Assembly: GCF_021869535.1 (NCBI RefSeq)
Contig: NW_026262690.1
Span: forward strand, 112,282,001-112,346,000
Direction: 5' to 3'
Origin: Mytilus californianus
Taxonomy: Eukaryota
DNA length: 64,000 nt
Part shown: positions 1 to 64,000 of the stretch, one piece after another
Numbering within the stretch: position 1 is the stretch's first letter
How the letters are laid out: each line of letters opens with the position of its first letter
The notes under the pieces: model-generated
What the model was told of the DNA's origin: nothing
Databases searched by the model: none
Seen by the model: only the letters and a program-made list of their open reading frames with translations
Translations under genes and position numbers: made by a program

Positions 1-502
1 CGTTTGGTAGTTTTGTTATTACATTTTTAAAGAGTGTGGATTCGCATGACAGGTGCTGCATGCATAGCAAAAGACATTTTTTTTTTAAGTTCATGCAATT
101 TCCTTGTTCATTGCTTTGATTTGTATATTTTTAATCGATTTATGAGATTTGAAAATCGGTAAACTACTGTTGCTTAATTTAAAAAAAAGAAACTTGCAGC
201 TCAAAGTCTTTGTCTGTTATTTCAATGTTTTTTGCATGACTTGCATTTTATCCCATTGCCCAACAAGTCCCTGAAAGTGGGTCCGTCGGACGTCAGAGCA
301 ATAGTTCACTACTATATATGATATCCTTATTTGAATAAAATAGTGCCCTTTTCATGGCTTCAGTTGTTGGGTTGGTGTTTAATTGCCATGTAGTCCTCTT
401 TTCCCCACCAAAAGAGTTGATTCGGATAAAACAATTTGGTCATCCCTGGACTTCCCAGGTATAGATGTAAACCTTTTGCAAAGTACGATTCTATATTAAA
501 AC

Positions 503-855
503 GTGCGGGATGTATAAATACGCAGTCACGTCCGATCGGACCGGGGCCGTTAAATTAAAATAATGCCCCGTGTGTGACATTCTAGGGTGAGTACCGCGCT
601 CTCTACACGTAAATAACCCTTGCATAAACTCTCTGGGGGTCTGTAGTTTGTCTGTGGCAAGATGAATTTCCGCCCCTATCCATTATTCCCTTATTGGTCA
701 GTGGTAAAGTGCATAGTCCCTGTTCTACATCCTGGTCGACATACATGTGTACCTTGCAGAACGGTCCTTTTGAATTCATTATCAAATTGCCCTCTTCTTT
801 GTTATGCCTCAAATATTTGCCACTGGACGTTAAGCAAGTTATAATCAATCAATCA
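503..855 (+). mobile_element. SINE family R1 copy (Deu/Nin-domain-like central region, by recall)
   Basis: Diverged copy of a family also at 30085-30900, 34215-34556, 39660-39910(-) and 56700-57045(-). It ends in the shared tail 'gccactggacgttaagcaa..aatcaatc'. Confidence 0.7.
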
Positions 856-1846
856 CTCTACTTCTTCCGTTATATATTTCTATGCAAACCACGACTTACA
901 CAATAAAATGGATTCATCGATATATAACATCGCATTTTGAAATTGTACTTACTTATTATATATGAGTATGTTGGATAGAAATCAACCTTATGCAAATAAA
1001 TATCAATACATTTGTAACGGTTAACTTATTTCGGGTTGAAAAAATCTCTAACTGTCTGTAACTGTTTGAAAAATTAGTTAATATAAGAAAGAACCCTACA
1101 AAACAAACCAACAGTCATCTTTTATTTCGTATTTGAATGTTCCAAAGTCAATTAATGTCTATACATGTACATGTATACGTGCACTTACATAAGGTCGATT
1201 TCTATCCGACGCAGCTCATATATTATTATGCAGCAATCACAATAAGATCTGGTTTTTACGCAAAATAAGGACTATGCGTTTTGTTAAGAGTTATTTTTAC
1301 GTTCTAAACAATATAAAACACATGCGTTTCCAGATGTATTTCACACATCTAATTTCAATGTTATCAGTGACTCTAATCAATTGTTTGAACTGTTTTATTT
1401 TATTTACATACTATTTTAGATAATACAACCTGATTTCAGAGAAGAACAGGTACTTTTATATATAATTAGTCTTTTCTATTCTTTCTGCGCTCTTTCTTAA
1501 CCTATTTTATAAGAAACCAGTAAGAGACCTCATCGAATTTTTAATAACTTAATTATAGGGTTGTTCAATTCGGTCTTTCCACCTTTCCGCGGAAATAGAT
1601 ACCTTTTGCTATTTTCAGATTATTATTATTTTTATCTTCTGCATATTGTTTTTCGTGCACTGCATTGTGATTTGGCAAGATGTCGATTAGGTATTTGGCA
1701 TATTTTTTTTTTTATTTGTGTTTATTTTTAATGTCTTCGAATTGCGTTTTCTTTCTGATCAGTTCTCTATTCTAGACTAACTCTAGCATTTAAATGTAGA
1801 TCATCTATAGACAAAACGTTCATGTTGGCAACAGATCGTGTACTAA

Positions 1847-1887
1847 TAGATATAAGAAGATGTGGTATGAGTGCCAATGAGACAACT
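1847..1887 (-). mobile_element. 41-bp truncated copy of repeat family R2 with 4-bp TSD
   Basis: Matches the terminus of R2 (50748-51110). Flanked by CTAA at 1843-1846 and 1888-1891. Confidence 0.75.
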
Positions 1888-2995
1888 CTAAGTCTGCATT
1901 ACATTATTTGCATATATTTGTAATCCTTAACCATCATGTATAACAGTCTTAACAAATTACGCAATTATTTTTAATGAAATAGTTTAAAAGTTGGACATTT
2001 TATGTTGTATATTATATAAACTGTTCTTAAAATTCTTTTTAAAAATCCTGACAATTGTTTGCACATTTTGGTGTAATCCACTGAATTATACTCATAATTA
2101 AAGAATAAATCATTATAAGATATCATTTTTAAATTAGAAATTCATCATCTGACATGATAACGATAATTTGTTTAACACATAAGTTAGTATTTTTATACTT
2201 TATTGGTAAAATTTCAATTTGTAAAGTTTTTTTCCTGTTGTTAGTTTTTTTATCCGTTTGCAGGGATTTAGTTTATTGAATAATTTTGCTACTATGTTTT
2301 ATATTTTATTTGTGAAATTTCAATTTGTAAAGATTTTCTTGCTTGGCATTAATTAAATTTATTGAGACATTTGTTAACGGTTTTTATACTTTATCGGTAA
2401 ATTTTAATTTGTTAAGGTGTTTTTCACTTATAAATCTTTCGGCAGTTCAGCATTATTTTGATTTACCTGTCTGCGATAAGATTTTTTTACCGATCAACCG
2501 AAGGTGCTACAAATATGCTTATTACACCTAAAAATACATTTCATCATAATTTATTGGTCCAAACTCCAGTAATAAATCTCTACTCTGTAGAATAAACAGC
2601 AGTTTGCATCGCTTTTATATTCTAATAACTACTATCTACATTTTGCTGGATACGACATTTTTTTCAAATTAAAACTTTACACTTAAAAACCTAGATCGAA
2701 AAAAGGTCGTCTTTCTCTAATTTAAAAGGGTTGCATTTGATATATATATATTTCATCAAGTTGAATGTTTTTCTTTCGTGAGTTCCAGTCTGATCAGAAA
2801 ATCTATTGGAATTGGGAGTATATATTTGTAAAAGGCCAGTAAGTTATAAAAATCGTTAGACCATCAAATTAAAAAGAACAAGTTGCACTAATATCATGCC
2901 AGTATAGCGCTAGCTGTTGAAAAATATAAGAACATTAATTTTGTTAGTTTGCATATATCATATTTCAATGTTACAGTTCCAAGTACGGCATTTAG

Positions 2996-3310
2996 TTAGA
3001 TGGATGGATGCCTGTTAAACGTCCAGTGGCAAATTAAATGCATATATTCCGGACAAGAACATGCAAATGCAGCTTTGTACAAGACCGACACGGCGAGTCA
3101 GATGTGTAACGTGCTATTTAACAAGGTAACAGTCTACAGGAAGACATGTCAACCAATCCGGACACATTATTGTGACTCCGAGCCGACCAATCTACTCTCT
3201 TACTCCTAAATGCCGCGTGCTCAGTAAATTCCATTTTTTAAGTCTTTGGTTTTAACCGGCCAGGGTTCGACCAACGGCCTGCTGCACTCGAGGCGAGCAC
3301 GCTACTACGA
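2996..3310 (-). mobile_element. tRNA-derived SINE (Meta-domain-like), diverged
   Basis: The minus strand has a tRNA-like head (tagcgtgctcgcctcgagtgc..ggtcgaaccc), a central 'gagcacgcggcatttaggagtaagag..ggctcggagtcacaataatgtgtccg' and the same 3' tail as R1. Confidence 0.65.
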
Positions 3311-3929
3311 GATGCATGAATGATCTATAAAACATTGATTGATTGATTGGCCTTAAAGCGCAAAAGGCTATATCGTGACGAGGGATAATCAATATAAATC
3401 AAATAGTTCTATAAAATTCGGACAAATGGTCCTTCATCATTCTTAAACTATCATGTACAACAAAATCATATTCAAAACGAAAACGGAAATTTATTTAGCC
3501 CTATGATTTTATACATACATGTTACTATTTTTAAGAATAAAGGAGATTTGAGGTGACGGTCAATACCGGACAGCAATTGAACAGAATCAAAACGACTATG
3601 AACACACTGATAAATAAACATTGTAAGGTTTGCGGACAAGTACTGTTTAAATTCAATATTACTGATTTACAAAATCATTAACACCATACTTCTAAATGGA
3701 CAAATACAATATAAAACACTAATTTAGTGACTGGAGACCACTGCATGACGAAATATCTGCCTTGAAACAACCACATTAGCAATAACACGATGACTTAATT
3801 TTTTGAGTAATTAACCCTCACGCTTATATTTTGATACATTATGAAAGAATCACAGAGAAGAAAAACAGTCGAAATAAGTTAAAAAAAAACAAACGAGTAT
3901 GAAAATAGCTAGAAGTGAAATAAGTTTTA

Positions 3930-5240
3930 CTAGATAACATTTTTGTTCGCTATGAAGATTCCGCATGTCGCCAGGTTATAGGAGTTCCAGTGTGGACTAA
4001 CTGTGCACCACTTATTGCGGACCTGTTTCTGTATTGTTACGAACCACAATTGATGTCTAAAATCAGCAAAGATCCATCGAAACAACATCTGATACAAAAT
4101 TTAATAACTCTTTTAGATATTTGGATGATATTTTGCTCTCAATAATGATGACTTCAGTATGTACACTAAAGAGATTTATCCTGTTGAACTTACTTTTAAT
4201 AAAGCTAATACTAACAATGAACACTGCCCTTTCCCGGATCTTGATATCTATATCTTTAACGGGAAACTTAATACTAAAATGTACGATAAAAGAGAAGATT
4301 TTTCATTTCCTATTGTTAATTACATGTATCCGTTTTAGATGCACGGTGACGTTCCCTTGGCACCATCGTATGGTGTTTGTTCGATTCGCTCGTGCATGTA
4401 ACAACGTATTTGATTTTAACGAACGACATCTCTGTATTATTGAAAAATTATTACACTAGGATTTTCGATATCAAAAACATTTACTTAATTTTATCATCGC
4501 TACAAGGACATCATTCGTAAATATATATCAACATGCAGACATCTTATACATTCAGGTATTTCACATCCCATCTTTTATGGTAATATTCTATACAAAGCAC
4601 AAACATGTCGTCATTCACCTCAAAATCTAACCAAACCTTTAAATAGACTTATTCTCATGGGATATAGTTACGATACTGTTGTCAAGGCATTAACGATGGC
4701 ATTTTTTAGAATTAGTATTGATACAACTATAGGGTCATTGCATCGGAAATAAACACAATTATTCAAAAACATGCAGTTTTTGGAATGATACGGGTTAAGT
4801 TCTTCTCGTATAATTTATGATGGCATGATACTAAACCCCTAACGGGAGGGACTGTGGTTGATTTTCATATGATGTTGACAGTAATCTTTCATTGTCAATC
4901 AGTTTAGTTGAAGTCTTGAGCGGACATGTCAGTAACTGCTACATGTAGTAGTCCTTTGATTATTTATGTTTATCATAGTCATTTTGCTTTGTTTCTTCTG
5001 TAACCTATTCTAACAAATGACGTTTTAAAACTGGGTTTTACTGCGCGTTTTGCTGTTTGTTTTTTATCACAACTTGGTTAGAGGTATAGGGGGAGGGTTG
5101 AGATTTCAAAAACATGTTTAATCTCGCCGCATTTTTGCGCCTGTCACAAGTCAGTAACCTTCTTGCCTTTATAACTGTTGTAGTTTTTTAAAATTTAGTT
5201 CATTTGTATGTTTCTGAGTTTAGTGTGGCATCTATTTAGC
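3930..5240 (+). mobile_element. 5'-truncated Penelope-like (Naiad-type) element: RT C-terminal remnant plus 3' UTR/pseudo-LTR
   Basis: Broken frames give QVIGVPVWTNCAPLIADLFLYCYE, FRYLDDI and YDKREDFSFPIVN, paralleling the RT at 57707-59320. Confidence 0.85.
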
Positions 5241-5269
5241 TGAACTAGTATACGTTATTGTGTTGGGGC

Positions 5270-5392
5270 TAGCTGAAGCCCTCCTACGGGTTTGGGATTT
5301 TCTTGTTGCGTTGAAGATCCATTGGTTGCCTTGGGCTACTTTCTGCGCCTTGGTCGGTTTGTTGTCACATTCCCCGTTCCCATTCTCTATGC
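5270..5392 (-). repeat. Dispersed repeat family R3
   Basis: Similar to 36890-37095(+), 38915-39055(-) and 54783-54860(+). Confidence 0.7.
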
Positions 5393-6479
5393 TATTGATC
5401 TAGAGGTCAACATGCGCTGTAACAACAGTTGACTCTTCGGAATACATGATTTACCCCAATTTGTACACGTTGTAATGGGTTTTGCGTTGTATTTTATTGT
5501 TTCAAAATCTGGTCAGTAATGGATATTTCGTAAAAAAATGCTCGAAATTTTATTTCAAAATTTAGAATTTGTTTTTTTATAAGGATAGGTGGAATGACGT
5601 ATCAATTCGGTAAGACAAATATTATGAAAACTCATCAATTACGCTCTATTGTATATTATGTTAAAATTGACCCTTTCAACACGGACTCTTATATTTCAGT
5701 GGGTTTGTGTGTCGTTAGGTTACTGTCATTGTTATTGACGTTTATATGACCTTCAGAAGGCAGCATCAACGTGATCAAGATTGCAGATATTTTCCCTTAT
5801 TGTCCCCATTATAAACCATTTATTACTCAGTTTTTATAGGGTTTCCTTACAGATACAGTTGACCTAAATTTAAATCATATGACACAACACTATTTTCAGA
5901 TTTAATAAGACCACAAATATAAATCTCCTTAACAGTTTATGAGGATTTGCACCACAGAAGCCTGAGAAGGACGATTTTGTTTTCTATATTATTTATGTGA
6001 ATATTCAGTATTTCAGACCAGCTTTTCACACATATACTTTTTTTTATTATTCATTCAGTGGTATGTTCCTTTTAAACACACGAAGAACGAGGAAAAGGTT
6101 CGCAGATATATATTTTGACTTTCCATATCACAGATCCTGCTGACTAATGATCTTATTTACACTTAGGAATACCTGTTATTTGTTCTCTATAAAGTTTTTT
6201 TTGTGTGTTTCATTTTTTATGACTTTCATCATTCACTCATAACCATGTCTGGTCGTAGCAGCTGTTGTAAACTGCACCCAGAGAGAAGACTAGGACTCTG
6301 CATGTCTGTGCCTTCTGTAATAATGATTATGTATCAAATAGATATATGATCCATTAAATTCAGGAAGTAAGTGATTACCCAGATTTTACTAATTTTGTTT
6401 CTATAAATGATAAAATTTCTGAATTAGACTGCATATGCAGAACATGTGAGGGCAAGTTAAAGAAAGCTTTTCCATGTTG

Positions 6480-6950
6480 AAATCTGTCTGGACAGAGCCC
6501 TATCATATTAAGTCCCAAAGAACTTTTTTAGGGAGAATGATTTACAAGAATGGTACAGATATTTTTGGTTGTTTGCGCTAAGTTGTTTTAGAAGATCAGA
6601 AATATATTAATAAAAACAAATGATTGAAAAAAGAGAAAATAATTCAAGCAGAAAAAATAGCATCTACTGTATCAGCAAAAAGTAGAAAAAACAAGCTAGA
6701 ACAAGTCTAGAAGACGCTGTAAAAATCTTAAAAAACGTTATGTTCTCAGATAAAATCAAGATGTACGATCTTCCCGACATTGACAATTTTAAATGCAAAG
6801 ATAAAATCTTGAAAATCCGCCCTATATTGTGGAATTTTCTTTTCAGAATTGGTTCCACTGATAACGAAGAGAAAGTACTTCAGAAGTCAGAATGTACTTG
6901 GAATTCACATTATTCTGAACATCCTTTCAATATTTTCAGAATGATGTCAC
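6480..6950 (+). mobile_element. Left part of unit 1 of the decayed FEN1/XPG-motif element, interrupted by the Gypsy insertion
   Basis: Homologous to 21354-21570 and 21687-22030. The sequence resumes at 17535 after the TSD. Confidence 0.85.
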
Positions 6951-7195
6951 TGATGTATATTTAAGCGTACTTACCAATATTGCTGTGATAGTCAGGCTCG
7001 AGGTTCAGGTTTAAGTGGAAACACTAACTAATCTTATTATTGCACTCTGATTCTCTCTTGGCACTTGTCTGCTACTTGTCAATCACACGAGGTAGATCCA
7101 TCCGCACACACACACTTCTAGTCTATTCTCGTCCCTGGTTCTCTCTATGTCCGTCCTGGTCATGTCATACCGTAAGAGTTACCTAACTTACTACA
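6951..7195 (-). repeat. 3' LTR (245 bp)
   Basis: Differs from 17288-17534 by about 2 substitutions plus a small change at a CA microsatellite. On the minus strand it starts TGTAG and ends CATCA. Confidence 0.97.
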
Positions 7196-7209
7196 CCCTC
7201 CCCCCTTTT
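7196..7209 (-). promoter_or_regulatory. Polypurine tract
   Basis: AAAAGGGGGGAGGG immediately before the TG of the 3' LTR. Confidence 0.92.
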
Positions 7210-7863
7210 AAAAGACGAAGGGACGCCCCTGTAGCGTTTTTCTTTTTAAAACAGAATTCCTATATGAACACTATGAGCACTAGAGCTTTCTCCTAGAAAT
7301 AAACTTATTCTTCTATTTATCGCATTAAACTGAAACGGATAAAAAAAAATTGCAACACAAAGAAATTTATTTTCCCCATGCCAAATACCTAACATTTCTG
7401 CATTTCAACGTTATTCTTAACAAAAACATATATACATTTCGTCCTTTGCTCATTTCGCACTGAGCATGGATTAATTAGCGTTAACTTTGTCAGCTGTGAA
7501 AACGGGGGGCCCGTGTAAACGGGTACATTGCACAAACTAACTTCACTTAACGAATACGATTCACTTTCCATCACTGTACACATTAAAAATTCTGTCAATC
7601 ACTGAATATCCATTAAGTTGCTTGATTGTCCATAAACTCAATATTTCATAAACATCACATTTCACATACTATAACACGGTCTCAAGGCAAATAAAAATAA
7701 TTCCCCTCCTCACATTGTATTGTCCTATACATGTGAACTATTTACATATAATCACTATTGGTTTCCGCTCGGACTGTTCACTTTTACTATATCTGTTTAG
7801 TCCACTGAATATTACACAAACAGGATAATCCAATTAACATATTTACAAATTATATTCATACAG

Positions 7864-9866
7864 CTATTTAAAAATTTCCATAGCATTGCCTAAGGTTGCT
7901 GATGCTATTGTCTGGAGGTCAACATACCTCAGTGTTGCTAATTTCTCAACCACTTCTCCAACATATATCGGGGTGTTTATTCGTATTCCCCTCGGTGGCA
8001 TGTACGGTGCATCAGTTTCTGCCAGTAGTCTGTTGACAGGGATGTAACGAAGAGCCTGAATCTGTTGTTGGTTGAATTTTTGTTATGAGGTGTGTAAATC
8101 CAAAACATGTGTTTCTAAAATTAGAAAGCCATGAAGTTATTGTCTCTTTATCGCTCGTTAAACAGTGTAATATAAAAATTTGATCCGGATGACAACGGTG
8201 TTTAAAAATTTGTAAAGCTTTGAAATACAGGTTTTTCGAATATACATCTTCTCTATTGCTTCTAATATGTAAAATAAGTGGAATGTTGGTTTAATCCATT
8301 CGGTTATTTCTTTTAAAAATTGTTCTTGTCTATCTAAATTTGCCCTGCCAGGATTCATGCTGCTGTCCAGCCCCACCTCACCTACTGCCGAAACACGCGA
8401 GTAGGTCACATATTCATAAAATCTACCTACAGCCTGTGGTGATGCTTCATATATTTTCTTGGGGTGAAGTCCAATAGCCACTTTCCATTTTGAATCAAAC
8501 GGAACTGTCTCCGGATATGTTTCTGGGTCACAAAATATTAAAAGGCCACCCTTTATATATACTGGCACTACTGGTGGTCTCTCCATTTGCTCTCCAAGCC
8601 AACGCTCTATGGTAATAGCGGTCGGATTACCAGATATTCTTGTACTGGCACGAGTCAAAAACATCAAGCACACTCCTCTTCTGTACCTGTGGTTCACTGG
8701 AGTGCTCCTGTTTAGACCTTTTAACAGGGATTACTCTTTTACGTACCACTATTCTTTTGTCGGACTCTACCAGTGTACCCTCTACTGTCGGTGGTTCTAT
8801 TTCATTCGTTTCTTCATCCATGTCAACACTCAATTCCTCTCTCATGGCAAGCACTCGAGCAATGAGTGAGTATGTCTTGGCATATTCCAGTGGCGATTTT
8901 TCCAAGTTGTCGGTATTAGTCATGAAATCCAACCCAAAACACATATACGTTGATAGTTGTTCATTCAGCAAATACTGACTGAACAAAACCTGGTATCTCC
9001 AATGAACTAATACACAAGGAGACACTATAGGCAGAAGAGTATACCTGTCTGGTTTGCGCCATTTTAGCTCCTCACAAAGCCCTTCCATCTGGATCCTTGC
9101 ATTAGACAGGATCTCACTTCTTCTAGGTATCTGTCTGGCAATGTTGTTATTTGCCCATCTTATAAGCTCAGTCATAGAACTGTGTCCAGTCAGACACTCA
9201 CTTAAATACTGTAGAATATTACCCCTCAGTTGATCTTTCTTGCCTCACTGGTGGCTGTGGATTGTCCCACATGATGCGCGGCAGGTGGATGTGCTGCACA
9301 TGAAACTTGAGTTTTCTCCCCACAAAATCGCACCTCTAAAATGGACATGGTGAGTTACGAGGATCATCCTTCTTTTCTTCAACTTGTTGTAAATGCAAAC
9401 TACCTTCTGATATTTCTTCATATACCGAGTTGTTATTGTCATTCCTCGAGCTGTCATCCCAGTCGCTATCACTCTCAATCGCCTCCAGCTTGAATGCTCT
9501 TCTTACTTCCATATTCTCTGTCATCTTTGGAAACCAACGAGGTTCTGTTGTTTCAGATTCTAATGACTCAATATTCTCACAATGAGACAGTACATTTCTA
9601 ATATTGGTCAAGTCTTCCTTAACAATGCATGTACGCTCCTTTTGTGTGATCTGTTCGTACGTCCATTTTGGTAATTTAGATGGTAAATCTGACTTGGGAA
9701 TCTGTTCCTTCACCACAATGTCCCCAGTGGTTTCATCATAGCCAATATGAGGATTATCCTCAAACTCGTCCATATCCGCCACAGAATCTGTCCCGATGCT
9801 CTCTGCATCTAATAATGTGTCTTCTGAACTTGAAATGTCCTCAAAAAGCAATTTCCGCCCTATCAC
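7864..9866 (-). pseudogene. TatD: Accessory ORF3: acidic N-terminus, C2H2-like segment and C-terminal TatD-family nuclease domain; disrupted by one stop and about 4 frameshifts
   Basis: Joining frames gives VAIGLHP, AVGEVGLD, IPLILHIR, ILHCLTS, IPVNRLLAETDAPY, NTPIYVGEVVEKLATLR and ATLGNAMEIFK-stop (7864). This is the TatD motif series in the correct order. Confidence 0.9.
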
Positions 9867-9927
9867 TGTCCATTCTGACCAACCACGAGTGCTCTAAAAG
9901 ACCGTCCACACGGTAAAGCACTAATAC

Positions 9928-10040
9928 ACTATGAAGTTATATATATACACGAAACGGAAAATTAAACTCGCAAAACCGCACAAACACTATTCAGTTATAT
10001 ATATACACAATACGCAAAATTAAACTCGCAAAACCGCACC
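9928..10040. repeat. Two ~58-bp direct repeats between integrase and ORF3
   Basis: 'cactat..agttatatatatacac..aaaattaaactcgcaaaaccgcac' occurs twice. Confidence 0.85.
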
Positions 10041-10151
10041 AATATGTACACTAAATGTCAATTATATGTCTATGTCTACAAAGTCAAAACTGCATAAATC
10101 CTGAAACATAAAGAAAACACTCATTATAACACATATTTTTGCCTATATACA

Positions 10152-10167
10152 CTTTCCCCCTTTTTTT
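10152..10167 (-). promoter_or_regulatory. Internal PPT-like tract
   Basis: AAAAAAAGGGGGAAAG followed by TGTA, 8 nt after the integrase stop. It mimics the terminal PPT/LTR junction. Confidence 0.6.
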
Positions 10168-10174
10168 CGGTATA

Positions 10175-11731
10175 TTACACGTTGTTCGGAGTTTGACATT
10201 TCGGACAGTGATACGTCGCGAAAGTCTCGGCTAATTCCGGAGTCACATTTACGCATGTCCCATGATACCATTCATCGCACATATCGCATTGAATCATGAA
10301 CACTCCTTGATCACCTTTCCTACACATGCAATACATATCTCCCATATCCGGTAATATATTCTCACCATCCTTTAACTGATTTTGAACTCTCTTTAGCCAG
10401 GCTGGAATATTACGATCATTACACTTTTTTATTCGGTCGTGATTTATCACGAATACTGTCTTTTCTAGTTTAACTTTATATACATACGATGTTATTTTCT
10501 CTGCAATTATACCTTGTCCTTTCCACGGTGGGTCTAGTTTTTTACTACGCCCTTTGACCTGTGCCGTGTCTAGTATATATACCAAGTCACCTGGCGCGTA
10601 TTCAGTTTTCCTCATCTTGATATCATAGTCTCTTTTCATGTATTCCTGAGAAGTTCTTAACTTTTCTCGTGCAATTTCATGCGCTTGTCGGATTGTTTCT
10701 ACCAACCGACTCACATATTCCTCTTCGCTCTCATCACTCTCTTGACTTGGCGGTCGAAAAACTAAATCTGTAGGCAAGTTTATTTCCCTCCCCAGCATCA
10801 TTTTATTGGGAGTCTGTCCTGTCATTCTATTTTCTGACGAACGAATGGCACTTGCGAGTTGTGGGAGATATTCGTCCCAATCTTTTTGTGATTTGCTCAC
10901 AAAGCATCTGACTGTGTCCATTAAAGTCCTATTATACCTTTCAACCTGACCATTTGCAGACGGTCTATACGCAGTGGTTCTTGTTTTATGTATTTGAAGA
11001 GTTTTACAAACGGATTTAAACAGGTTACTTTCAAAGTTTCTCCCTTGATCACTATGAATCGAGAATGGACATCCAAATCGTGTAAAAAACTCATTCACTG
11101 CTGCCCTTGCTGTGTCTTCAGCGGTTTGCGATGGTAAAGGTATAATTTCTACCCATTTGGTAAATTGGTCTACCATTACTAATATATTTGTATTTCCCTG
11201 TGTTGTTTCGGGTAATGGTCCTAAAAAATCTATGTGAACTCGCTCCATCGGTACTCCTGAATGATACTGTGTCAAAGGACATCTTGCTTTTCTAGTTGCC
11301 TTTTTGTTCTTGTTACAGACATTACATGATCGGACATAATTTTTAATCGTGTTCCCCATTTTGTACCAATACAATTTCTGTTTGACCCTAGCTGTTGTTC
11401 TGTCAATACCTTGATGTTCAGTTATTGGGAGATCATGGTTTAAACTCAACAACTCCGGTATATATGTCGTTGGTACAACTAATCGCACTTGATTATTTTT
11501 CGACCTATTGAAAAGTACTGACCTATCTAAAAAGAACTGTTCTTTATTCACTAAGTACTTCTTTGCTGCCGGTCCTGCAATATATACTTTGTTATCCGGT
11601 GGCTCCTCGTTCCTCTGTAACCAGTGCAATATCAACTGCAAATCAGGATCCTTGGCTTGTTCAGATGACAACTGGTCAGTTGTATACTGAATTCCAAATT
11701 CACTCTCTTCATTTACAGATGCAGATTTCAC
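10175..11731 (-). CDS. pol: Gypsy integrase with C-terminal PHD finger (pol 3' part, separated by a 1-nt frameshift)
   Basis: HHCC (HDLPITEHQG..CNVC), DDE (VHIDFLGP, HSDQGRNFES, NGQVERYN), GPY/F-like PPWKGQG, then C4HC3 YCMC..CDMCDEWYHGTC..HCPKC. Confidence 0.95.
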   Translation of the reverse strand: MKSASVNEESEFGIQYTTDQLSSEQAKDPDLQLILHWLQRNEEPPDNKVYIAGPAAKKYLVNKEQFFLDRSVLFNRSKNNQVRLVVPTTYIPELLSLNHDLPITEHQGIDRTTARVKQKLYWYKMGNTIKNYVRSCNVCNKNKKATRKARCPLTQYHSGVPMERVHIDFLGPLPETTQGNTNILVMVDQFTKWVEIIPLPSQTAEDTARAAVNEFFTRFGCPFSIHSDQGRNFESNLFKSVCKTLQIHKTRTTAYRPSANGQVERYNRTLMDTVRCFVSKSQKDWDEYLPQLASAIRSSENRMTGQTPNKMMLGREINLPTDLVFRPPSQESDESEEEYVSRLVETIRQAHEIAREKLRTSQEYMKRDYDIKMRKTEYAPGDLVYILDTAQVKGRSKKLDPPWKGQGIIAEKITSYVYKVKLEKTVFVINHDRIKKCNDRNIPAWLKRVQNQLKDGENILPDMGDMYCMCRKGDQGVFMIQCDMCDEWYHGTCVNVTPELAETFATYHCPKCQTPNNV

Positions 11732-14709
11732 TACACTCTATCCACGGATACATTTGATCCATTGCACTCGACAGCTACTTTTACTGCTGGCGCTACAGCT
11801 TCCTGTGTTCGAACAGAGCAACCACTGGAGTCGTTTTTTACTTCTGAACTATTTACCTTATTTGGGACCGCAGCTAACGGTATCACATTATCAATTGTCA
11901 TGAAATCCTTCCAACTCTCATGAACCCTAACACAATACTTACATCCACCACATGGTAAAGATTCTGGATTCACCAAAATCGACATCTCAGGGCAAGGTTT
12001 TACAACATTGAGTCGAGACAAAGCATCCGCGTTAACGTGTTGTCTTCCTGGGCGATGTTGGATTTTCATATGATATTGGCTTAAAACTTTAAGCCAACGC
12101 GCTAGTTGCCCTTGTGGCTCTTTAAAACTGATTAGCCACTGTAAACTACTGTGATCTGATCTAACAATGAATTCACGACTTAACAAATAGTGTCTGAAAT
12201 GTTGTGTGAATCTTACTACTGCTAACAATTCTTTTCGTGTTGTGCAATATCTACGCTGTGCAGGTGACAATGTGAAGCTTCCATAGGCAATAACCCGTTC
12301 AATACCATCTTGCACTTGCAATAACTCAGCTCCTATGGCCATGTCAGAGGCATCAGTATTCAAAATGAACTTGTCAGTTGAGTTTGGTAACGTTAACAGT
12401 GGTGTGGTTTGTAACGCACTTTTCAACGCGTCATACGCCTCTTGTTGATTTTTCTCCCATCTAAACGGTTTTTTCCCTGTTATCTCTGTCAATGGTTTGG
12501 CCATTTTGGAGTACCCTTTGATAAAATTCCGATGGTAATTGACAAAACCTAGAAACTGCTCTTCCGTGTTACTCGGTTTTTTCCAATTTTTTATCACTTG
12601 CACATACTCTTCACCAATTGCCATTCCTTGTTGGTTTACTGTTCTACCTAAAAGACTTACTTCTCTTTTGCACAAATCACATTTTCGTGGTTTTAACTTT
12701 ATTCCGTATTCACGGAAGCGTTCAAACACAGCTCTTAAATTTTCGATGTGATCATTGAAGTTTCTCTCCATGACAAGAATATCGTCCAAAAAACACAGTA
12801 CAATTTGCCAAGTAAGACCCCGCAATACTAAGTCCATAGCACGTGCAAACGTGAATGGAGCATTGCATAGCCCGAAACTCATACGCGTGAACTGAAACAG
12901 CCCGTATTGTGTTATGAAAGCGGTTTTAGGTTGATCTTCCTTTGCCACATTCACCTGCCAATACGCGCTATTTGCGTCCAATTTTGAAAACAACTCATTT
13001 CCGGCGAGTGTATCGAGACATTCCTCTATCAAGGGTAGCGGATACACTTCTTTTTTCGTTACGGAGTTGAGTTTCCTATAATCAATCGCGTATCGAACCT
13101 TACCATCTGATTTTCTTATCAAAACTGGAGCCGACGCCCACTCTGATACACTTGGCTCAATCACGCCCGATTTTAACATTTTGGATAATTGCTGTTTTTC
13201 TTCTTCAACAAACTGCAATGGTGTTCTTCGAATTCGTTGTTTGATAGGTTGTGCTTGTCCCGTGTCGATACCATGTTCTACTCCTCTGAATTTACCTATG
13301 TCAAATTCATCCTTTGAAAATATGTCGGTGTATTCTGACAAAAGCGCCTCTAACTGCTGTCTTTCGTCTTCGGATAAATTCACACTTGAGCTTTCCAATA
13401 ATTGTCTCAATGGAGTAGATAATTCCATCTGTATTCCATCCGTTACTTCTGTTATTTGATTCATCGACACACCGGGTTCAATTTCACTGACCACTTCCGC
13501 CTTGGCTATCACAGAATTTCTCTTAAGTGTATAGTATCTATCACTTGCGTTAACTAAACAAATACTTGGTTGATCCTGATATTTATACAGACATCTTAGA
13601 ATTAAAATTGGCAACTTCTCATTACAAGGTTCAATAATGTAATTATCCAGTTTGTTTTCTAATTTAGCATTACTATGCATAACTGAATGAGGTGGGACGA
13701 CAGTCCTCTTTTTGATTACAACTTTTGATACAACAGGAATACTTTGTTTTGGTCCAGGGGACATTTCTAAAATTTCTCCTATATTGAAAGTGAGCTTTTC
13801 AAGGTCAACAGTCACACCATACGCCACCATAAAGTTTAAGCCCAGTAACATCTCATCTTCAATTGGGGCCACATACACATCTGTTTCATAAAGTTTTGTA
13901 CCAATCCTCAAGCTAACTGGACCCACTACAAAGGTCTTCATTTTCATGCCCCGGCCGGCAGCATGCATAACCGTCTCTCTCAAAGTCGTTGGTTTCTTCT
14001 TGAGCGATTCAAACACTTTATCTGAAATAATAGTGACTTCCGCAGCTGTGTCTACAGCTGCTACCAACGGTGTATCTCCTAATTCTAAGCTCAGTCTCAA
14101 AAGAGACGAGTTACCTAGTAACTGCATGGTAGTGAACGTCCTCTCAGAACCATCAGTAACTGTCTTTTCTACATTGAAATGTCCCACGGGGTTTTCTATG
14201 GTTAGTTCTGTTGCTGGTTGGACCGTGGTTAACGGTATTTTCACCATAGGTCTTTTGTTATCTACCCCTGAGTCTAATTCCTTCTTATCCTGGATAGACA
14301 ACGACACCTTGTCGAACCCCTCTTCCTTTAATAACTTAGCCTTACCTGCACTTTTCGGCTGTATTTGATCTTTTTCCTGTGTATCCTGCTCCTTAATACT
14401 ATTTTCCGTACTTTGTTCCTCTGTACTAGTTTTTTCCATATAATTGCCAACTTTATTTTCAAAATTCTTATTCTCACTTGCGTCACACACATTTTTTCCA
14501 CACACTGTTGTATCGGTGTCAACATTGTTAAATGTTGTTTGGTTTGCTGAAACATCTTTATTTAATTTATCACTCTGAACATCGCTAAATGTTTTTCCTG
14601 TGTCAACGTCGTTAAATGTTGTTTTGTTTAAATTAGCATTTTTATTTTGGCGATTTTTAACAGTGCGGGACGGACCAACGCCTATTTGACCGACCCTTCT
14701 GCGTTTAAA
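11731..14709 (-). CDS. pol: Gypsy Pol: aspartic protease, reverse transcriptase, RNase H
   Basis: AAVDTAAEVTII; IDYRKLN, YPLPLI, FGLCNAP, FLDD; DASDMAIGAELLQ, SDHSSL, NADALSR. The frame stays open upstream of the listed start back to the slippery site. Confidence 0.96.
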   Translation of the reverse strand, partial: FKRRRVGQIGVGPSRTVKNRQNKNANLNKTTFNDVDTGKTFSDVQSDKLNKDVSANQTTFNNVDTDTTVCGKNVCDASENKNFENKVGNYMEKTSTEEQSTENSIKEQDTQEKDQIQPKSAGKAKLLKEEGFDKVSLSIQDKKELDSGVDNKRPMVKIPLTTVQPATELTIENPVGHFNVEKTVTDGSERTFTTMQLLGNSSLLRLSLELGDTPLVAAVDTAAEVTIISDKVFESLKKKPTTLRETVMHAAGRGMKMKTFVVGPVSLRIGTKLYETDVYVAPIEDEMLLGLNFMVAYGVTVDLEKLTFNIGEILEMSPGPKQSIPVVSKVVIKKRTVVPPHSVMHSNAKLENKLDNYIIEPCNEKLPILILRCLYKYQDQPSICLVNASDRYYTLKRNSVIAKAEVVSEIEPGVSMNQITEVTDGIQMELSTPLRQLLESSSVNLSEDERQQLEALLSEYTDIFSKDEFDIGKFRGVEHGIDTGQAQPIKQRIRRTPLQFVEEEKQQLSKMLKSGVIEPSVSEWASAPVLIRKSDGKVRYAIDYRKLNSVTKKEVYPLPLIEECLDTLAGNELFSKLDANSAYWQVNVAKEDQPKTAFITQYGLFQFTRMSFGLCNAPFTFARAMDLVLRGLTWQIVLCFLDDILVMERNFNDHIENLRAVFERFREYGIKLKPRKCDLCKREVSLLGRTVNQQGMAIGEEYVQVIKNWKKPSNTEEQFLGFVNYHRNFIKGYSKMAKPLTEITGKKPFRWEKNQQEAYDALKSALQTTPLLTLPNSTDKFILNTDASDMAIGAELLQVQDGIERVIAYGSFTLSPAQRRYCTTRKELLAVVRFTQHFRHYLLSREFIVRSDHSSLQWLISFKEPQGQLARWLKVLSQYHMKIQHRPGRQHVNADALSRLNVVKPCPEMSILVNPESLPCGGCKYCVRVHESWKDFMTIDNVIPLAAVPNKVNSSEVKNDSSGCSVRTQEAVAPAVKVAVECNGSNVSVDRV

Positions 14710-15785
14710 TCCTGAGTGGGTGTTGCTTTAGCATTAGGACAAAATTTTGCAATATGCCCCAGCTCATGGCAATTGTAGCACTCCCAAGTGGATCTATCTT
14801 TCCTCTGATTTTGTCTTGGTCTGTAATCAGTCCTACCTTGATTAGTATAACCTCTCTTTATTTCGGACATTGTATCTTTCATGGATTCCATTTCATCTTT
14901 CCATTTTCTTTCCATTCCTCTCATTTCGGACTGTACCGCCTGGATGTTTTTATCTACCCGATTTTGCACCTCCCCAATATTTGACTGAATGGTCTTCAAA
15001 TTTCGGTCTACATTTTCAGTCAATCTATCAATGCTGTTCACCAGTTGCTGTTGGGAATCTATTTTGACATTGTTGACCTGGATTACATCCTCACAATTTT
15101 CACTGTTTGGCTCTTGGCTATCCCGTGTAGTACGGGTACGGACATTATTACCAAAAACCGCTTTGTCATTGTACTGTTGCCATTTTATGCGTTCCAGTGC
15201 CTCGTCCACTGACTTTGGTCGAAACGATGCAGCTGTACTTCCTGAATTTTTATCCTCACATCCACGGCACAATTTTGTTATGACCTCACTTGTCATAAAT
15301 TCCTCTGGTAAGTCTCCGAAAGCTTTATCTGCCAAACTGAGTAATCGCTCTGCCCAATCGTCTAAATCTTCTCCTGGTGACTCTCGAGCACTTTGAAACT
15401 GTATGCGGACTGTTTCTGTCAGTTTCCTCAAATTGAATCTTTTCTCCATGCATTTAACAAGTTCAGCATATGAAATGTTCTTATTACGCCTAACGCGCCC
15501 CAGGCAAAATCTTGCTGCATTCCCTGTTACAGCCCAACACAGATGTGCCCGTTTATCTTCTTCGCTTAGTCCTGACATCTCGGCATACATTTCAAACTTC
15601 TCCAAAAACGATACCAAATCATCTCCTGTCTCTGTTCCATCATATTTCAATGATTTCAATGGTGTTGTGGAAGCTTTGTTTGTAACTACTGGTCGTGATG
15701 TATTAGACGGAGTAGTCGGCACCTGTATTTGGCTTGGCTGAGAAAATCCAGCTCCATAACCATATGGCTGGTCCATAGCTGTCAT
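14682..15785 (-). CDS. gag: Gag C-terminal part (capsid-like region, CCHC zinc knuckle)
   Basis: YDGTE..FLEKFEMYAE capsid-like segment and CYNCHELGHIAKFC knuckle (14739-14780). Confidence 0.9.
   Translation of the reverse strand: MTAMDQPYGYGAGFSQPSQIQVPTTPSNTSRPVVTNKASTTPLKSLKYDGTETGDDLVSFLEKFEMYAEMSGLSEEDKRAHLCWAVTGNAARFCLGRVRRNKNISYAELVKCMEKRFNLRKLTETVRIQFQSARESPGEDLDDWAERLLSLADKAFGDLPEEFMTSEVITKLCRGCEDKNSGSTAASFRPKSVDEALERIKWQQYNDKAVFGNNVRTRTTRDSQEPNSENCEDVIQVNNVKIDSQQQLVNSIDRLTENVDRNLKTIQSNIGEVQNRVDKNIQAVQSEMRGMERKWKDEMESMKDTMSEIKRGYTNQGRTDYRPRQNQRKDRSTWECYNCHELGHIAKFCPNAKATPTQDLNAEGSVK
14703..14709 (-). promoter_or_regulatory. Putative -1 ribosomal frameshift heptamer U UUA AAC
   Basis: In gag framing (gaT TTA AAC). 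The pol frame is -1 and overlaps here, and a GC-rich imperfect hairpin begins 6 nt downstream. Confidence 0.8.
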
Positions 15786-16668
15786 GGTTGGAACTGCTGA
15801 ATACTGACTCCTTGGTTGTGTTGTAAATAGGTACAGTAGATATTGGCCTTTGTGTACTCCAGGCTGTATGTGTGCTTGGCATTCTATTCATAGTTGGTCC
15901 TGCATACACATTATTCCTTGCCGGAGCAGAACTAGCTACTATTGGGACCATAAACTTTTGTTGTGGTATAAACTGTGGGTGTGCGACAGGGCGCTTTGTT
16001 GTATGTCCCACTTTAAGTTTTCTCTGTGCAATCTCTATGCTCATCACTTTTGGCTTGAATAACATGGAGTTGTACGGTTTGGTGTCTTGCGCACTCACTT
16101 GAATATTTTCTACACTTGGGTAACTTGGTCCAGGAGCCACCTGCTCTGTCCTTATTAAACTAGTAGGGATTTCGCCCGTTGTCACGGGTTTGTACACATT
16201 CTCAAATTTAATTTTCTTCTCTTTCAATTCTTGCCCCAGATGCATGGGTGGGTATTGAAAACTAAAGTCAGTTGGAGGCAGCAAGGGCTCACTTTTTGGG
16301 ATTATAGTCTGCTGTTCACTCTGTTGTGTGTCCTCCTCCTCCTCGTCGAACTCATCCTGATCCTCCTCAGAAAAAATAGTGCACTTATCATCAAAATCCT
16401 CCAAATTGTCCTCCAAATTATCCTCAACTTGGTCCACAAATTTATAGCCACTTAACGGTGTATAATCTATCAACTCGTGAATTATATCCATACGGATACG
16501 AGGTATCGTCACTAAATTTTCAGGTGTTATATCACCTTGTTTTCTTAAATCCCATATACGGTCTGCGGTTGTATGACCCACGGACGGTATTGACAACAAG
16601 TCATCATACCCACAAAAATTAATGCACACTTTTTCCATATTAACGTGTTCACCTTCTAAATACGACAT
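15703..16668 (-). CDS. gag: Gag N-terminal part with ComEA-like helix-hairpin-helix, then acidic and Pro-rich linker
   Basis: INFCGYDDLLSIPSVGHTTADRIWDLRKQGDITPENLVTIPRI resembles the ComEA pattern INTASAEEL..LPGIGPKKA..II.YR. Overlaps the next gag frame. Confidence 0.75.
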   Translation of the reverse strand: MSYLEGEHVNMEKVCINFCGYDDLLSIPSVGHTTADRIWDLRKQGDITPENLVTIPRIRMDIIHELIDYTPLSGYKFVDQVEDNLEDNLEDFDDKCTIFSEEDQDEFDEEEEDTQQSEQQTIIPKSEPLLPPTDFSFQYPPMHLGQELKEKKIKFENVYKPVTTGEIPTSLIRTEQVAPGPSYPSVENIQVSAQDTKPYNSMLFKPKVMSIEIAQRKLKVGHTTKRPVAHPQFIPQQKFMVPIVASSAPARNNVYAGPTMNRMPSTHTAWSTQRPISTVPIYNTTKESVFSSSNHDSYGPAIWLWSWIFSAKPNTGADYSV

Positions 16669-16819
16669 TGCGAACTGAATTTATTATCCCAAAAACACAC
16701 TAAAAACTCAACACTTGTTTTATTATGCAATCTTTAATAAAATTCACACAATAGTCCTTCACCTGTTCTTGGGTTTGAAAATCTAACAAATTTCACTCAC
16801 TAAAATTTTCAAAGTAAAA

Positions 16820-16975
16820 AAATTGTTCTCTGAACACTTGTTTAAAAAAATTGTAAATTGTTCTCTGAACACTTGTTTTTTTCAAATTAATAAATTGTTC
16901 ACAACACACACTTGTTTATACCAAAAGAAAAATTTATTTAATTTTTTACTAAATTGTTCTCTGAACACTTGTTTC
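16820..16975. repeat. Four copies of a ~24-bp motif in the Gypsy 5' UTR
   Basis: 'aaattgttctctgaacacttgttt' at about 16820, 16855, 16892 (diverged) and 16951. Confidence 0.85.
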
Positions 16976-17267
16976 TTTTTTCAAATTATGCCTAATATGA
17001 CCGATTTACCGGTAAAATGGCTAAACTGACCGGAATTTGGCGAAAAGTGGTGAAACGTCTCGGAACTTTTTGAAATTTTTCAAAAACTTTTCAAATTTGC
17101 AAAAAACTACTTACAATTCAGTGAAAATATTATTCCCATTCACATTTATCCTTAAAATTTGAATTTCACACCACAAATCCTTTTACACTGTCATAAACGT
17201 GTATTCCCGTTTTCGAACTACTTTTTTTCTGCACTGTCCCTTTGAATCGCTTTTTTCAACACTTAAA

Positions 17268-17285
17268 CCCAGCGAGCAGCCGCCA
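17268..17285 (-). promoter_or_regulatory. Primer-binding site (tRNA unassigned)
   Basis: TGGCGGCTGCTCGCTGGG starts 2 nt (AA) after the CA of the 5' LTR. Confidence 0.8.
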
Positions 17286-17287
17286 TT

Positions 17288-17534
17288 TGATGTATATTTA
17301 AGCTTACTTACCAATATTGCTGTGATAGTCAGGCTCGAGGTTCAGGTTTAAGTGGAAACACTAACTAATCTTATTATTGCACTCTGATTCTCTCTTGGCA
17401 CTTGTCTGCTACTTGTCGATCACACGAGGTAGATCCATCCGCACACACACACAATTCTAGTCTATTCTCGTCCCTGGTTCTCTCTATGTCCGTCCTGGTC
17501 ATGTCATACCGTAAGAGTTACCTAACTTACTACA
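17288..17534 (-). repeat. 5' LTR (247 bp)
   Basis: Near-identical to 6951-7195. Confidence 0.97.
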
Positions 17535-20500
17535 TCACGTATATACATTCTAAGTTGTATGTTCCATTGACAGAGTTCCCAGTGTGTGAAACCATAACAT
17601 TTATTAATCACAGAAATAGCTGATGAGTTTTCTAATTCATCTAGTACATTTCTTTCTTTTAATGCTAGATTAAGGGCTGGTATCGCAAAGAACTTTCTCA
17701 GAAGATATATTACTAATAGATGTAGAGAATAAGAACAAAAACAGAGGTATCTAGTATCAAGTAGTTCCATTGTAGTCTCATTTGATAACACTGACAAACA
17801 CCCGGCTTTCTCTGTAGGATGTGCTGGATAAGATAGAAGTGAGTTCCATGGAACCACCATTCAGACTGTGGTTCCAAAGCCCAGTCAACAAATTGTTATG
17901 TTTGATGACTACCATACTATTTCACATTTTGTTCAGACCGACGTATCTGAAGTTAAAAATACGAGAGACCGTAAACTGGAAAAAGACATTATTCAAAAAC
18001 TTGTGAACCCAGACATGTATGGATTCCCACCAATAAAAAAAAAAATTTCCTAACCGGTCACCCTCAGATTTAAATGAAACACCTGCAGAAATTTCAAAAT
18101 CGGATGAATTTTATACAAATGTAACAAAGTATGGATTTTTCCAAAAAAAAATTTCAAAAAAGAAAATAGTGTTTTACAAGGTATTAAGACTTTTTTTTCT
18201 ATTCCAGTTGAAACCAGATTAGTGGCCATTTTGGATGAAACAGCAGACAGCAAAGAAACATTATTAAAGGTTTTGAATATTTTAAATGATAAATTTCAAG
18301 TTGGTCAGGTGACTAATTACAATGTATGTTGTTGTTGTAGGTGACGGGAAAAGCTACGATCATTTCAACATTTGATCAAACCTAAATCGGAATATGAGAA
18401 GATCATGGACTGGGTAATTGCCTATCCTGGGGATTGGCATATGGGTCATTTTTACAAATGTCGAATTTTGAAATGCAAAATTGAATTAAAGTTACTTATT
18501 CAAACAACCCTCTTAACAACCAAATCAAAACAAACAGTACTTATGGAACAACTTATAAAAAGATACAATCTTGATAATGTCATACAAGAATATATTCAAA
18601 CATTTTTTGATAGGTGGTGCAAAATGTTGGCTCTTCTGTTACCATGTTCAAAAGAAATTTCGGGTTATTTAGAAAAGGTTTCGATAAAATTTTAAGCTTG
18701 GTTTTTATAGCCAATAGAATGGTTTTCGAGAGTAAAAAATTCTATATATTTTCATTCTGTTTAATGATAGATTATTTGTCAATTTTTCATGTTGTACTGG
18801 AAAATATACCTCTAAAAATTGGTTTTCAAAGGTTATAAAAATAACCACCAGTAATGCAAGTCTAAGATAGTAATTCATAGTGTTCTGCATTTTTTTTTCT
18901 CTTTCTAATAAACCCAACATCAAGTAATTCCCTCGCATTTTAGTTTACTTGTGTCTTCTTTTTTTTGGTTACAGGAACGTACGTTAACGATATAACACCA
19001 TATTAAGTTCTATCCTGTTACCCTTTTTGTCTATCCTGTAACCGATAGGAGTATTGCATTTGTATACATATACTAAAAATGCTTTTCCTATATTTGTCGA
19101 TATTTATTTTGATGCCGGATTGAAGCAGCTTGCTACTAAACATCCCAATGGAACTACGTTAAATGTTTTAACTGAGTGTAGCAAATTTGCAATAACTCAT
19201 AGGTTTTTTATATACAAGCTTGGGGAGCAGTTATGAGACATCAAGTGAAATCTTTTTTTTAATATAAATCATGTGAGGCACCTTATGACATCCAAATTTC
19301 AAATTTAATATTTGATATTATTTCAAATATGTCATTTGATGAGAGAGAAGTTGATGTTTGTAAAACTGATGTCTGGGAGAAGGTATGTGAGAAGAAAAAT
19401 GAGATTTTTACTTTTTTACAGATGAGTTATTGGCAGAGTATAAAACTTGGCGTTATGAGAACTCCTCAGTCAACCAAATATTTACTTTTTGACAATGTCA
19501 TACATTTAGATTTTATGGCTTATCTTGGTTTGTTTTATCTATACGTAGTAGAAACTGGTTATTACGTAATGTGTCTTTGTAAAAATGAACTGTCTATTTC
19601 ATGCTTTTGATGGGAAAATACATAACATAACCTTAACTCAGAATTATAGCTTGAAAGGGAAGAATGTTTACATCAGACAAAAGGTAAAATGCCTTATGTT
19701 AAAAATGCAGAAAAAACCGTTTGTGAATATATATCCAATTTACAAACATCATCTCTGTTTGTCATAAACTATAATGAAACATTACATCATATCTTTACTA
19801 GAACTGAGACTGACAACGAACATACAGACAGCTTGACAAATTACAGACAGTATGGCGAGGATGACTTGGCAAATTAAGTAAAATACTTTTAATTAAAAAG
19901 TTGTGAAACAGCAGGAAAGCCTCCCCCAGAAAAAAAAGAAAAAAAAAGAAAAACCTTTTCCCCTATTGAATTAACTCTTCACAAGAAAAAAAACCCCCAA
20001 AAATCAAAGATCAAACTACAGTGATTTCTTGTTTGAGGAAAAGATTGCATTTTCTAAGCATAGTGGTAACGCAGTCAAGGATTTGGACCAGTTTTTACAG
20101 CTTTTTTATCACAGGTACCTAAAGATTCACTTACAAGTAGAACTACTGTCATTAATGATGGTATGTTTATCACCAATACCAGTCCACTTCCCTCACATAT
20201 GACCTTTGGTGATTATGGTGATTTTCTTTTTAATAGATGGATTGTTAATTATTAGATTCAGTACACAGCAAATTAGGTTCATTTACTATTCGATGATCAA
20301 TATAGGAATGGTGTTAGCCCAAAAGACATTAAAAAAACCAGGAGGAATACAGTCATACAGGAACCAGTTGTACATGTACGTACATGTATTTCCTCCGACA
20401 CACCATTGCTATCAAACTCGCGAAATTTTATTGCAGTTCGCCGTCAAAAGCGAATTTTGGTTAATTTTCTGTCTTAATACTTTTTTTCTTTATCATCGAA

Positions 20501-21353
20501 AATTTTCTCTTCTAACCAGTGTTCTTTTGTTACAGCTGGAGGATTTGATGATGACAAAAAAGACAGAGCAGTTTCTGAGAAGGAATATGACGGTTGTTTT
20601 TCATTCGTTTGATGTGTTTGAGCTTTTGATTTTGCCATTTGATAACAGACTTATCGTTTTGAATCTTCCTTGGAGTTCGGTAATTTTGTTATTTTACTTT
20701 TTTCCATATTAAATGGTCAAGTTGAAGATTATGTATTGGCATCTGGTAATCATGGAGAGGCTAAGACAAGAGTATGGTTACATGCAGTAGTTACAACAGC
20801 AGATCAAGTCATAATCTACACCCCCGATACTGATGTTTTTTAAAGGGTTTCCACTTGTACCTAATTTAAATAAAACTGTATAAGTTGAGAGACTCACCTT
20901 ACAACAATTCATTTCTTTCTATGAACAAACTTGTAAAGTGTATTATTCTGAACGATTCACTTTAACAGGGAATTGCGAGTGTTTTGACATGTACTCAGTT
21001 ACTTTTTATCTATAGTGGATGCGATTGTGTGTCATATTTCAGAGGTGGTGGTGAGAAGACCTTTTTTGATGTATTTAGAAAACATGCCTCTTGATTGTAG
21101 GTAACGGAAGCTTTGCAGATGTTCATTAAATCAACACATACAGAGCCAAAATTGAAAATTCATTCCCGATTTCGCAGATCTAAAACGTCATTTTGTGTAG
21201 TCTAAATCACGTGATCAGAAACGTCAAGTGGAGTTCTCCTGTGTCGGTGGCATCCCGGATGATATGGAAATATATTTCAAAATAACATGTGTTAAATCAT
21301 TGTGCATAAGCTGTGTCATTAAGTCATTCTGTTATGTTTGTTAATGGAATGGA
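17535..21353 (+). pseudogene. Unit 1 (right part) of a decayed large-ORF element with FEN1/XPG-like nuclease motifs
   Basis: Broken frames give DNTD..FHGTT, GDGKSY..YPGDWH|ILKN..YFDAGL, IRSRNWLLR..FHAFD, GNHGEAKTRVWLH..PDTDV (20745) and SGCDCVSYFRGGGEKTF (21014). Confidence 0.7.
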
Positions 21354-21686
21354 AATCTGTCTGGGCAGAGCGCTATCATATTATGTCCCAAAGAACTTTT
21401 TTAGGGAGAATGATTTACAGGAATGGTACAGATATTTTTGGTTGTTTGCGCTAAGTTGTTGTAGAATATCAGAAATATATTGATGAAAACAAATGATTGA
21501 AAAAAGAAAACATAATTCAAGCAGAAAAAATAGCATCTACTGTATCAGCAGAAAGTAGAAAAAAAAACCTCTTGTGTCAGTGGCATCCCGGATGATATGG
21601 AAACATATTTCAAAATAACGTGTGTTAAATCATTGTGCATAAGCTGTGTCATTAAGTCATTCTGTTATGTTTGTTAATGGAATGGA
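21354..21686 (+). repeat. ~332-bp local tandem duplication spanning the unit junction
   Basis: 21238-21570 is repeated at 21570-21900. Confidence 0.9.
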
Positions 21687-23255
21687 AATCTGTCTGGGCA
21701 GAGCGCTATCATATTTTGTCCCAAAGAACTTTTTTAGGGAGAATGATTTACAGGAATGGTACAGATATTTTTGGTTGTTTGCGCTTAGTTGTTGTAGAAT
21801 ATCAGAAATATATTGATGAAAACAAATGATTGAAAAAAGAGAACATAATTGAAGCAGAAAAAATAGCATCTACTGTATCAGCAGAAAGTAGAAAAAAAAC
21901 CAAACTAGAGCAAAGTCTAGAAGACGCTGTAAAAATCTTAAAAAGTTATGTTAAAATGTATGTCTCAGATAAAATCAAGATGTACAAACTTCCCGACATT
22001 GACAATTTTAAATGCAAAGATCAAATTTTGACGTCCCACCAATAAAAAAACAAAATAAATTTTCTAACCTGTCACCCTCAGATTTAAATGAAACATCTGC
22101 AGAAATTTCAGAATGGGATGAATTTTATACAAATGTAACAAAGTATGTATTTTTCCAAAAAAAAATTTAAAACAAAATAATGTTTTACAAGGTATTAAGA
22201 CTTTTTTCTCTATTCCAGTTGAAATCACTGATTAGTGGCCATTTTGGATGAAACAGCAGACAACAAAGAAACATCATTAAAGGTTTTGAATATTTTAAAT
22301 GATAAATTTCAAGTTGGTCAGGTGACTCATTACAATATATGTTGTTGTTGGTGTGGGTGAAGGGAAAAGCTACGATCATTTGATCAAACCTAAATCGGAA
22401 TATGAGAAAAACATGGACTGGGTACTTGCCTATCCTGGGGATTGGCATATGGGACATTTTTATAAATGTCGAATTTTGAAATGCAAAATTGAATTAAAGT
22501 TACTAATTAAACCAACCCTCTTAACAACCAAATCAAAACAAACAGTACTTATGGAACAACTTATAAAAAGATACAAGCTTGATAATGTCATACAAGAATA
22601 TATTAAAACATTTTTTGATAGGTGGTGCAATATTTTGTCTCTTCTGTTACCATGTTCAAAAGAAATTTCGGGTTATTTAGAAAAGGTTTCGATAAAATTT
22701 TAAGGTTGTTTTTCATAGCCAATAAAATGGTTTTTGAGAGTAAAACATTCTATATATTTTCATTCTGTTTAATGATAGATTATTTGTCAATTTTCCATGT
22801 TGTACTGGAAATTATACATCTAAAAATCTGTTTTCAAAGGTTATAAAAATAACCACCAGTAATGCACGTCTAAGATAGTAATGCATAATGTTCTGCATTG
22901 TTTTCTCTTTCTAATAAATACAGTCAACATCAAGTAATCCCCTCGCATGTTAGTTTACTTTTGTCTTCTTTTTTTTTGTTTTTGTTACAGGAACGTACGT
23001 TAACGATATAACACCATATTACGTTCTATCCTGTTACCCTTTTGGTCTATCATGTTACCGATAGGAGTATTGCATTTATATATATATATATACTAAAAAT
23101 GCTTTTCCTATATTTGTCGATATTTATTTTGATGCCGGATTGAAGCAGCTTCCTACTAAACATCCCCATGGAGCAACATTAAAAGTTTAACTGAGTGTAG
23201 CAAGTTTGCAATAACTCATGGTTTTTTTTATACAAGCTTGGGGAGCAGTTATGAG

Positions 23256-23329
23256 CACAGGCACTTGTCTCAGAAAAATAATTTTCTATATACCTTAGTG
23301 TAACTTTTTTTCTGAGACAAGTGACTGTG
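23256..23329. mobile_element. 74-bp hAT-type MITE
   Basis: 23-bp TIRs (cacaggcacttgtctcagaaaaa, 1 mismatch) and 8-bp TSD GTTATGAG. The paralogous site in unit 1 (about 19229) is empty. Confidence 0.93.
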
Positions 23330-24105
23330 GTTATGAGACATCAAGTGAAATCTTTTTTTGAATATAAATCATGTAAGGCACCTTATGACATCCAAATTTC
23401 AAATTTAATATTTGATATTATTTCAAATATGTCATTTGATGAAGGAGAAGTTGATGGTTGTAAACTTGATGTCTAGAAGATATGTGAGAAACAATGAGTT
23501 ATTGGAAGAGTATAAAACTTGGCGTTATGAGAACTCCTCAGTCAACCAAACTTTTATTTTTTGGGACAATGTCATACATTTAGATTTTAAGGCTTATCTT
23601 GGTTTTTTTTGTATACGTAGTAGAAACTGGTTATTACGTAATGTGTCTTTGAAAAAAGTTACTTGTCTTTTGATGGGAAAAACTATAAGTGACTCTTCAC
23701 CTACCATCTTGCTGATCTCCACACCTTTCCAGAACCTATTATTAAATATTTTGCAACTGGCTACTTTTCAGTTTCAATTTCAAGTAAACATTTGTATTCT
23801 GTAGAACTGGAGGAAGCACACGAAATGGAAATTAATTTAACGTAAAACAAATATCCTCTTAATTCATTCAGCCAGTCTTCTTTAGGAAATCTAACCTTTC
23901 AATTACCTTACAGAACAAAGACATAACATAACCCTTTAATCAGAATTATAGCTTAAAAGGGAAGAAGGTTTACATCAGATAAAAGGAAAAATGTCTTATG
24001 TTTAAAATGCAGAAAAAAACAGTTTGTGAATATATATCCAATTTACAAACATCATCTCTGTTTGTCATAAACTATAATGAAAAACTACATCATATCTTTA
24101 CTAGA

Positions 24106-24145
24106 GTTGTCTCATTGGCACTCATACCACATCTTCTTATATCTA
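24106..24145 (+). mobile_element. 40-bp R2 terminal copy with TAGA TSD
   Basis: The empty site in unit 1 (19799-19802) has a single TAGA. Confidence 0.85.
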
Positions 24146-25461
24146 TAGAACTGAAACTGACAACGAACAGACAGACAGTTTGACAAATTACAGACAGAAT
24201 GGCGAGGAAGACTTAGCAAATTATGTAAAATAGTTTTTATTAGAAAGTTGTGAAACAGCATGAAAACCTCCCCCCAGAAAAAGAAAAAAAAAGAAAAACT
24301 TTTGACCCTATTGAATTAACTCTTCACAAGAAAAAAAAAACACAGAAATTAAAGATCAAACTACAGTGATTTCTTGTTTGAGGAAAAGATTGCATTTTCT
24401 AAGCATAGTGGTAACGAAGTCAAGGATTTGGACCAGTTTTTACAGGTGCCACGTGCTTCGAGTGAGGCAGAAAGGATTACAGAGAAAGGTAAAAAAGCTT
24501 CTGCAGCTAATATTTAGAAAATATTTACTTCCATGTTTTTTTATCACATGTACCTAAGGCTTCACTTACAAGAAGAACTACTGTCGTTATTGATGGTATG
24601 TTTATCATCAATACCAGTCCACTTCCCTCACATAAGACCTTTGGTGATTATGGTGATTTTCTTTTTAATAGATGGATTGTTAATAATTAGAATCAGTATA
24701 GAGCAAATGAGTTTCATTAACTATTTGATGATCAATATAGGAATGGTGTTAGCCCAAAAGACATTGAAAAAACCAGGAGGAATACAGTCATACAGGAACC
24801 AGTTGTACGTACATGTATTTCCTCTGACACACCATTGATATCAAACTCGCGAAATTTTATTGTAGTTCGCCATCAAAAGCGAATTTTGGTTAATTTTCTG
24901 TCTTAATACCTGTTTTTTTTCACTATCATCGAATATTTTCTCTTTCTAACCAGTGTTGTTTTGTTACAGCTGGATGATTTGATGATGACAAAAAAGACAG
25001 AGCAGTTTCTGAAAAGGAATATGACGGTTGTTTTCCATTCGTTTCATGTGTTTGAGGTTTTGATTTTGCCATTTGATAAAAGACTTATCGTTTTGAATCT
25101 TCCTTGGAGTTCGGTAATTTTGTTATTTTACTTTTTTCCATATTAAATGGTCAAGTTGAAGATTATGTATTGGCATCTGGCCCCGGCGCCATAAAACTTT
25201 TATTTTCTGAGTAAAAAAATATTCTCAGAATGAATTATTTTACTCAACTAAGAATGTGAACTTTTTTATCAGCCATAAAAAAATATTCTCAACGTTGAGA
25301 ATATTCTCAGGTGAGAATTTTTGAGAATTTTTTTCTCGACGATGTAAGCGGTAAACGGAACTCTTTCGTGTTTGAAAACCAGAAAAGAGTGCTAAAAATG
25401 CAGGTAAGATTTGATGAGAAAGTCGTCTGTCAAGGTATGTTCTGTTGTCAGTGCAGCCATT

Positions 25462-28420
25462 ATGGCAGAAAAAAATAAGAGAGGAGCAAATTGGACCACT
25501 GATGAAGAGCTAGCTCTGATAGATCAGGCAAATCTGAGGGAGGATTCCCTTTTTGGGAAGACGAAAGGTTGTGGCGATGTGAAAATCGCCACTATTAGAC
25601 AAAATGCATGGAAAGAGAAATGTGACATATTAAATGCGTAGGTTCTCCATATTTTCCCAATTTCTCAAACGTTTTCAGAATGAAAATGTCGGTTGTATCT
25701 GATTCTTCGTCATTATATATTTTGAACAGTAAATGCGAATGTTATTGATGAGGCCCCTCATGGGGGTGTCCAAGTATTCACATAATCATAAATGTTTTGC
25801 CAGTATAATCCCATAACTATAACTTACTTACTTATCACCTTAGGGAACGATAATTTAACTTATAAAAAGGGAGTGGCTTATGTTTTTTTCATTAAATATT
25901 ATTCTGATCCCCACTTTGATGGAAAAAAATGTTGTCAAGTGTGAAATCTTGAAAAACATTATTTGATTGATAACAAGATCTAAAACCTTTTGAAAAACTG
26001 CTCACACTATTCAAAAAAACATTCTGATTCAAACAAAAAAATACATACCCCCTTTGAAGTTAATTGGTTGCTCCCTTATTATATAAAAAAAAATATACGT
26101 GTAGTTTCTTGGAAAACTACATGTAATTACCTCAACAAAGCTCCATTGCTACAGATATGTACTTAGATTAGCTACTGCTTTGAATAAACAGAGGCTGTCT
26201 AGGATCGTAATGATGAAAAAAAATCATTTAATATATCCACCAAAGTTTTACCTGTACTATCTTTTCTGTCCAGGAAGAAATAACATTAAAAACGTGGATC
26301 ACACTGAATTACATGCATAGCGAATTAATTAATAGTGTACACCAAATTTTTGAGTTTTTTTAAACAGACCGAAAGAATATTAGTCATTCTTTATAGTTGA
26401 AATCTGGAGTATATTAAATGAGTAAATCATGAATTAAACGGTTAATGATGTCACAAAAACATGACAAAATTATGTCTATGAGCTACATGTAATACACAAA
26501 AGACTTTCAGACAACATAAATACAGTGTTACATGTACATCCAAAATTAAATTATAAAGAAATAAACTTTAAGTATCAGAGTTCATTTTCCTATTATTCAT
26601 TAACATTTTGCTTTTTATTTCTTATGCAGAAGATTTACAGTTTGTAAAAGAACATCTGACGAGGTAAAGAAGAAGTACTACAACTTAAAACAAAGAAGTA
26701 AGTTTAATGTAAAATGAGTTTCAATATATTCATGTTGTGTTTATACTTGTTATAGATGCCACTATTTCTTTAATGGACATTATAATATGGTTTGGCAATA
26801 TATCGGATTTATTACAAGGCAACATAAAAATTGAACACTTTGTTGCTTCAATTAATGGGTACTAGAAAACGAAAGTAAATTAAGCAAATCATGAACATTA
26901 CATGCTATATTCAAAATGTACATCAGAACTGCAAAGGTCAATATTTTTTCCTTGTGATGTGAAATCCTTGGAACATTTTTATAATTGTATATTTAGTATT
27001 ATCCTGATTTAGAGTAATTTATCACAATTTGATTGGCTGATATTGTCCTAATAAATTTCAGTACAATTTGTATCCCCTTTAATCCCTTATACCATTGACC
27101 TAATAAAGAAAATAATAATTTTGAGTTGCTTTAAAGTCCTAATATTTTTTATTTTTCACAGTTTTATATTAAAAATCTAGATATATTTGGTTGATATTGT
27201 CCCAAAAATTGAATTTGAATATCATAATATGACATTATAATGTAATATAACAAAATCAGGATAAATTCCTTACACAGTGTACAATTGTCCTAATACAGAA
27301 TTTAACGGGGCTATAAAATTCATATCGGGTTTGGCTTGGCCTCATCCGATATGAATTTTATTGACCTGATAAATTCTCATATGAGGACAATTGCACACTG
27401 TGTAACTAATAATCTTGTTAGGCCAAATAAAAAAGATGTGTGTTTCCTATTACGGTACCCACCCTATTTTTTAAGCTAAAAAATAGCCTACCCCAAAGTT
27501 TTTTGTTGTTGTTTTTCAATAAGCACTGTTAAAGTCAGATTGTCCCTCATATAGACTCAATGTAAAAAAAAAAAAGGGAAAATAAAAAATCTTACCTACC
27601 TTCTCTATTTTTTTCAAAGATGTAATATTTTTTTGTCCTTATTTGAGAAATTTATGTTTTGTAGGTAAAGAAAAATATGACCTGCAAAAGAGACCAAAAA
27701 CAGGAGGAGGTCCTGCTGCCAAAACCACCCAGACAGAGGAACTCCTCATCAGTCATATGCTGGAAGATAACCGTACGCAGCTGACTGGTTTGCCAGAGGG
27801 TGTAGACACTGATAGTTAGTATTATATACAAGATAGTGATCACTTTGATTCTCTTTGAATTGTGACATGCTTGTGAAATGTGGGAAATAGCACCATAATT
27901 ATACATTCTATTAATAAAAGTCTGTAAATAATAATGCAGAGAAGTAGTCTAAAACTGAATACAATTATATGCAGCATTTGATAAATTCTGTGTTGCATCA
28001 TGAATGCAATAAAATTATCATATGATGGTTTTTAAAATATAAATAGTAAAGTTTTTTGATTATTGTCGATGCATAATAAATACATGTAACATAATCTCTA
28101 AAGAGCCTATAAACCAGTCATCTGTCGTTCTTCACTTTCTATTTTTTCATATGAATTAAAGGTTTTATTTGTGGGACTGTTGGTCAGTCAGTTACATGTG
28201 TTTTTTGTCTGAAATGAGAACTAATAGTATATGTCGTATTTCAGCAATTGAATCCCAACCTGAATCTTCTGGATCCTGGATGACAAGACAGAAAGAGGCT
28301 CTTGATCTCTACAAAGAACTATCAGGTACTTTAATTTTTTACAATCTCTTCTTCTTTCTTTATACATGTATTTCAGCTTGCTGTTTTCAAGCTTCTTGTG
28401 TAAGAAATAAACACATATGA
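25462..28420 (+). CDS. Spliced Myb/SANT-like DNA-binding protein gene (Harbinger-type accessory protein); exons 25462-25637, 26630-26697, 27665-27814, 28245-28325 and possibly 28377-28420
   Basis: GT-AG introns keep the frame: MAEKNKRGANWTTDEELALI..AWKEKCDILNA/RFTVCKRTSDEVKKKYYNLKQR/SKEKYDLQKRPKTGGGP.. The last exon is uncertain (51-nt intron). Confidence 0.8.
25841..26078. mobile_element. MITE in intron 1
   Basis: Imperfect TIRs tagggaacgataatttaactt / aagttaattggttgctccctta. Confidence 0.65.
27273..27402. mobile_element. 130-bp Tc1/mariner-type MITE with internal hairpin
   Basis: TIR cacagtgtacaattgtcct (1 mismatch), TA flanks, and an inner perfect 16-bp inverted repeat ataaaattcatatcgg/ccgatatgaattttat. 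Confidence 0.85.
27419..27641. mobile_element. Probable MITE in intron 2
   Basis: Imperfect TIRs taggccaaataaaaaa / tatttttttgtcctta. Confidence 0.5.
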
Positions 28421-28607
28421 AAGAAAGGGGCTTGAATATTGCAGATGCTCATGGGTAAGATTTTCATCATCTCCAATCTAACTAACATTAATTGATGGAC
28501 AGGTATTGTTACTCAGGGATGTCTGCCTGTCCTGTTTCTCAATCTTACACTTTCTTAAGAGAAAAGCAAAATTTACATAAAATGGTCACTGCTTGAAGTC
28601 CCATAAT

Positions 28608-29213
28608 GGTAATCATGAAGAGGCTAATACCAGAGTATGGTTACATGCAGTAGTTACAGCAGAAGATCAAGTCATAATCTACAGCCCCGATACTGATGTT
28701 TTTAAAGGTTAACCACTTGTACCTAATTTAAATAAAACTGTACAAGTTGAGAGTCTCACCTTACAACAATTCATTTCTTTCTATGAACAAACTTGTAAAG
28801 TGTAATATTCTGAACGATTCATTTTAACAGGGAATTGACAGTGTTTTGAAATGTATTCAGTTACTTTTTATCTATAGTAGATGCAATTGTGTGTCATATT
28901 TCAGAGGTGGTAGTGAGAAGACATTTTTTGATGTATTTAGAAAACATGCCTCTTGATTGTAGGTAAAGCAAGCTTTGCAGATGTTCATTTAATCAACACA
29001 TACAGAACAAAAATGGAAAATTCATTCCCGATTTCGCAGATCGAAAACGTCATTTTGTATAATCTAAATCACGTGATCAGAAACGTCAACTGGAGTTCTC
29101 CTGTGTCAGTGGCATCCCGGATGATATGGAAACATATTTCAAAATAACGTGTGTCAAATCATTGTGCATAAGCAGTGTCATTAAGTCATTCTGTTATGTT
29201 TGTTAATGGAATG
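28608..29213 (+). pseudogene. Unit 2 (right part) of the FEN1/XPG-motif element
   Basis: GNHEEANTRVWLHAVVTAEDQVIIYSPDTDV and SRCNCVSYFRGGSEKTF. Colinear with 20745-21353. Confidence 0.85.
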
Positions 29214-29426
29214 TTGCCAAATCGAGAGTAAGCAGTTGTTGCTTTATTGATGACAGCCTTTTTAAAACCAATTAGGTCACTTTGAATCTTAAAGGTAATC
29301 ACATAAAGACATACGATAGGAGCATATTTAAAGCATCTAGACCTTATTTTAGTTCCGTTTTAGTCATATTGCTCTTCAACTGTTTCGGTTCTTATACATC
29401 CTTGGCTTCCAAATAATCGGCTTTGG

Positions 29427-29460
29427 GCGTTCCTGGTGAGGGTAAAAGCACTTCGGACGC
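29427..29460 (+). ncRNA. Decayed hammerhead ribozyme, family B
   Basis: GCGTTC-CTGGTGA-GGGTA-AAAGCACTT-C-GGACGC. Stem I (GCGUUC/GGACGC) is intact, but the core is mutated and stem II/GAAA partly deleted. The same lesion occurs at 30411-30437. Confidence 0.5.
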
Positions 29461-29999
29461 ATTGAATTTATAAAGTGTTGTTTTCATTGTTTAGAGATAT
29501 ACTGACAAATCAATTTAGAAAAGGAATAACAAAAAAACTTTAATCGAGACTAAGGGCGGAACGGATTTCAAACGAAAATGGCAAGTTTTACTGACGGCTC
29601 TAGAAGTGTTGGAATATTCTAACGTTTGAAATGCGATTAAAACTTTTCCGAAAATTGTCTGGGAATGGCTGTTGCTTTAGAATCCTGCTTTACGGATATA
29701 TAGGAGTCTTCTAGAAATCACGCGCATTGCTCAAAGTCTATTATGTGTCAAATTCGAATACAAAGTGGGAAGGTGTTTGTGTTCATAAAATGTTTGTATA
29801 GATGGCGTAATTATATGGTTAGAAAAGATTGGTAAAATATCAACAAGTGATCAGGAACTTCAGTTGTTTATTTTCTCCATTCGATGCGTAGGCTGATATA
29901 GTCCAACGTTTGATTTTTTTCAGATTTTATAAAGGACTCTCTCCCTTTAAATTTATCGTGGAATCTCGTATTTTTGTTGTTACTTTTTTGTTTTACGAC

Positions 30000-30900
30000 C
30001 AAGAGTGACTGGGAATAGACATATAGTCACATTGGTGTTCTTCCGAGCGACATTAAAATTCTTGAAAAAAGTATGCCCAGACTCCGTTTGACTGTGCGGG
30101 ATGTACAAGTACGCAGCCACGTCCGGTCAAAATGGGGACGTTAAATTCCATGTCTCGTTTAAGGATGACTGGGGAATAGAAATATGGTCACTACAGGTCT
30201 TCTTCCGACCGGCAGTAGAACCCTTGCCAAAGTGGGGCGTCCATTTGGTTGTGCGGGATGTACAAGTACGCAGCCACGTCCGGTCAGAATGGGGACGTTT
30301 AATCCGATGCCTCGTGTAGAGAGAGTGCCACGCTCTCTGCACGTAAAGAACCCTTGCAACAACTCTTTTCGGTTTTTATACATCCTTGGCTTCCAAATAA
30401 TCGGCTTTGGGCGTTCCTGGTGAGGGTAAAAGCACTCGTGTTGAAGGAAAAATTTCTGTCCCTATCCAATTTACCCTCATTTTCCAGTGGCAGTCTAAAT
30501 TTCCCCCGACCTTCTTCCTGGACGGCCTACATTACAGGACCTACCTATTGTATTTATTGTTTATTTGATCTCGTCCTGAATATGCATGAAATATTTGCCA
30601 CTGGACGTTAAGTAACCAACAATCAATAAATCGTTTAAAAAGAATGCCACGCTCTGTGCACGTTAAAAACTCTTACTAAAACTCTGAGGGGTTCTTAGGT
30701 GGCCTGCTGCAAAGCAAAATTTCTGTCCCATTCCAATTTACCCTCTTTTTCCAGTGGCAGTAGAAATTTCCCCGACCTTCATCCTAGACGGCTTCTGTTA
30801 CATGACCTACCTATTGTCAAAGCTTTTTTGTTAATTTGTTCTCATCCTGAACATGCATGAAACATTTGCCATTTAACTTTAAGCAACCAACAATCAGTCA
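30000..30900 (+). mobile_element. Cluster of R1 SINE copies and fragments
   Basis: Repeated 'gtgcgggatgtacaagtacgcagccacgtccggtca' (30095, 30251) and R1 bodies at 30440-30630 and 30640-30900. Confidence 0.75.
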
Positions 30901-31298
30901 ATGGATAGCTTCTTGTGGACAGTGGATATCCCCTTCGACATTGGCTCCTTACACCAGATTTAAACCCAACAACAAGACAGGAACAACGTTATAACCGTTC
31001 CTATATGAGAACAAGATTTGCTGTTGAGAAGAGTTTTGTAGTTTTGACACCTCGGTTCAAATGTATATATACCACTACAGCAGGATCACTGTTGTACAGC
31101 CCAGTTAGATGTTGTGACATTGTTATACCTGTTGTTGTTCTACATAAAATGTGTATTGACAGTAGAATTCTATTGCCTACAGGAAACGATAACCTATGAG
31201 ATTATTGAAACATTCCTGGACATGAATATGTTGGTAATCGAAATGACGGTGCAGTTATTCGTACAAGATTGATTAATAACAGATTCAACAATTTATAA
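30901..31298 (+). pseudogene. Harbinger (HARBI1-like, DDE_Tnp_4) transposase C-terminal remnant
   Basis: DSGYPLRHWLLTP..EQRYNRSYMRTRFAVEKSF..RFKC..SLLYSP.RCCDIV..VLHKMCI. Confidence 0.88.
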
Positions 31299-31679
31299 AA
31301 TATTCTTACTTTTTTTTATTTTATTAAATCACTTTTTTTTGGGACAACCTTTTAAAACGGGAAGGGTTTACCTTAAAATAAGCGTATTTCAAGCTAAAAT
31401 TTGATGAATTTATGATCACCTCCAGTGGCAAACATTACATGCATATCACGACCGGAGAAAATGCAAATGTTATCTGAATATAAACATTATAAGACAGACA
31501 CAGTGAGCCGGATTTTTAACATGATAGTTCATAAGATAATGTTTAAAGTTTGAGGAAAGACGAATGTCGAACCATTATGTCTTTCATCCTGTTTTACTCA
31601 ATAACGATAAGAGAATAAACAGATATTTATCTGCTTCATCTGCCGAGGAGTAGGAACTCATTATAGATAATTAACATGA

Positions 31680-31853
31680 CCGTTTGAATGGTTTTACACT
31701 AGTAATTTTTTGGGGCCCTTTATAGCTTACTGTTCGGTGTGAGCCAAGGCTCCGTGTTGAAGACCGTACTGTGACCTATAATGGTTTACTTTTATAAATT
31801 TTGACTTGGATGGAGAGTTGTCTCATTGGCACTCATACCACATCTTATATCTA
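31680..31853 (+). repeat. R2 copy, truncated, with ATGA/TGA flanking duplication
   Basis: Reverse complement of part of 50748-50940. ATGA at 31676-31679 and 31853-31856. Confidence 0.8.
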
Positions 31854-31857
31854 TGAA

Positions 31858-32190
31858 GGCATTGACAAATCCAGTGATGTTTCTGTAATGAGTCTATATC
31901 TGTACCTCCGTCCATTCCATCTTAACGTTGGTCTCTAAAAGTCTCTACTACCTGATCCTCCATCGAGGATATGTCTTCTGGAAGGGGGCCTCCGCCTGTT
32001 TTTCCTGCCTCACGTCTATTATGTGCAACTTGTTTATATACGTTGTCCATTTCTTCCAAATTTCTTTAACTGTTCTTTGATGGTCAGTATTTGAAGAATT
32101 TATCTTTGTGCAGATACTATCCCTTGTCTTCTTCTTAATATCATTCGTCGTCACATTTGATAGCGTATTGTGGATACTTATAGTTAACAA
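31858..32190 (-). pseudogene. Myb/SANT-like remnant, convergent with the Harbinger transposase
   Basis: NTLSNVTTNDIKKKTRDSICTKINSS..RTVKEIWKKWTTY, then a frameshifted KTGGGP-like segment (aacaggcggaggcccc). Confidence 0.75.
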
Positions 32191-32993
32191 GGGAAGTATG
32201 GTAAAATATTTTGTATTAAATGAACTGTATGATTATTCAAAATTGAACATAGAGAAATTAATAAAAATAAAATAGATCTATAAAATTCATCATTCTTAAA
32301 CTATCATTTAGAACAAAATCAGGTTTAAAAGTGTAAAATTCAATATTAAATATAACTAGTATTACATGAATAAAAGAGAGGCGAAAGATAACAAAGAGAC
32401 ATTCAAACTCATTAGTCGAAAACGAACCGACAATACCACGAAAACGAAAAACGACCAAATGAAGATGAATTGAAAATATTCTAAAGTGGCCCGAAAAGTC
32501 AGATTTTTAATGTAACAAATATATTTTTAAAAAAAACGAGGAGGAAGTCTTGTTTTTTTAAAACTGAAAACCCCAAAAGGATGAAAGATCATTATGAAGA
32601 GGATTTATCATGATAATTAATTCACAACTTATTTCGTCACAAGACTCACACCAGGTTCCAGATATCATAAATTAACAGATTGATCGTGCCGAGAAAGAAA
32701 GGCTAGCAACATATATCGTATTGATAGTTTGAAAAAGCTTAACACAGATAAACAGTCTCAAAAGTTAAAAAAATCGGAATGAACCAACATCAGTCTTCAT
32801 TGAAAAAATAAAATAAAGTAAAGTTCCAACTCCCTCAGGCAAAATAAGCCATATAAGAATTTAGCTATTTTTAAGAGGTCCCTTTTGGTCATAAAGCTAC
32901 CGCTCCCAACGTTTCTACGTATTTATACATCCTTTTGTTAAATTATGAGAGTTCGTGATGAAGGAAACAACATAAACGGTACCATTTTTTTAT

Positions 32994-33037
32994 GCACCAG
33001 ATGCGCATTTCGACATTATATGTCTCTTCAATGATGT
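32994..33037 (-). ncRNA. Minimal type I hammerhead ribozyme, family A (C3U variant)
   Basis: ACAUCA-UUGAAGA-GACA/uauaa/UGUC-GAA-AUGCGCAU-C|UGGUGC: stem I, 4-bp stem II, palindromic stem III. Confidence 0.75.
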
Positions 33038-33145
33038 TCGAGGCAAAAATATTTGAATATCCGAAACTAATTAAAATTTTTAAAACAAAAAGGACAAAAC
33101 AGTATAATCAAAGCAGGGCAAGAAACACAGCTTCGCTTGAGGGAG

Positions 33146-33620
33146 AAATATTCCATAAACAATCTAGCTCATTTAATTTCACATATATGTATATTGATGA
33201 TGTTCTTTCCATTAACAATCCAAACTTTCTGATTGGGTCCAATTAATATATTTACCTGGACTAGATTAAAAATAAACCACAGATACAGCTTTTTCCTCCT
33301 CATCTCTAGACATATACTAGTACCTCGAATTTGACATCAGCGGTCATCTCAGTTCTAAAATCTATGAATCGTTTCGATGTAAAATTTAAAATTATAGATT
33401 TTCCCGCCTTAGCAGCAACTCAACTCGTACGATATTCAAGAACTTGCACCTGCTATTTCAGACTTTGTAAAACGTCGTCGGTCTGAGCAAAAAATTAATG
33501 AACCTGGTTTTTTCAAAGAATGTAACGTCATTTTACTCAAAACGTTCATCGGAAAGTACCAAGATAAATATTTAGTGTCTACTTCACAAATAATACAAGA
33601 TGGTCTTGAATCATACATTC
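33146..33620 (+). pseudogene. Naiad-type PLE RT 3' remnant
   Basis: FNFTYMYIDDVLSINNP; colinear with 58830-59320. Confidence 0.85.
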
Positions 33621-34214
33621 TAGGTGCTGAAGTTGTGTATAATTTGTTTTCCTTTATTTGTCTTTGTACTTTATCGTTCCTTTCGGTCATATGACGCTTT
33701 ACGTAGCTCGGTTTTGTACGTCCAGCTTTCAGGATCTCGGCTTTCGACGATCCTGGTGCATGTGGGTCAAGAGGTGCGATTCGGACACATGAGGTTTTTA
33801 AAGTAATCATTTTATTTTGTTGTCCCTGCTTTTCATATTTTACTTAATTTGTACTTTATGGGGAACTGTTTACTATAAACAATGTTATATCGACTACAAG
33901 CACTCTGTTGGCGTCTTTGTACGATTTATCTGTATGTTTGTTTGAACTTTATAGTCAGTTGTGGTGTATACCTTTGAGGTAGGTTTACATAGTTTTGGCT
34001 GATGGATCTCAATTATTATACAAACCGATTATTTCTGTTTGGGTTGCTCAATTTTGTCCATATAACGGAACAATAAGCAACTGTCATACAAGTTAGAGAA
34101 AGTGGTCATTCTATCGGTTCATTTGAAAAACACAATTCCAACCGGACAGCACGTTTTCAAAATGTACCGAAAGAATCGACCTAAGGTCATCCACGATCCA
34201 AAGTCCTTGTCCTA

Positions 34215-34556
34215 GTTTGGCTGTGCGGGATGTAAAAGTTCGCAGCCACGTCCGGTTAGAATTGGGACGTTAAATCCGATGCCTCGTGTAAAGAGAGTGC
34301 CGCGCTCTTTGCACGTTAAGAGCCCTTGCAACAACTCTTTGAGGGGTCCGTTACTGTAGGTGGCCTGTTACAAGGCTAAATATTGTCCCTATCTAATATA
34401 CCCTCATTTACCTGTGGCAGTCCAAATTTCCCCGACCTTCATCTACGACGGCCCCTATTACGGGACCTACCTATTGTATTTATTGTTAATTTGATCTCGT
34501 CCTGAACATACATGAAATATTTGCCACTGGACGTTAAGCAACAAAAAATCAATCAT
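34215..34556 (+). mobile_element. R1 SINE copy
   Basis: Best-preserved R1 body and tail in the window. Confidence 0.8.
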
Positions 34557-35049
34557 AGTCCTTATCACCTAAAGTCTAGGTCATAGATATAGGTTGTTCA
34601 GACACAATCCACATGGTAATTCTACTTTCGTTTTATAACCGCCAAATATTAAAAAGGTCATCTGCCGTTAGTGGTATGAAACATTTGAAGAAGAACAAAA
34701 TTGATGAATGTGATAACTTTTAATAATGTTATATCAGGAAAGTGACAGTTAAGTGACCTTTACCATTTGAAAATGGGGTTAGTGGGACGGCAGTGGCGTA
34801 CGTAGCTTTGATTGAGGCAATGAAGCAATTGCCACTAAATTATTTACCAAGACAAAAATAGAAGGAGGGAGATAGAGAAAGAAAGATATAATATAATACA
34901 TTTTTCTATAATGGTTCTCTCTCCTTTACACAATCATTCCTTTTTCTAAACATAAAGTCAGATTAATGGAAATAGTCCAACTTTGAAAATGAACAAAGAT
35001 GATACAAATCATGACAAGTAAGAACCAAATATTCTGTTCAAGCATAAAG

Positions 35050-35400
35050 TTCTGGTACAAATTTCTATGGGAACCAACTATGTTCCTATTGTCCAGTTAT
35101 TCATAACAGACAGACTTCATACATGGGCTTCTGGAGAAGAATGGAAACAAGCTACAATGTAACATTACCCTTTAACTTCAGACTTTTCTTTATAGATAAC
35201 TTTCTCTTATTCGATAATTCAAATCTATTGTGAAACTGTGATCGCATAGATATTTATTCCATAAAACTCTAAACAACAGATACAGCAGATACATTTATTT
35301 CTTCTTAAAATATGACTTACATCTAAAAATTGTCAACGAGGGTCGGTTGAGAACTATATTTTACGAATTCCTATTGTCAACTTTAAACGTTTATGTAACA
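35050..35400 (+). pseudogene. Highly decayed PLE RT fragment
   Basis: QISMGTNYVP, FIHGLLEKN, LHLKIVNEGRLRT and PIVNF in broken frames. Confidence 0.6.
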
Positions 35401-35579
35401 ACAGTCTAGCAGGCTTGATTATATGTTAAATATCTCTCAAGTGGTAATATATTCTAAGGCTTGCGTGCCTTATCACGATGTTTTTCATAGAGATTTGCTT
35501 TTTTGTAACGAAATTGTTGAACCAAGGGTTCATAGTGGTAGGTTGAAGTTCATGCACTTCAACTGTTAAAGTTTTACCG

Positions 35580-35930
35580 ACGCCACTATCATTTATATGG
35601 TTTGCTACTGACCCCCTACATACCCATAGTGGGTGAGTAAAATTCATAAAGGTTGAGGCCGTAGGCCCTTTAAGATGGCGATTTAAGCCATGTCGAATCG
35701 ATTCCAATGAAGAGGTTTTGTACATGGACCCATCTGTTTATCTAGCGTCAAGGTAGAAATGAGACAACGGTTCATCCAAACGTAATGCATCAAAATTCTC
35801 AAAGTCCGGATCGTAAGATTTGCTTGTTAAATATTCCTTGTTCAGTTTTGCAGATTGTGAGTTACTTTTATGAGTTTTCTCGGAATGAATTTTCCGTCTT
35901 CTCTCGTCAATGTCTTTGCGTGTTTACGTA
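35580..35930 (-). pseudogene. Crypton-type (tyrosine recombinase transposon) N-terminal remnant
   Basis: EYLTSKSYDPDFENFDALRLDEPLSHFYLDAR*TDGSMYKTSSLESIRHGLNRHLKGP matches the recalled Crypton/DUF3504-associated N-terminal pattern. Confidence 0.7.
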
Positions 35931-36889
35931 CCTAATCTCTGCATTTTCTTGCAGACAAAAATATTATGTCACGTGTTGTTTGAAACGGGAGATAACTTCG
36001 GATAAAGGATTTTTTTTATTCTGATGAACAGGAGACAACTCCAAAATAAATATTTGATTTGAAATATAAATCGACAGGGCACCGCTTACAATACCGGTCT
36101 GAAAATTCCAAGCAGCGCCTCTCAACTCACATCACCGCGATGACAACCCTATAAAATCTTCTGACACCATACGGATCCATAGGGGGACACCACGCCATTT
36201 ATTTACCCGAGGTGCAATAAAAGGGTTTAATAGGAGGTTGTTGAATATTAGTCTCACAATAAGCCACGATTATGTAATTTATTTTTGTAGCCACAATCCC
36301 TTCCTACTTTCCTATTTTATTCGATGTTTTCTGGATTTGCCATGACCAATATGTGGTTAAAACACGTAGAGCAGGGACTGTTTTAACTTCTAGAGCACAC
36401 GAACGCTCGGTTCTTGGTTAGGCAGTTTTAGTTGTCTTTGTTATATGTTGTGGACGTTTGTTTCTTATGTTTGTCTTTGTTCCTTTAACCATGTTGTCTT
36501 GTTTGGTTTTTTGATTTCATGTTGATGTCGTCTCCACTTTTTTACGTAATGAACACTGCTGTCCTGTTATTCCCATTGCCTAACTTCAGTTACTAGTAAC
36601 GGATATTCCATCCATATCCTTTTATTAAAAAAGAGCAAGCGCGTTCATCTGTAATGAAGTATAAATATGCAGGGAAGTAGCGACAGGATGTGGATGTAAA
36701 ATATGATGCATCTTCTAGGGAGATTAACAATCTCTCACACTAAAGAACTAATACAACTCATTGAGGAGTTTGAAGGTGGTATGTTGCAGGGCAATATTTC
36801 TGTCCCTATTCAACATTGATTTTTTTAGCATTGGCATGTAACAATTCCCCGCTCATCATCCTGGTTAGTACCTACCTGCTGGATTTTAT

Positions 36890-37340
36890 AAAATTGAGAA
36901 TGGAAATGGGGAATGTGCCAAAGAGACAACAACCCGACCAAAGAGCAGAAAACAGCCAAAGGCCACAATGGGTCTTCAACCCAGCGAAACAATCCTGCAC
37001 CAGGAGGCGGGATTCAGCTGGCCCTTAAACAAAAATGTGTACTAGTTCAATGAAAATGGACGTCACACTAAACTCCAAAACATATAAATGAACTCTCGTC
37101 TGTTTATGTAGTTCATACGTGTTTCTCGTTTCTCGTTTCTATATAGATTAGACCGTTGGTTTTCCCGTTTGAATGGTTTTACACTAGTAATTTTTGGGGC
37201 CCTTTATAGCTTGCTGTTCGGTGTGAGCCAATGCTCCGTGTTGAAGGCCGTACCTTGACCTATAATGGTTTACTTTTATAAATTGTTACTTGGATGGAGA
37301 GTTTTCTCATTGGCACTCATACCACATCTTCCTATATCTA
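36890..37340. repeat. Adjacent R3 (+, 36890-37095) and R2 (37095-37330, inverse of 50748-51000) copies
   Basis: Direct similarity to the other copies listed. Confidence 0.8.
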
Positions 37341-38914
37341 AAATTAAAAAAACTTACAAGACTAACAAAGGCGAGGCTCCTGACTCGGGACAGGCGCAAA
37401 AATGCGGCGGGGTTAAACATGTTAATGTTGGTTTGTTTTCGTCTTGAATATGCATGAAATGTTTGCAACTGGATAGTAAGCAAACACCAATCAATCAATT
37501 AATCGATAATTCGCTAAATGATACGCTTTTTTTACCTGTTACAAACATGCGTATTACAAAATCTTTGCTATGCAGGGTTTGTAATGGGACAATTAAACCT
37601 AAGCATCATCGCAGTCTTAAATCGTTTGCCTCCCTAAAAATAAGGGCCTAACAATCCCACTGAATGGGAATCCAAAATGAATAGTTTGTATAGAGCAGAA
37701 AGTTAAAAATCCCTAATATTATACGTGTATTACATACGAGAAACAAAGACAATCCCGCTTGTATAATAATGCTTAACACAGTTACACCCTTTGCGTCTTA
37801 ATATAGAACACGATGGTCCGAGGTCATTGATTTTGTCTAGAATAAGTACATGTACACATCTCACAATTCAAAATATTACATGCAAATTAGTTGAAATGGA
37901 AAATTCAGTTTTGAAATACAGAATTTGCTGCAAATCGTATTATTTTGCTGGTTTGAAGATTGGCCTGACTATTAACAAGAACATTCTGATTAGGTACTTA
38001 TATAGACAGAGCGGAGAAGATTTTGTTTGGCAAGAACAATTGTCCAGTAATGCTTCCAGTGACATTGTTTGGAAGGGTTTAAATGCCGGTAGGGCTAGAA
38101 GGGGTAACTTGTACAAGTTCTTCTGTAGAAGAGTTACCCTTTTGTAGTATTGTCTAATACCATGTTTATTTTATACTTTTGGTTTTCTGCAATAGGAATT
38201 TCAACTTTCCCCACACTTATTGTCAGACATGACATTTAGTGCCATTTGTTCTCTTGTGAAGAGTAGCCTCATTGGCAATCATACCACATCTTCTTATTTT
38301 TATATGAATATGATGCTTAGATCTGTTAAACTATCAACTCTCATGGCGGAAAAGCTGCCGACTTTATCGAACGTCCTGTGTAGCGTTGAAAGTAGAGAAT
38401 TTGTTACGGTGCAGTCTAGTGTGTCCGCGAACCTAAGACTTCTGGCTACGCTTGGGCTTACTCATAACACATATAATCGGCTAATATTTTGTGAACAAAT
38501 TCATTACATACTTTAGATTCATGAAACTTTCTTTAGGTATTACTTTACCCTTACGATTTCTTAAAATGTGTGTCCCAAAATAGGGAAACCCCTATTTTCA
38601 CAATTTTACAAATGTCCGGTGATTTCGCGCATGCCATCTAAAAAAATTGATATTGAATAAACGAAAGATTTTACACTATCAAATACTGTTCTCTTTGAAC
38701 CAAACAGACTGCTAATGGTGTGGAGCAAAATATATCAAAATGTTGATAAAATTTATCATGAATTTAAACAATTATATAAAATGATGTCACTATTCTTTAT
38801 TAAACACCAGTTTTAACAAAATTATTAACATTTATAATGTTTCTTTAAAATCAACAAGCAACAACCAGAAGTATTAAATATCAAAATGTAACTACTGAAG
38901 ACCATCAAAAATGC

Positions 38915-39910
38915 TAGCTGAGGACCACATCCGGGTGTGGGATTTTCTCGCTGCGTTGAAGACCCATTGGTGGCCTACGGCTGTTATCTGCTCTTTGGTT
39001 GGGTTGTTGTCTCTTTGACATATTCCCCATTTCCATTCTCAATTTTATTAAACTATACACATTCATGAGGGCAAATTTCATCATACATTATGTAAAAAGT
39101 ACAAGAGGGTACGAGCACGTTTACAAATGTCCCGAGATTGAATGCAATTTGGTAAATTGTTTTGGGAGGCTGTTGACTTAATCATATGATCTAGCATACA
39201 CGTTTGAATATATAATAAACATTCAAACACTATAGCTGCTTGTAATCGATGTTTACGATAACGATTAGTTAAGGTTAATCTGAACTCTTTATATCAACAA
39301 ATCGACTGCTTTTTGGTTGCTCTACTTAATATTTCATGCATATTCAGGACGAGAACAAATTAACAATAACTATAATAAATAGGTCCTGCACTGTTGTCAA
39401 TATAATGGAATTATATGCAACTGTCATACAAGTGAGAGGTTTAGCTAGCTATAAAACCAGGTTTAATCCACCATTTACTACATAAGGAAATGCCTGTACC
39501 AAGTCAGGAATACGACAGTTGTTTTCCATTTGTTTGATGTGTGTGAGCTTCTGATTTTGCCATTTTATAAAGGAATTTACGTTTTGAATTTCCCTTGGAG
39601 CTCTGTATTTTTGTTATTTTTTTTTCCTGTAATAGAAGCCGTCCGGAAAAAAGATCAAGGAAATTTGAGCTGCCACTGAGAGATGAGTGTATATTGGATG
39701 GGGACAGAACTTTTGCCATGCAAAATGCCACCTACGGACCCCTCAAAGACTTTATGCAAGGGTTCTTAACGTTCAGAGAGCGTGGCCCATTCTGACTAGA
39801 CGTGGCTGCGTAATTGTACATACCGCACAGCCAAACGGACGTCCCACTTTAGCAAGGGTTTTACTGCCGGTCTGAAGAAGACCCAGAGTGACCATGTTTC
39901 TATTCCACAG
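38915..39910 (-). repeat. Cluster of R3 (38915-39055), R1 tail (39335-39370), R4 (39385-39620) and R1 (39660-39910)
   Basis: Reverse-complement similarity to the other copies. Confidence 0.75.
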
Positions 39911-40569
39911 TCACCCTAAGGGTCCACAAATGGAAATAACAATTACAAATACTCTTGATTGACACACATGGTTATATTGTACATCAAAATAACGGTAATT
40001 TATTTTACCTTATCAAAGAATTGTAATTTAAGATTTATTATTTTTTACGGATGTCAACTTGTACTCGAGTACTTCTCGGTAGTACCGAGTATCAAATACC
40101 AAATTGATACTCGATTAATCGGTTATCTGTTAGGACACAACTCTTTCTTTTCATGACAAATTGTCTTAAGAACGCTCCATCATAGTTGATTATGTATGTA
40201 CTAAGCTGTTGTGAAAAATGCATCCGTTTGGAAATATTTTAAAAGTATTGACAGTAAAAGAGAGGCGCAGGAAACCAAAGGAACATTCAAACTCATACAA
40301 GTCAAAATAAGCTGACAACGCTATGACTAAAACAGAAAAAGACAAACAACAGTACACAAAACAACATAGAAAACTAAACCAAAGACTGGGGGTGATCACA
40401 GGTGCTCCGGAAGGGTAAGCAGATCCTGCTACATATGTGGCAACCGGTGATATGTCTAATTCGGTTGTTAAAACTGTAAAATTTTAACTTTATGAGGCTG
40501 ATCTTACGAATGGTGGAGGTACTATCAATATGTGGCACTATATTAGGGCGAAATATCCCGCTTACGACG

Positions 40570-40830
40570 GACAATCAGGCTTCTATAACAAGTTTAGTAG
40601 ATTTTCCGAAGAAGTTGAATAGTACCTTTCATGAAAACATAACCCTTTACTATAAAGGGTTATCTACAGCAAAGTATCGTTCAAGGAGGTTTTCTGAATA
40701 TGATGAAAATCGTGATACCAGAATACAAAGTACCATCGCCTTATACCATCAGATCTATGATCGATAAATTGTACGAAGAAAGGGAACATCTGATTGATGA
40801 ACTAAAAGAAGTTCATAGTTTTACTATGAA
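40570..40830 (+). pseudogene. hAT (ZBED-like) transposase fragment
   Basis: IKGYLQQSIVQGGFLNMMKIVIPEYKVPSPYTIRSMIDKLYEE resembles the pattern DLQPFSIVE..GF..L..L.P.Y..PSR.T. Confidence 0.7.
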
Positions 40831-40919
40831 GATTCATTGCCATCTGCTGAAGCACTTTCGAAAAAAGCTCTTAATGTTACGTACTCTATCAAAAGCTATA
40901 CAAGTGGTCTAAACCAAGT

Positions 40920-41800
40920 GCCAGCAAATTAATCTGTTCATTTATTTGATTCTTTGGTTCGTCCTATTCATGCTATTCTTACATATACGTGTGAAATTTG
41001 GTATATGGATATGTACAAATCATACTATGATGCAATTGCTAGATTCCCCCTGAAAAAAATCACAAGTTTTGTAAATTTACACTTGGATAAAGAAATTTGC
41101 CAGTAACATTGTATCTAGATCTGAATTAGGAAAATTCCTCCTTCTTTGTTGCATTGCCACGCAGTCACTTTTGTATGAAGACCGACTTTTGAGTGAAAAC
41201 TCATCTGATTTACTTATAAGTCTTGCTCTCTTTCAAAGTCACTTCATGATCAAGTTATATACTCATGGTACTCATATGTAAATCGTATTAGGTCTGACAA
41301 TAATATTAGTAAACCAAAAGATGAAACTAAAAACAAATACAGAGCCTGTAAGAATCTTAGTAAAAAATACTATAAAAACGAACTTCAGCAAAGATATAAA
41401 GAAACATATGACAATAAGATATCATCTCATGACCAAAATAGTAAACTTCTTTTGTTTAAGCATATAAAAACTGAATATAAACAAGAATTTTATTTGACAT
41501 ACAGCTGTACCCTAATCTTGATACAAGAAAACTTATATGCAAATTTATAATTAGTGATCATTCCCACGCTATTGAAACTGGAAGATATAAAAATACTCCA
41601 CGCCCTCACAGACTTTGTAATAAGTGCAAAGTTCTGGATGATCAATCCCATTTCTTTTTATTATGTAAAATAATTATTGATTTAAGACATGTCTTTTTAA
41701 CGATTTAAAAACCAAATACAAGGATTTTTCTGATAATAAAATGAAATATATTCTAAATCAAACTACTAGTCAGCAGGTGAAATCTTTAGGCTCCTTTCTC
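40920..41800 (+). pseudogene. Non-LTR retrotransposon (CR1/L2-group) ORF2 C-terminal remnant
   Basis: LFDSLVRPI..LTYTCEIW, ELGKFP, and IETGRYKNTPRPHRLCNKCKVLDDQSHFFLLC. Confidence 0.8.
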
Positions 41801-42259
41801 GTGTTTATTTTACATTCTATGGAACTGAGGACATTTGTTGTGTTATGTGTTTAATATTTTGTTTTATTTTGATGTAAATGTAAAGGTCATCATTATATTT
41901 TTGTTTATACATGTAATTGTTATGCCTTTGACCCTCTTATAGGTGTAATTTGTGCTACAGAAAGTATATATGAACAGTTCAATTTTTTCAAAGATCAAAA
42001 CATATTTACAACATTTATATGCCTCGAACTTCTAAGAGGTTAAACTTATACTAAAATTCTGTACTAACCCTGCCTTAACTTTAAATCTTCCTCAGAATTC
42101 AATTTGACCGCTATCCATGTGTATTTATACTGGTACAATAGTTGTTTATCTATGATATGGAACATTGAGATCATATCTGGGAACCTGTAGGTCAACAAAA
42201 CAAAATATCTATGAATATTCAATATCTTCCTAAAAGAGGCATGGTTTGTGAAACCCTCT

Positions 42260-42430
42260 AGTCAGAGGTTTAGCTAGCTATAAAACATAAGGAAATACCT
42301 GTACCAAGTCAGGTATATGACAGTTGTTTTCTTTTCGTTTGATGTGTTTGAGCTTTTAATTTTGCCAATTGATAAGGGATTTTCCGATTTGAACTTTCCT
42401 TGGAGTTCGGTATTTTTGTTATTTTACTTT
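42260..42430 (-). repeat. R4 copy
   Basis: Reverse complement of part of 50100-50300. Confidence 0.75.
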
Positions 42431-45400
42431 TTAGTAAAGTGCAACCAGCAGAGCACAATATCGACGAAAATTGGGAGATGAAGTCTAACGTATTGTGTAC
42501 TCGTTAAATGCCAGCAAGACACTGGAGCAAATATTGCCGAAACAGAGTTTTTCACGATAATGCTCCTTATATGGAAAATGCTAGTAGTAGATCTTCTGAA
42601 TGGGGCGACTTAACAGAACAGAGGTGAGTTCTAAATATCATGTTAGACTACCGCTGTATAAAACAACAGGACATGATAATGTTACCAAAAGATCATGCAT
42701 GGGATATTATGTCAGATGTGTCGACCGTTTTGAAGGATTTTTCGAATTAACAACACACATGTCTACTGAGCTGTATGTCTCCGCCTCTCAAATCTTCCCT
42801 ATCGTTTTTGAGAAAAGAAAAAAAAAAACTAAAACTATAAATTAGACATATATTTACCAAAAGAGGGGCGAAAAAGTACAAAGGGGCTGTCTTTAGGGAA
42901 ATGTTTAGAACGACGTTTTGAAAAATGGGATACATTGAAAATGGTTTTCAAACAGGAAGTAGAGTTTTAAATGGAAAAAAAGAAAGAAAAAAACAAAAAA
43001 ACTTTGGAAAGAAACATGAGAAAAAAATACTATTTACCATCTCAAATTTGGTTACTTATTGCACCATAAAGGGATTTGCATGTACGCGTTTAACACTATA
43101 CACACTAGGAACTATATTCGTAGACAACGAAAAATAAAAGACGATAGCTCTCGTGGCGTAGAAAGGGTTAATAAACAATTATTATTTTTTGACAAAATTT
43201 GGTTAATTTTTATGAAGTAAAGACAGTTATGCGCGAGAAAATTATGCACAGTTTGCACATTTACTCAACCGGGTCAGAGAAGGAAGGCAAACTACGACTG
43301 ATATGTCTACAAGACTGGTCTCTTTAACAAAGAAAACCGGTTTGCAAAAGTTCATACATTTCTATAGTTCTTATAGATGAACATTATAATTCAGTTTTGT
43401 TACTGATTGATCGGATTACTTATAATAAGCTGTCAAAGCTGCCTTAAAAAGTGAGTGCACATTGCATGATGATCCAAAATGTTAATACATAAGATTTTTT
43501 GACAAATGGGTTATCATTCCGGCCCTGTGCATTCACATTTCAAACAAAAAAACAACACTTCTTTAGGATGTCTTCAATGATAAAGAAATTGGATCAGCAA
43601 CTAGATAAGAATATACACATCAATCAGAATTAGACACATATTTCCTTCATAATAGGCATTTCAAGTTGGCATAGATAAGTAGGTTCAAGTGGTTCAAGTG
43701 GTTCAAGTGGTCCTGAAGTAGTTTCCAGTTAAACTTGCTGTTGTATCAACACTAAATAAGGGTCGAGGTATTTCTATTTCAAATGTAGTTGTAGCTTGTA
43801 AAGGTAGAGAGGCCAGTTTATCGTATTTACGTCCGCCATTTTGTTTTCCGGTCGCGATATTTTTCAGAATATACACATTTGAAACGGGTTGTTTTGTCGG
43901 ATTTTTGCCACCATCAAGAATAAAAAGTTAACCTAAATATGAGAAAAATATAAAGTTTATCAAAAAGAATAACTTTATATAATATTTTAAAATGAAGTCC
44001 AACGTAATATTTGATCAATCGCGACGCATCTCCAATGAAAACGTTGCCGGTGGCACGGTTTTTTCCAGAGGACTACCCACTTCAAACCGAAATAGAAATA
44101 TGTTACTGACGTTAGAAATTCATAAAATTATTATCCAATGAAAAAGGAGATTCCCATTTCTCTCACATGCGCAGTGAAGATTTATTTTCGGTTACTGCGT
44201 CCTTGACTTTCACGTTTAAAATCTTCAAAGAATATAAACAACCAGATAAGTAATTCGAACCGAAATTTCATGTCCATTATCGTTTACCTTGACACTTTTT
44301 CTTTACAAACACCCCAATTTGATAGCAATTAATAATCAGGAACATATTTCTTTTTTAAGATTAAGCGATCAAACCAAAACGCAAGTGGAAGTAAAAAAAT
44401 GAACGTCGTCGTTAATCAGAAAACTGACTCGAGTGACTGTAACGTCAGTACACAGAACGGTAAGTTTAGCAAAGCATATATTGTTTTTGTTAAATATTTG
44501 AACTAACTTTGTTTTTATTTGTTTTAAAATATTTGGCATCTTTCTATTTGTTTTTAAGCGAACAAAAGGCATTGGACATTACTATAATTTGTCTAGTATT
44601 GAACAGTTGAAAGAAAATAAGTGCCCCTTTTTTAAACAATCATATTTTAGAAAGAAATGACCATACAAGATTTGATATCCTTATTACCAGGATACCTAAT
44701 CTGCAGTTCACTCCTGGCAAGTTTTTTTTTCAATCTGGTTAGTTCATATGAAACATAAAATTTTGTATTGTTTATTGTTTATTATTAATAATAAACTGAT
44801 AATGCTTTGTTCCTTCACAGTAAGTGATATAAAACAAGTTTTGTTTCTATATTTTAAATGATAACATGTGTTGAATTTTTTAATGACATGACGTAATTAA
44901 ATAAGGAGCGTAATCGTGATAAATTAGGCCATTGCTTCTCTGGTTTGAATTTTTTTTTTACTAGTCATTCGTGGCCATTAATAGCTTGTTATGTTTCAGG
45001 AAATTAATCACTAACCCAAATCTGTTTGCTATTTATGGTCAGATCATATGTTTTCGTACGTCATACAAATTCGTACTATGCATACTTTTTCAATGGAAAT
45101 TGTGACGTCACAATGCATTCTTAATAGCACGAAAACCCATGAGACAAGGATAAGAGTTTGCGACATTTCAACATACAATTGGGGACACTTGAACTATGAC
45201 GTTAAACAACAGTCTCTCTTTGTATCATCAATCTTCCGTTTACTTGCTACAATAAGCATCAAATGAGCCTTTATTTTTTGTTGTCATTCGTCAAATCTCA
45301 TTTTGTAGCTACCGTTAGCGTCAAATGGAGTTAAATATTTATCGTTAACGTTATTCGAACAAATATTTTACCGTCGTTCGTCATGTGGAGTACCCCATTA

Positions 45401-45629
45401 CTACCCTCTTTAAAGGTGTCTGACTTTTCTCTTTTGATGTAATTTCACGGGAACTTGTGGAATATTCAATAAAGGCAGACATATAGATATCAGATTTATT
45501 CTTTATATCATGAAGTCACAATGGATTATATTTCTGTGTTTCAGGACTGGGAATGTTTCAGGAATATTTGTCGGAGTCGAACATATCTGGTGAAAAATTG
45601 CAGGCTTTATTGAAGGTGGTAAAGGGTTA

Positions 45630-45810
45630 TTTTCGTGCAACGTGTTTTGCCATTTTTATTTCACGTTCAGCCGTGAAAAGGGTTCGTTATTCACCGTGTT
45701 TCGTGAAATCGGTAAAAAGATCAACGTGCAAGAAATTTTTAATTGTTCGTTCATCGTGAAATGGCAATTTTATTTCGCGTTCTTCCGTGCAGATACCCCC
45801 CCCCCCCTTT
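45630..45810. repeat. Degenerate ~30-bp array of paired CGT(G) motifs ending in poly-C
   Basis: Pairs at about 45634/41, 45664/72, 45695/702, 45725, 45748/55 and 45778/86. Confidence 0.55.
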
Positions 45811-46383
45811 TTTTTAACTTACTAATGAGACATATGCCGGTTAATAAAATACTTAAGAATGTACTGATTAAAATATTACATCATGCAAATTGAAAAAAAA
45901 AAAAACACTTAAAAGGACTTGTAAAGTGAAAATGAATTGAAAGTAATTCATTGAAAAATAACATTCATATTAATAACAAATAATATGTTATAAGAGCTAT
46001 TTCTTTGTGATTCCTTTTGTCTCTTTTTCAGTACAAACCTTTCTTCCATATACTGGTCATAGGATTTTAGATGTGTCAAAGAAGATTTTATTGCTGGACG
46101 ATATGTGCTGGTCACAGATAAATCAATGCCTTAACCTCGTAATAATATGGTAAATTAAATATATGACATTCCCTTTTTTTAAATGAAATGCTAGTTATTT
46201 CACAAAAGAGGGAGAGTCAGATTTGGTTATGTACACCATTAATTAATTTTTGGGATTTTTAAAATTTTTTAGATGATTGGGCCATTACCAAATTTCAAGA
46301 ACCTGTTTGGAGGCAATATTTTTTTTTGGGATACTGTTCTGAAGACCATTGAAGATTGACAGTCATTAACATTTAAAGACAAT

Positions 46384-49300
46384 TTGCCTATAGTTTTAAG
46401 TAATTTAGAGTATAACAATGTAAAGATTTCGCCATTTGTAAGGAAAATAAGAAATAGGGTTAGAGTTATTGTCAAAAAAAATAAGTTACTTGGTAAAGAG
46501 TTTGCACTTAATCTGAAAAGTGAACTAAAGAATTTAGGTCCTTTCTATAATGAAGTAGGGATAACGCTTCAATGGTTAGAAAATCCCTGTGAAATTCCAA
46601 TTAAAACTGAACAAATTAAGAAAGGGCTTATTTTAGAGTTTAGGAAGGCAAAGGTCAGTTTTGGATTTACTGTAAAACAATGTTCACAATGGGTTTTTTA
46701 TTTGTGTAGTTTAGATGTGGCCCCAAATATGGGTGCACTACAAAATCAGTTGGAGTTTATGTATAAGAGACAGCTTTCTCAACATAAATAGAGTAACGAA
46801 AGGAAAAGGCAATATCTTAACACGCTGTATTTGGCACCTGAAAGGAAAATTGTTCAAAATAAGGCAAAGCAAACAAATTTACCAAAAATGTTGGTTCTGA
46901 AAATAAACATATCAATGAAAATGAGAATAAAGAACAAAATAGTCACAGACCTGAAAAAAACTTGCTAAATCAAGAACAGAGAGATTGTAATTTAATGTAA
47001 ATATTTACAAACTTAAACAGGAGAATTTAAGATTAAAGAAAAAACATCATGTTTGTGAAAATAAATAATCTGAGTTGTCTGTACGTAATGTTAACAAAAG
47101 CATAAAGCGTAAACAAAAAGAAAATTATTGGCCTTCAAAAGGATAATAATAAATTGAAAAAAAGAAATCTTGTTTACAAAATTGATAGCTAATGAAATAA
47201 GGTAAAAATACAAAGTTCAGTCTGCTTTAATGAGATATTATAAATCTTTGAAAGTAAAAAAAAAAAATACAAAATACAAAGAACTTGAATGAGACTATTG
47301 ATTTAAAGGAAACAATTCAGAGTAATAAGGAAAGAATTGAATATTTAGAAAATGAAAATATGAATTTACAGGAGGAAGTTAATGAATTTAATTTAAAATG
47401 TCTTTTGAATTGAACCAAATTGTTAAGACTTTCCATAATGGAAATATAATGATTCGGTTAGAGAGGTTTATTACTAAGTTTAAATGTTGGTGTTAACAAT
47501 GTGGAAAAGGTGTTTAGGACAGTTTTAGAAAAGTTAAGGGGGTTGAAAGTAGAAAGGTTGCCAAAACGGACCTTTTCCGAAATAATGCTTGTTGAAGCTA
47601 AAGCTCTTGCTCAAATGCAAGCAGCTGAGGCAATGCTTACCAGTGATTTCAATACACTGCATACCGATGGTACGAAAAGAGGGGTCATGAATTTGGTGGT
47701 GTTCAGGTTGGAACCTCTTCTGTTCAGTTTAGTTTAGGTATAAATGAAATGGTTCGTGTAGATGCCGAAAGCTTTAAGTCTTTAATAGATTCTGTATTAG
47801 CAGACATGTCAAAAATACTTGAAAAAAATTCAGATACTACATGTAAAGAAAGTAGGTCAAAAACTTATTTTATTTTAAAAACATGATGACTGATCGCCAT
47901 ATTGTAAATCAGTCATTAAAATCATTATTAGAAAAAATGAAAATAGAATGTTTACCATGTGATGATGATACTGATATAGATTTAATTAAAAAGATGTCAG
48001 CTGTTAATGGATTTAAATGTAACCTGCATGTACTTGTAAATGTTGCTACTCAGGCTGAGTCTGGTTTGAAATTATGGGAACAAAATATTTTAGAATCGGA
48101 TGATTGTAGTAGTTATTCTAGTCCTAGTTCTTGTGATTTTATCAGAGCTTCTACAAAGCTGTATGTGCCGGGTGCAGATGAAAAATCTGGTTATGGTATA
48201 CTTTAAAAAACATTTTAAACCAGTTGGAACCTCCTGTTGATTTGCAACTTACCACTTTTCATGGGCATATAATAAATTTACTGTTTTCAATGGGTGCAAG
48301 TGTTTTTCATCATATAAATCATATTAAATTATTTATTGAGAATTATTTTAATAAAGAGGACCGAAAAAGATTGCTTTGTGCTGTTTATAACTATGTAAAC
48401 CATCCTGTATATTTAGCAGGTTGTAGAGCTTTAGGTATTGTAGATAAGCTTCTTACTGGTCCTTTATGGAGAATTATAGAAAATATTGAGCATATTTTAG
48501 ATTTAAATGATGTTTGGTTGGTTTTCAAAAAATACTATTGAACTCCTTTCAAAGGATGCTTTAGAGCTAATTGAAGGGAACATTTTTTATCCAGAATTTA
48601 CCAAAAAAGATGAAGTTTTTAATAGTTTATTTATTGATAATGATACTGATGAAGAATTAAACCATTGAGGCTCTTCATATTATTTTAATAATTGTTTGAT
48701 TATGATAGAAAGACAGCTTTCTGACTGTTTAACTGGTGGTATTTTTAACGAAAATACAGAAGGTGTACATAAAGATCTGCGTGTTGAATCAAGAACTGTA
48801 TCAACAACAAATATAGTTTCTGAGAGATTTTGCTAATCTGGACCGCTTGAGGCGCGAAAAGCCTAAGGCTTACACCATCGCAATAGAAGGCATAATTTTA
48901 TTTTCAAATAATAAAACATTAAAATGGTTAGACAGCATGAGTGTAGAAAAAAAGCGGAGGTATTTAAAATAGCAAAGGAGAAAACTCCAGAAATTATAAA
49001 ACAATTTAGGAAAAGAAAAGAGGAAATTAAAAAAAGTCATATGCTTTTATTAAAGCAAAGGAAAGAAGAAAAAGAGAGAAAAGCTTTGAAAAAGCAGGAG
49101 GAAGTTAAAACCTTGACAATGGAAATTTAAAAATATGGAGGGTTGTGGTTTAATTTGAAAAATTTAAATCAAAACTTGAAAAAATGTATAATAGAAGTGA
49201 AGATAAATCAGAAGCTGTTAAAACACAAATTAAATTTCACAAAAAGGTTTTAAAAACAAACACTGATGATAAAACATTGCTTCAGTTTTCTGCAAATAAT

Positions 49301-49900
49301 ATACAGTTTAATTTTGAAGAACTTTTATCTCATTTAAAGATTTTAATTAAATTTTCAAGTCATTGAAAAGAGATGGAGAATGAAGATTTTTCAAATGATA
49401 ATGAAAATTTTATAATAAAATCTGCAAGTGATAGATTAATTTTTATGGAAAAACAAAGGGAGATAATGTTACAAAAAATCTGAAAGATGTTTTTGTATCT
49501 CAAGAACCTGTTACAAAAAAAAAAAAACACGAGGAAATGAGTGTTCAGTTATAAATTCTGTAATTTCGTGTAATAATACTAATATTACTATTAATAATAT
49601 TGATCATAGCAGGGACTATGTTTTACCAAACTTAAATTGTCAGTGTGAACAATATGTTGCAGTGGCTTGCTTATGCAAATACATGGTATCCTGGACAAAT
49701 TTTATGTATTAATGATATTTTTTTAGATATTAAATGTTTACATCCTTCTAAAAAACAAAAAATCTTTTCAAATGGCCTGAAATTAATGATAGACAAAAGG
49801 TTGATTTTTTTTTTTTTTTTCATAGATGTTGGTGTATTACCAAAAGATGTTAGTGAAAGGTCTTGATATGTTACCAATTTTGCAGAAGTTTCAGAGGAGT
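46384..49900 (+). pseudogene. Decayed DDE transposase of the hAT-like D..D..CxxH..E type, with a C-terminal Tudor-like segment
   Basis: TLHTDGT, MMTDR, FKCNLH, YLAGCRALGIVDK..GPLWR, TNIVSER(D)FANLDRL and later YVAV/AYANTWYPGQI..FKWPEIND. Confidence 0.65.
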
Positions 49901-50099
49901 ACAAAAAACATGCAGAAACATACTTCAGTTGAAATTCAACTATTAATACTTCATTGTTTAATTTTTTGTAGGTCATTCAATTCTTTATTTAAATGTTGTT
50001 TTGAATATATATTGGAACAAGTTTAGTTTAGAATAAAATTTTATACTCTTGTTTAGCATATTAATTTTGCATGTAAAAAATAATGGTGATTGGAAAAAG

Positions 50100-50450
50100 T
50101 TAAATAACAAAAATACTAAACTACGAGGAAAATTCAAAACGGAAAGTCCCTAATCAAATGCCAAATTAAAAGCACAAACACATCAAACGAATGGACAACA
50201 ACTGTCATATTCCTGACTTGGTAAAGGCATTTTCTTATGTAGAAAATGGTGGATTGAACCTGGTTTTATAGGGTTAAACCTCTCACTTGTATGACAGTCG
50301 CATCAAATTCTATTATATTGACAACGATGCGTGAATAAAACAAACAGACATAATAGGTAAAAATGTCAAAATAAGGGTACAGCAGTCAACACCTTGTCAC
50401 AATCTTAATCACAACAAAAACAAACAAATATTTAACAAAGAAGCACAAAA
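50100..50450 (+). repeat. R4 dispersed repeat
   Basis: Copies at 20590-20700(-), 25020-25135(-), 39385-39620(-), 42260-42430(-), 54450-54690(-), 59960-60257(-) and 60447-60760(+). Confidence 0.8.
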
Positions 50451-50747
50451 AAGCATAAATCACATTTAATATTATTAAACTTCATGTCTAAATGCCAGAT
50501 TTTGATTGGTTAATACGAGGAAAACGATTTACTCTATCCCATGGCAAATTCTCTATTACCCTTTACGGAGGCGCTTGCTCAAGTGTGCGCTTTAATAAAT
50601 ACGGATGATTGTTATGTACAAGACGACATAGTTTATTACTTTGAATTTGAAATTTAATAGACAGTAATAACAGAACATTCAGTTTAATAAATTAAATAGG
50701 TGATTCATCTCGGAATTGGCCACAACCTGGACAACATTTTATAGTTA

Positions 50748-51110
50748 AATAGATATAAGATGTGGTATGAGTGCCAATGAGACAACTCTCCATCCAAGTC
50801 AAAATTTATAAAAATAAACCATTATAGGTCACAGTACGGTCTTCAACACGGAGCCTTGGCTCACACCGAACAGAAAGCTATAAAGGGCCCCAAAAAAATT
50901 CTTAGTGTAAAACCATTCAAACGGGAAAACCAACGGTCTAATCTATATAAAAAACGAGAAACGAGAAACACTTATGAACCACATCAACAAACGACAACTA
51001 CTGAACATCAGATTCCTGACTTAGGACAGGTGCAAACAAATGCAGCGGGTTTAAACTTTTTAATGGTACCAAACCTTCACCCTTTTTCTGTCACAATAGT
51101 GTAACATCAC
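50748..51110 (-). repeat. R2 dispersed repeat, longest copy in the window
   Basis: Shares the terminus tagatataag(aa)gatgtggtatgagtgccaatgagacaac with the copies at 1847, 24106, 31680 and 37095. Confidence 0.8.
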
Positions 51111-54100
51111 AACATAGAAAGACACACTATAAAATATCAACTGAAATAGCTTAACTCAATCAAAAGACATATTAACACCATTGAACATACACTGAACAAA
51201 TAAATTTGACCTATGACACAATGTAAATACAAAATAAATAAACTAAGGGAAGAATAATAAAAGTAACATGTTATATCGGTAAGAAATGTTAAACAATTAA
51301 AGAAAAACAATATGCTGTATGGATTATAGTCTTATTCATTAAATGATAGAAAAAAAAATAATGTTTTAGGCACCTAAATTTTTTTGTATGTTTCAGGCAC
51401 CAACAAATTTTGAATAATGTTTCAGGAACCTAATAATTAAACTTTCTTTAGATTCCAGGGTCGGTCAGTTGAGGAATGATTCACTCAATTGTTGCTTGTG
51501 TTTATAAGAGGTTATGGGAAATAACTAAATGCATTTTAATTAAGTTAACATTTCTGTATGTCTTGGATGGAGAGTTATCTAACTGTCAATCAAACTGCAT
51601 CTTCTGAATTTCTTGTTAATAAAATCTTAAGTAATATGAATTTGTTTTGATTTAAGCCATCCTCTTTTTGAGAATTGAATATCAAGAGATTAATATTCCT
51701 GAAAATCATATCATTATCAGAGTATACATGGACATAGCCCTTGGAAATATCACACTGTTTTGGTTCAGCATACAGGATGTTATTGGATATTAAATGGAAA
51801 GATCCATATTAAGATTTAAAAATTAGTATTTGGTGTATCTTTGGTTAGATTAAGTTTAAATAAGTGCAGGATACTGGTTATTTAGTTTGAATGTAGCATT
51901 TAGTATGCTTTTTATCTAGGCCAATCAAAATATCTATTAGGATAGGACTGTTACCTTGTGAATCAGCATTTAAAAAATCAATTATTGAAACTTATTCACA
52001 CCACATCAAAACAACATGTTTTCTTTGAAGATTACGCACAGTTTTTATGCAACGTATATTTTAAAAGCTGTACATTATGAATCAAATCAGTGAAGCTCTT
52101 TATTGAAAGCAGTAATGAAATATGCATCATTAGCAATGAAAAGATGGATTAAAGACCATTATTTTGGTACTAAGATTTTTCAAAATCGGTTAAGAAATGA
52201 CCGAGTTATGAAGGAAAACGTGGTTTTCTCGGGTAAAAATTGACAAAACGTCGGCCATCTTGATTTCACAATGTTGAATTTCAAATTTCATCCCAATACA
52301 TTGCAGTTTTAAGAGATGTGATCATTTTGGTCTGTTTTCTTGTCAATAAAAGCTGCTTTATGGTGCAATTTAGATTTTTCAGGAAAATTTATAGCGACTA
52401 CATGTTTAGAGACCATGACTCTTTGTTTTTTCCATTTTATCACACAAAGTTTTCATAATTCAACAAAACAGGCAAGGTTCTATAGTTAGTATAGTGTAAA
52501 CTATACATTAATTGGTAATTTTACAGAAAAATATGGTTCAACATGGCTGTTCAGGCATTTTGTGCAATGTCAGAAGGGAGTAATCTAGGCTGTTGGATGC
52601 TGAAAAAAATCTATTAAAACATATGTAAATGAGTATTGATGAATATCTGTAAAGAATGGATTGTATTCTGATAGAAAATGGTGTTTAAAGGCAAAGTACT
52701 TGCTACTTGCCACAAAATATGCCTATCAAAATTAAAATCCACTTGTTTTTATTGGCGGCCATCTTGGAGAAAAAAGGGGGGCTGAACATCAACTTTGAAT
52801 CGATCATAACTTTGTAACCGTACATTGGATTTTTAAAAAAAAGGGCTTGAAATGCTCGTCTTGACAAGATCATTACAAATAAGTCAATTATACACTATAT
52901 GTTCCTGTAATTATATAGGCCTGGCCTCTCTAGTAAAGGCCGTATCCAAAGTCACATGGTCTACGTGGTACTTAATCGTGTGACATTTCTACTCAATCTT
53001 TTAGATTTAAATACGGAGACAATTACCGTTGATCAGAATGTTTGCAATATTTGTCACATATCCAGATCATTACACAAACATATTGATAAATATAGAAAGG
53101 AGGGTCGCCCTCTTGAACTAGATGCAATTTTCATACAAGAAAGGTGATTAAAGCAGTTTTATTCCAGACAGCACTATATGATTAATGGATGCTGTTTCCA
53201 CATCTGAAAAATAAAGACAGATCTCACTGTGGTGTAAGTGCAAATGTGGAAAAAAAATTTACAGTAGACTTATGCATGTTTATTGCAGATGAGATAAAAG
53301 GTATTCATTAAATACATATATACATTACAAGACAACAAAATTATGATGGGCACTTTGGAGTCTTACTGAAGCTATCATATATTTGTGTGATTTACATTAA
53401 GGGGATTACAAATTTTTCAGTGTAACTATTCAAAATGATGCATCAATAATCTATAGCTTTCATAATGTGTACATGATGTAGGCCGTCTGAGTTCTTGTCA
53501 TACTGAAATTTACAAAAAGTCAAAAGACGTCTCCATCAAGGTACAAAAGCTTTTAAAACAAAATATCTAACATGCTGCTCATATCAAAAACTTCAAAGAC
53601 ATATACTCTCTCGAATTGTTTTCATAAATACAGAATAATTGTTTTATATGTTTTCGTTATGTACAACACGTTGTTTCTCCAATAAATCTCATCATTTTAA
53701 CAAGATGCACAACTAATGGAATGATAAACTACCTATACAGTTAAGGACCATACCTTGCATATGCATAAAGACCAAATATGCGAGAAACCCGGTTTTTGTC
53801 ATTTTGAAAGCTTTTCTTTTGCTTAAATGTAAGGTGATGAGGAGGCCAATTTTTCTACTACATGCATTGCACAATCTATGGATTTCTGTAAAATTTTCAT
53901 CTAATTCTAATGCGTCGTTTGTTACATTGAATCCCTTACTGCAATACCGTTAGGTCATATCTTAAGAAATGGCATGATTATCTAACTCCTTCTGATATGT
54001 GAGCGGTCTAGGGGTCAGTTTTGAAATTTTAGAGTATAGGTATACATTTAAACAAAAGGCAGATCCAAGGATCCTCGGTCCTATGAAATTTTATTCAACC

Positions 54101-54449
54101 AATTCTCATGAAAATGTCAAAAACTAATATTAAGATTGACGGAAGAAAACTCTTATTTGATATTTGTAATTTCTAATCGTGTTATTCCATGACTTTAACC
54201 ATCAGATTTACATACCCCAGACTAACTTCCGTATGTTTGGGTTCTTTTTATTTGTCCTTTTACATTTTCAACCTTTTCTATTCAGTCCATTTTTGGTAAT
54301 ATACTTTTGACGCGGCTCAGTACTTATACATCCCGCCATTGTGTTAGTGTGCTATGGTCAATTTTGTATTCTGGTCTTTAATTTTTTGCTGATGTACTTT
54401 GCCTATAGAGTGTCTATGTGCCATTTCGTGTTTCTTTGTTGAAATAGTT

Positions 54450-54690
54450 ATTTGTTTTTATAGTGATTAAGAATAATTACAAGATTGACTGCTGTACTCT
54501 AGTTTTTTTTACATTTTTACCTATTATGTCTGTTTGTTTTGCACAAACATTGTTGTCAATATAATGGAATTTTATGCGACTGAGAGGTTTACCTAGCCAT
54601 AAAACAAGGTTTAATCCACCATTTCCTACATAAGCAAATGTCTGTACCAAGTCAGGAATATGACAGTTGTTTTCCATTTGTTTGATGATC
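54450..54690 (-). repeat. R4 copy
   Basis: Reverse complement of 50190-50420. Confidence 0.75.
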
Positions 54691-55553
54691 CGTCCTTCAA
54701 TAGTAATGGGACTTAAACTGTCAGACTACACAAAGGCAATTAAAACATATCACCATTTAGTGTCCAGTATGCTTGGTTCAAGTAAAATTGAGAATGGAAA
54801 TGGGGAATGTGTCAAAGAGACAACAACCCGACCACAGAACAGACAATAGGAGAAGGCCAAGTGTATTACAAACTTTATACTGGTGAATGTAGACCATTTT
54901 TGACTTATAACATCCCCATGCAAGTTTTCTTGAGAGCTGTTTTAATAACTTTTGATATTTCACTTAATTCTAACAATTTCAATATGCACAAAACACGCAT
55001 ATCATGTGCTTTTGTTGCAGCTGCTTAATAAATCTCTGATAATTAGTATGTAGTTAACTTAGAACTAAATGCTGTAGAAGCACTAGAATTTGCCTGAATT
55101 TTAAGATCAACAATTATAAGAGGTGAAACCGATAACAAATCTTCATGTTGGAGTAAGAAAATAATTTTGTTATATTTGTAAGAAAGGAAAAGGTTTGCGA
55201 GTTGACGAAAAACCACGCGAATGCTACAAAAACTGGGTTTGATCTAGTCAGTCGATGGAATCTCTGAAAGGATTTCTGAAAACAAATAAACATGGAATAC
55301 GGTATATGAATTTGATTGGCAATAGTAACTCCTCTGTGTTTGCTCAGATACAACAGAAGACACCAGTATACATTGTATAGGGGAAGCAAGTAGACAAATA
55401 TAATATGCGAATCAAACATGCAAATGTATGGGGTCAAATCTAGAAAAAACTGTTTGTTGAGACCCCATCATACAAATAAGAAGGAAACCTTTGCAAGAGA
55501 ACAAGAATCAGAATCACAAGCGCTGTAATAACATAAACGGTACCAATTTTAGT

Positions 55554-55600
55554 GCTCCAGATGATGCGCATTTCGACAATTAATGTCTCTTCAGTGATGA
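55554..55600 (-). ncRNA. Hammerhead ribozyme family A, second copy (core intact, stem I decayed), within a repeat spanning about 55520-55830
   Basis: UCAUCA-CUGAAGA-GACA/uuaau/UGUC-GAA-AUGCGCAU-C-(auc duplication)-UGGAGC. Confidence 0.7.
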
Positions 55601-55829
55601 TCGAGGCCAACATATTTGAAAATCAAAAATCTAATATAAATGTTGAAGAGCAGATCAAACCAAACATAACCTAAAGTGTAGCCAAATCCGGACAAGTAAT
55701 CAGAGCCTTGCACGAGGGAGATATATTCCTTAATTTAAAAAATTTTATAACAGCAAATTTTAATCAAACAATTTCCGTATGTTCATGCCAATTCCGAAAT
55801 ACTGGCTACTGGCCTGGTGATACCCTCGT

Positions 55830-56560
55830 GTATTGACAGTCCATCAGAAGAGGTATCGACCTGTAAGATGTGCAATTCGCATGATCTCTCGGGAGAAAAG
55901 AAATGCTGCAAAAAAAAAATAGAATTTGACATCAGAAACACTAAATCTCATGTATATGGAGACCATACTAGATGCAGTGAATTTTGCAAAGTTGTTAAAG
56001 CAAGTTAACCGAAACAGGAGAAGAAAATTATTTAGACATTGGGGAGAATGATTATACTGAACAGGTACCTGTGTGATCAGATGGAACAGCATTAAAGGCA
56101 CAGTGGAATCACGGCTTGGTTCAGATTTATTTCCATTAAACTTGGAAAGTGGAATGCGTCAGGATATATCCTTAATTCTAAACGTGGTTAAGAAAAGTGG
56201 CAATTAGATAGATAATTTGACAACTTACCTAACAGAATGTCGAATGCACATGAGATCCAAGTTTGATAGAGGCAAAATGTTAAGCCATTTCAACCGTGGT
56301 TCATGGCATACAAGATTCTGTGGTAATTGTGGTCCAAAACGATCACCATCTACATGGTAAGATATAACAAATACAATACAAGGCTATAATTTTAATTATT
56401 TTTTCAGTGAAAGACTAAAGCGTTTTCTAAGTAACAATAGACAAAATCAAAACCAGAACTTGCAGATGGAAAAGAAAAAAGTAAGATCACATATTTAAAA
56501 GGAAAGCATACAAGAAATCATAAAATCTGATCTACCGGAAGAAAACTACAACTAAGAGCA
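55830..56560 (+). pseudogene. Mutator-like transposase remnant
   Basis: FDIRNTKSHVYGDHTRCSEFC and LTECRMHMRSKFDRGK..NRGSW resemble recalled invertebrate Mutator-like domains. Confidence 0.6.
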
Positions 56561-56699
56561 ACATGGATTGACGACAAAAAAAAATTTAACAGCATCAAAT
56601 TTGGTCTGTGTTCAAAAGAAATCCTCAATTACCTGTTACTCCTTTGGTTATTTTTTTACTGTTCAGAACAGTTAGAGGTAATTAATCGACAGACTTGAA

Positions 56700-57045
56700 T
56701 ATAGATTGATTGTTGCTTGCTTAACCTTCAGTGGGAAATATTTCATGCATGTTCATAATGAGAACAAATTGACAATACAAACAATAGATAGGGTCTTGTA
56801 ATCGAGGCCGTCCGGGATAAGGTCGGGGAAATGTCGACTGCCAGTGGAACAATGAGGGTTTATTGGATAGAGACAGAAATTTGGCCTTGTAACAGGCCAC
56901 CTACGGACCCATGAAAGAGGTTGCAAAGGTTTTTAACGTGCAGAGAGCGTGGTACTCGCGCTACACGAGGCTTCCGACTTACTGCCGTTCGGAAGACAAC
57001 CAAACTGACCATATTTCCATTTCAAAGTCATCCTTGGGGTCGGCT
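56700..57045 (-). mobile_element. R1 SINE copy
   Basis: Reverse complement of the 30165-30630 and 34215-34556 pattern. Confidence 0.75.
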
Positions 57046-57265
57046 TAGAAGGAAATGGGCACTATACAGGAGCATATACATCAAACAGCAAAAGAAGTGT
57101 TACAGTTGATCAAAGTAGAAAAAAATGGTATTCTTGTTACTGCAAAAGTGCAATTTTTAGGAGCTAGCACGGATGGAAAAGTAATAAATGAAAATAGTAA
57201 CCAGGAATTGATTGAAAGTAAAAATGTTTCTCACAGCAAAGGCATCACCTTAATGCAGATATAAA

Positions 57266-59320
57266 GTGTTAAGAATTAACTTAAGCTTAAACTTGCACAC
57301 AAGAATAATTATAACCAATTCCAGTGACTTCTCACCTTCGGAACCTTTACACGAGGAACCTTCGGAACCTTTACACGAGGAAAAGAGGAAATTCCTTCCT
57401 GTTCACTTTACCAATAGAGGGATTGATGCAATCAACATCTGCAACGTTCTACATCACAAGGAGGTAACATCTAAAATTCCTATTTATTTTCAAAATCAGT
57501 CTGTTCCTATTGTATCCTACAGTTACACCAAAACCATTGCACCTAAAGTATTTAACTATAAAAAAGCATTGCAGGACCTTGACTTAGAACAACACCTCAA
57601 AAACCCATCGACATGTGACTGTTCCCACTCGCCTTAAAATTACAGCCCCTCTGGTCATGTTATAACTGGGGATCTAAACATAATTCAACATGAAAATCTC
57701 CGAAAGGTGATTTCTCATGGTCCTAAGTTTAGAGAACCCCAACACATCAATTGGAACCATAACTTCAAAATAATTATGGATTCCATTGAGGACTACGCCA
57801 GAACATGGGCTAAACGAGAAGTTGAACTGGACACTTTGTCAGAATGGCTCAAAACTATCAGGTCTCTGATAAAACGTCGCATTCATAAGTTGAAAAACTG
57901 TGTGAATGATCGACCTAAGTCCGTTTTCAGAGACAAAGAGGCCGTGAAATGTCTATCATCTCTTCATGATAAGTATGTTGTTGTTCCTGCGGACAAAGCT
58001 TCAAATAATATTGTCTGTATATGTAAATCGTATTACTACGAATGTCTTGTAAAAGAATTAGGAATAAATGAGCACTCAGGTAATCCCACATACAAAGACA
58101 TATCATTTGACAAGGATGAGATTTTAGCAAATCATAAGTCCTTCATGGCTTCAATGAACATTACATTGAACACCAAATCGGAGGATTTACCTTGTTTGTA
58201 TTGTATATCTAAGCTCCACAAAATTCCTTACAAACAACGGTACATTGCCGGCTCATCTGCATGTTCCACTAAAGAATTGTCCATTACATTGACCAAAATT
58301 CTGTCCGCAGTGAAAGAGGGTCTTCAGAAATACTGTGAAACTGTTTACTCGCGTAGTGGTATTAACCATATGTGGATTCTTAAAAATTCTAAAGAACTTC
58401 TAAATAATTTTAAATCTCGGTCTTTTTCTGAAATTAGTTCTATCAAAACTTTTGATTTTTCAACCCTGTATACCACCATTCCCCATGTGAAATTGAAAAA
58501 TCGCCTGAAAGAAATAATCCACAATGCCTTTCATCATAAAAATGGTAGCATACGCTATAAATTTATTACTTTGGGATATCATAAGGCATATTTTGTTAAT
58601 AGTGAACAAAAGGGTAAAACATGCTACACAGAAGAACAAGTGATCAGTATGCTGGAGTTTCTTATCGACAACATATTTGTTGAATTTGGAGGTAGACTTT
58701 TTCAACAAATAGTCGGCATTCCTATGGGAACGAACTGTGCGCCTCTCCTTGCCGACCTCTTCTTATTTTCATATGAATCGGAGTTTCTTCAGACACTTGT
58801 CAAAAACAAGAAGATCAAAGAAGCCAGATTATTTAATTTCACTTTTAGATATATTGATGATGTTCTTTCCATTAACAATCCGAACTTTTCTGATTGGGTT
58901 CCATTAATATATCCCCCAGAACTAGAAATTAAAGAAACAACAGACACGGCTTCCTCCGCCTCATTTTTAGACTTGTATCTCGAATTAGACATACACAGTC
59001 ATCTCAGTACCAGAATCTATGACAAACGAGACGATTTTAATTTTAAAATTATAAATTTCCCCCACCTAAGTAGCAATATACCAACTTCACCTGCATATGG
59101 GATATACATTTCCCAACTTATTCGATATTCAAGAGCTTGCAGCTTCTACTCAGACTTTGTAAAACGTCACCAGTGTCTGAGCAGAAAGTTGATGAACCAG
59201 GGGTATGTCAAAGAACGTCTCCTCCTTTTTCTAAAAAAGTTCATCGGAAGGTACCAAGACCTTGTTGATAAACATTCCGTATCATCTTCACAAATAATAC
59301 ATGATGGTCTTGAAGTATAG
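57266..59320 (+). CDS. Penelope-like (Naiad-type) reverse transcriptase, 5'-truncated (no endonuclease seen), one in-frame TAA at 57635-57637
   Basis: CxC linker (TCDCSHSP*NYSPSGHVITGDL), GPKFREP, PADKASNN, KLHK, FDFSTLYTTIPH, GIPMGTNCAPLLADL, RYIDD and YGIYISQLIRY. Confidence 0.92.
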
Positions 59321-59653
59321 ATTCTGCATACTGACGTTGTTTATCATCTTAACAACGTGTTATATTGTTCTTTCATTTGTCTTTGTTCTATTATTAATAT
59401 TACTTTTACTGTTTGGTTTGTTTTCTGTGATATCCATTTGACGTGGCTAGGTACTTATACATCCCGTCAATGTGTTTGTATTATCTTTCATTTTTGCTGG
59501 TGTGTTTTGTATATGCGACTTTTTGTGTTTCTGTGGTTCTCATAACGTGACTCTGTACTTTAAAAGATCCCGTCATTATGTTATTGTTCTATTATATGTT
59601 ATTGTTCTATTATAAATTTGAAAATACTTTGAACGACAAACGACAAATTTATT

Positions 59654-59815
59654 TTACTCGCGTAGTGGTATTAACCATATGTGGATTCTTAAAAATTCTA
59701 AAGAACTTCTGGACAATTTTAAATCTCGGTCTATTTCTGAAATTAATTCTAACATAACTTTTGATTTTTTAACCCTGTATACCAACATTCCCCATGTGGA
59801 ATTATAAAATTGTTT
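59654..59815 (-). pseudogene. Inverted fragment of the same RT
   Basis: Reverse complement of about 58340-58500. Confidence 0.88.
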
Positions 59816-59959
59816 TGAATAAACATTGAATGACAAAATTTCTTCTTATGTGACGTTTACATTTTCTGACGTCAGACACGCGAAGCAATGAATGTGGTTT
59901 TTAATTTGATAGATGCTTTTGTGATTTTTTGTAAATAATTGTTTGTTTTGATATTGTAA

Positions 59960-60760
59960 CACAGTGATGACTGCTGTACCCATATTTTGACTATTTTATT
60001 TATAATGTCTGTTTTGTTCACGCATCGTTGTAAATGTAACGGAATTTGATAAGACTGTCGTACAAGTGAGAGGTTTAGCGCTATAAAACCAGGTTCAATC
60101 CACCATTTTCTACATTTGAAAATGCCTGTACCAAGTCAGGAATATGACAGTTGTTGTCCATTCGTTTGATGTGTTTTGTCATTTGATTTTGCCATGTGAT
60201 TAGGGACTTTCCGATTGAATTTTCCTCGGAGTTCAGTATTTTTGTGATTTTACTTTTTTCTCAATATACGGAATGTAGCTTGGCTTGATTGTGTACGCAC
60301 AACAAGTCCATATATCAATATTGAGAAAATCTATAGGATCTGTATTATGGGAGCAACAAAAATAAAAACACAAACTAAGACCTTTTCTAAAATGCACTGC
60401 TCTCAGAATTAGCACATCAAGGCACAACAAATATTCTGGTATAAAGTAAAATAACAAAATACCGAACTCAAAGAAAAATTCAAAACGGAAAGTCCGTTAT
60501 TAAATGGCGAAATCAAAACCTGAAACGAATGGAAAACAACTGTCATATTCCTGACTTGGTACAGGCATTCAATTATATAGAAAATGGTGGATTAAACCTG
60601 GTTTTATAGCTCTCACTTGTATGACAGTCGCATAGAATTCCAATATGTTGACAACGTATGAACTGAACAAACAGACATAATAGGTACAAAATGTAAAAAT
60701 TTGGGGTACAGCAGTCAACATTGTGTATAATCTTAATCACTATGAAAACAACTATGTCAA
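59960..60760. repeat. Head-to-head inverted R4 pair (59960-60257 minus, 60447-60760 plus)
   Basis: The two ~300-bp arms are reverse complements with an ~190-bp spacer. Confidence 0.8.
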
Positions 60761-61960
60761 CAAAAGAAAAACAAATGAAATATAGACATAATATAGACAA
60801 AGAACATAAGCGAAAATGAAAGGAAAGAAAACAAAAAATAACCATAGCACAATAACACAATGGCGGGATGTATAAATACCGAGCCACGCCAAAAAGATAT
60901 TACCAAAAAATGGACTAAACAGTAAAGGTTAAAATATAAAAAGCCAATAAAAAGAACACTATAACACGTAATTAAGATTATAACCAACATCAATATCTAG
61001 AATCCATACTTCAAAAACATGGTGTATTATATATGAAGTTGATACGGAATCATCGACTTTCTGCTCAGACACTTGTTATGTTTTACAAAGTCTGAGTAGC
61101 AGCTGTAAGCTCTTGAATACCGAATGAGTTGTGAAATGTATATCCCATATGAAGGTGAAGTTGGTATATTGCTGCTAAGCACGGGGAATTTATAATTTCA
61201 AAATTAAAATCATCTTGTTTGTCATACTAGTACTGAGATGACCGTTTTTGTCATATTCGAGGTAAAAGTCGTAACATTAGGCAGAGGAAGCCGTGTCTCT
61301 TCCTTTTTTTAATATCTAGTTCTGCAGGATACAAGAATGGAACCCAATCAGAAAGTTTTGGATTGTTAATGGTAAGAACATCATCAATATATCTTAGTGT
61401 GAAATTATGATCTGTCTTCTTTGATATTTTAGTTTTTGAAGTCAGCAAGGAGATCTATTGATTGTTGGTTGCTTAACGTCCAGTGGCAAATATTAAATGC
61501 ATGTTCAGGACGAAAGTCAGCATAGATAGCACAGTTCGTTCCAATAGAATGCCGACAATTTGTTGACAAAGTCTACCGCCAAATGAAACAAATATGTTGT
61601 CAATGAGAAACTCAAGCATACTGATCACTATTTTCCTCGGTGTAGCATATTTTACCTTTTTGTATACAATCAACAACATATACCGTTTTGTATGCCACAG
61701 CAATAAATTTATAGATTTTGCTACAGTTGTAATAATGAAAAGCATTGTAGATTATTTCTTTTAGACATTTTTTTTTTTCAATTTAAAGTGGTATAAAAGG
61801 TCGAGAAAGATAGAGATTTTAAAACCATCCAGAAGTTCTTCAGGTTTTTTTTTTAGAATTTACATATGGTTGATACCACTACGCGAGTAAACAGTTTCAT
61901 AGTATATCTGAAGTCCTTCTTTCACTGTGGACATATTTTTTGTCAATCTAATGGACACTT
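60760..61960 (-). pseudogene. Older inverted Naiad-type RT and 3' UTR remnant, with an R1 tail inserted at 61445-61512
   Basis: ISMLEFLIDNIFVSFGGRL.QQIVGI and FTLRYIDDVLTINNP on the minus strand. Confidence 0.85.
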
Positions 61961-63059
61961 ACTTTGAGAATATGCAGATGAGCCGGCAATGTACCGTTGT
62001 TCTACCTAATTTTGTGAAGCTTAGGTATCCAATACAAACAAGGTTTATCCTCAGATTTCAATGTTATGTTTATTGGAGCCGTGAAGGACTCATGATTCGC
62101 CAAAAATCTCATCCTTGTCAAATTGTTTGTATGTGGGATTACCTAAGGACTCATTTATTCCTAATACTTTTACAAGACACTCGTTGTAGTACGAGTATGA
62201 TTGCACCAGGTATGTAAGAATGCATTTTTCACTTTCCAAAAAAATGGCTAAAAGGGGACAAGAGGTGGTTGGACATGGACCAAACTTTAGCCATTATTTT
62301 CCAGATAAAGTAGTGAGGCCAAAGTCTTTCCCATCTTGATCCGCCTGTGCATATAATAATAATGTTTGTATATTGTATATAGATTAGTTAAAAATACCCA
62401 AAAGAATAGTGAGAACAGGTGATAAAATGGTCACAGTTAAAACACTTCAAGAGAAATTGACAAATAGTTATGTTCATATCAAGTTGTACTATGCCTACAA
62501 ATGTTTCATTGTTACATTGAATTTAGAGATTGACTGGGTAAATAGTAATTATAGTCATTTCTTTAGTCCAAATGGCAACTCAATACTTCTTCCATGTGAA
62601 TGATTATGATTTTTCCCATTAATATACCAGTTCTTAAATATTCTCCATCATTTTATGTAGACTTGTATGAACTTATTGAAACAAAAAACATTTACAGATT
62701 ATTTTGAGAATTTACAGTAATTTGTTAAGCTAAATTTTAATCTACTAAAAGAATAATTTTATTATTTGATGTTTTTATAACTTTAAAACAATCAGACTGA
62801 ACAGATTAAACAGGAACAAATCATATTATTTAAATAGCACATAATGATATGTTTAGCATTATAATTCTTTATTATCAGTAGCATTGTAGTAAGTAAGTAC
62901 CTATGTTTTAACAAATACTAATATTTAATGCTGCTTTACATTTACCTATAATTGTTTTCTTGCAGTATAAAGTGAACAAAAAACAAACAAAAAAAAGTAA
63001 ACCGTCAAGAACAAGACACAGGTGACAAGGCAGAGATAAACCCGGGAAGGAGTGCAATA

Positions 63060-64000
63060 CAAAAGGAGTTTGACTCCCCTACTATGAATACTCACGTCTT
63101 TGATTAGATTAGAAGAACACTGGATAGGTTGGGTTTCCAGCGAACTATACCGGAGTGTAGACATCGCATTAAAACATTGAAAATATCTTAGAGCAAAGAA
63201 CGTAAATAAATTAAGTGGTCAGGGGCCAGTAACTTGCATATATGTTCAGGATGGATGAAATTTTGAATGGGCGTCCAGTAGTCACTCCACCATAGTCAGC
63301 AGCCAACATTAATCTGGTTGGTTGCAATGACGATGTTCACGAGTCAGAACAAACTTCCAACAATTTGCCTATTATGTCATCCGTAAATTCTACACCAGCA
63401 AGAATCTATGGTGCCATCTACTTTTAATAATATTGATATTTTGTCCCAAATCTATTGATCTGCAGCCAAAAATGTTACAATACAACACACCTAATCGGAA
63501 TCCTTCAATGAAAACACAAACAAAAGCAGCACATGTTCCAGATATTCCCATTTGGTATAGACACAAAGTATAAGGGAAACATTTGTTTGTGTACAAATTT
63601 TTAGGCTTTTGTATTTACCCACAGTGAATTTATGTCATGAATTGATACATTTGGACAATCCATCCATTTAAAAGATTACCACTATGTTAAACAAAAGAAA
63701 TATAAAGGACGCACACTTTGCAAGCAGGTAACATTCTTCAAATATTAATAACTATTTGTTTCAATACTGGTGACAATCATTGCTTATTTTATTAATAAAT
63801 TAGTTTTTGTTGCCTCTTGGAAAATTAGAAAAGTCGATGAAAGTCTGATGGTCGTATTAAAAAAGCAGCAGAACGAATTTTTTGGAAAGTGAATCCAAAC
63901 GTTTGGAAGAGAAAAGAAGAACAGGAACATGAAATGCGCCTATTTCTTATGTTCACTGGCATTGTACAAGAACACAATGTTTCCTCCAAGCAGACATCAT
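63060..64000 (+). pseudogene. Myb/trihelix-like remnant (Harbinger-type accessory protein)
   Basis: NTHVFD*IRRTLDRLGFQRTIPECRHRIKTLK (63085-63185), and a coiled-coil-like tail LKKQQNEFLESESKRLEE..EHEMRLFLM (63830-64000). Confidence 0.55.

Follow-up and report, generated by a model that had tools for sequence, protein, structure and literature searches.

A clade of marine-invertebrate Gypsy retrotransposons combining a helix-hairpin-helix Gag, a PHD-terminated integrase and a TatD-type third ORF

The stretch of Mytilus californianus DNA analysed here (the window, 64,000 nucleotides) contains on its minus strand, at 6951-17534, a 10,584-bp Ty3/Gypsy LTR retrotransposon of Mytilus that belongs to a large and old clade of Gypsy elements from marine invertebrates. 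The ground plan of this clade comprises an LTR, ORF1 (helix-hairpin-helix (HhH)-capsid-CCHC), ORF2 (PR-RT-RNase H-IN-PHD), ORF3 (Zn-finger/helical-TatD) and a second LTR. The window copy is a recent insertion, yet it is already defective. Taken jointly, the recent defective copy, the ground plan of the clade and its standing as a distinct lineage form a reading that is very probably correct. The three-module architecture is described in no publication found within the searchable literature, and PHD, ORF3 and nuclease go unmentioned in PMC6238403.

Structure and decay of the window element

The element is a member of the Ty3/Gypsy group (Metaviridae), as seen from its TG...CA LTRs, target-site duplication, PR-RT-RNase H-IN order, capsid with CCHC knuckle, PBS-like site and polypurine tract. 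Direct-repeat comparison delimits the 5′ LTR in element sense (17288-17534, 247 nt), which is 99% identical to the 3′ LTR (6951-7195, 245 nt, TG...CA), the pair differing by two substitutions and by 2 nt within a CA run. Both LTR ends are flanked by the 4-bp duplication TCAC, read from the flanks at 17535-17538 on the element's 5′ side and, matching it, at 6947-6950 on the 3′ side. Also read from the sequence are the polypurine tract AAAAGGGGGGAGGG (7196-7209), which adjoins the 3′ LTR, and a PBS-like TGG... site, TGGCGGCTGCTCGCTGGG (17268-17285), 2 nt past the 5′ LTR, for which no matching primer tRNA was identified. The window sequence contains no N.

All coding features lie on the minus strand. 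The N-terminal part of Gag is an ORF at 15703-16668 with a ComEA/EEPD1-type HhH at its extreme N-terminus (16495-16644; HHH_3, residues 9-58), followed by the capsid/nucleocapsid ORF (14682-15785), in which Pfam recognizes a PNMA/Ty3-capsid-like region (15321-15611) and a zf-CCHC knuckle (14733-14780). The PR-RT-RNase H ORF (11731-14505) contains, according to Pfam, an aspartyl protease (13828-14088), a reverse transcriptase (RVT_1, 12640-13119) and an RNase H (RT_RNaseH, 12073-12459). The 518-aa integrase ORF (10175-11731) carries the H2C2 zinc domain (Integrase_H2C2, 11300-11476), the rve core (10961-11251), a C-terminal region and, as the final Pol domain six residues ahead of the stop, a PHD finger (PF00628, 10196-10330). 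A remnant of ORF3, traced by a three-frame read and ORF3 family alignments, occupies 7864-9866 and comprises an acidic N-terminus, a CxxxxC...H....H Zn-finger/helical domain and a TatD barrel, of which a single stretch (8299-8487, PF01026) is scored by Pfam in the window copy. The HhH-Gag, PHD-integrase and TatD ORF that the preliminary description had placed on one element are thus found between a single pair of LTRs.

The reading frames are disrupted at several points when compared with the sibling copy C79. The HhH part and Gag stand in separate frames, with a 2-nt length difference near 15817, as do the integrase and RT-RNase H, with a 1-nt length difference at about 11733. ORF3 is interrupted by a stop at 9336-9338, within the Zn-finger motif, and differs from C79 (97% identity) by frame-changing length differences near 9848, 9234, 8652, 8319, 8284 and 8081, of which that near 8652 deletes the HxH motif. 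With the HxH region and the frame gone, the TatD metal ligands are incomplete in this copy. Of the separate TatD nuclease ORF initially proposed, the domain match stands (TatD_DNase in ORF 8697-8158, 33.6 bits against a cut-off of 27, profile positions 55-116 of 253), but the ORF itself is broken here.

In C79, the HhH part and Gag share a single frame, RT-RH-IN-PHD forms a single 964-aa frame, and ORF3 (556 + 154 aa) covers positions 1-100 and 123-253 of the TatD profile with 94 bits; its LTRs are one substitution apart and are flanked by the 4-bp duplication GATG. None of the eight copies fetched of the window element's family is uninterrupted, and transcripts of the window copy are essentially absent from the one RNA data set sampled (10 partial reads).

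The three modules

The integrase PHD finger of the preliminary description is confirmed by the C-terminal PF00628 match of the window copy (35.9 bits, cut-off 24) and by the PHD motif that ends Pol in 104 of its 120 best relatives. The Cys4-His-Cys3 zinc ligands are invariant in the family alignment, and the solved structures most similar to the finger are those of CFP1 (E 9e-14), PHF2, PHF8, BPTF and Spp1. Positions Y206, M218 and W227 are kept in the alignment and presumably match three of the four classical H3K4me3 cage positions, an assignment that follows the published structures of PHF2, PHF8 and BPTF. The fourth position is missing, and the loop that bears the fourth cage tyrosine in PHF2 and BPTF is shortened; both features are shared with CFP1. 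The H3K4me3 readers CFP1, PHF2/8 and BPTF come nearest to the finger in similarity.

The HhH is likewise seen on Gag, as had been reported; it lies at the N-terminus and is in frame with Gag in C79. Single-sequence scores against HHH_3 are weak, with 18.6 bits (E 0.002) in the window copy and 26.6 and 26.9 bits in the relatives L020 and L024; the relative L018 (28.2 bits) alone exceeds the Pfam cut-off of 27. A profile built from seven Gag N-termini matches EEPD1 (E 1.5e-8) and ComEA (E 1e-7).

Across the family, ORF3 starts with an acidic, disordered stretch, continues with a zinc finger of the pattern C-x4-C-x9-H-x4-H and a helical domain, and closes with a TIM barrel of the TatD (YcfH-like) kind. 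TatD_DNase is the sole Pfam family matched by ORF3 proteins; the NCBIfam model TIGR00010 gives 143 bits, under its cut-off of 206, and QatD, a defence-system nuclease, is among the NCBIfam matches. The best solved match of the C-terminal domain is E. coli YcfH (E 6e-20), and the AlphaFold model shows a TIM barrel with a Foldseek TM of 0.82 to 6l25/2gzx (S. aureus/E. coli TatD/YcfH). The metal ligands HxH, E, H, H and D are present family-wide, and D361, H363, H365, D367, E459, H494, H526 and E575 are invariant in a comparison of 16 sequences sharing 24-48% identity with the reference ORF3. The 170-residue N-domain (AlphaFold pLDDT 91) has no Pfam family, no structural match and no recognisable partner; it is found in 641 clusters (50% identity), with TatD in 56 of the 61 that have room after it. 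One relative has additionally captured Tpt1/KptA, an end-modifying enzyme. No other TatD-bearing retrotransposon was found within the searchable literature.

Relatives and lineage

The survey comprised 80 metagenome loci in addition to these relatives and copies. The Pol domain order PR-RT-RNase H-IN is common to all relatives, and the named hosts are Mytilus, Dreissena, Ostrea, Pinctada, Haliotis, Gigantopelta, Elysia and the urchin Lytechinus. All three modules occur in L017, whose three ORFs (602, 1443 and 626 aa) are intact, in L018, L019, L022 and L023, in L020 from Dreissena polymorpha, whose LTRs are identical across the detected 227-nt repeat, and in L024 from Lytechinus pictus. Integrase is followed by PHD in 38 loci of the survey. 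Where at least 2.5 kb lies downstream of integrase-PHD, ORF3 is present in 22 of 22 loci and its TatD part in 20, and an HhH is found at the Gag N-terminus in 10 of 13 loci with at least 5.4 kb upstream. ORF3 is missing from six of the seven PHD-less loci with room downstream, a class that is under-sampled because the PHD motif itself served as one of the two patterns by which the metagenome loci were sought, and most outgroup contigs are too short for ORF3 scoring.

The modules were mapped on an integrase-only tree (IQ-TREE, 45 rows, 470 columns, midpoint root), whose rows are without reference elements of Mag A/B/C, MolGy (Thomas-Bulle 2018) and the GyDB clades. On this tree, ORF3 carriers form a single clade (100/100) in which PHD carriers are a nested clade (99/96), with the PHD-less TatD elements L049, L050 and L053 as its sister (98/88); PHD and ORF3 each change state once and TatD twice. 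L025, from Ostrea, has the PHD and the ORF3 N-domain without TatD and HhH. Because L025, L049, L050 and L053 carry subsets, the modules are not strictly co-inherited, and their co-distribution is strong, not perfect. It is neither sporadic nor restricted to the window copy, and the claim of a distinct lineage holds, given the co-occurrence of the modules in divergent bivalve, gastropod and sea urchin elements and the one well-supported clade of the integrase tree.

Proposed mechanism and alternative explanations

It is marginally favoured that the PHD finger anchors the intasome on nucleosomes bearing H3K4me3, by which integration would be biased to active promoter chromatin, since the finger most resembles CFP1, PHF2/8 and BPTF and keeps the cage-matching positions. 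By analogy, such tethering would parallel the chromodomains of chromoviruses. The prospects are close to even, though slightly below, that the HhH of Gag is a sequence-independent binder of double-stranded DNA and anchors the particle, or the pre-integration complex, to chromatin or to its own cDNA. With similar reserve, ORF3 may be viewed as an active metal-dependent nuclease whose N-domain would bring TatD to nucleic acids of the element for trimming 3′ ends or removing RNA from RNA:DNA hybrids, in replication intermediates or surplus cDNA; activity is proposed because the catalytic residues are invariant over the 16 divergent sequences. Combined, these proposals give a more tentative picture of an undescribed, ancient and species-rich molluscan/echinoderm Gypsy lineage with its own TatD, H3K4me3-aimed integration and an HhH-tethered Gag. 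In this combined picture, ORF3 would be the first retroelement-borne TatD, fused to a new-fold Zn-finger/helical domain, and some members would add a Tpt1 RNA 2′-phosphotransferase, in effect a kit for chromatin reading and end processing.

The union of the three modules could itself be an accident of the locus, produced by insertions nested in one another, by capture of part of a host TatD or PHD gene, or by a chimeric assembly. In the window copy, indeed, no two modules share a reading frame, and TatD is represented by a fragment. However, the modules are all enclosed by a single pair of LTRs with a clean duplication of the target site, and their order and spacing are repeated in same-genome copies of 70-97% identity and in 30 or more independent loci of other species and samples, several with uninterrupted ORFs. 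The HhH-Gag and RT-IN-PHD frames being restored in C79 and all modules being carried by relatives elsewhere, an accident is ruled out, its residual probability being negligible.

Alternatives to the proposed functions carry more weight. A role of the ORF3 nuclease against the host, either by clearing excess cDNA or RNA:DNA hybrids from the cytosol and so escaping innate sensing (TREX1-like) or by attacking host nucleic acids or defence products, would suit a protein that is separate from Pol and sits at the env position of other Gypsy elements. TatD enzymes are general 3′-5′ exonucleases according to NCBIfam names, which include QatD, the Tpt1/KptA capture suggests a theme of nucleic-acid end manipulation, and innate immune receptor repertoires are expanded in bivalves. 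The conserved N-domain without recognisable partner or fold speaks against this role, which is considered rather unlikely. Still less likely is that the PHD finger, instead of targeting integration, serves expression or the evasion of silencing, by keeping copies in H3K4me3 chromatin or recruiting factors to it, or that its ligand is unmodified H3 or a partner other than a histone. Such fingers have varied functions, and their role in other transposons is still unknown (PMC8557442, PMC6673714), and the shortened loop, as in CFP1, is compatible with such uses. Yet the finger occupies the extreme C-terminus of the integrase in those 104 relatives, the position of the chromovirus chromodomain, and every one of the solved structures nearest to it is an H3K4me3 reader. 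Integration targeting remains the preferred role of the PHD.

Comparison with known systems

Chromoviruses have a C-terminal integrase chromodomain that is presumed to tether integration to a particular state of chromatin (Gao et al. 2008, cited by PMC6673714). The likeness is a histone-mark reader attached at the C-terminal end of a Gypsy integrase. Chromoviruses use a chromodomain and H3K9me heterochromatin, whereas the mussel element has a CFP1/PHF2/BPTF-type PHD, predicting the active mark H3K4me3; HhH-Gag and the putative nuclease ORF3 further set the mussel clade apart. Chromovirus identity was rejected, as Pfam gives PF00628 and no chromodomain.

PHD fingers are also accessory domains of REM1 and other Chlamydomonas elements, of CR1-like non-LTR elements and of Rehavkus DNA transposons (PMC6673714, PMC8557442). 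In these transposons of other hosts and classes, the finger is not described as terminal in the integrase of a metazoan Gypsy element, and reports mention neither TatD nor HhH as its partner. A retrotransposon lineage stably bearing a captured chromatin-reading domain is known from the CopiaMBD elements of arthropods (PMC6673714), which differ in being Copia and not Gypsy, in having a methyl-CpG-binding domain in place of a PHD, and in carrying a single module.

A third ORF between pol and the 3′ LTR is found in env-carrying Gypsy elements, the errantiviruses and relatives (PMC13524379). ORF3 shares this position, but is modelled as a soluble two-domain predicted nuclease where those elements have env. 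Errantivirus-like identity was rejected, ORF3 being an N-domain plus TatD barrel and not a membrane fusion glycoprotein. With TatD/YcfH/TATDN nucleases, the C-terminal domain of ORF3 has in common the fold and the complete set of residues for metal binding and catalysis; ORF3 differs from them in being retrotransposon-encoded and fused to a Zn-finger/helical domain without known fold.

Significance

The invariance of the TatD active site across deep divergence indicates that the enzyme matters to the element, and raises the question of whether it processes cDNA and RNA:DNA hybrids or blunts innate sensing. The ORF3 N-domain constitutes a sizeable uncharacterised protein family. In annotations, these ORFs go under ‘uncharacterized protein’, ‘tatD’ or host genes of TATDN2-like type, and the ORFs of the clade contaminate symbiont MAGs, which is relevant for genome annotators.

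Chromatin-reading domains on integrases are the best-understood route by which retroelements choose their landing sites. If the PHD finger of this clade is truly of the H3K4me3-reader type, the clade would be an ‘active chromatin’ counterpart to chromoviruses among metazoan Gypsy elements, and would be relevant to the reshaping of promoters through insertions in bivalve genomes.

Organization of the element and state of its copies

The element at 6951-17534 is carried by the minus strand and is bounded by two direct repeats with TG...CA termini, one of 245 nt (6951-7195) and one of 247 nt (17288-17534). The latter is the 5′ LTR, because every long ORF is on the minus strand. Two substitutions and a 2-nt shift in the length of a CA run distinguish the two LTRs, TCAC stands at both flanks as a 4-bp target-site duplication, and the whole window sequence is free of N. 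A PBS-like sequence, TGGCGGCTGCTCGCTGGG, occupies 17285-17268 on the minus strand, 2 nt past the 5′ LTR, and a polypurine tract on the same strand, AAAAGGGGGGAGGG at 7209-7196, adjoins the 3′ LTR. The genome contains the 15-nt PBS complement eight times, with three or more of these inside element copies, and no primer tRNA was found at the one independent exact-match site examined.

Between these signals, all on the minus strand, Pfam searches detect a series of coding modules. An ORF at 16668-15703 shows a weak, sub-threshold match to HHH_3 (ComEA-type) in its first 58 residues (E 0.002), and the Gag ORF at 15785-14682 combines similarity to the PNMA/Ty3 capsid with a CCHC knuckle. Protease, RT and RNase H share the ORF at 14505-11731, while the integrase ORF at 11731-10175 carries a PHD finger at its end (35.9 bits against a threshold of 24). 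Downstream of the latter lies a TatD nuclease fragment restricted to profile positions 55-116 (33.6 bits, threshold 27). The HhH, PHD and TatD modules of the preliminary description are present where they had been placed. The adjoining region, 17535-29213, is occupied by a putative large-ORF element with FEN1/XPG-like motifs, as read from the sequence.

The window copy is broken, and its closest copy in the same genome (C79, 97% identity) serves as a reference for mapping the damage. Frame-changing length differences separate the HhH part from Gag (at about 15817) and the integrase from RT-RNase H (at about 11733), and six others affect ORF3, the third ORF after Pol (at about 9848, 9234, 8652, 8319, 8284 and 8081), with loss of the HxH motif near 8652. 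A three-frame read of 10400-7196 finds the remaining TatD barrel spread across two frames and a stop codon at 9336-9338, within the Cys/His motif of ORF3. In C79, the HhH part and Gag share a single frame interrupted by one stop, RT-RH-IN-PHD forms a single frame of 964 aa, and ORF3 consists of 556 + 154 aa that match TatD profile positions 1-100 and 123-253. C79 is also defective, as are all eight fetched copies of the family, none of which is uninterrupted; family copies in the same genome show 70-97% identity to the window copy. The searched genome amounts to 1.65 Gb, and broken pieces were analysed one by one. Near-identical LTRs and clean 4-bp duplications in both copies indicate recent insertion of both, and by our estimate the damage load is roughly that expected from LTR divergence since insertion. 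Together, the layouts of the two copies define the family plan as LTR, HhH-Gag, PR-RT-RH-IN-PHD, ORF3(TatD), LTR.

Two other readings of the locus can be weighed against this plan. A nested or chimeric locus, in which the modules would not be parts of one element, is ruled out by C79 and by relatives at other loci. Chromatin readers on integrases are already known in chromoviruses, and a chromovirus reading is ruled out by the Pfam results for the window and C79 copies. As to expression, one raw-read RNA-seq run and three contig-form runs compared with 6951-12950 gave no support, for the tissues sampled, for transcription or for a spliced ORF3 mRNA; the matches consist of 10 reads that fit in part and two short contigs derived from related copies, with no joints.

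The PHD and HhH modules

The closest PHD fingers to the integrase tail are those of CFP1 (E 9e-14), PHF2, PHF8, BPTF and Spp1, all readers of H3K4me3. The zinc ligands do not vary among 14 diverse elements, and Y206, M218 and W227, which align with three positions taken as cage residues in the published structures, are invariant or nearly so. PHF2 and BPTF have a fourth cage residue, a tyrosine, that the element PHD lacks, as does CFP1. The motif forms the end of the protein in 104 of the 120 best Pol relatives and is nearly always located 15 residues or less from the stop. The HhH module scores weakly in single Gag sequences, where HHH_3 matches range from 17 to 28 bits, always at residues ∼3-60. 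A profile of seven Gag N-termini matches the HhH region of human EEPD1 (E 1.5e-8) and ComEA (E 1e-7 and 4e-6).

The ORF3 protein

A word search with a C79 ORF3 piece retrieves full-length relatives of 626-869 aa with 26-49% identity, all containing TatD; ORF3 proteins of the M. californianus genome reach 93% identity to proteins of Mytilus galloprovincialis. Alignments of 10, and later 16, full-length relatives delineate four regions. The first, at the N-terminus, is acidic and variable, the second joins an almost unchanging C-x4-C-x9-H-x4-H motif to a helical region whose Trp-Arg is invariant, the third is a linker and the fourth is the TatD domain. In the latter, D361, H363, H365, D367, E459, H494, H526 and E575 are invariant in both alignments and coincide with the HxH, Glu, His, His and Asp metal-ligand positions of TatD enzymes. 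For the intact ORF3 of L017, AlphaFold predicts a disordered segment (1-141), a confident domain (142-310) and a TIM barrel (354-626), the last superposing on S. aureus and E. coli TatD/YcfH with a TM of 0.82. By sequence, the closest solved protein to the TatD domain is E. coli YcfH (E 6e-20), and NCBIfam assigns the barrel to the TatD subfamily with a score below the cut-off. Third ORFs of Gypsy elements are known as env (PMC13524379), and an env-like ORF3 is ruled out by the alignment and the AlphaFold model.

The Zn-finger/helical N-domain, when modelled on its own, reaches a pLDDT of 91 and a pTM of 0.86. Searches for its fold yielded nothing better than E 2 with Foldseek against the PDB, a top Z of 3.1 with VIA-align against 48,161 chains, and a TM of 0.38 or less in the ESM Atlas; as modelled, the domain is without a convincing structural relative. 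An exhaustive profile search recovers the N-domain in 641 clusters (50% identity), 307 of which score E 1e-10 or better, and TatD follows it in 56 of the 61 cluster representatives with at least 250 residues beyond it. Members with named hosts are annotated as ‘uncharacterized’ and come from Ostrea edulis, Haliotis cracherodii, Mytilus and Dreissena polymorpha. As to where the TatD domain came from, feature searches of the Atlas return generic TatD clusters only (bacteria, fungi, arthropods), and no TATDN2 structure is found among its PDB matches. The legend to the Hox cluster figure of the giant squid genome paper places a ‘TATDN2’ in the Architeuthis cluster, beside the transposon-derived POGK and ZMYM1 (PMC6962438); this might be a retrotransposon ORF3 of the present kind and not a host gene.

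Co-occurrence of the modules and definition of the lineage

Genomic context reveals HhH, PHD and TatD in constant order in L017, whose ORFs are intact, and in L018, L019, L020, L022, L023 and L024. L020 (Dreissena polymorpha) has LTRs identical along a detected repeat of 227 nt, L022 and L023 are tandem or adjacent elements, and L024, with all three modules, is from the sea urchin Lytechinus pictus. In L019, 96-99-nt tandem repeats within the Gag ORF (1731-2655) stretch Gag to 917 aa. Degraded Pol-PHD-ORF3 copies occur in Gigantopelta aegis (L026) and Elysia marginata (L027); HhH was not detected in either, and the upstream DNA of L027 contains an assembly gap.

The survey was extended to 80 more loci from JGI metagenome contigs, scanned with an IN-PHD alignment and scored with HMMs made from natural sequences. 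An integrase followed by a PHD is found in 38 survey loci, a count to be read knowing that the PHD motif itself was one of the two search patterns. Where at least 2.5 kb is available downstream of integrase-PHD, ORF3 is present in 22/22 loci and its TatD part in 20/22; HhH is found in 10 of the 13 whose upstream DNA extends for 5.4 kb or more. One TatD exception is due to a contig end. The other, L025 (Ostrea edulis OX387711.1, 12933-15109), has integrase-PHD followed by a 380-aa ORF3 made of the N-domain alone, lacks TatD over the 7 kb available and HhH in its putative Gag, and is a natural ‘TatD-less’ variant. Among PHD-less loci with downstream room, ORF3 occurs in one of seven (L050 only), most outgroup contigs being too short for module scoring. 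L050 and the intact, complete-looking L049 (9.2 kb) carry a TatD ORF3 and a Pol without PHD; the Gag of L049 has a weak N-terminal HHH_3 match.

The preliminary description had proposed that the modules define a distinct lineage, and mapping them on a midpoint-rooted maximum-likelihood tree, built from the integrase only, bears this out. ORF3 carriers form a single clade (support 100/100), in which PHD carriers are nested as a clade (99/96) with the window copy beside L017. Three PHD-less TatD elements from metagenome contigs (L049, L050 and L053) are the sister group of the PHD clade (98/88), which suggests that ORF3 is older than PHD, or was kept after PHD loss. Along the tree, PHD and ORF3 each change state once and TatD twice. 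Since the modules co-occur across loci and cluster on the tree, they are neither independent or sporadic among relatives nor unique to the window copy. At the level of sequence, these data establish three accessory modules as fixed in one clade and under constraint.

Other observations concern the margins of the survey. In L086, L088, L089 and L099 (contigs WLWD01...), a PHD-like match lies ∼2.5 kb downstream of a distant integrase (26-29% identity) and not at its C-terminus. Clade Pol proteins P0079, P0129, P0160 and P0165 are deposited under bacterial MAGs (Sedimenticola, and Candidatus Thiodiazotropha of lucinid clams) and probably represent host DNA binned with the symbiont.

In the M. californianus genome, the ORF3 profile finds 651 candidate places, and the 65 scored include several uninterrupted frames of 621-698 aa. 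For the IN-PHD profile, 146 candidates were scored out of 2,343. When the coordinates of both lists are paired, ORF3 follows IN-PHD at a distance of a few hundred bases in most of the scored cases. At G000:C165:31696974-31699883, IN-PHD and ORF3 lie within one open frame of 1,814 aa, a possible Pol-ORF3 fusion variant.

Relation to known elements and proposed function

CR1 elements, Rehavkus transposons and Chlamydomonas elements are known to carry PHD fingers as accessory domains (PMC8557442, PMC6673714). A survey of mollusc LTR elements, which used RT/RNase H to define 21 Gypsy clades, makes no mention of PHD, ORF3 or nuclease (PMC6238403). The literature searched does not link TatD or HhH to any LTR retrotransposon, nor does it describe the HhH/PHD/TatD Gypsy architecture; Repbase was outside the search, and earlier cataloguing is possible.

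By analogy with the chromodomains of chromoviruses (PMC6673714), the PHD would tether the intasome to H3K4me3 nucleosomes, while the HhH would let Gag bind DNA or chromatin regardless of sequence. ORF3, as a putative active nuclease, would either process replication intermediates, by 3′-end trimming and removal of RNA from hybrids, or clear surplus cDNA and thereby favour escape from innate sensing. In another member of the clade, L108 (JGI metagenome contig Ga0438279_0000675, 90-6071; protein P0071), a Tpt1/KptA RNA 2′-phosphotransferase (PF01885, 148 bits) is inserted between the integrase and the terminal PHD, and a 613-aa TatD ORF3 directly follows Pol. This insertion, as recognised by domain homology, fits a theme of nucleic-acid end-processing.

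Follow-up and report, generated by a model that had tools for sequence, protein, structure and literature searches.

A TatD-family domain in the third open reading frame of molluscan Ty3/Gypsy retrotransposons

Ty3/Gypsy retrotransposons of a lineage with a helix-hairpin-helix in gag and an integrase ending in a PHD finger possess a true accessory gene, ORF3, which encodes a TatD-family domain. This gene is spread over many element families, with hundreds of copies in mussels, and occurs in other bivalves and in abalone as well. That ORF3 is element-borne, conserved and selected appears virtually certain to us. The window, i.e., the whole 64,000-nucleotide stretch of Mytilus californianus DNA analyzed here, holds a dead copy of such an element, and positions 7864-8660 are the decayed C-terminal TatD domain of its ORF3.

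Anatomy of the window element and decay of its ORF3

The element occupies 10.6 kb on the minus strand, and LTRs, TSD, PBS and PPT are all present. Its parts are the following:

6947-6950 (left copy) and 17535-17538 (right copy): TSD, the same four bases (TCAC) outside both LTRs
6951-7195, minus strand: 3' LTR, 243/247 identical to 17288-17534, with TG..CA ends
7196-7214, minus strand: PPT, abutting the 3' LTR, sense-strand purine run A4 G6 A G3
7215-7863, minus strand: non-coding 3' region from the ORF3 stop to the PPT, AT-rich, without a long ORF
7864-9873, minus strand: entire ORF3 pseudogene, start codon 9873-9871, stop codon 7866-7864
7864-8660, minus strand: class II TatD domain remnant of ORF3 (PF01026), three pieces in two frames, HxH motif gone
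8900-9356, minus strand: what is left of the ORF3 N-domain, with a C2H2-like zinc knuckle (CP..C...H....H) and, after it, helices bearing the conserved HWRYQ motif
9874-10174, minus strand: spacer from the integrase stop to the ORF3 start, with two direct repeats of ~60 nt
10175-11731, minus strand: integrase, with H2C2 zinc finger, rve core and C-terminal PHD finger
11731-14505, minus strand: protease, reverse transcriptase and RNase H of pol (PF13650, PF00078, PF17917/PF17919)
14682-16668, minus strand: gag region, here with two overlapping ORFs (15703-16668 and 14682-15785)
17268-17287, minus strand: PBS, next to the 5' LTR, beginning TGGCGG
17288-17534, minus strand: 5' LTR, 243/247 identical to the 3' LTR

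The combination of LTRs, TSD, PBS and PPT with a CCHC-bearing gag and the pol order protease, reverse transcriptase, RNase H and integrase, likewise found in relatives, identifies a member of the Ty3/Gypsy group (Metaviridae). The integrase is matched by PF17921 (3e-16), PF00665 (4.9e-15) and PF00628 (7.6e-9). A frame break parts the reverse transcriptase section from the integrase in the window copy, another copy differing by one base at 11733. The CCHC knuckle resides in the gag ORF at 14682-15785; gag of relatives is a single ORF with HhH, PNMA_C and zf-CCHC matches.

In agreement with the original prediction, three frameshifted segments form a TatD-family domain. In minus-strand translation, GLHP and GEVGLD share one frame (8640-8281), LILHIR and ILHCL lie in a second one (8284-8081), and RLLAETDAPY...TLGNAMEIFK-stop is back in the first (8079-7864). 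When compared with the Pfam TatD_DNase profile (PF01026, curated cut-off 27 bits), the comparison proposed at the time, these pieces matched profile positions 55-116 (E 3.4e-8, 33.6 bits), 122-180 (E 1.9e-4, 21.4 bits, i.e., under the cut-off) and 183-253 (E 1.5e-15, 57.7 bits), and they are thus collinear along the profile. The location inside the LTRs and TSD, with the integrase ORF upstream, assigns the domain to the element and not to a neighboring or nested gene, as had been claimed, and the statement that TatD is not a standard Ty3/Gypsy domain holds as well. On the other hand, the TatD domain that had been predicted for the window is present only as part of a pseudogene from which the HxH motif is gone. 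Judged against five sister copies, the window ORF3 has frame breaks near 9848, 9235, 8653, 8285 and 8081 and an in-frame 18-nt gap near 8732; an in-frame stop is located at 9336-9338. Relative to the same five copies, 17 nt are missing near 8653, a loss that takes the HxH motif, so that the TatD domain is incomplete as well as frame-shifted, while the remaining metal ligands are kept (GEVGLD, LILHIR, ILHCL and AETDAPY). The window copy is dead and cannot make ORF3 protein.

The ORF3 protein and its occurrence in molluscs

Sister as well as distant elements keep ORF3 intact, as a survey suggested with the prediction has now established. In sister copies from the same genome (86-98% identity), ORF3 reads through the breaks of the window copy, each being broken elsewhere. 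At least 149 TatD matches are present in the Mytilus genome, most of them intronless and spanning the whole profile, and about 20 lie in open frames of at least 550 aa. Eleven of 14 sampled Mytilus loci are situated directly downstream of Gypsy pol/INT-PHD on the same strand, and the order gag-pol-ORF3 was found in 7/8 contexts from other assemblies; ORF3 therefore has the same position in 18 of the 22 sampled contexts, in elements with no more than 25-50% identity between their ORF3 proteins. The named hosts comprise the bivalves Mytilus, Mya, Dreissena and Pinctada and the gastropod Haliotis; Dreissena carries near-identical ORF3 copies at multiple loci.

The description of ORF3 as a TatD-encoding frame proved correct but too narrow, the protein having two domains: the TatD domain follows ~400 residues that include an orphan zinc-knuckle/helical domain. 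Its layout is an acidic tail, the zinc-knuckle/helical domain of ~150 residues (the N-domain), a basic linker and a YcfH/TATDN2-like class II TatD TIM-barrel. In the window, the N-domain profile matches 8906-9244 and 9231-9386.

In alignments of 8 and 58 members, the motifs D-x-H-x-H, GE.GLD, LH.R, LHCF and ETD.P are invariant or near-invariant. The same applies to DSHFHLDR in relatives, i.e., the family has the HxH motif, unlike the window copy, and the other metal ligands (Glu of GE.GLD, His of LH.R, His of LHCF and Glu/Asp of ETD.P) are 90-100% conserved among the 58 relatives. HxH is characteristic of class II TatD proteins and G/AxN of class I (PMC10085689), and assignment to class II is based on the former motif. 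Against PF01026, intact relatives reach 77-146 bits, full-length matches 120-146 bits; most of them cover the profile completely, and two match just its C-terminal four-fifths. An AF2 model of residues 355-626 of relative P0006 (pLDDT 97) had TatD-family proteins as all of its top 17 PDB matches (query TM 0.69-0.80), and the family profile recovered the cellular TatDs YcfH (2e-36), TatD (3e-29), YjjV (1e-22), TATDN3 (3.5e-17) and TATDN1 (1e-16). Intact ORF3 copies would likely encode a catalytically active nuclease.

With regard to the N-domain, residues C, C, H, (H), W and R are invariant in relatives, and the domain also occurs without TatD. Structure searches with an N-domain model, which barely covered residues 1-38 (the zinc knuckle), assigned no fold with Foldseek against the PDB (best E 1.8), gave a best Z of 3.1 with VIA-align against 48,161 chains and TM values of at most 0.31 in the ESM Atlas. 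A protein-language-model atlas search with ORF3 returned no usable match, and further Pfam domains were absent from 12 long ORF3 relatives and from four N-domain-only ORFs. As an orphan fold that has other partners, too, the N-domain may serve these elements as a targeting module that can be reused. Neither a signal peptide nor a membrane segment was detected in 11 ORF3 proteins, in which maximum 19-residue hydropathy (0.8-1.8) always fell within folded domains and an N-terminal hydrophobic segment was lacking; on the basis of this hydropathy we rejected a reading of ORF3 as an env-like membrane glycoprotein.

Between subfamilies, dN/dS amounts to 0.13-0.20 at dS 0.55-0.87 in both domains, values derived from HSPs and hence biased toward conserved segments. 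Evolution of ORF3 is thus not neutral, the outcome on which the original prediction had relied, and by this measure the gene is under purifying selection. In a phylogenetic tree obtained by a quick search and calculated without host TATDN1 and TATDN2 sequences, a branch with 98% SH-aLRT support sets the element TatD domains apart from sampled bacterial proteins and from TATDN3, for which the host genome has its own gene. Some members carry the automatic NCBI names TATDN2, YcfH-like or YabD-like. In the giant squid, a gene named 'TATDN2' is located amid transposon-like genes of the Hox cluster (PMC6962438).

Expression and possible function of ORF3

In one family, INT, N-domain and TatD are joined in a single open frame of 1814 aa, while in other families ORF3 overlaps pol or is one in-frame stop away from it. 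In about half of 17 elements, a pyrimidine tract with CAG is found at most 25 nt from the start codon of ORF3; for control ATGs, the share with this acceptor-like motif is 0.9% at the strict threshold (Mann-Whitney p = 0.005). In the window, a pyrimidine tract with AG lies in the spacer ~20 nt ahead of the ORF3 ATG. As acceptor-like motifs precede the start codon, a spliced subgenomic ORF3 mRNA is likely, and expression of ORF3 probably proceeds via such an mRNA or, for certain families, by extension of pol. Transcription of ORF3 also appears to be separate from that of pol: in runs X1 and X3, which are only guessed to be RNA and stem from a related organism in which pol could be less than 90% alike, single contigs span ORF3 and the 3' region (depth 19 and 5-9, respectively) and none covers INT/RT. 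With sizes of 197 and 122 Mb, X1 and X3 are much too small for the ORF3 depth to originate from genomic DNA. X21, the sole certain RNA-seq run, contributed 2 reads. Two further candidates were set aside. A 30-nt loose end of the X1/X3 contigs without a window match (at most 3 mismatches) had suggested a splice junction at 9922, which is not counted because by eye the loose end resembles diverged spacer. The Logan contigs for P0004 and P0011 are of subgenomic length but contain an upstream ORF that reaches the contig edge and is probably integrase, and are therefore no evidence of a separate mRNA.

By analogy with cellular relatives, we consider it somewhat probable that ORF3 is a metal-dependent 3'-exo/AP-endonuclease working on the element's own replication intermediates. 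YcfH, TatD, TATDN1 and TATDN3 have 3'-exonuclease and AP-endonuclease activity (PMC10085689), and cleavage of the RNA of R-loops is described for TATDN2 (PMC10711561). The protein would be made in an env-like manner from spliced subgenomic mRNA or by read-on from pol in some families and, as a consequence of this expression route, would travel with integrase. Env itself is produced from a spliced subgenomic mRNA in retroviruses. As a divalent-metal 3'-5' exonuclease and AP-endonuclease, ORF3 would then attack replication intermediates at cDNA ends, at abasic sites or sites of mis-incorporation, or in the RNA strand of hybrids with DNA, thereby raising the yield of integration-competent cDNA; a role on RNA:DNA hybrids would be partly redundant since pol already has RNase H. 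The narrower notion that its targets are the element's own intermediates rather than host molecules has, in our estimate, slightly less than an even chance. Taken as a whole, the idea that a mollusc-wide Ty3/Gypsy lineage encodes a repair- or proofreading-type class II TatD, tethered by its zinc knuckle, that cleans cDNA or undoes host damage is tentative and rather doubtful.

Instead of acting on productive intermediates, ORF3 could be directed at host-facing molecules and serve counter-defense or immune evasion, either by clearing surplus or aberrant cytosolic cDNA or by destroying nucleic-acid signals so that DNA sensing is avoided, a reading that we hold to be unlikely. Host TREX1 does much the same with cDNA of retroviruses. 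A related class II TatD is located 650 nt behind a Helitron Rep/helicase and OTU ORF in the same genome, such that two transposon classes with unrelated replication chemistry carry this type of enzyme; this would be compatible with a host-directed function that unrelated transposons share, but it is one locus with few relatives listed. Parasite and bacterial TatDs degrade host extracellular DNA traps (PMC10085689), and a separate ORF3, seemingly with its own transcription, is present in most families. However, fusion to or read-on from pol in some families points to action beside integrase, and the lack of a signal peptide or membrane segment also argues against host-facing targets.

It is quite improbable, in our view, that the TatD domain is mainly a ribonuclease in RNA processing, trimming transcript 3' ends or removing RNA primers or hybrid strands, with an RNA-binding N-domain. 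Points in favor are the assignment to class II, with YcfH-type proteins as best matches, the RNA 3'-exonuclease activity of TATDN2 and its endonuclease activity on RNA:DNA hybrids (PMC10711561), and the proposal that the rotifer DEDDy ORF3 likewise processes retroelement RNA 3' ends (PMC5408684); yet RNase H is already provided by pol, and no similarity of the N-domain to any RNA-binding fold was detected. Passive cargo or mis-assignment, i.e., a host fragment captured once or a neighboring or nested gene without a role for the element, could draw on the six breaks in the window copy and the host TATDN3 gene but is extremely improbable in view of the constant position, the invariant catalytic residues, the intronless TatD matches and a monophyletic TatD clade apart from TATDN3, and one-off capture or a nested host gene was rejected on the basis of the sampled loci behind pol, dN/dS and the tree.

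A lineage-wide conserved and selected TatD ORF3 in mollusc Gypsy elements was not found described in the literature: full-text literature searches yielded no report of a transposon-borne TatD. If the repair- or proofreading-type reading is true, ORF3 would to our knowledge be the first retroelement-encoded TatD-fold enzyme of such kind. Accessory genes reveal the problems that a retroelement must solve in its host, and here many Gypsy families, with hundreds of copies per mussel genome between them, have taken up and maintained under selection an enzyme family linked to oxidative/AP-site repair and R-loop removal. Through ORF3, cDNA quality control or anti-restriction in invertebrate retroelements becomes accessible to testing, and the poorly understood class II TatD/TATDN2 enzymes gain a natural functional setting. 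Were the repair- or proofreading-type reading to hold true, the elements would constitute a natural system for asking about the role of these enzymes on RNA:DNA intermediates. At present, such ORFs go under the names 'TATDN2', 'YcfH-like hydrolase' or 'D-aminoacyl-tRNA deacylase-like', or even appear as bacterial MAG proteins, and such misnaming inflates host gene counts and contaminates metagenome bins.

Comparison with known systems

The nearest precedent is ORF3 of the bdelloid rotifer LTR elements Juno and Vesta, which encode a DEDDy-type 3'-5' exonuclease and a GDSL esterase (Rodriguez et al., 2017, PMC5408684). In both cases, a third ORF after pol of a Ty3/Gypsy-like element specifies a soluble hydrolase in place of an envelope protein, catalytic residues are kept, a membrane segment is lacking and the enzyme type is also met in another transposon class. 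Unlike the DnaQ-like DEDDy enzyme, the mollusc ORF3 is a TatD TIM-barrel metallohydrolase fused to an orphan zinc-knuckle domain, and its hosts belong to a different phylum, the Mollusca. Purifying selection is clear for the mollusc gene, whereas the rotifer ORFs did not depart significantly from neutrality within a genome (PMC5408684).

With the cellular class II TatDs, e.g., YcfH and YjjV of E. coli and human TATDN2 and TATDN3, the element proteins share the Pfam family, the TIM-barrel, the HxH motif and the other metal ligands. A long N-terminal extension is present in TATDN2, too, where it contains nuclear localization signals (PMC10085689). In contrast to its cellular counterparts, the element gene resides on a transposon, has no introns and is present in many copies. 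The N-terminal extension of its product is a folded domain that is conserved and can be found without TatD as well, and the TatD domains of the elements form a clade of their own, apart from host TATDN3 and sampled bacterial proteins.

The location between integrase and PPT is common to ORF3 of the errantiviruses and other three-ORF Ty3/Gypsy elements such as gypsy, ZAM, Athila and Cer1, and a spliced subgenomic mRNA, as with their env/ORF3, is likely for the TatD ORF3. Unlike errantivirus env, the product is an enzyme without signal peptide, transmembrane segment or fusion-protein features, and in some families it is joined to pol by fusion or read-on. A dUTPase is encoded in pol of non-primate lentiviruses, betaretroviruses and some Gypsy elements, the likely logic being protection or repair of cDNA. 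Here as there, a reverse-transcribing element carries an extra enzyme of nucleic-acid hygiene; while dUTPase acts on the nucleotide pool, the TatD ORF3, usually a separate ORF, would act on DNA or RNA polymers.

The TatD remnant and its host element

The stretch at 7864-8660 (-) had been read in the original prediction as frameshifted segments of a TatD-family nuclease inside a Gypsy retrotransposon, and both parts of this reading were confirmed. Minus-strand translation of 7800-9900 holds the noted motifs in two reading frames, and a Pfam search matched PF01026 (TatD_DNase) to three pieces whose order in the window is that along the profile; motifs and collinear matches together show that the remnant is real, far beyond chance. 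Integrase lies on one side of it and the PPT on the other, with LTRs and a target-site duplication enclosing all three.

Features of the element in the window
6951-17534 (-): Ty3/Gypsy element, 10,584 bp, with LTRs, TSD, PBS and PPT
6951-7195 and 17288-17534 (-): LTRs, 243/247 aligned positions identical, TG..CA ends
Target-site duplication: TCAC
PBS after the 5' LTR; purine tract adjoining the 3' LTR
15703-16668 and 14682-15785 (-): gag, split in two, CCHC in the 14682-15785 part
11731-14505 (-): PR-RT-RNase H
10175-11731 (-): integrase with C-terminal PHD finger
Between integrase and ORF3 (-): spacer, 300 nt
9873 (start) to 7864 (stop) (-): ORF3, a third gene, following pol
8640-8281 (-): TatD piece ...VAIGLHPKK...GEVGLDSS... 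(translation), profile 55-116, E 3.4e-8
8284-8081 (-): TatD piece ...PLILHIRS...FILHCLT... (translation), profile 122-180, E 1.9e-4
8079-7864 (-): TatD piece ...NRLLAETDAPYMPP...TLGNAMEIFK-stop (translation), profile 183-253, E 1.5e-15
ORF3 stop to PPT: non-coding region, about 650 nt

Five sister copies in the genome align with the window at 86-98% identity over ORF3. Relative to them, length differences break the frame of the window ORF3 near 9848, 9235, 8653, 8285 and 8081, a stop codon lies in frame at 9336-9338, and a gap of 18 nt near 8732 leaves the frame intact. Through the gap near 8653 the copy has lost the codons of the HxH motif, with which every intact TatD domain of the ORF3 family begins. 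Break sites differ from one sister copy to the next, the window contains no N, and the sister copies read together yield one continuous ORF3 of roughly 680 codons. Frames are also broken in gag, which consists of two overlapping ORFs (overlap 15703-15785), and in pol, which is split between RNase H and integrase (11731-11733), so that the whole copy is defective despite an LTR identity of 98.4%; this copy of the element is dead.

The spacer between integrase stop and ORF3 start contains, at 9930-10060, a direct repeat of about 60 nt in two copies (...TATATATACAC...AAAATTAAACTCGCAAAACCGCAC...). Just beyond the 5' LTR, several direct repeat families at 18032-19380 and 22046-23480 recur at a constant distance of about 4,010 nt with 83-97% identity and represent a tandemly duplicated unit of about 4 kb.

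Distribution and domains of ORF3

With the longest open stretch of one sister copy as query, full-length ORF3 relatives of 626-869 aa and 26-44% identity were retrieved. Among eight relatives from other assemblies examined for genomic context, six showed the order gag (HhH, PNMA_C, CCHC), pol (PR-RT-RH-INT-PHD) and ORF3 (TatD), one showed INT-PHD followed by ORF3 and one was a solitary ORF3-like gene. A genome-wide search for sister elements carrying ORF3, as proposed earlier, was likewise successful: the Pfam model matched at least 149 of 304 candidates in the window's own genome, the majority intronless and covering the whole profile, about twenty of them in open frames of at least 550 aa. 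Gypsy pol lay directly upstream on the same strand at 11 of 14 sampled loci, the remaining three being host TATDN3 (E 1e-85 vs human TATDN3), a class II TatD standing alone and a TatD that follows a Helitron. When 1.84 billion representatives were searched exhaustively, 1163 matches reached E<=1e-10; of 75 proteins of at least 500 aa, drawn from the best 150 of these matches and other fetched proteins, 71 contained both a C-terminal TatD domain and the N-domain preceding it. Named hosts are Mytilus galloprovincialis, M. edulis, M. coruscus, Mya arenaria, Dreissena polymorpha, Pinctada imbricata, Haliotis rubra and H. asinina, with dozens of near-identical copies on several chromosomes in Dreissena. 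ORF3 is a conserved gene of a whole lineage of Gypsy elements.

Several single loci deserve mention. The Helitron-associated TatD (L026:4980-9759, own genome, contig C97) is a 244-aa class II ORF with HxH present, about 650 nt downstream, on the same strand, of an ORF set for a Helitron-type Rep/helicase and a stretch resembling an OTU cysteine protease; a second transposon class may thus carry TatD here. Its relatives in the genome are few (one at 85%, the solitary L025 ORF at 37%). A contig assigned to a bacterial MAG (L041; GCA_040505915.1, JBEVXV010000655.1) carries a complete gag-pol-ORF3 Gypsy element whose ORF3 is named 'TatD family hydrolase [Sedimenticola sp.]'; this is most likely contaminating host (animal) DNA. 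A 1053-aa ORF3-like protein with N-domain, TatD and a faint extra C2H2 match (L038:9001-12162) is found on two long contigs. The 9 kb upstream of it hold no pol, and the copy could be solitary or domesticated. A 'putative deoxyribonuclease TATDN2' gene has been listed among transposon-like genes inside the Architeuthis (giant squid) Hox cluster (PMC6962438); it might be an ORF3 of the mussel Gypsy kind, which would extend the range to cephalopods.

The metal ligands of TatD enzymes, D-S-H-x-H-L-D-R, G-E-x-G-L-D, L-H-x-R, L-H-C-F and E-T-D-x-P, are either invariant or conserved to 90% or more in alignments of eight full-length ORF3 proteins and 58 TatD domains. By its HxH motif the domain belongs to class II, which groups YcfH, YjjV, TATDN2 and TATDN3 (Dorival and Eichman 2023, PMC10085689). 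Against solved structures the family profile matched YcfH (2e-36), E. coli TatD (3e-29) and YjjV (1e-22), and more weakly human TATDN3 (3.5e-17) and TATDN1 (1e-16). For an AlphaFold model of one intact domain (pLDDT 97), the 17 best PDB matches were all TatD structures. A quick maximum-likelihood tree placed the 58 element domains on one side of a branch (98% SH-aLRT), with 25 bacterial domains, host TATDN3 and the own genome's two non-Gypsy TatDs separate from them, which is compatible with a single acquisition in a tree that represents the host TATDN proteins by TATDN3 alone.

Within the roughly 150 residues of the N-domain, the knuckle C-x4-C...H-x4-H is invariant and W-R is conserved. A confident structure model of the domain (pLDDT 93.6) found no structural relative in Foldseek (best E 1.8), VIA-align (best Z 3.1) or Atlas searches (TM 0.31 or less), and Pfam gave no match. 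ORF3 proteins begin with an acidic tail, most have short basic clusters, and none shows a hydrophobic signal or anchor. The N-domain also occurs without TatD (L047:2263-3753 (-), L051:5696-7186 (+), L046:228-7586, L048:2014-4890, L050:5129-7873), both in a 497-aa ORF3 one stop codon after Gypsy pol and inside very long open frames of 2453, 959 and 915 aa, for which Pfam gave nothing; the N-domain behaves like a mobile module.

Selection and expression

Codon comparisons, made piecewise with frames left unjoined, gave dN/dS values of 0.13-0.20 when the window copy was set against four diverged subfamilies (dS 0.55-0.87), for N-domain and TatD domain alike, values that are somewhat low-biased because HSP-based alignments favour conserved segments. 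The comparison across copies indicates purifying selection. Among recent sister copies (dS 0.04-0.09) the ratio was 0.4-0.7, as expected with neutral post-insertion decay mixed in. Deep conservation of the catalytic residues independently points to selection.

With regard to expression there are three lines of evidence, none of them decisive. Firstly, in the 45 nt upstream of the ORF3 start in 17 elements, a pyrimidine tract followed by (C)AG is enriched over control ATGs (Mann-Whitney p = 0.005); in 3/17 elements vs 0.9% of control ATGs, 12 or more of 14 positions are pyrimidines and the AG lies 1-3 nt before the ATG, and several more elements have 10-11 of 14. A 3' splice site for a subgenomic mRNA would have this appearance. 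Secondly, ORF3 is often physically or translationally tied to pol: INT, N-domain and TatD share one uninterrupted 1814-aa frame in one family (L034:4375-9816 (+)), an in-frame fusion joins INT-PHD to only the N-domain in another (L049:2728-5715 (-)), a single in-frame stop separates pol and ORF3 in three elements, two being copies of one family, and the frames overlap in two elements. In such families the protein would be made in the polyprotein and travel with integrase. Thirdly, contigs from two sequencing runs of a related organism (X1 and X3; 197 and 122 million letters, labelled RNA by guess) span 7196-9922, i.e., ORF3 and the 3' region, at depths of 19 and 5-9, which 0.1x genomic coverage could not give; none covers integrase or RT. 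Alternatively, pol of the related organism may simply be less than 90% alike. The contigs lose their match at 9922, just before the spacer repeats. The one run that is certainly RNA-seq yielded only 2 reads.

Possible function and comparison with known systems

YcfH, TatD, TATDN1 and TATDN3 act as 3'-5' exonucleases on single strands and as AP-endonucleases on duplex DNA (PMC10085689), and TATDN2 is presented in one report as an RNA 3'-exo/endonuclease on R-loops (PMC10711561). By analogy with these cellular homologues, the ORF3 protein would act on products of the element's reverse transcription or on hybrids, trimming or repairing them, which would result in more integration-competent cDNA. 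We tentatively favour such a nuclease acting in cis on the element's own replication products, at somewhat short of even chances. A nuclease directed against host defences, for which the TatD behind a Helitron in the own genome speaks, appears unlikely, and a role mainly in RNA processing slightly more so. ORF3 is shown here to encode a protein of two domains that the element carries, that is under selection and whose class II TatD active site is complete; passive cargo is essentially excluded.

Full-text literature searches, with Repbase and Dfam outside their scope, returned no description of a transposon-borne TatD; relative to that literature, both the accessory enzyme of the Gypsy lineage and the domain attached to it are new. 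Bdelloid rotifer LTR elements offer the nearest precedent: their ORF3 encodes an enzyme, either a DEDDy 3'-5' exonuclease or a GDSL esterase, and these enzymes also occur in another retroelement class (PMC5408684). The rotifer ORF3 differs from TatD in fold and showed no clear selection.
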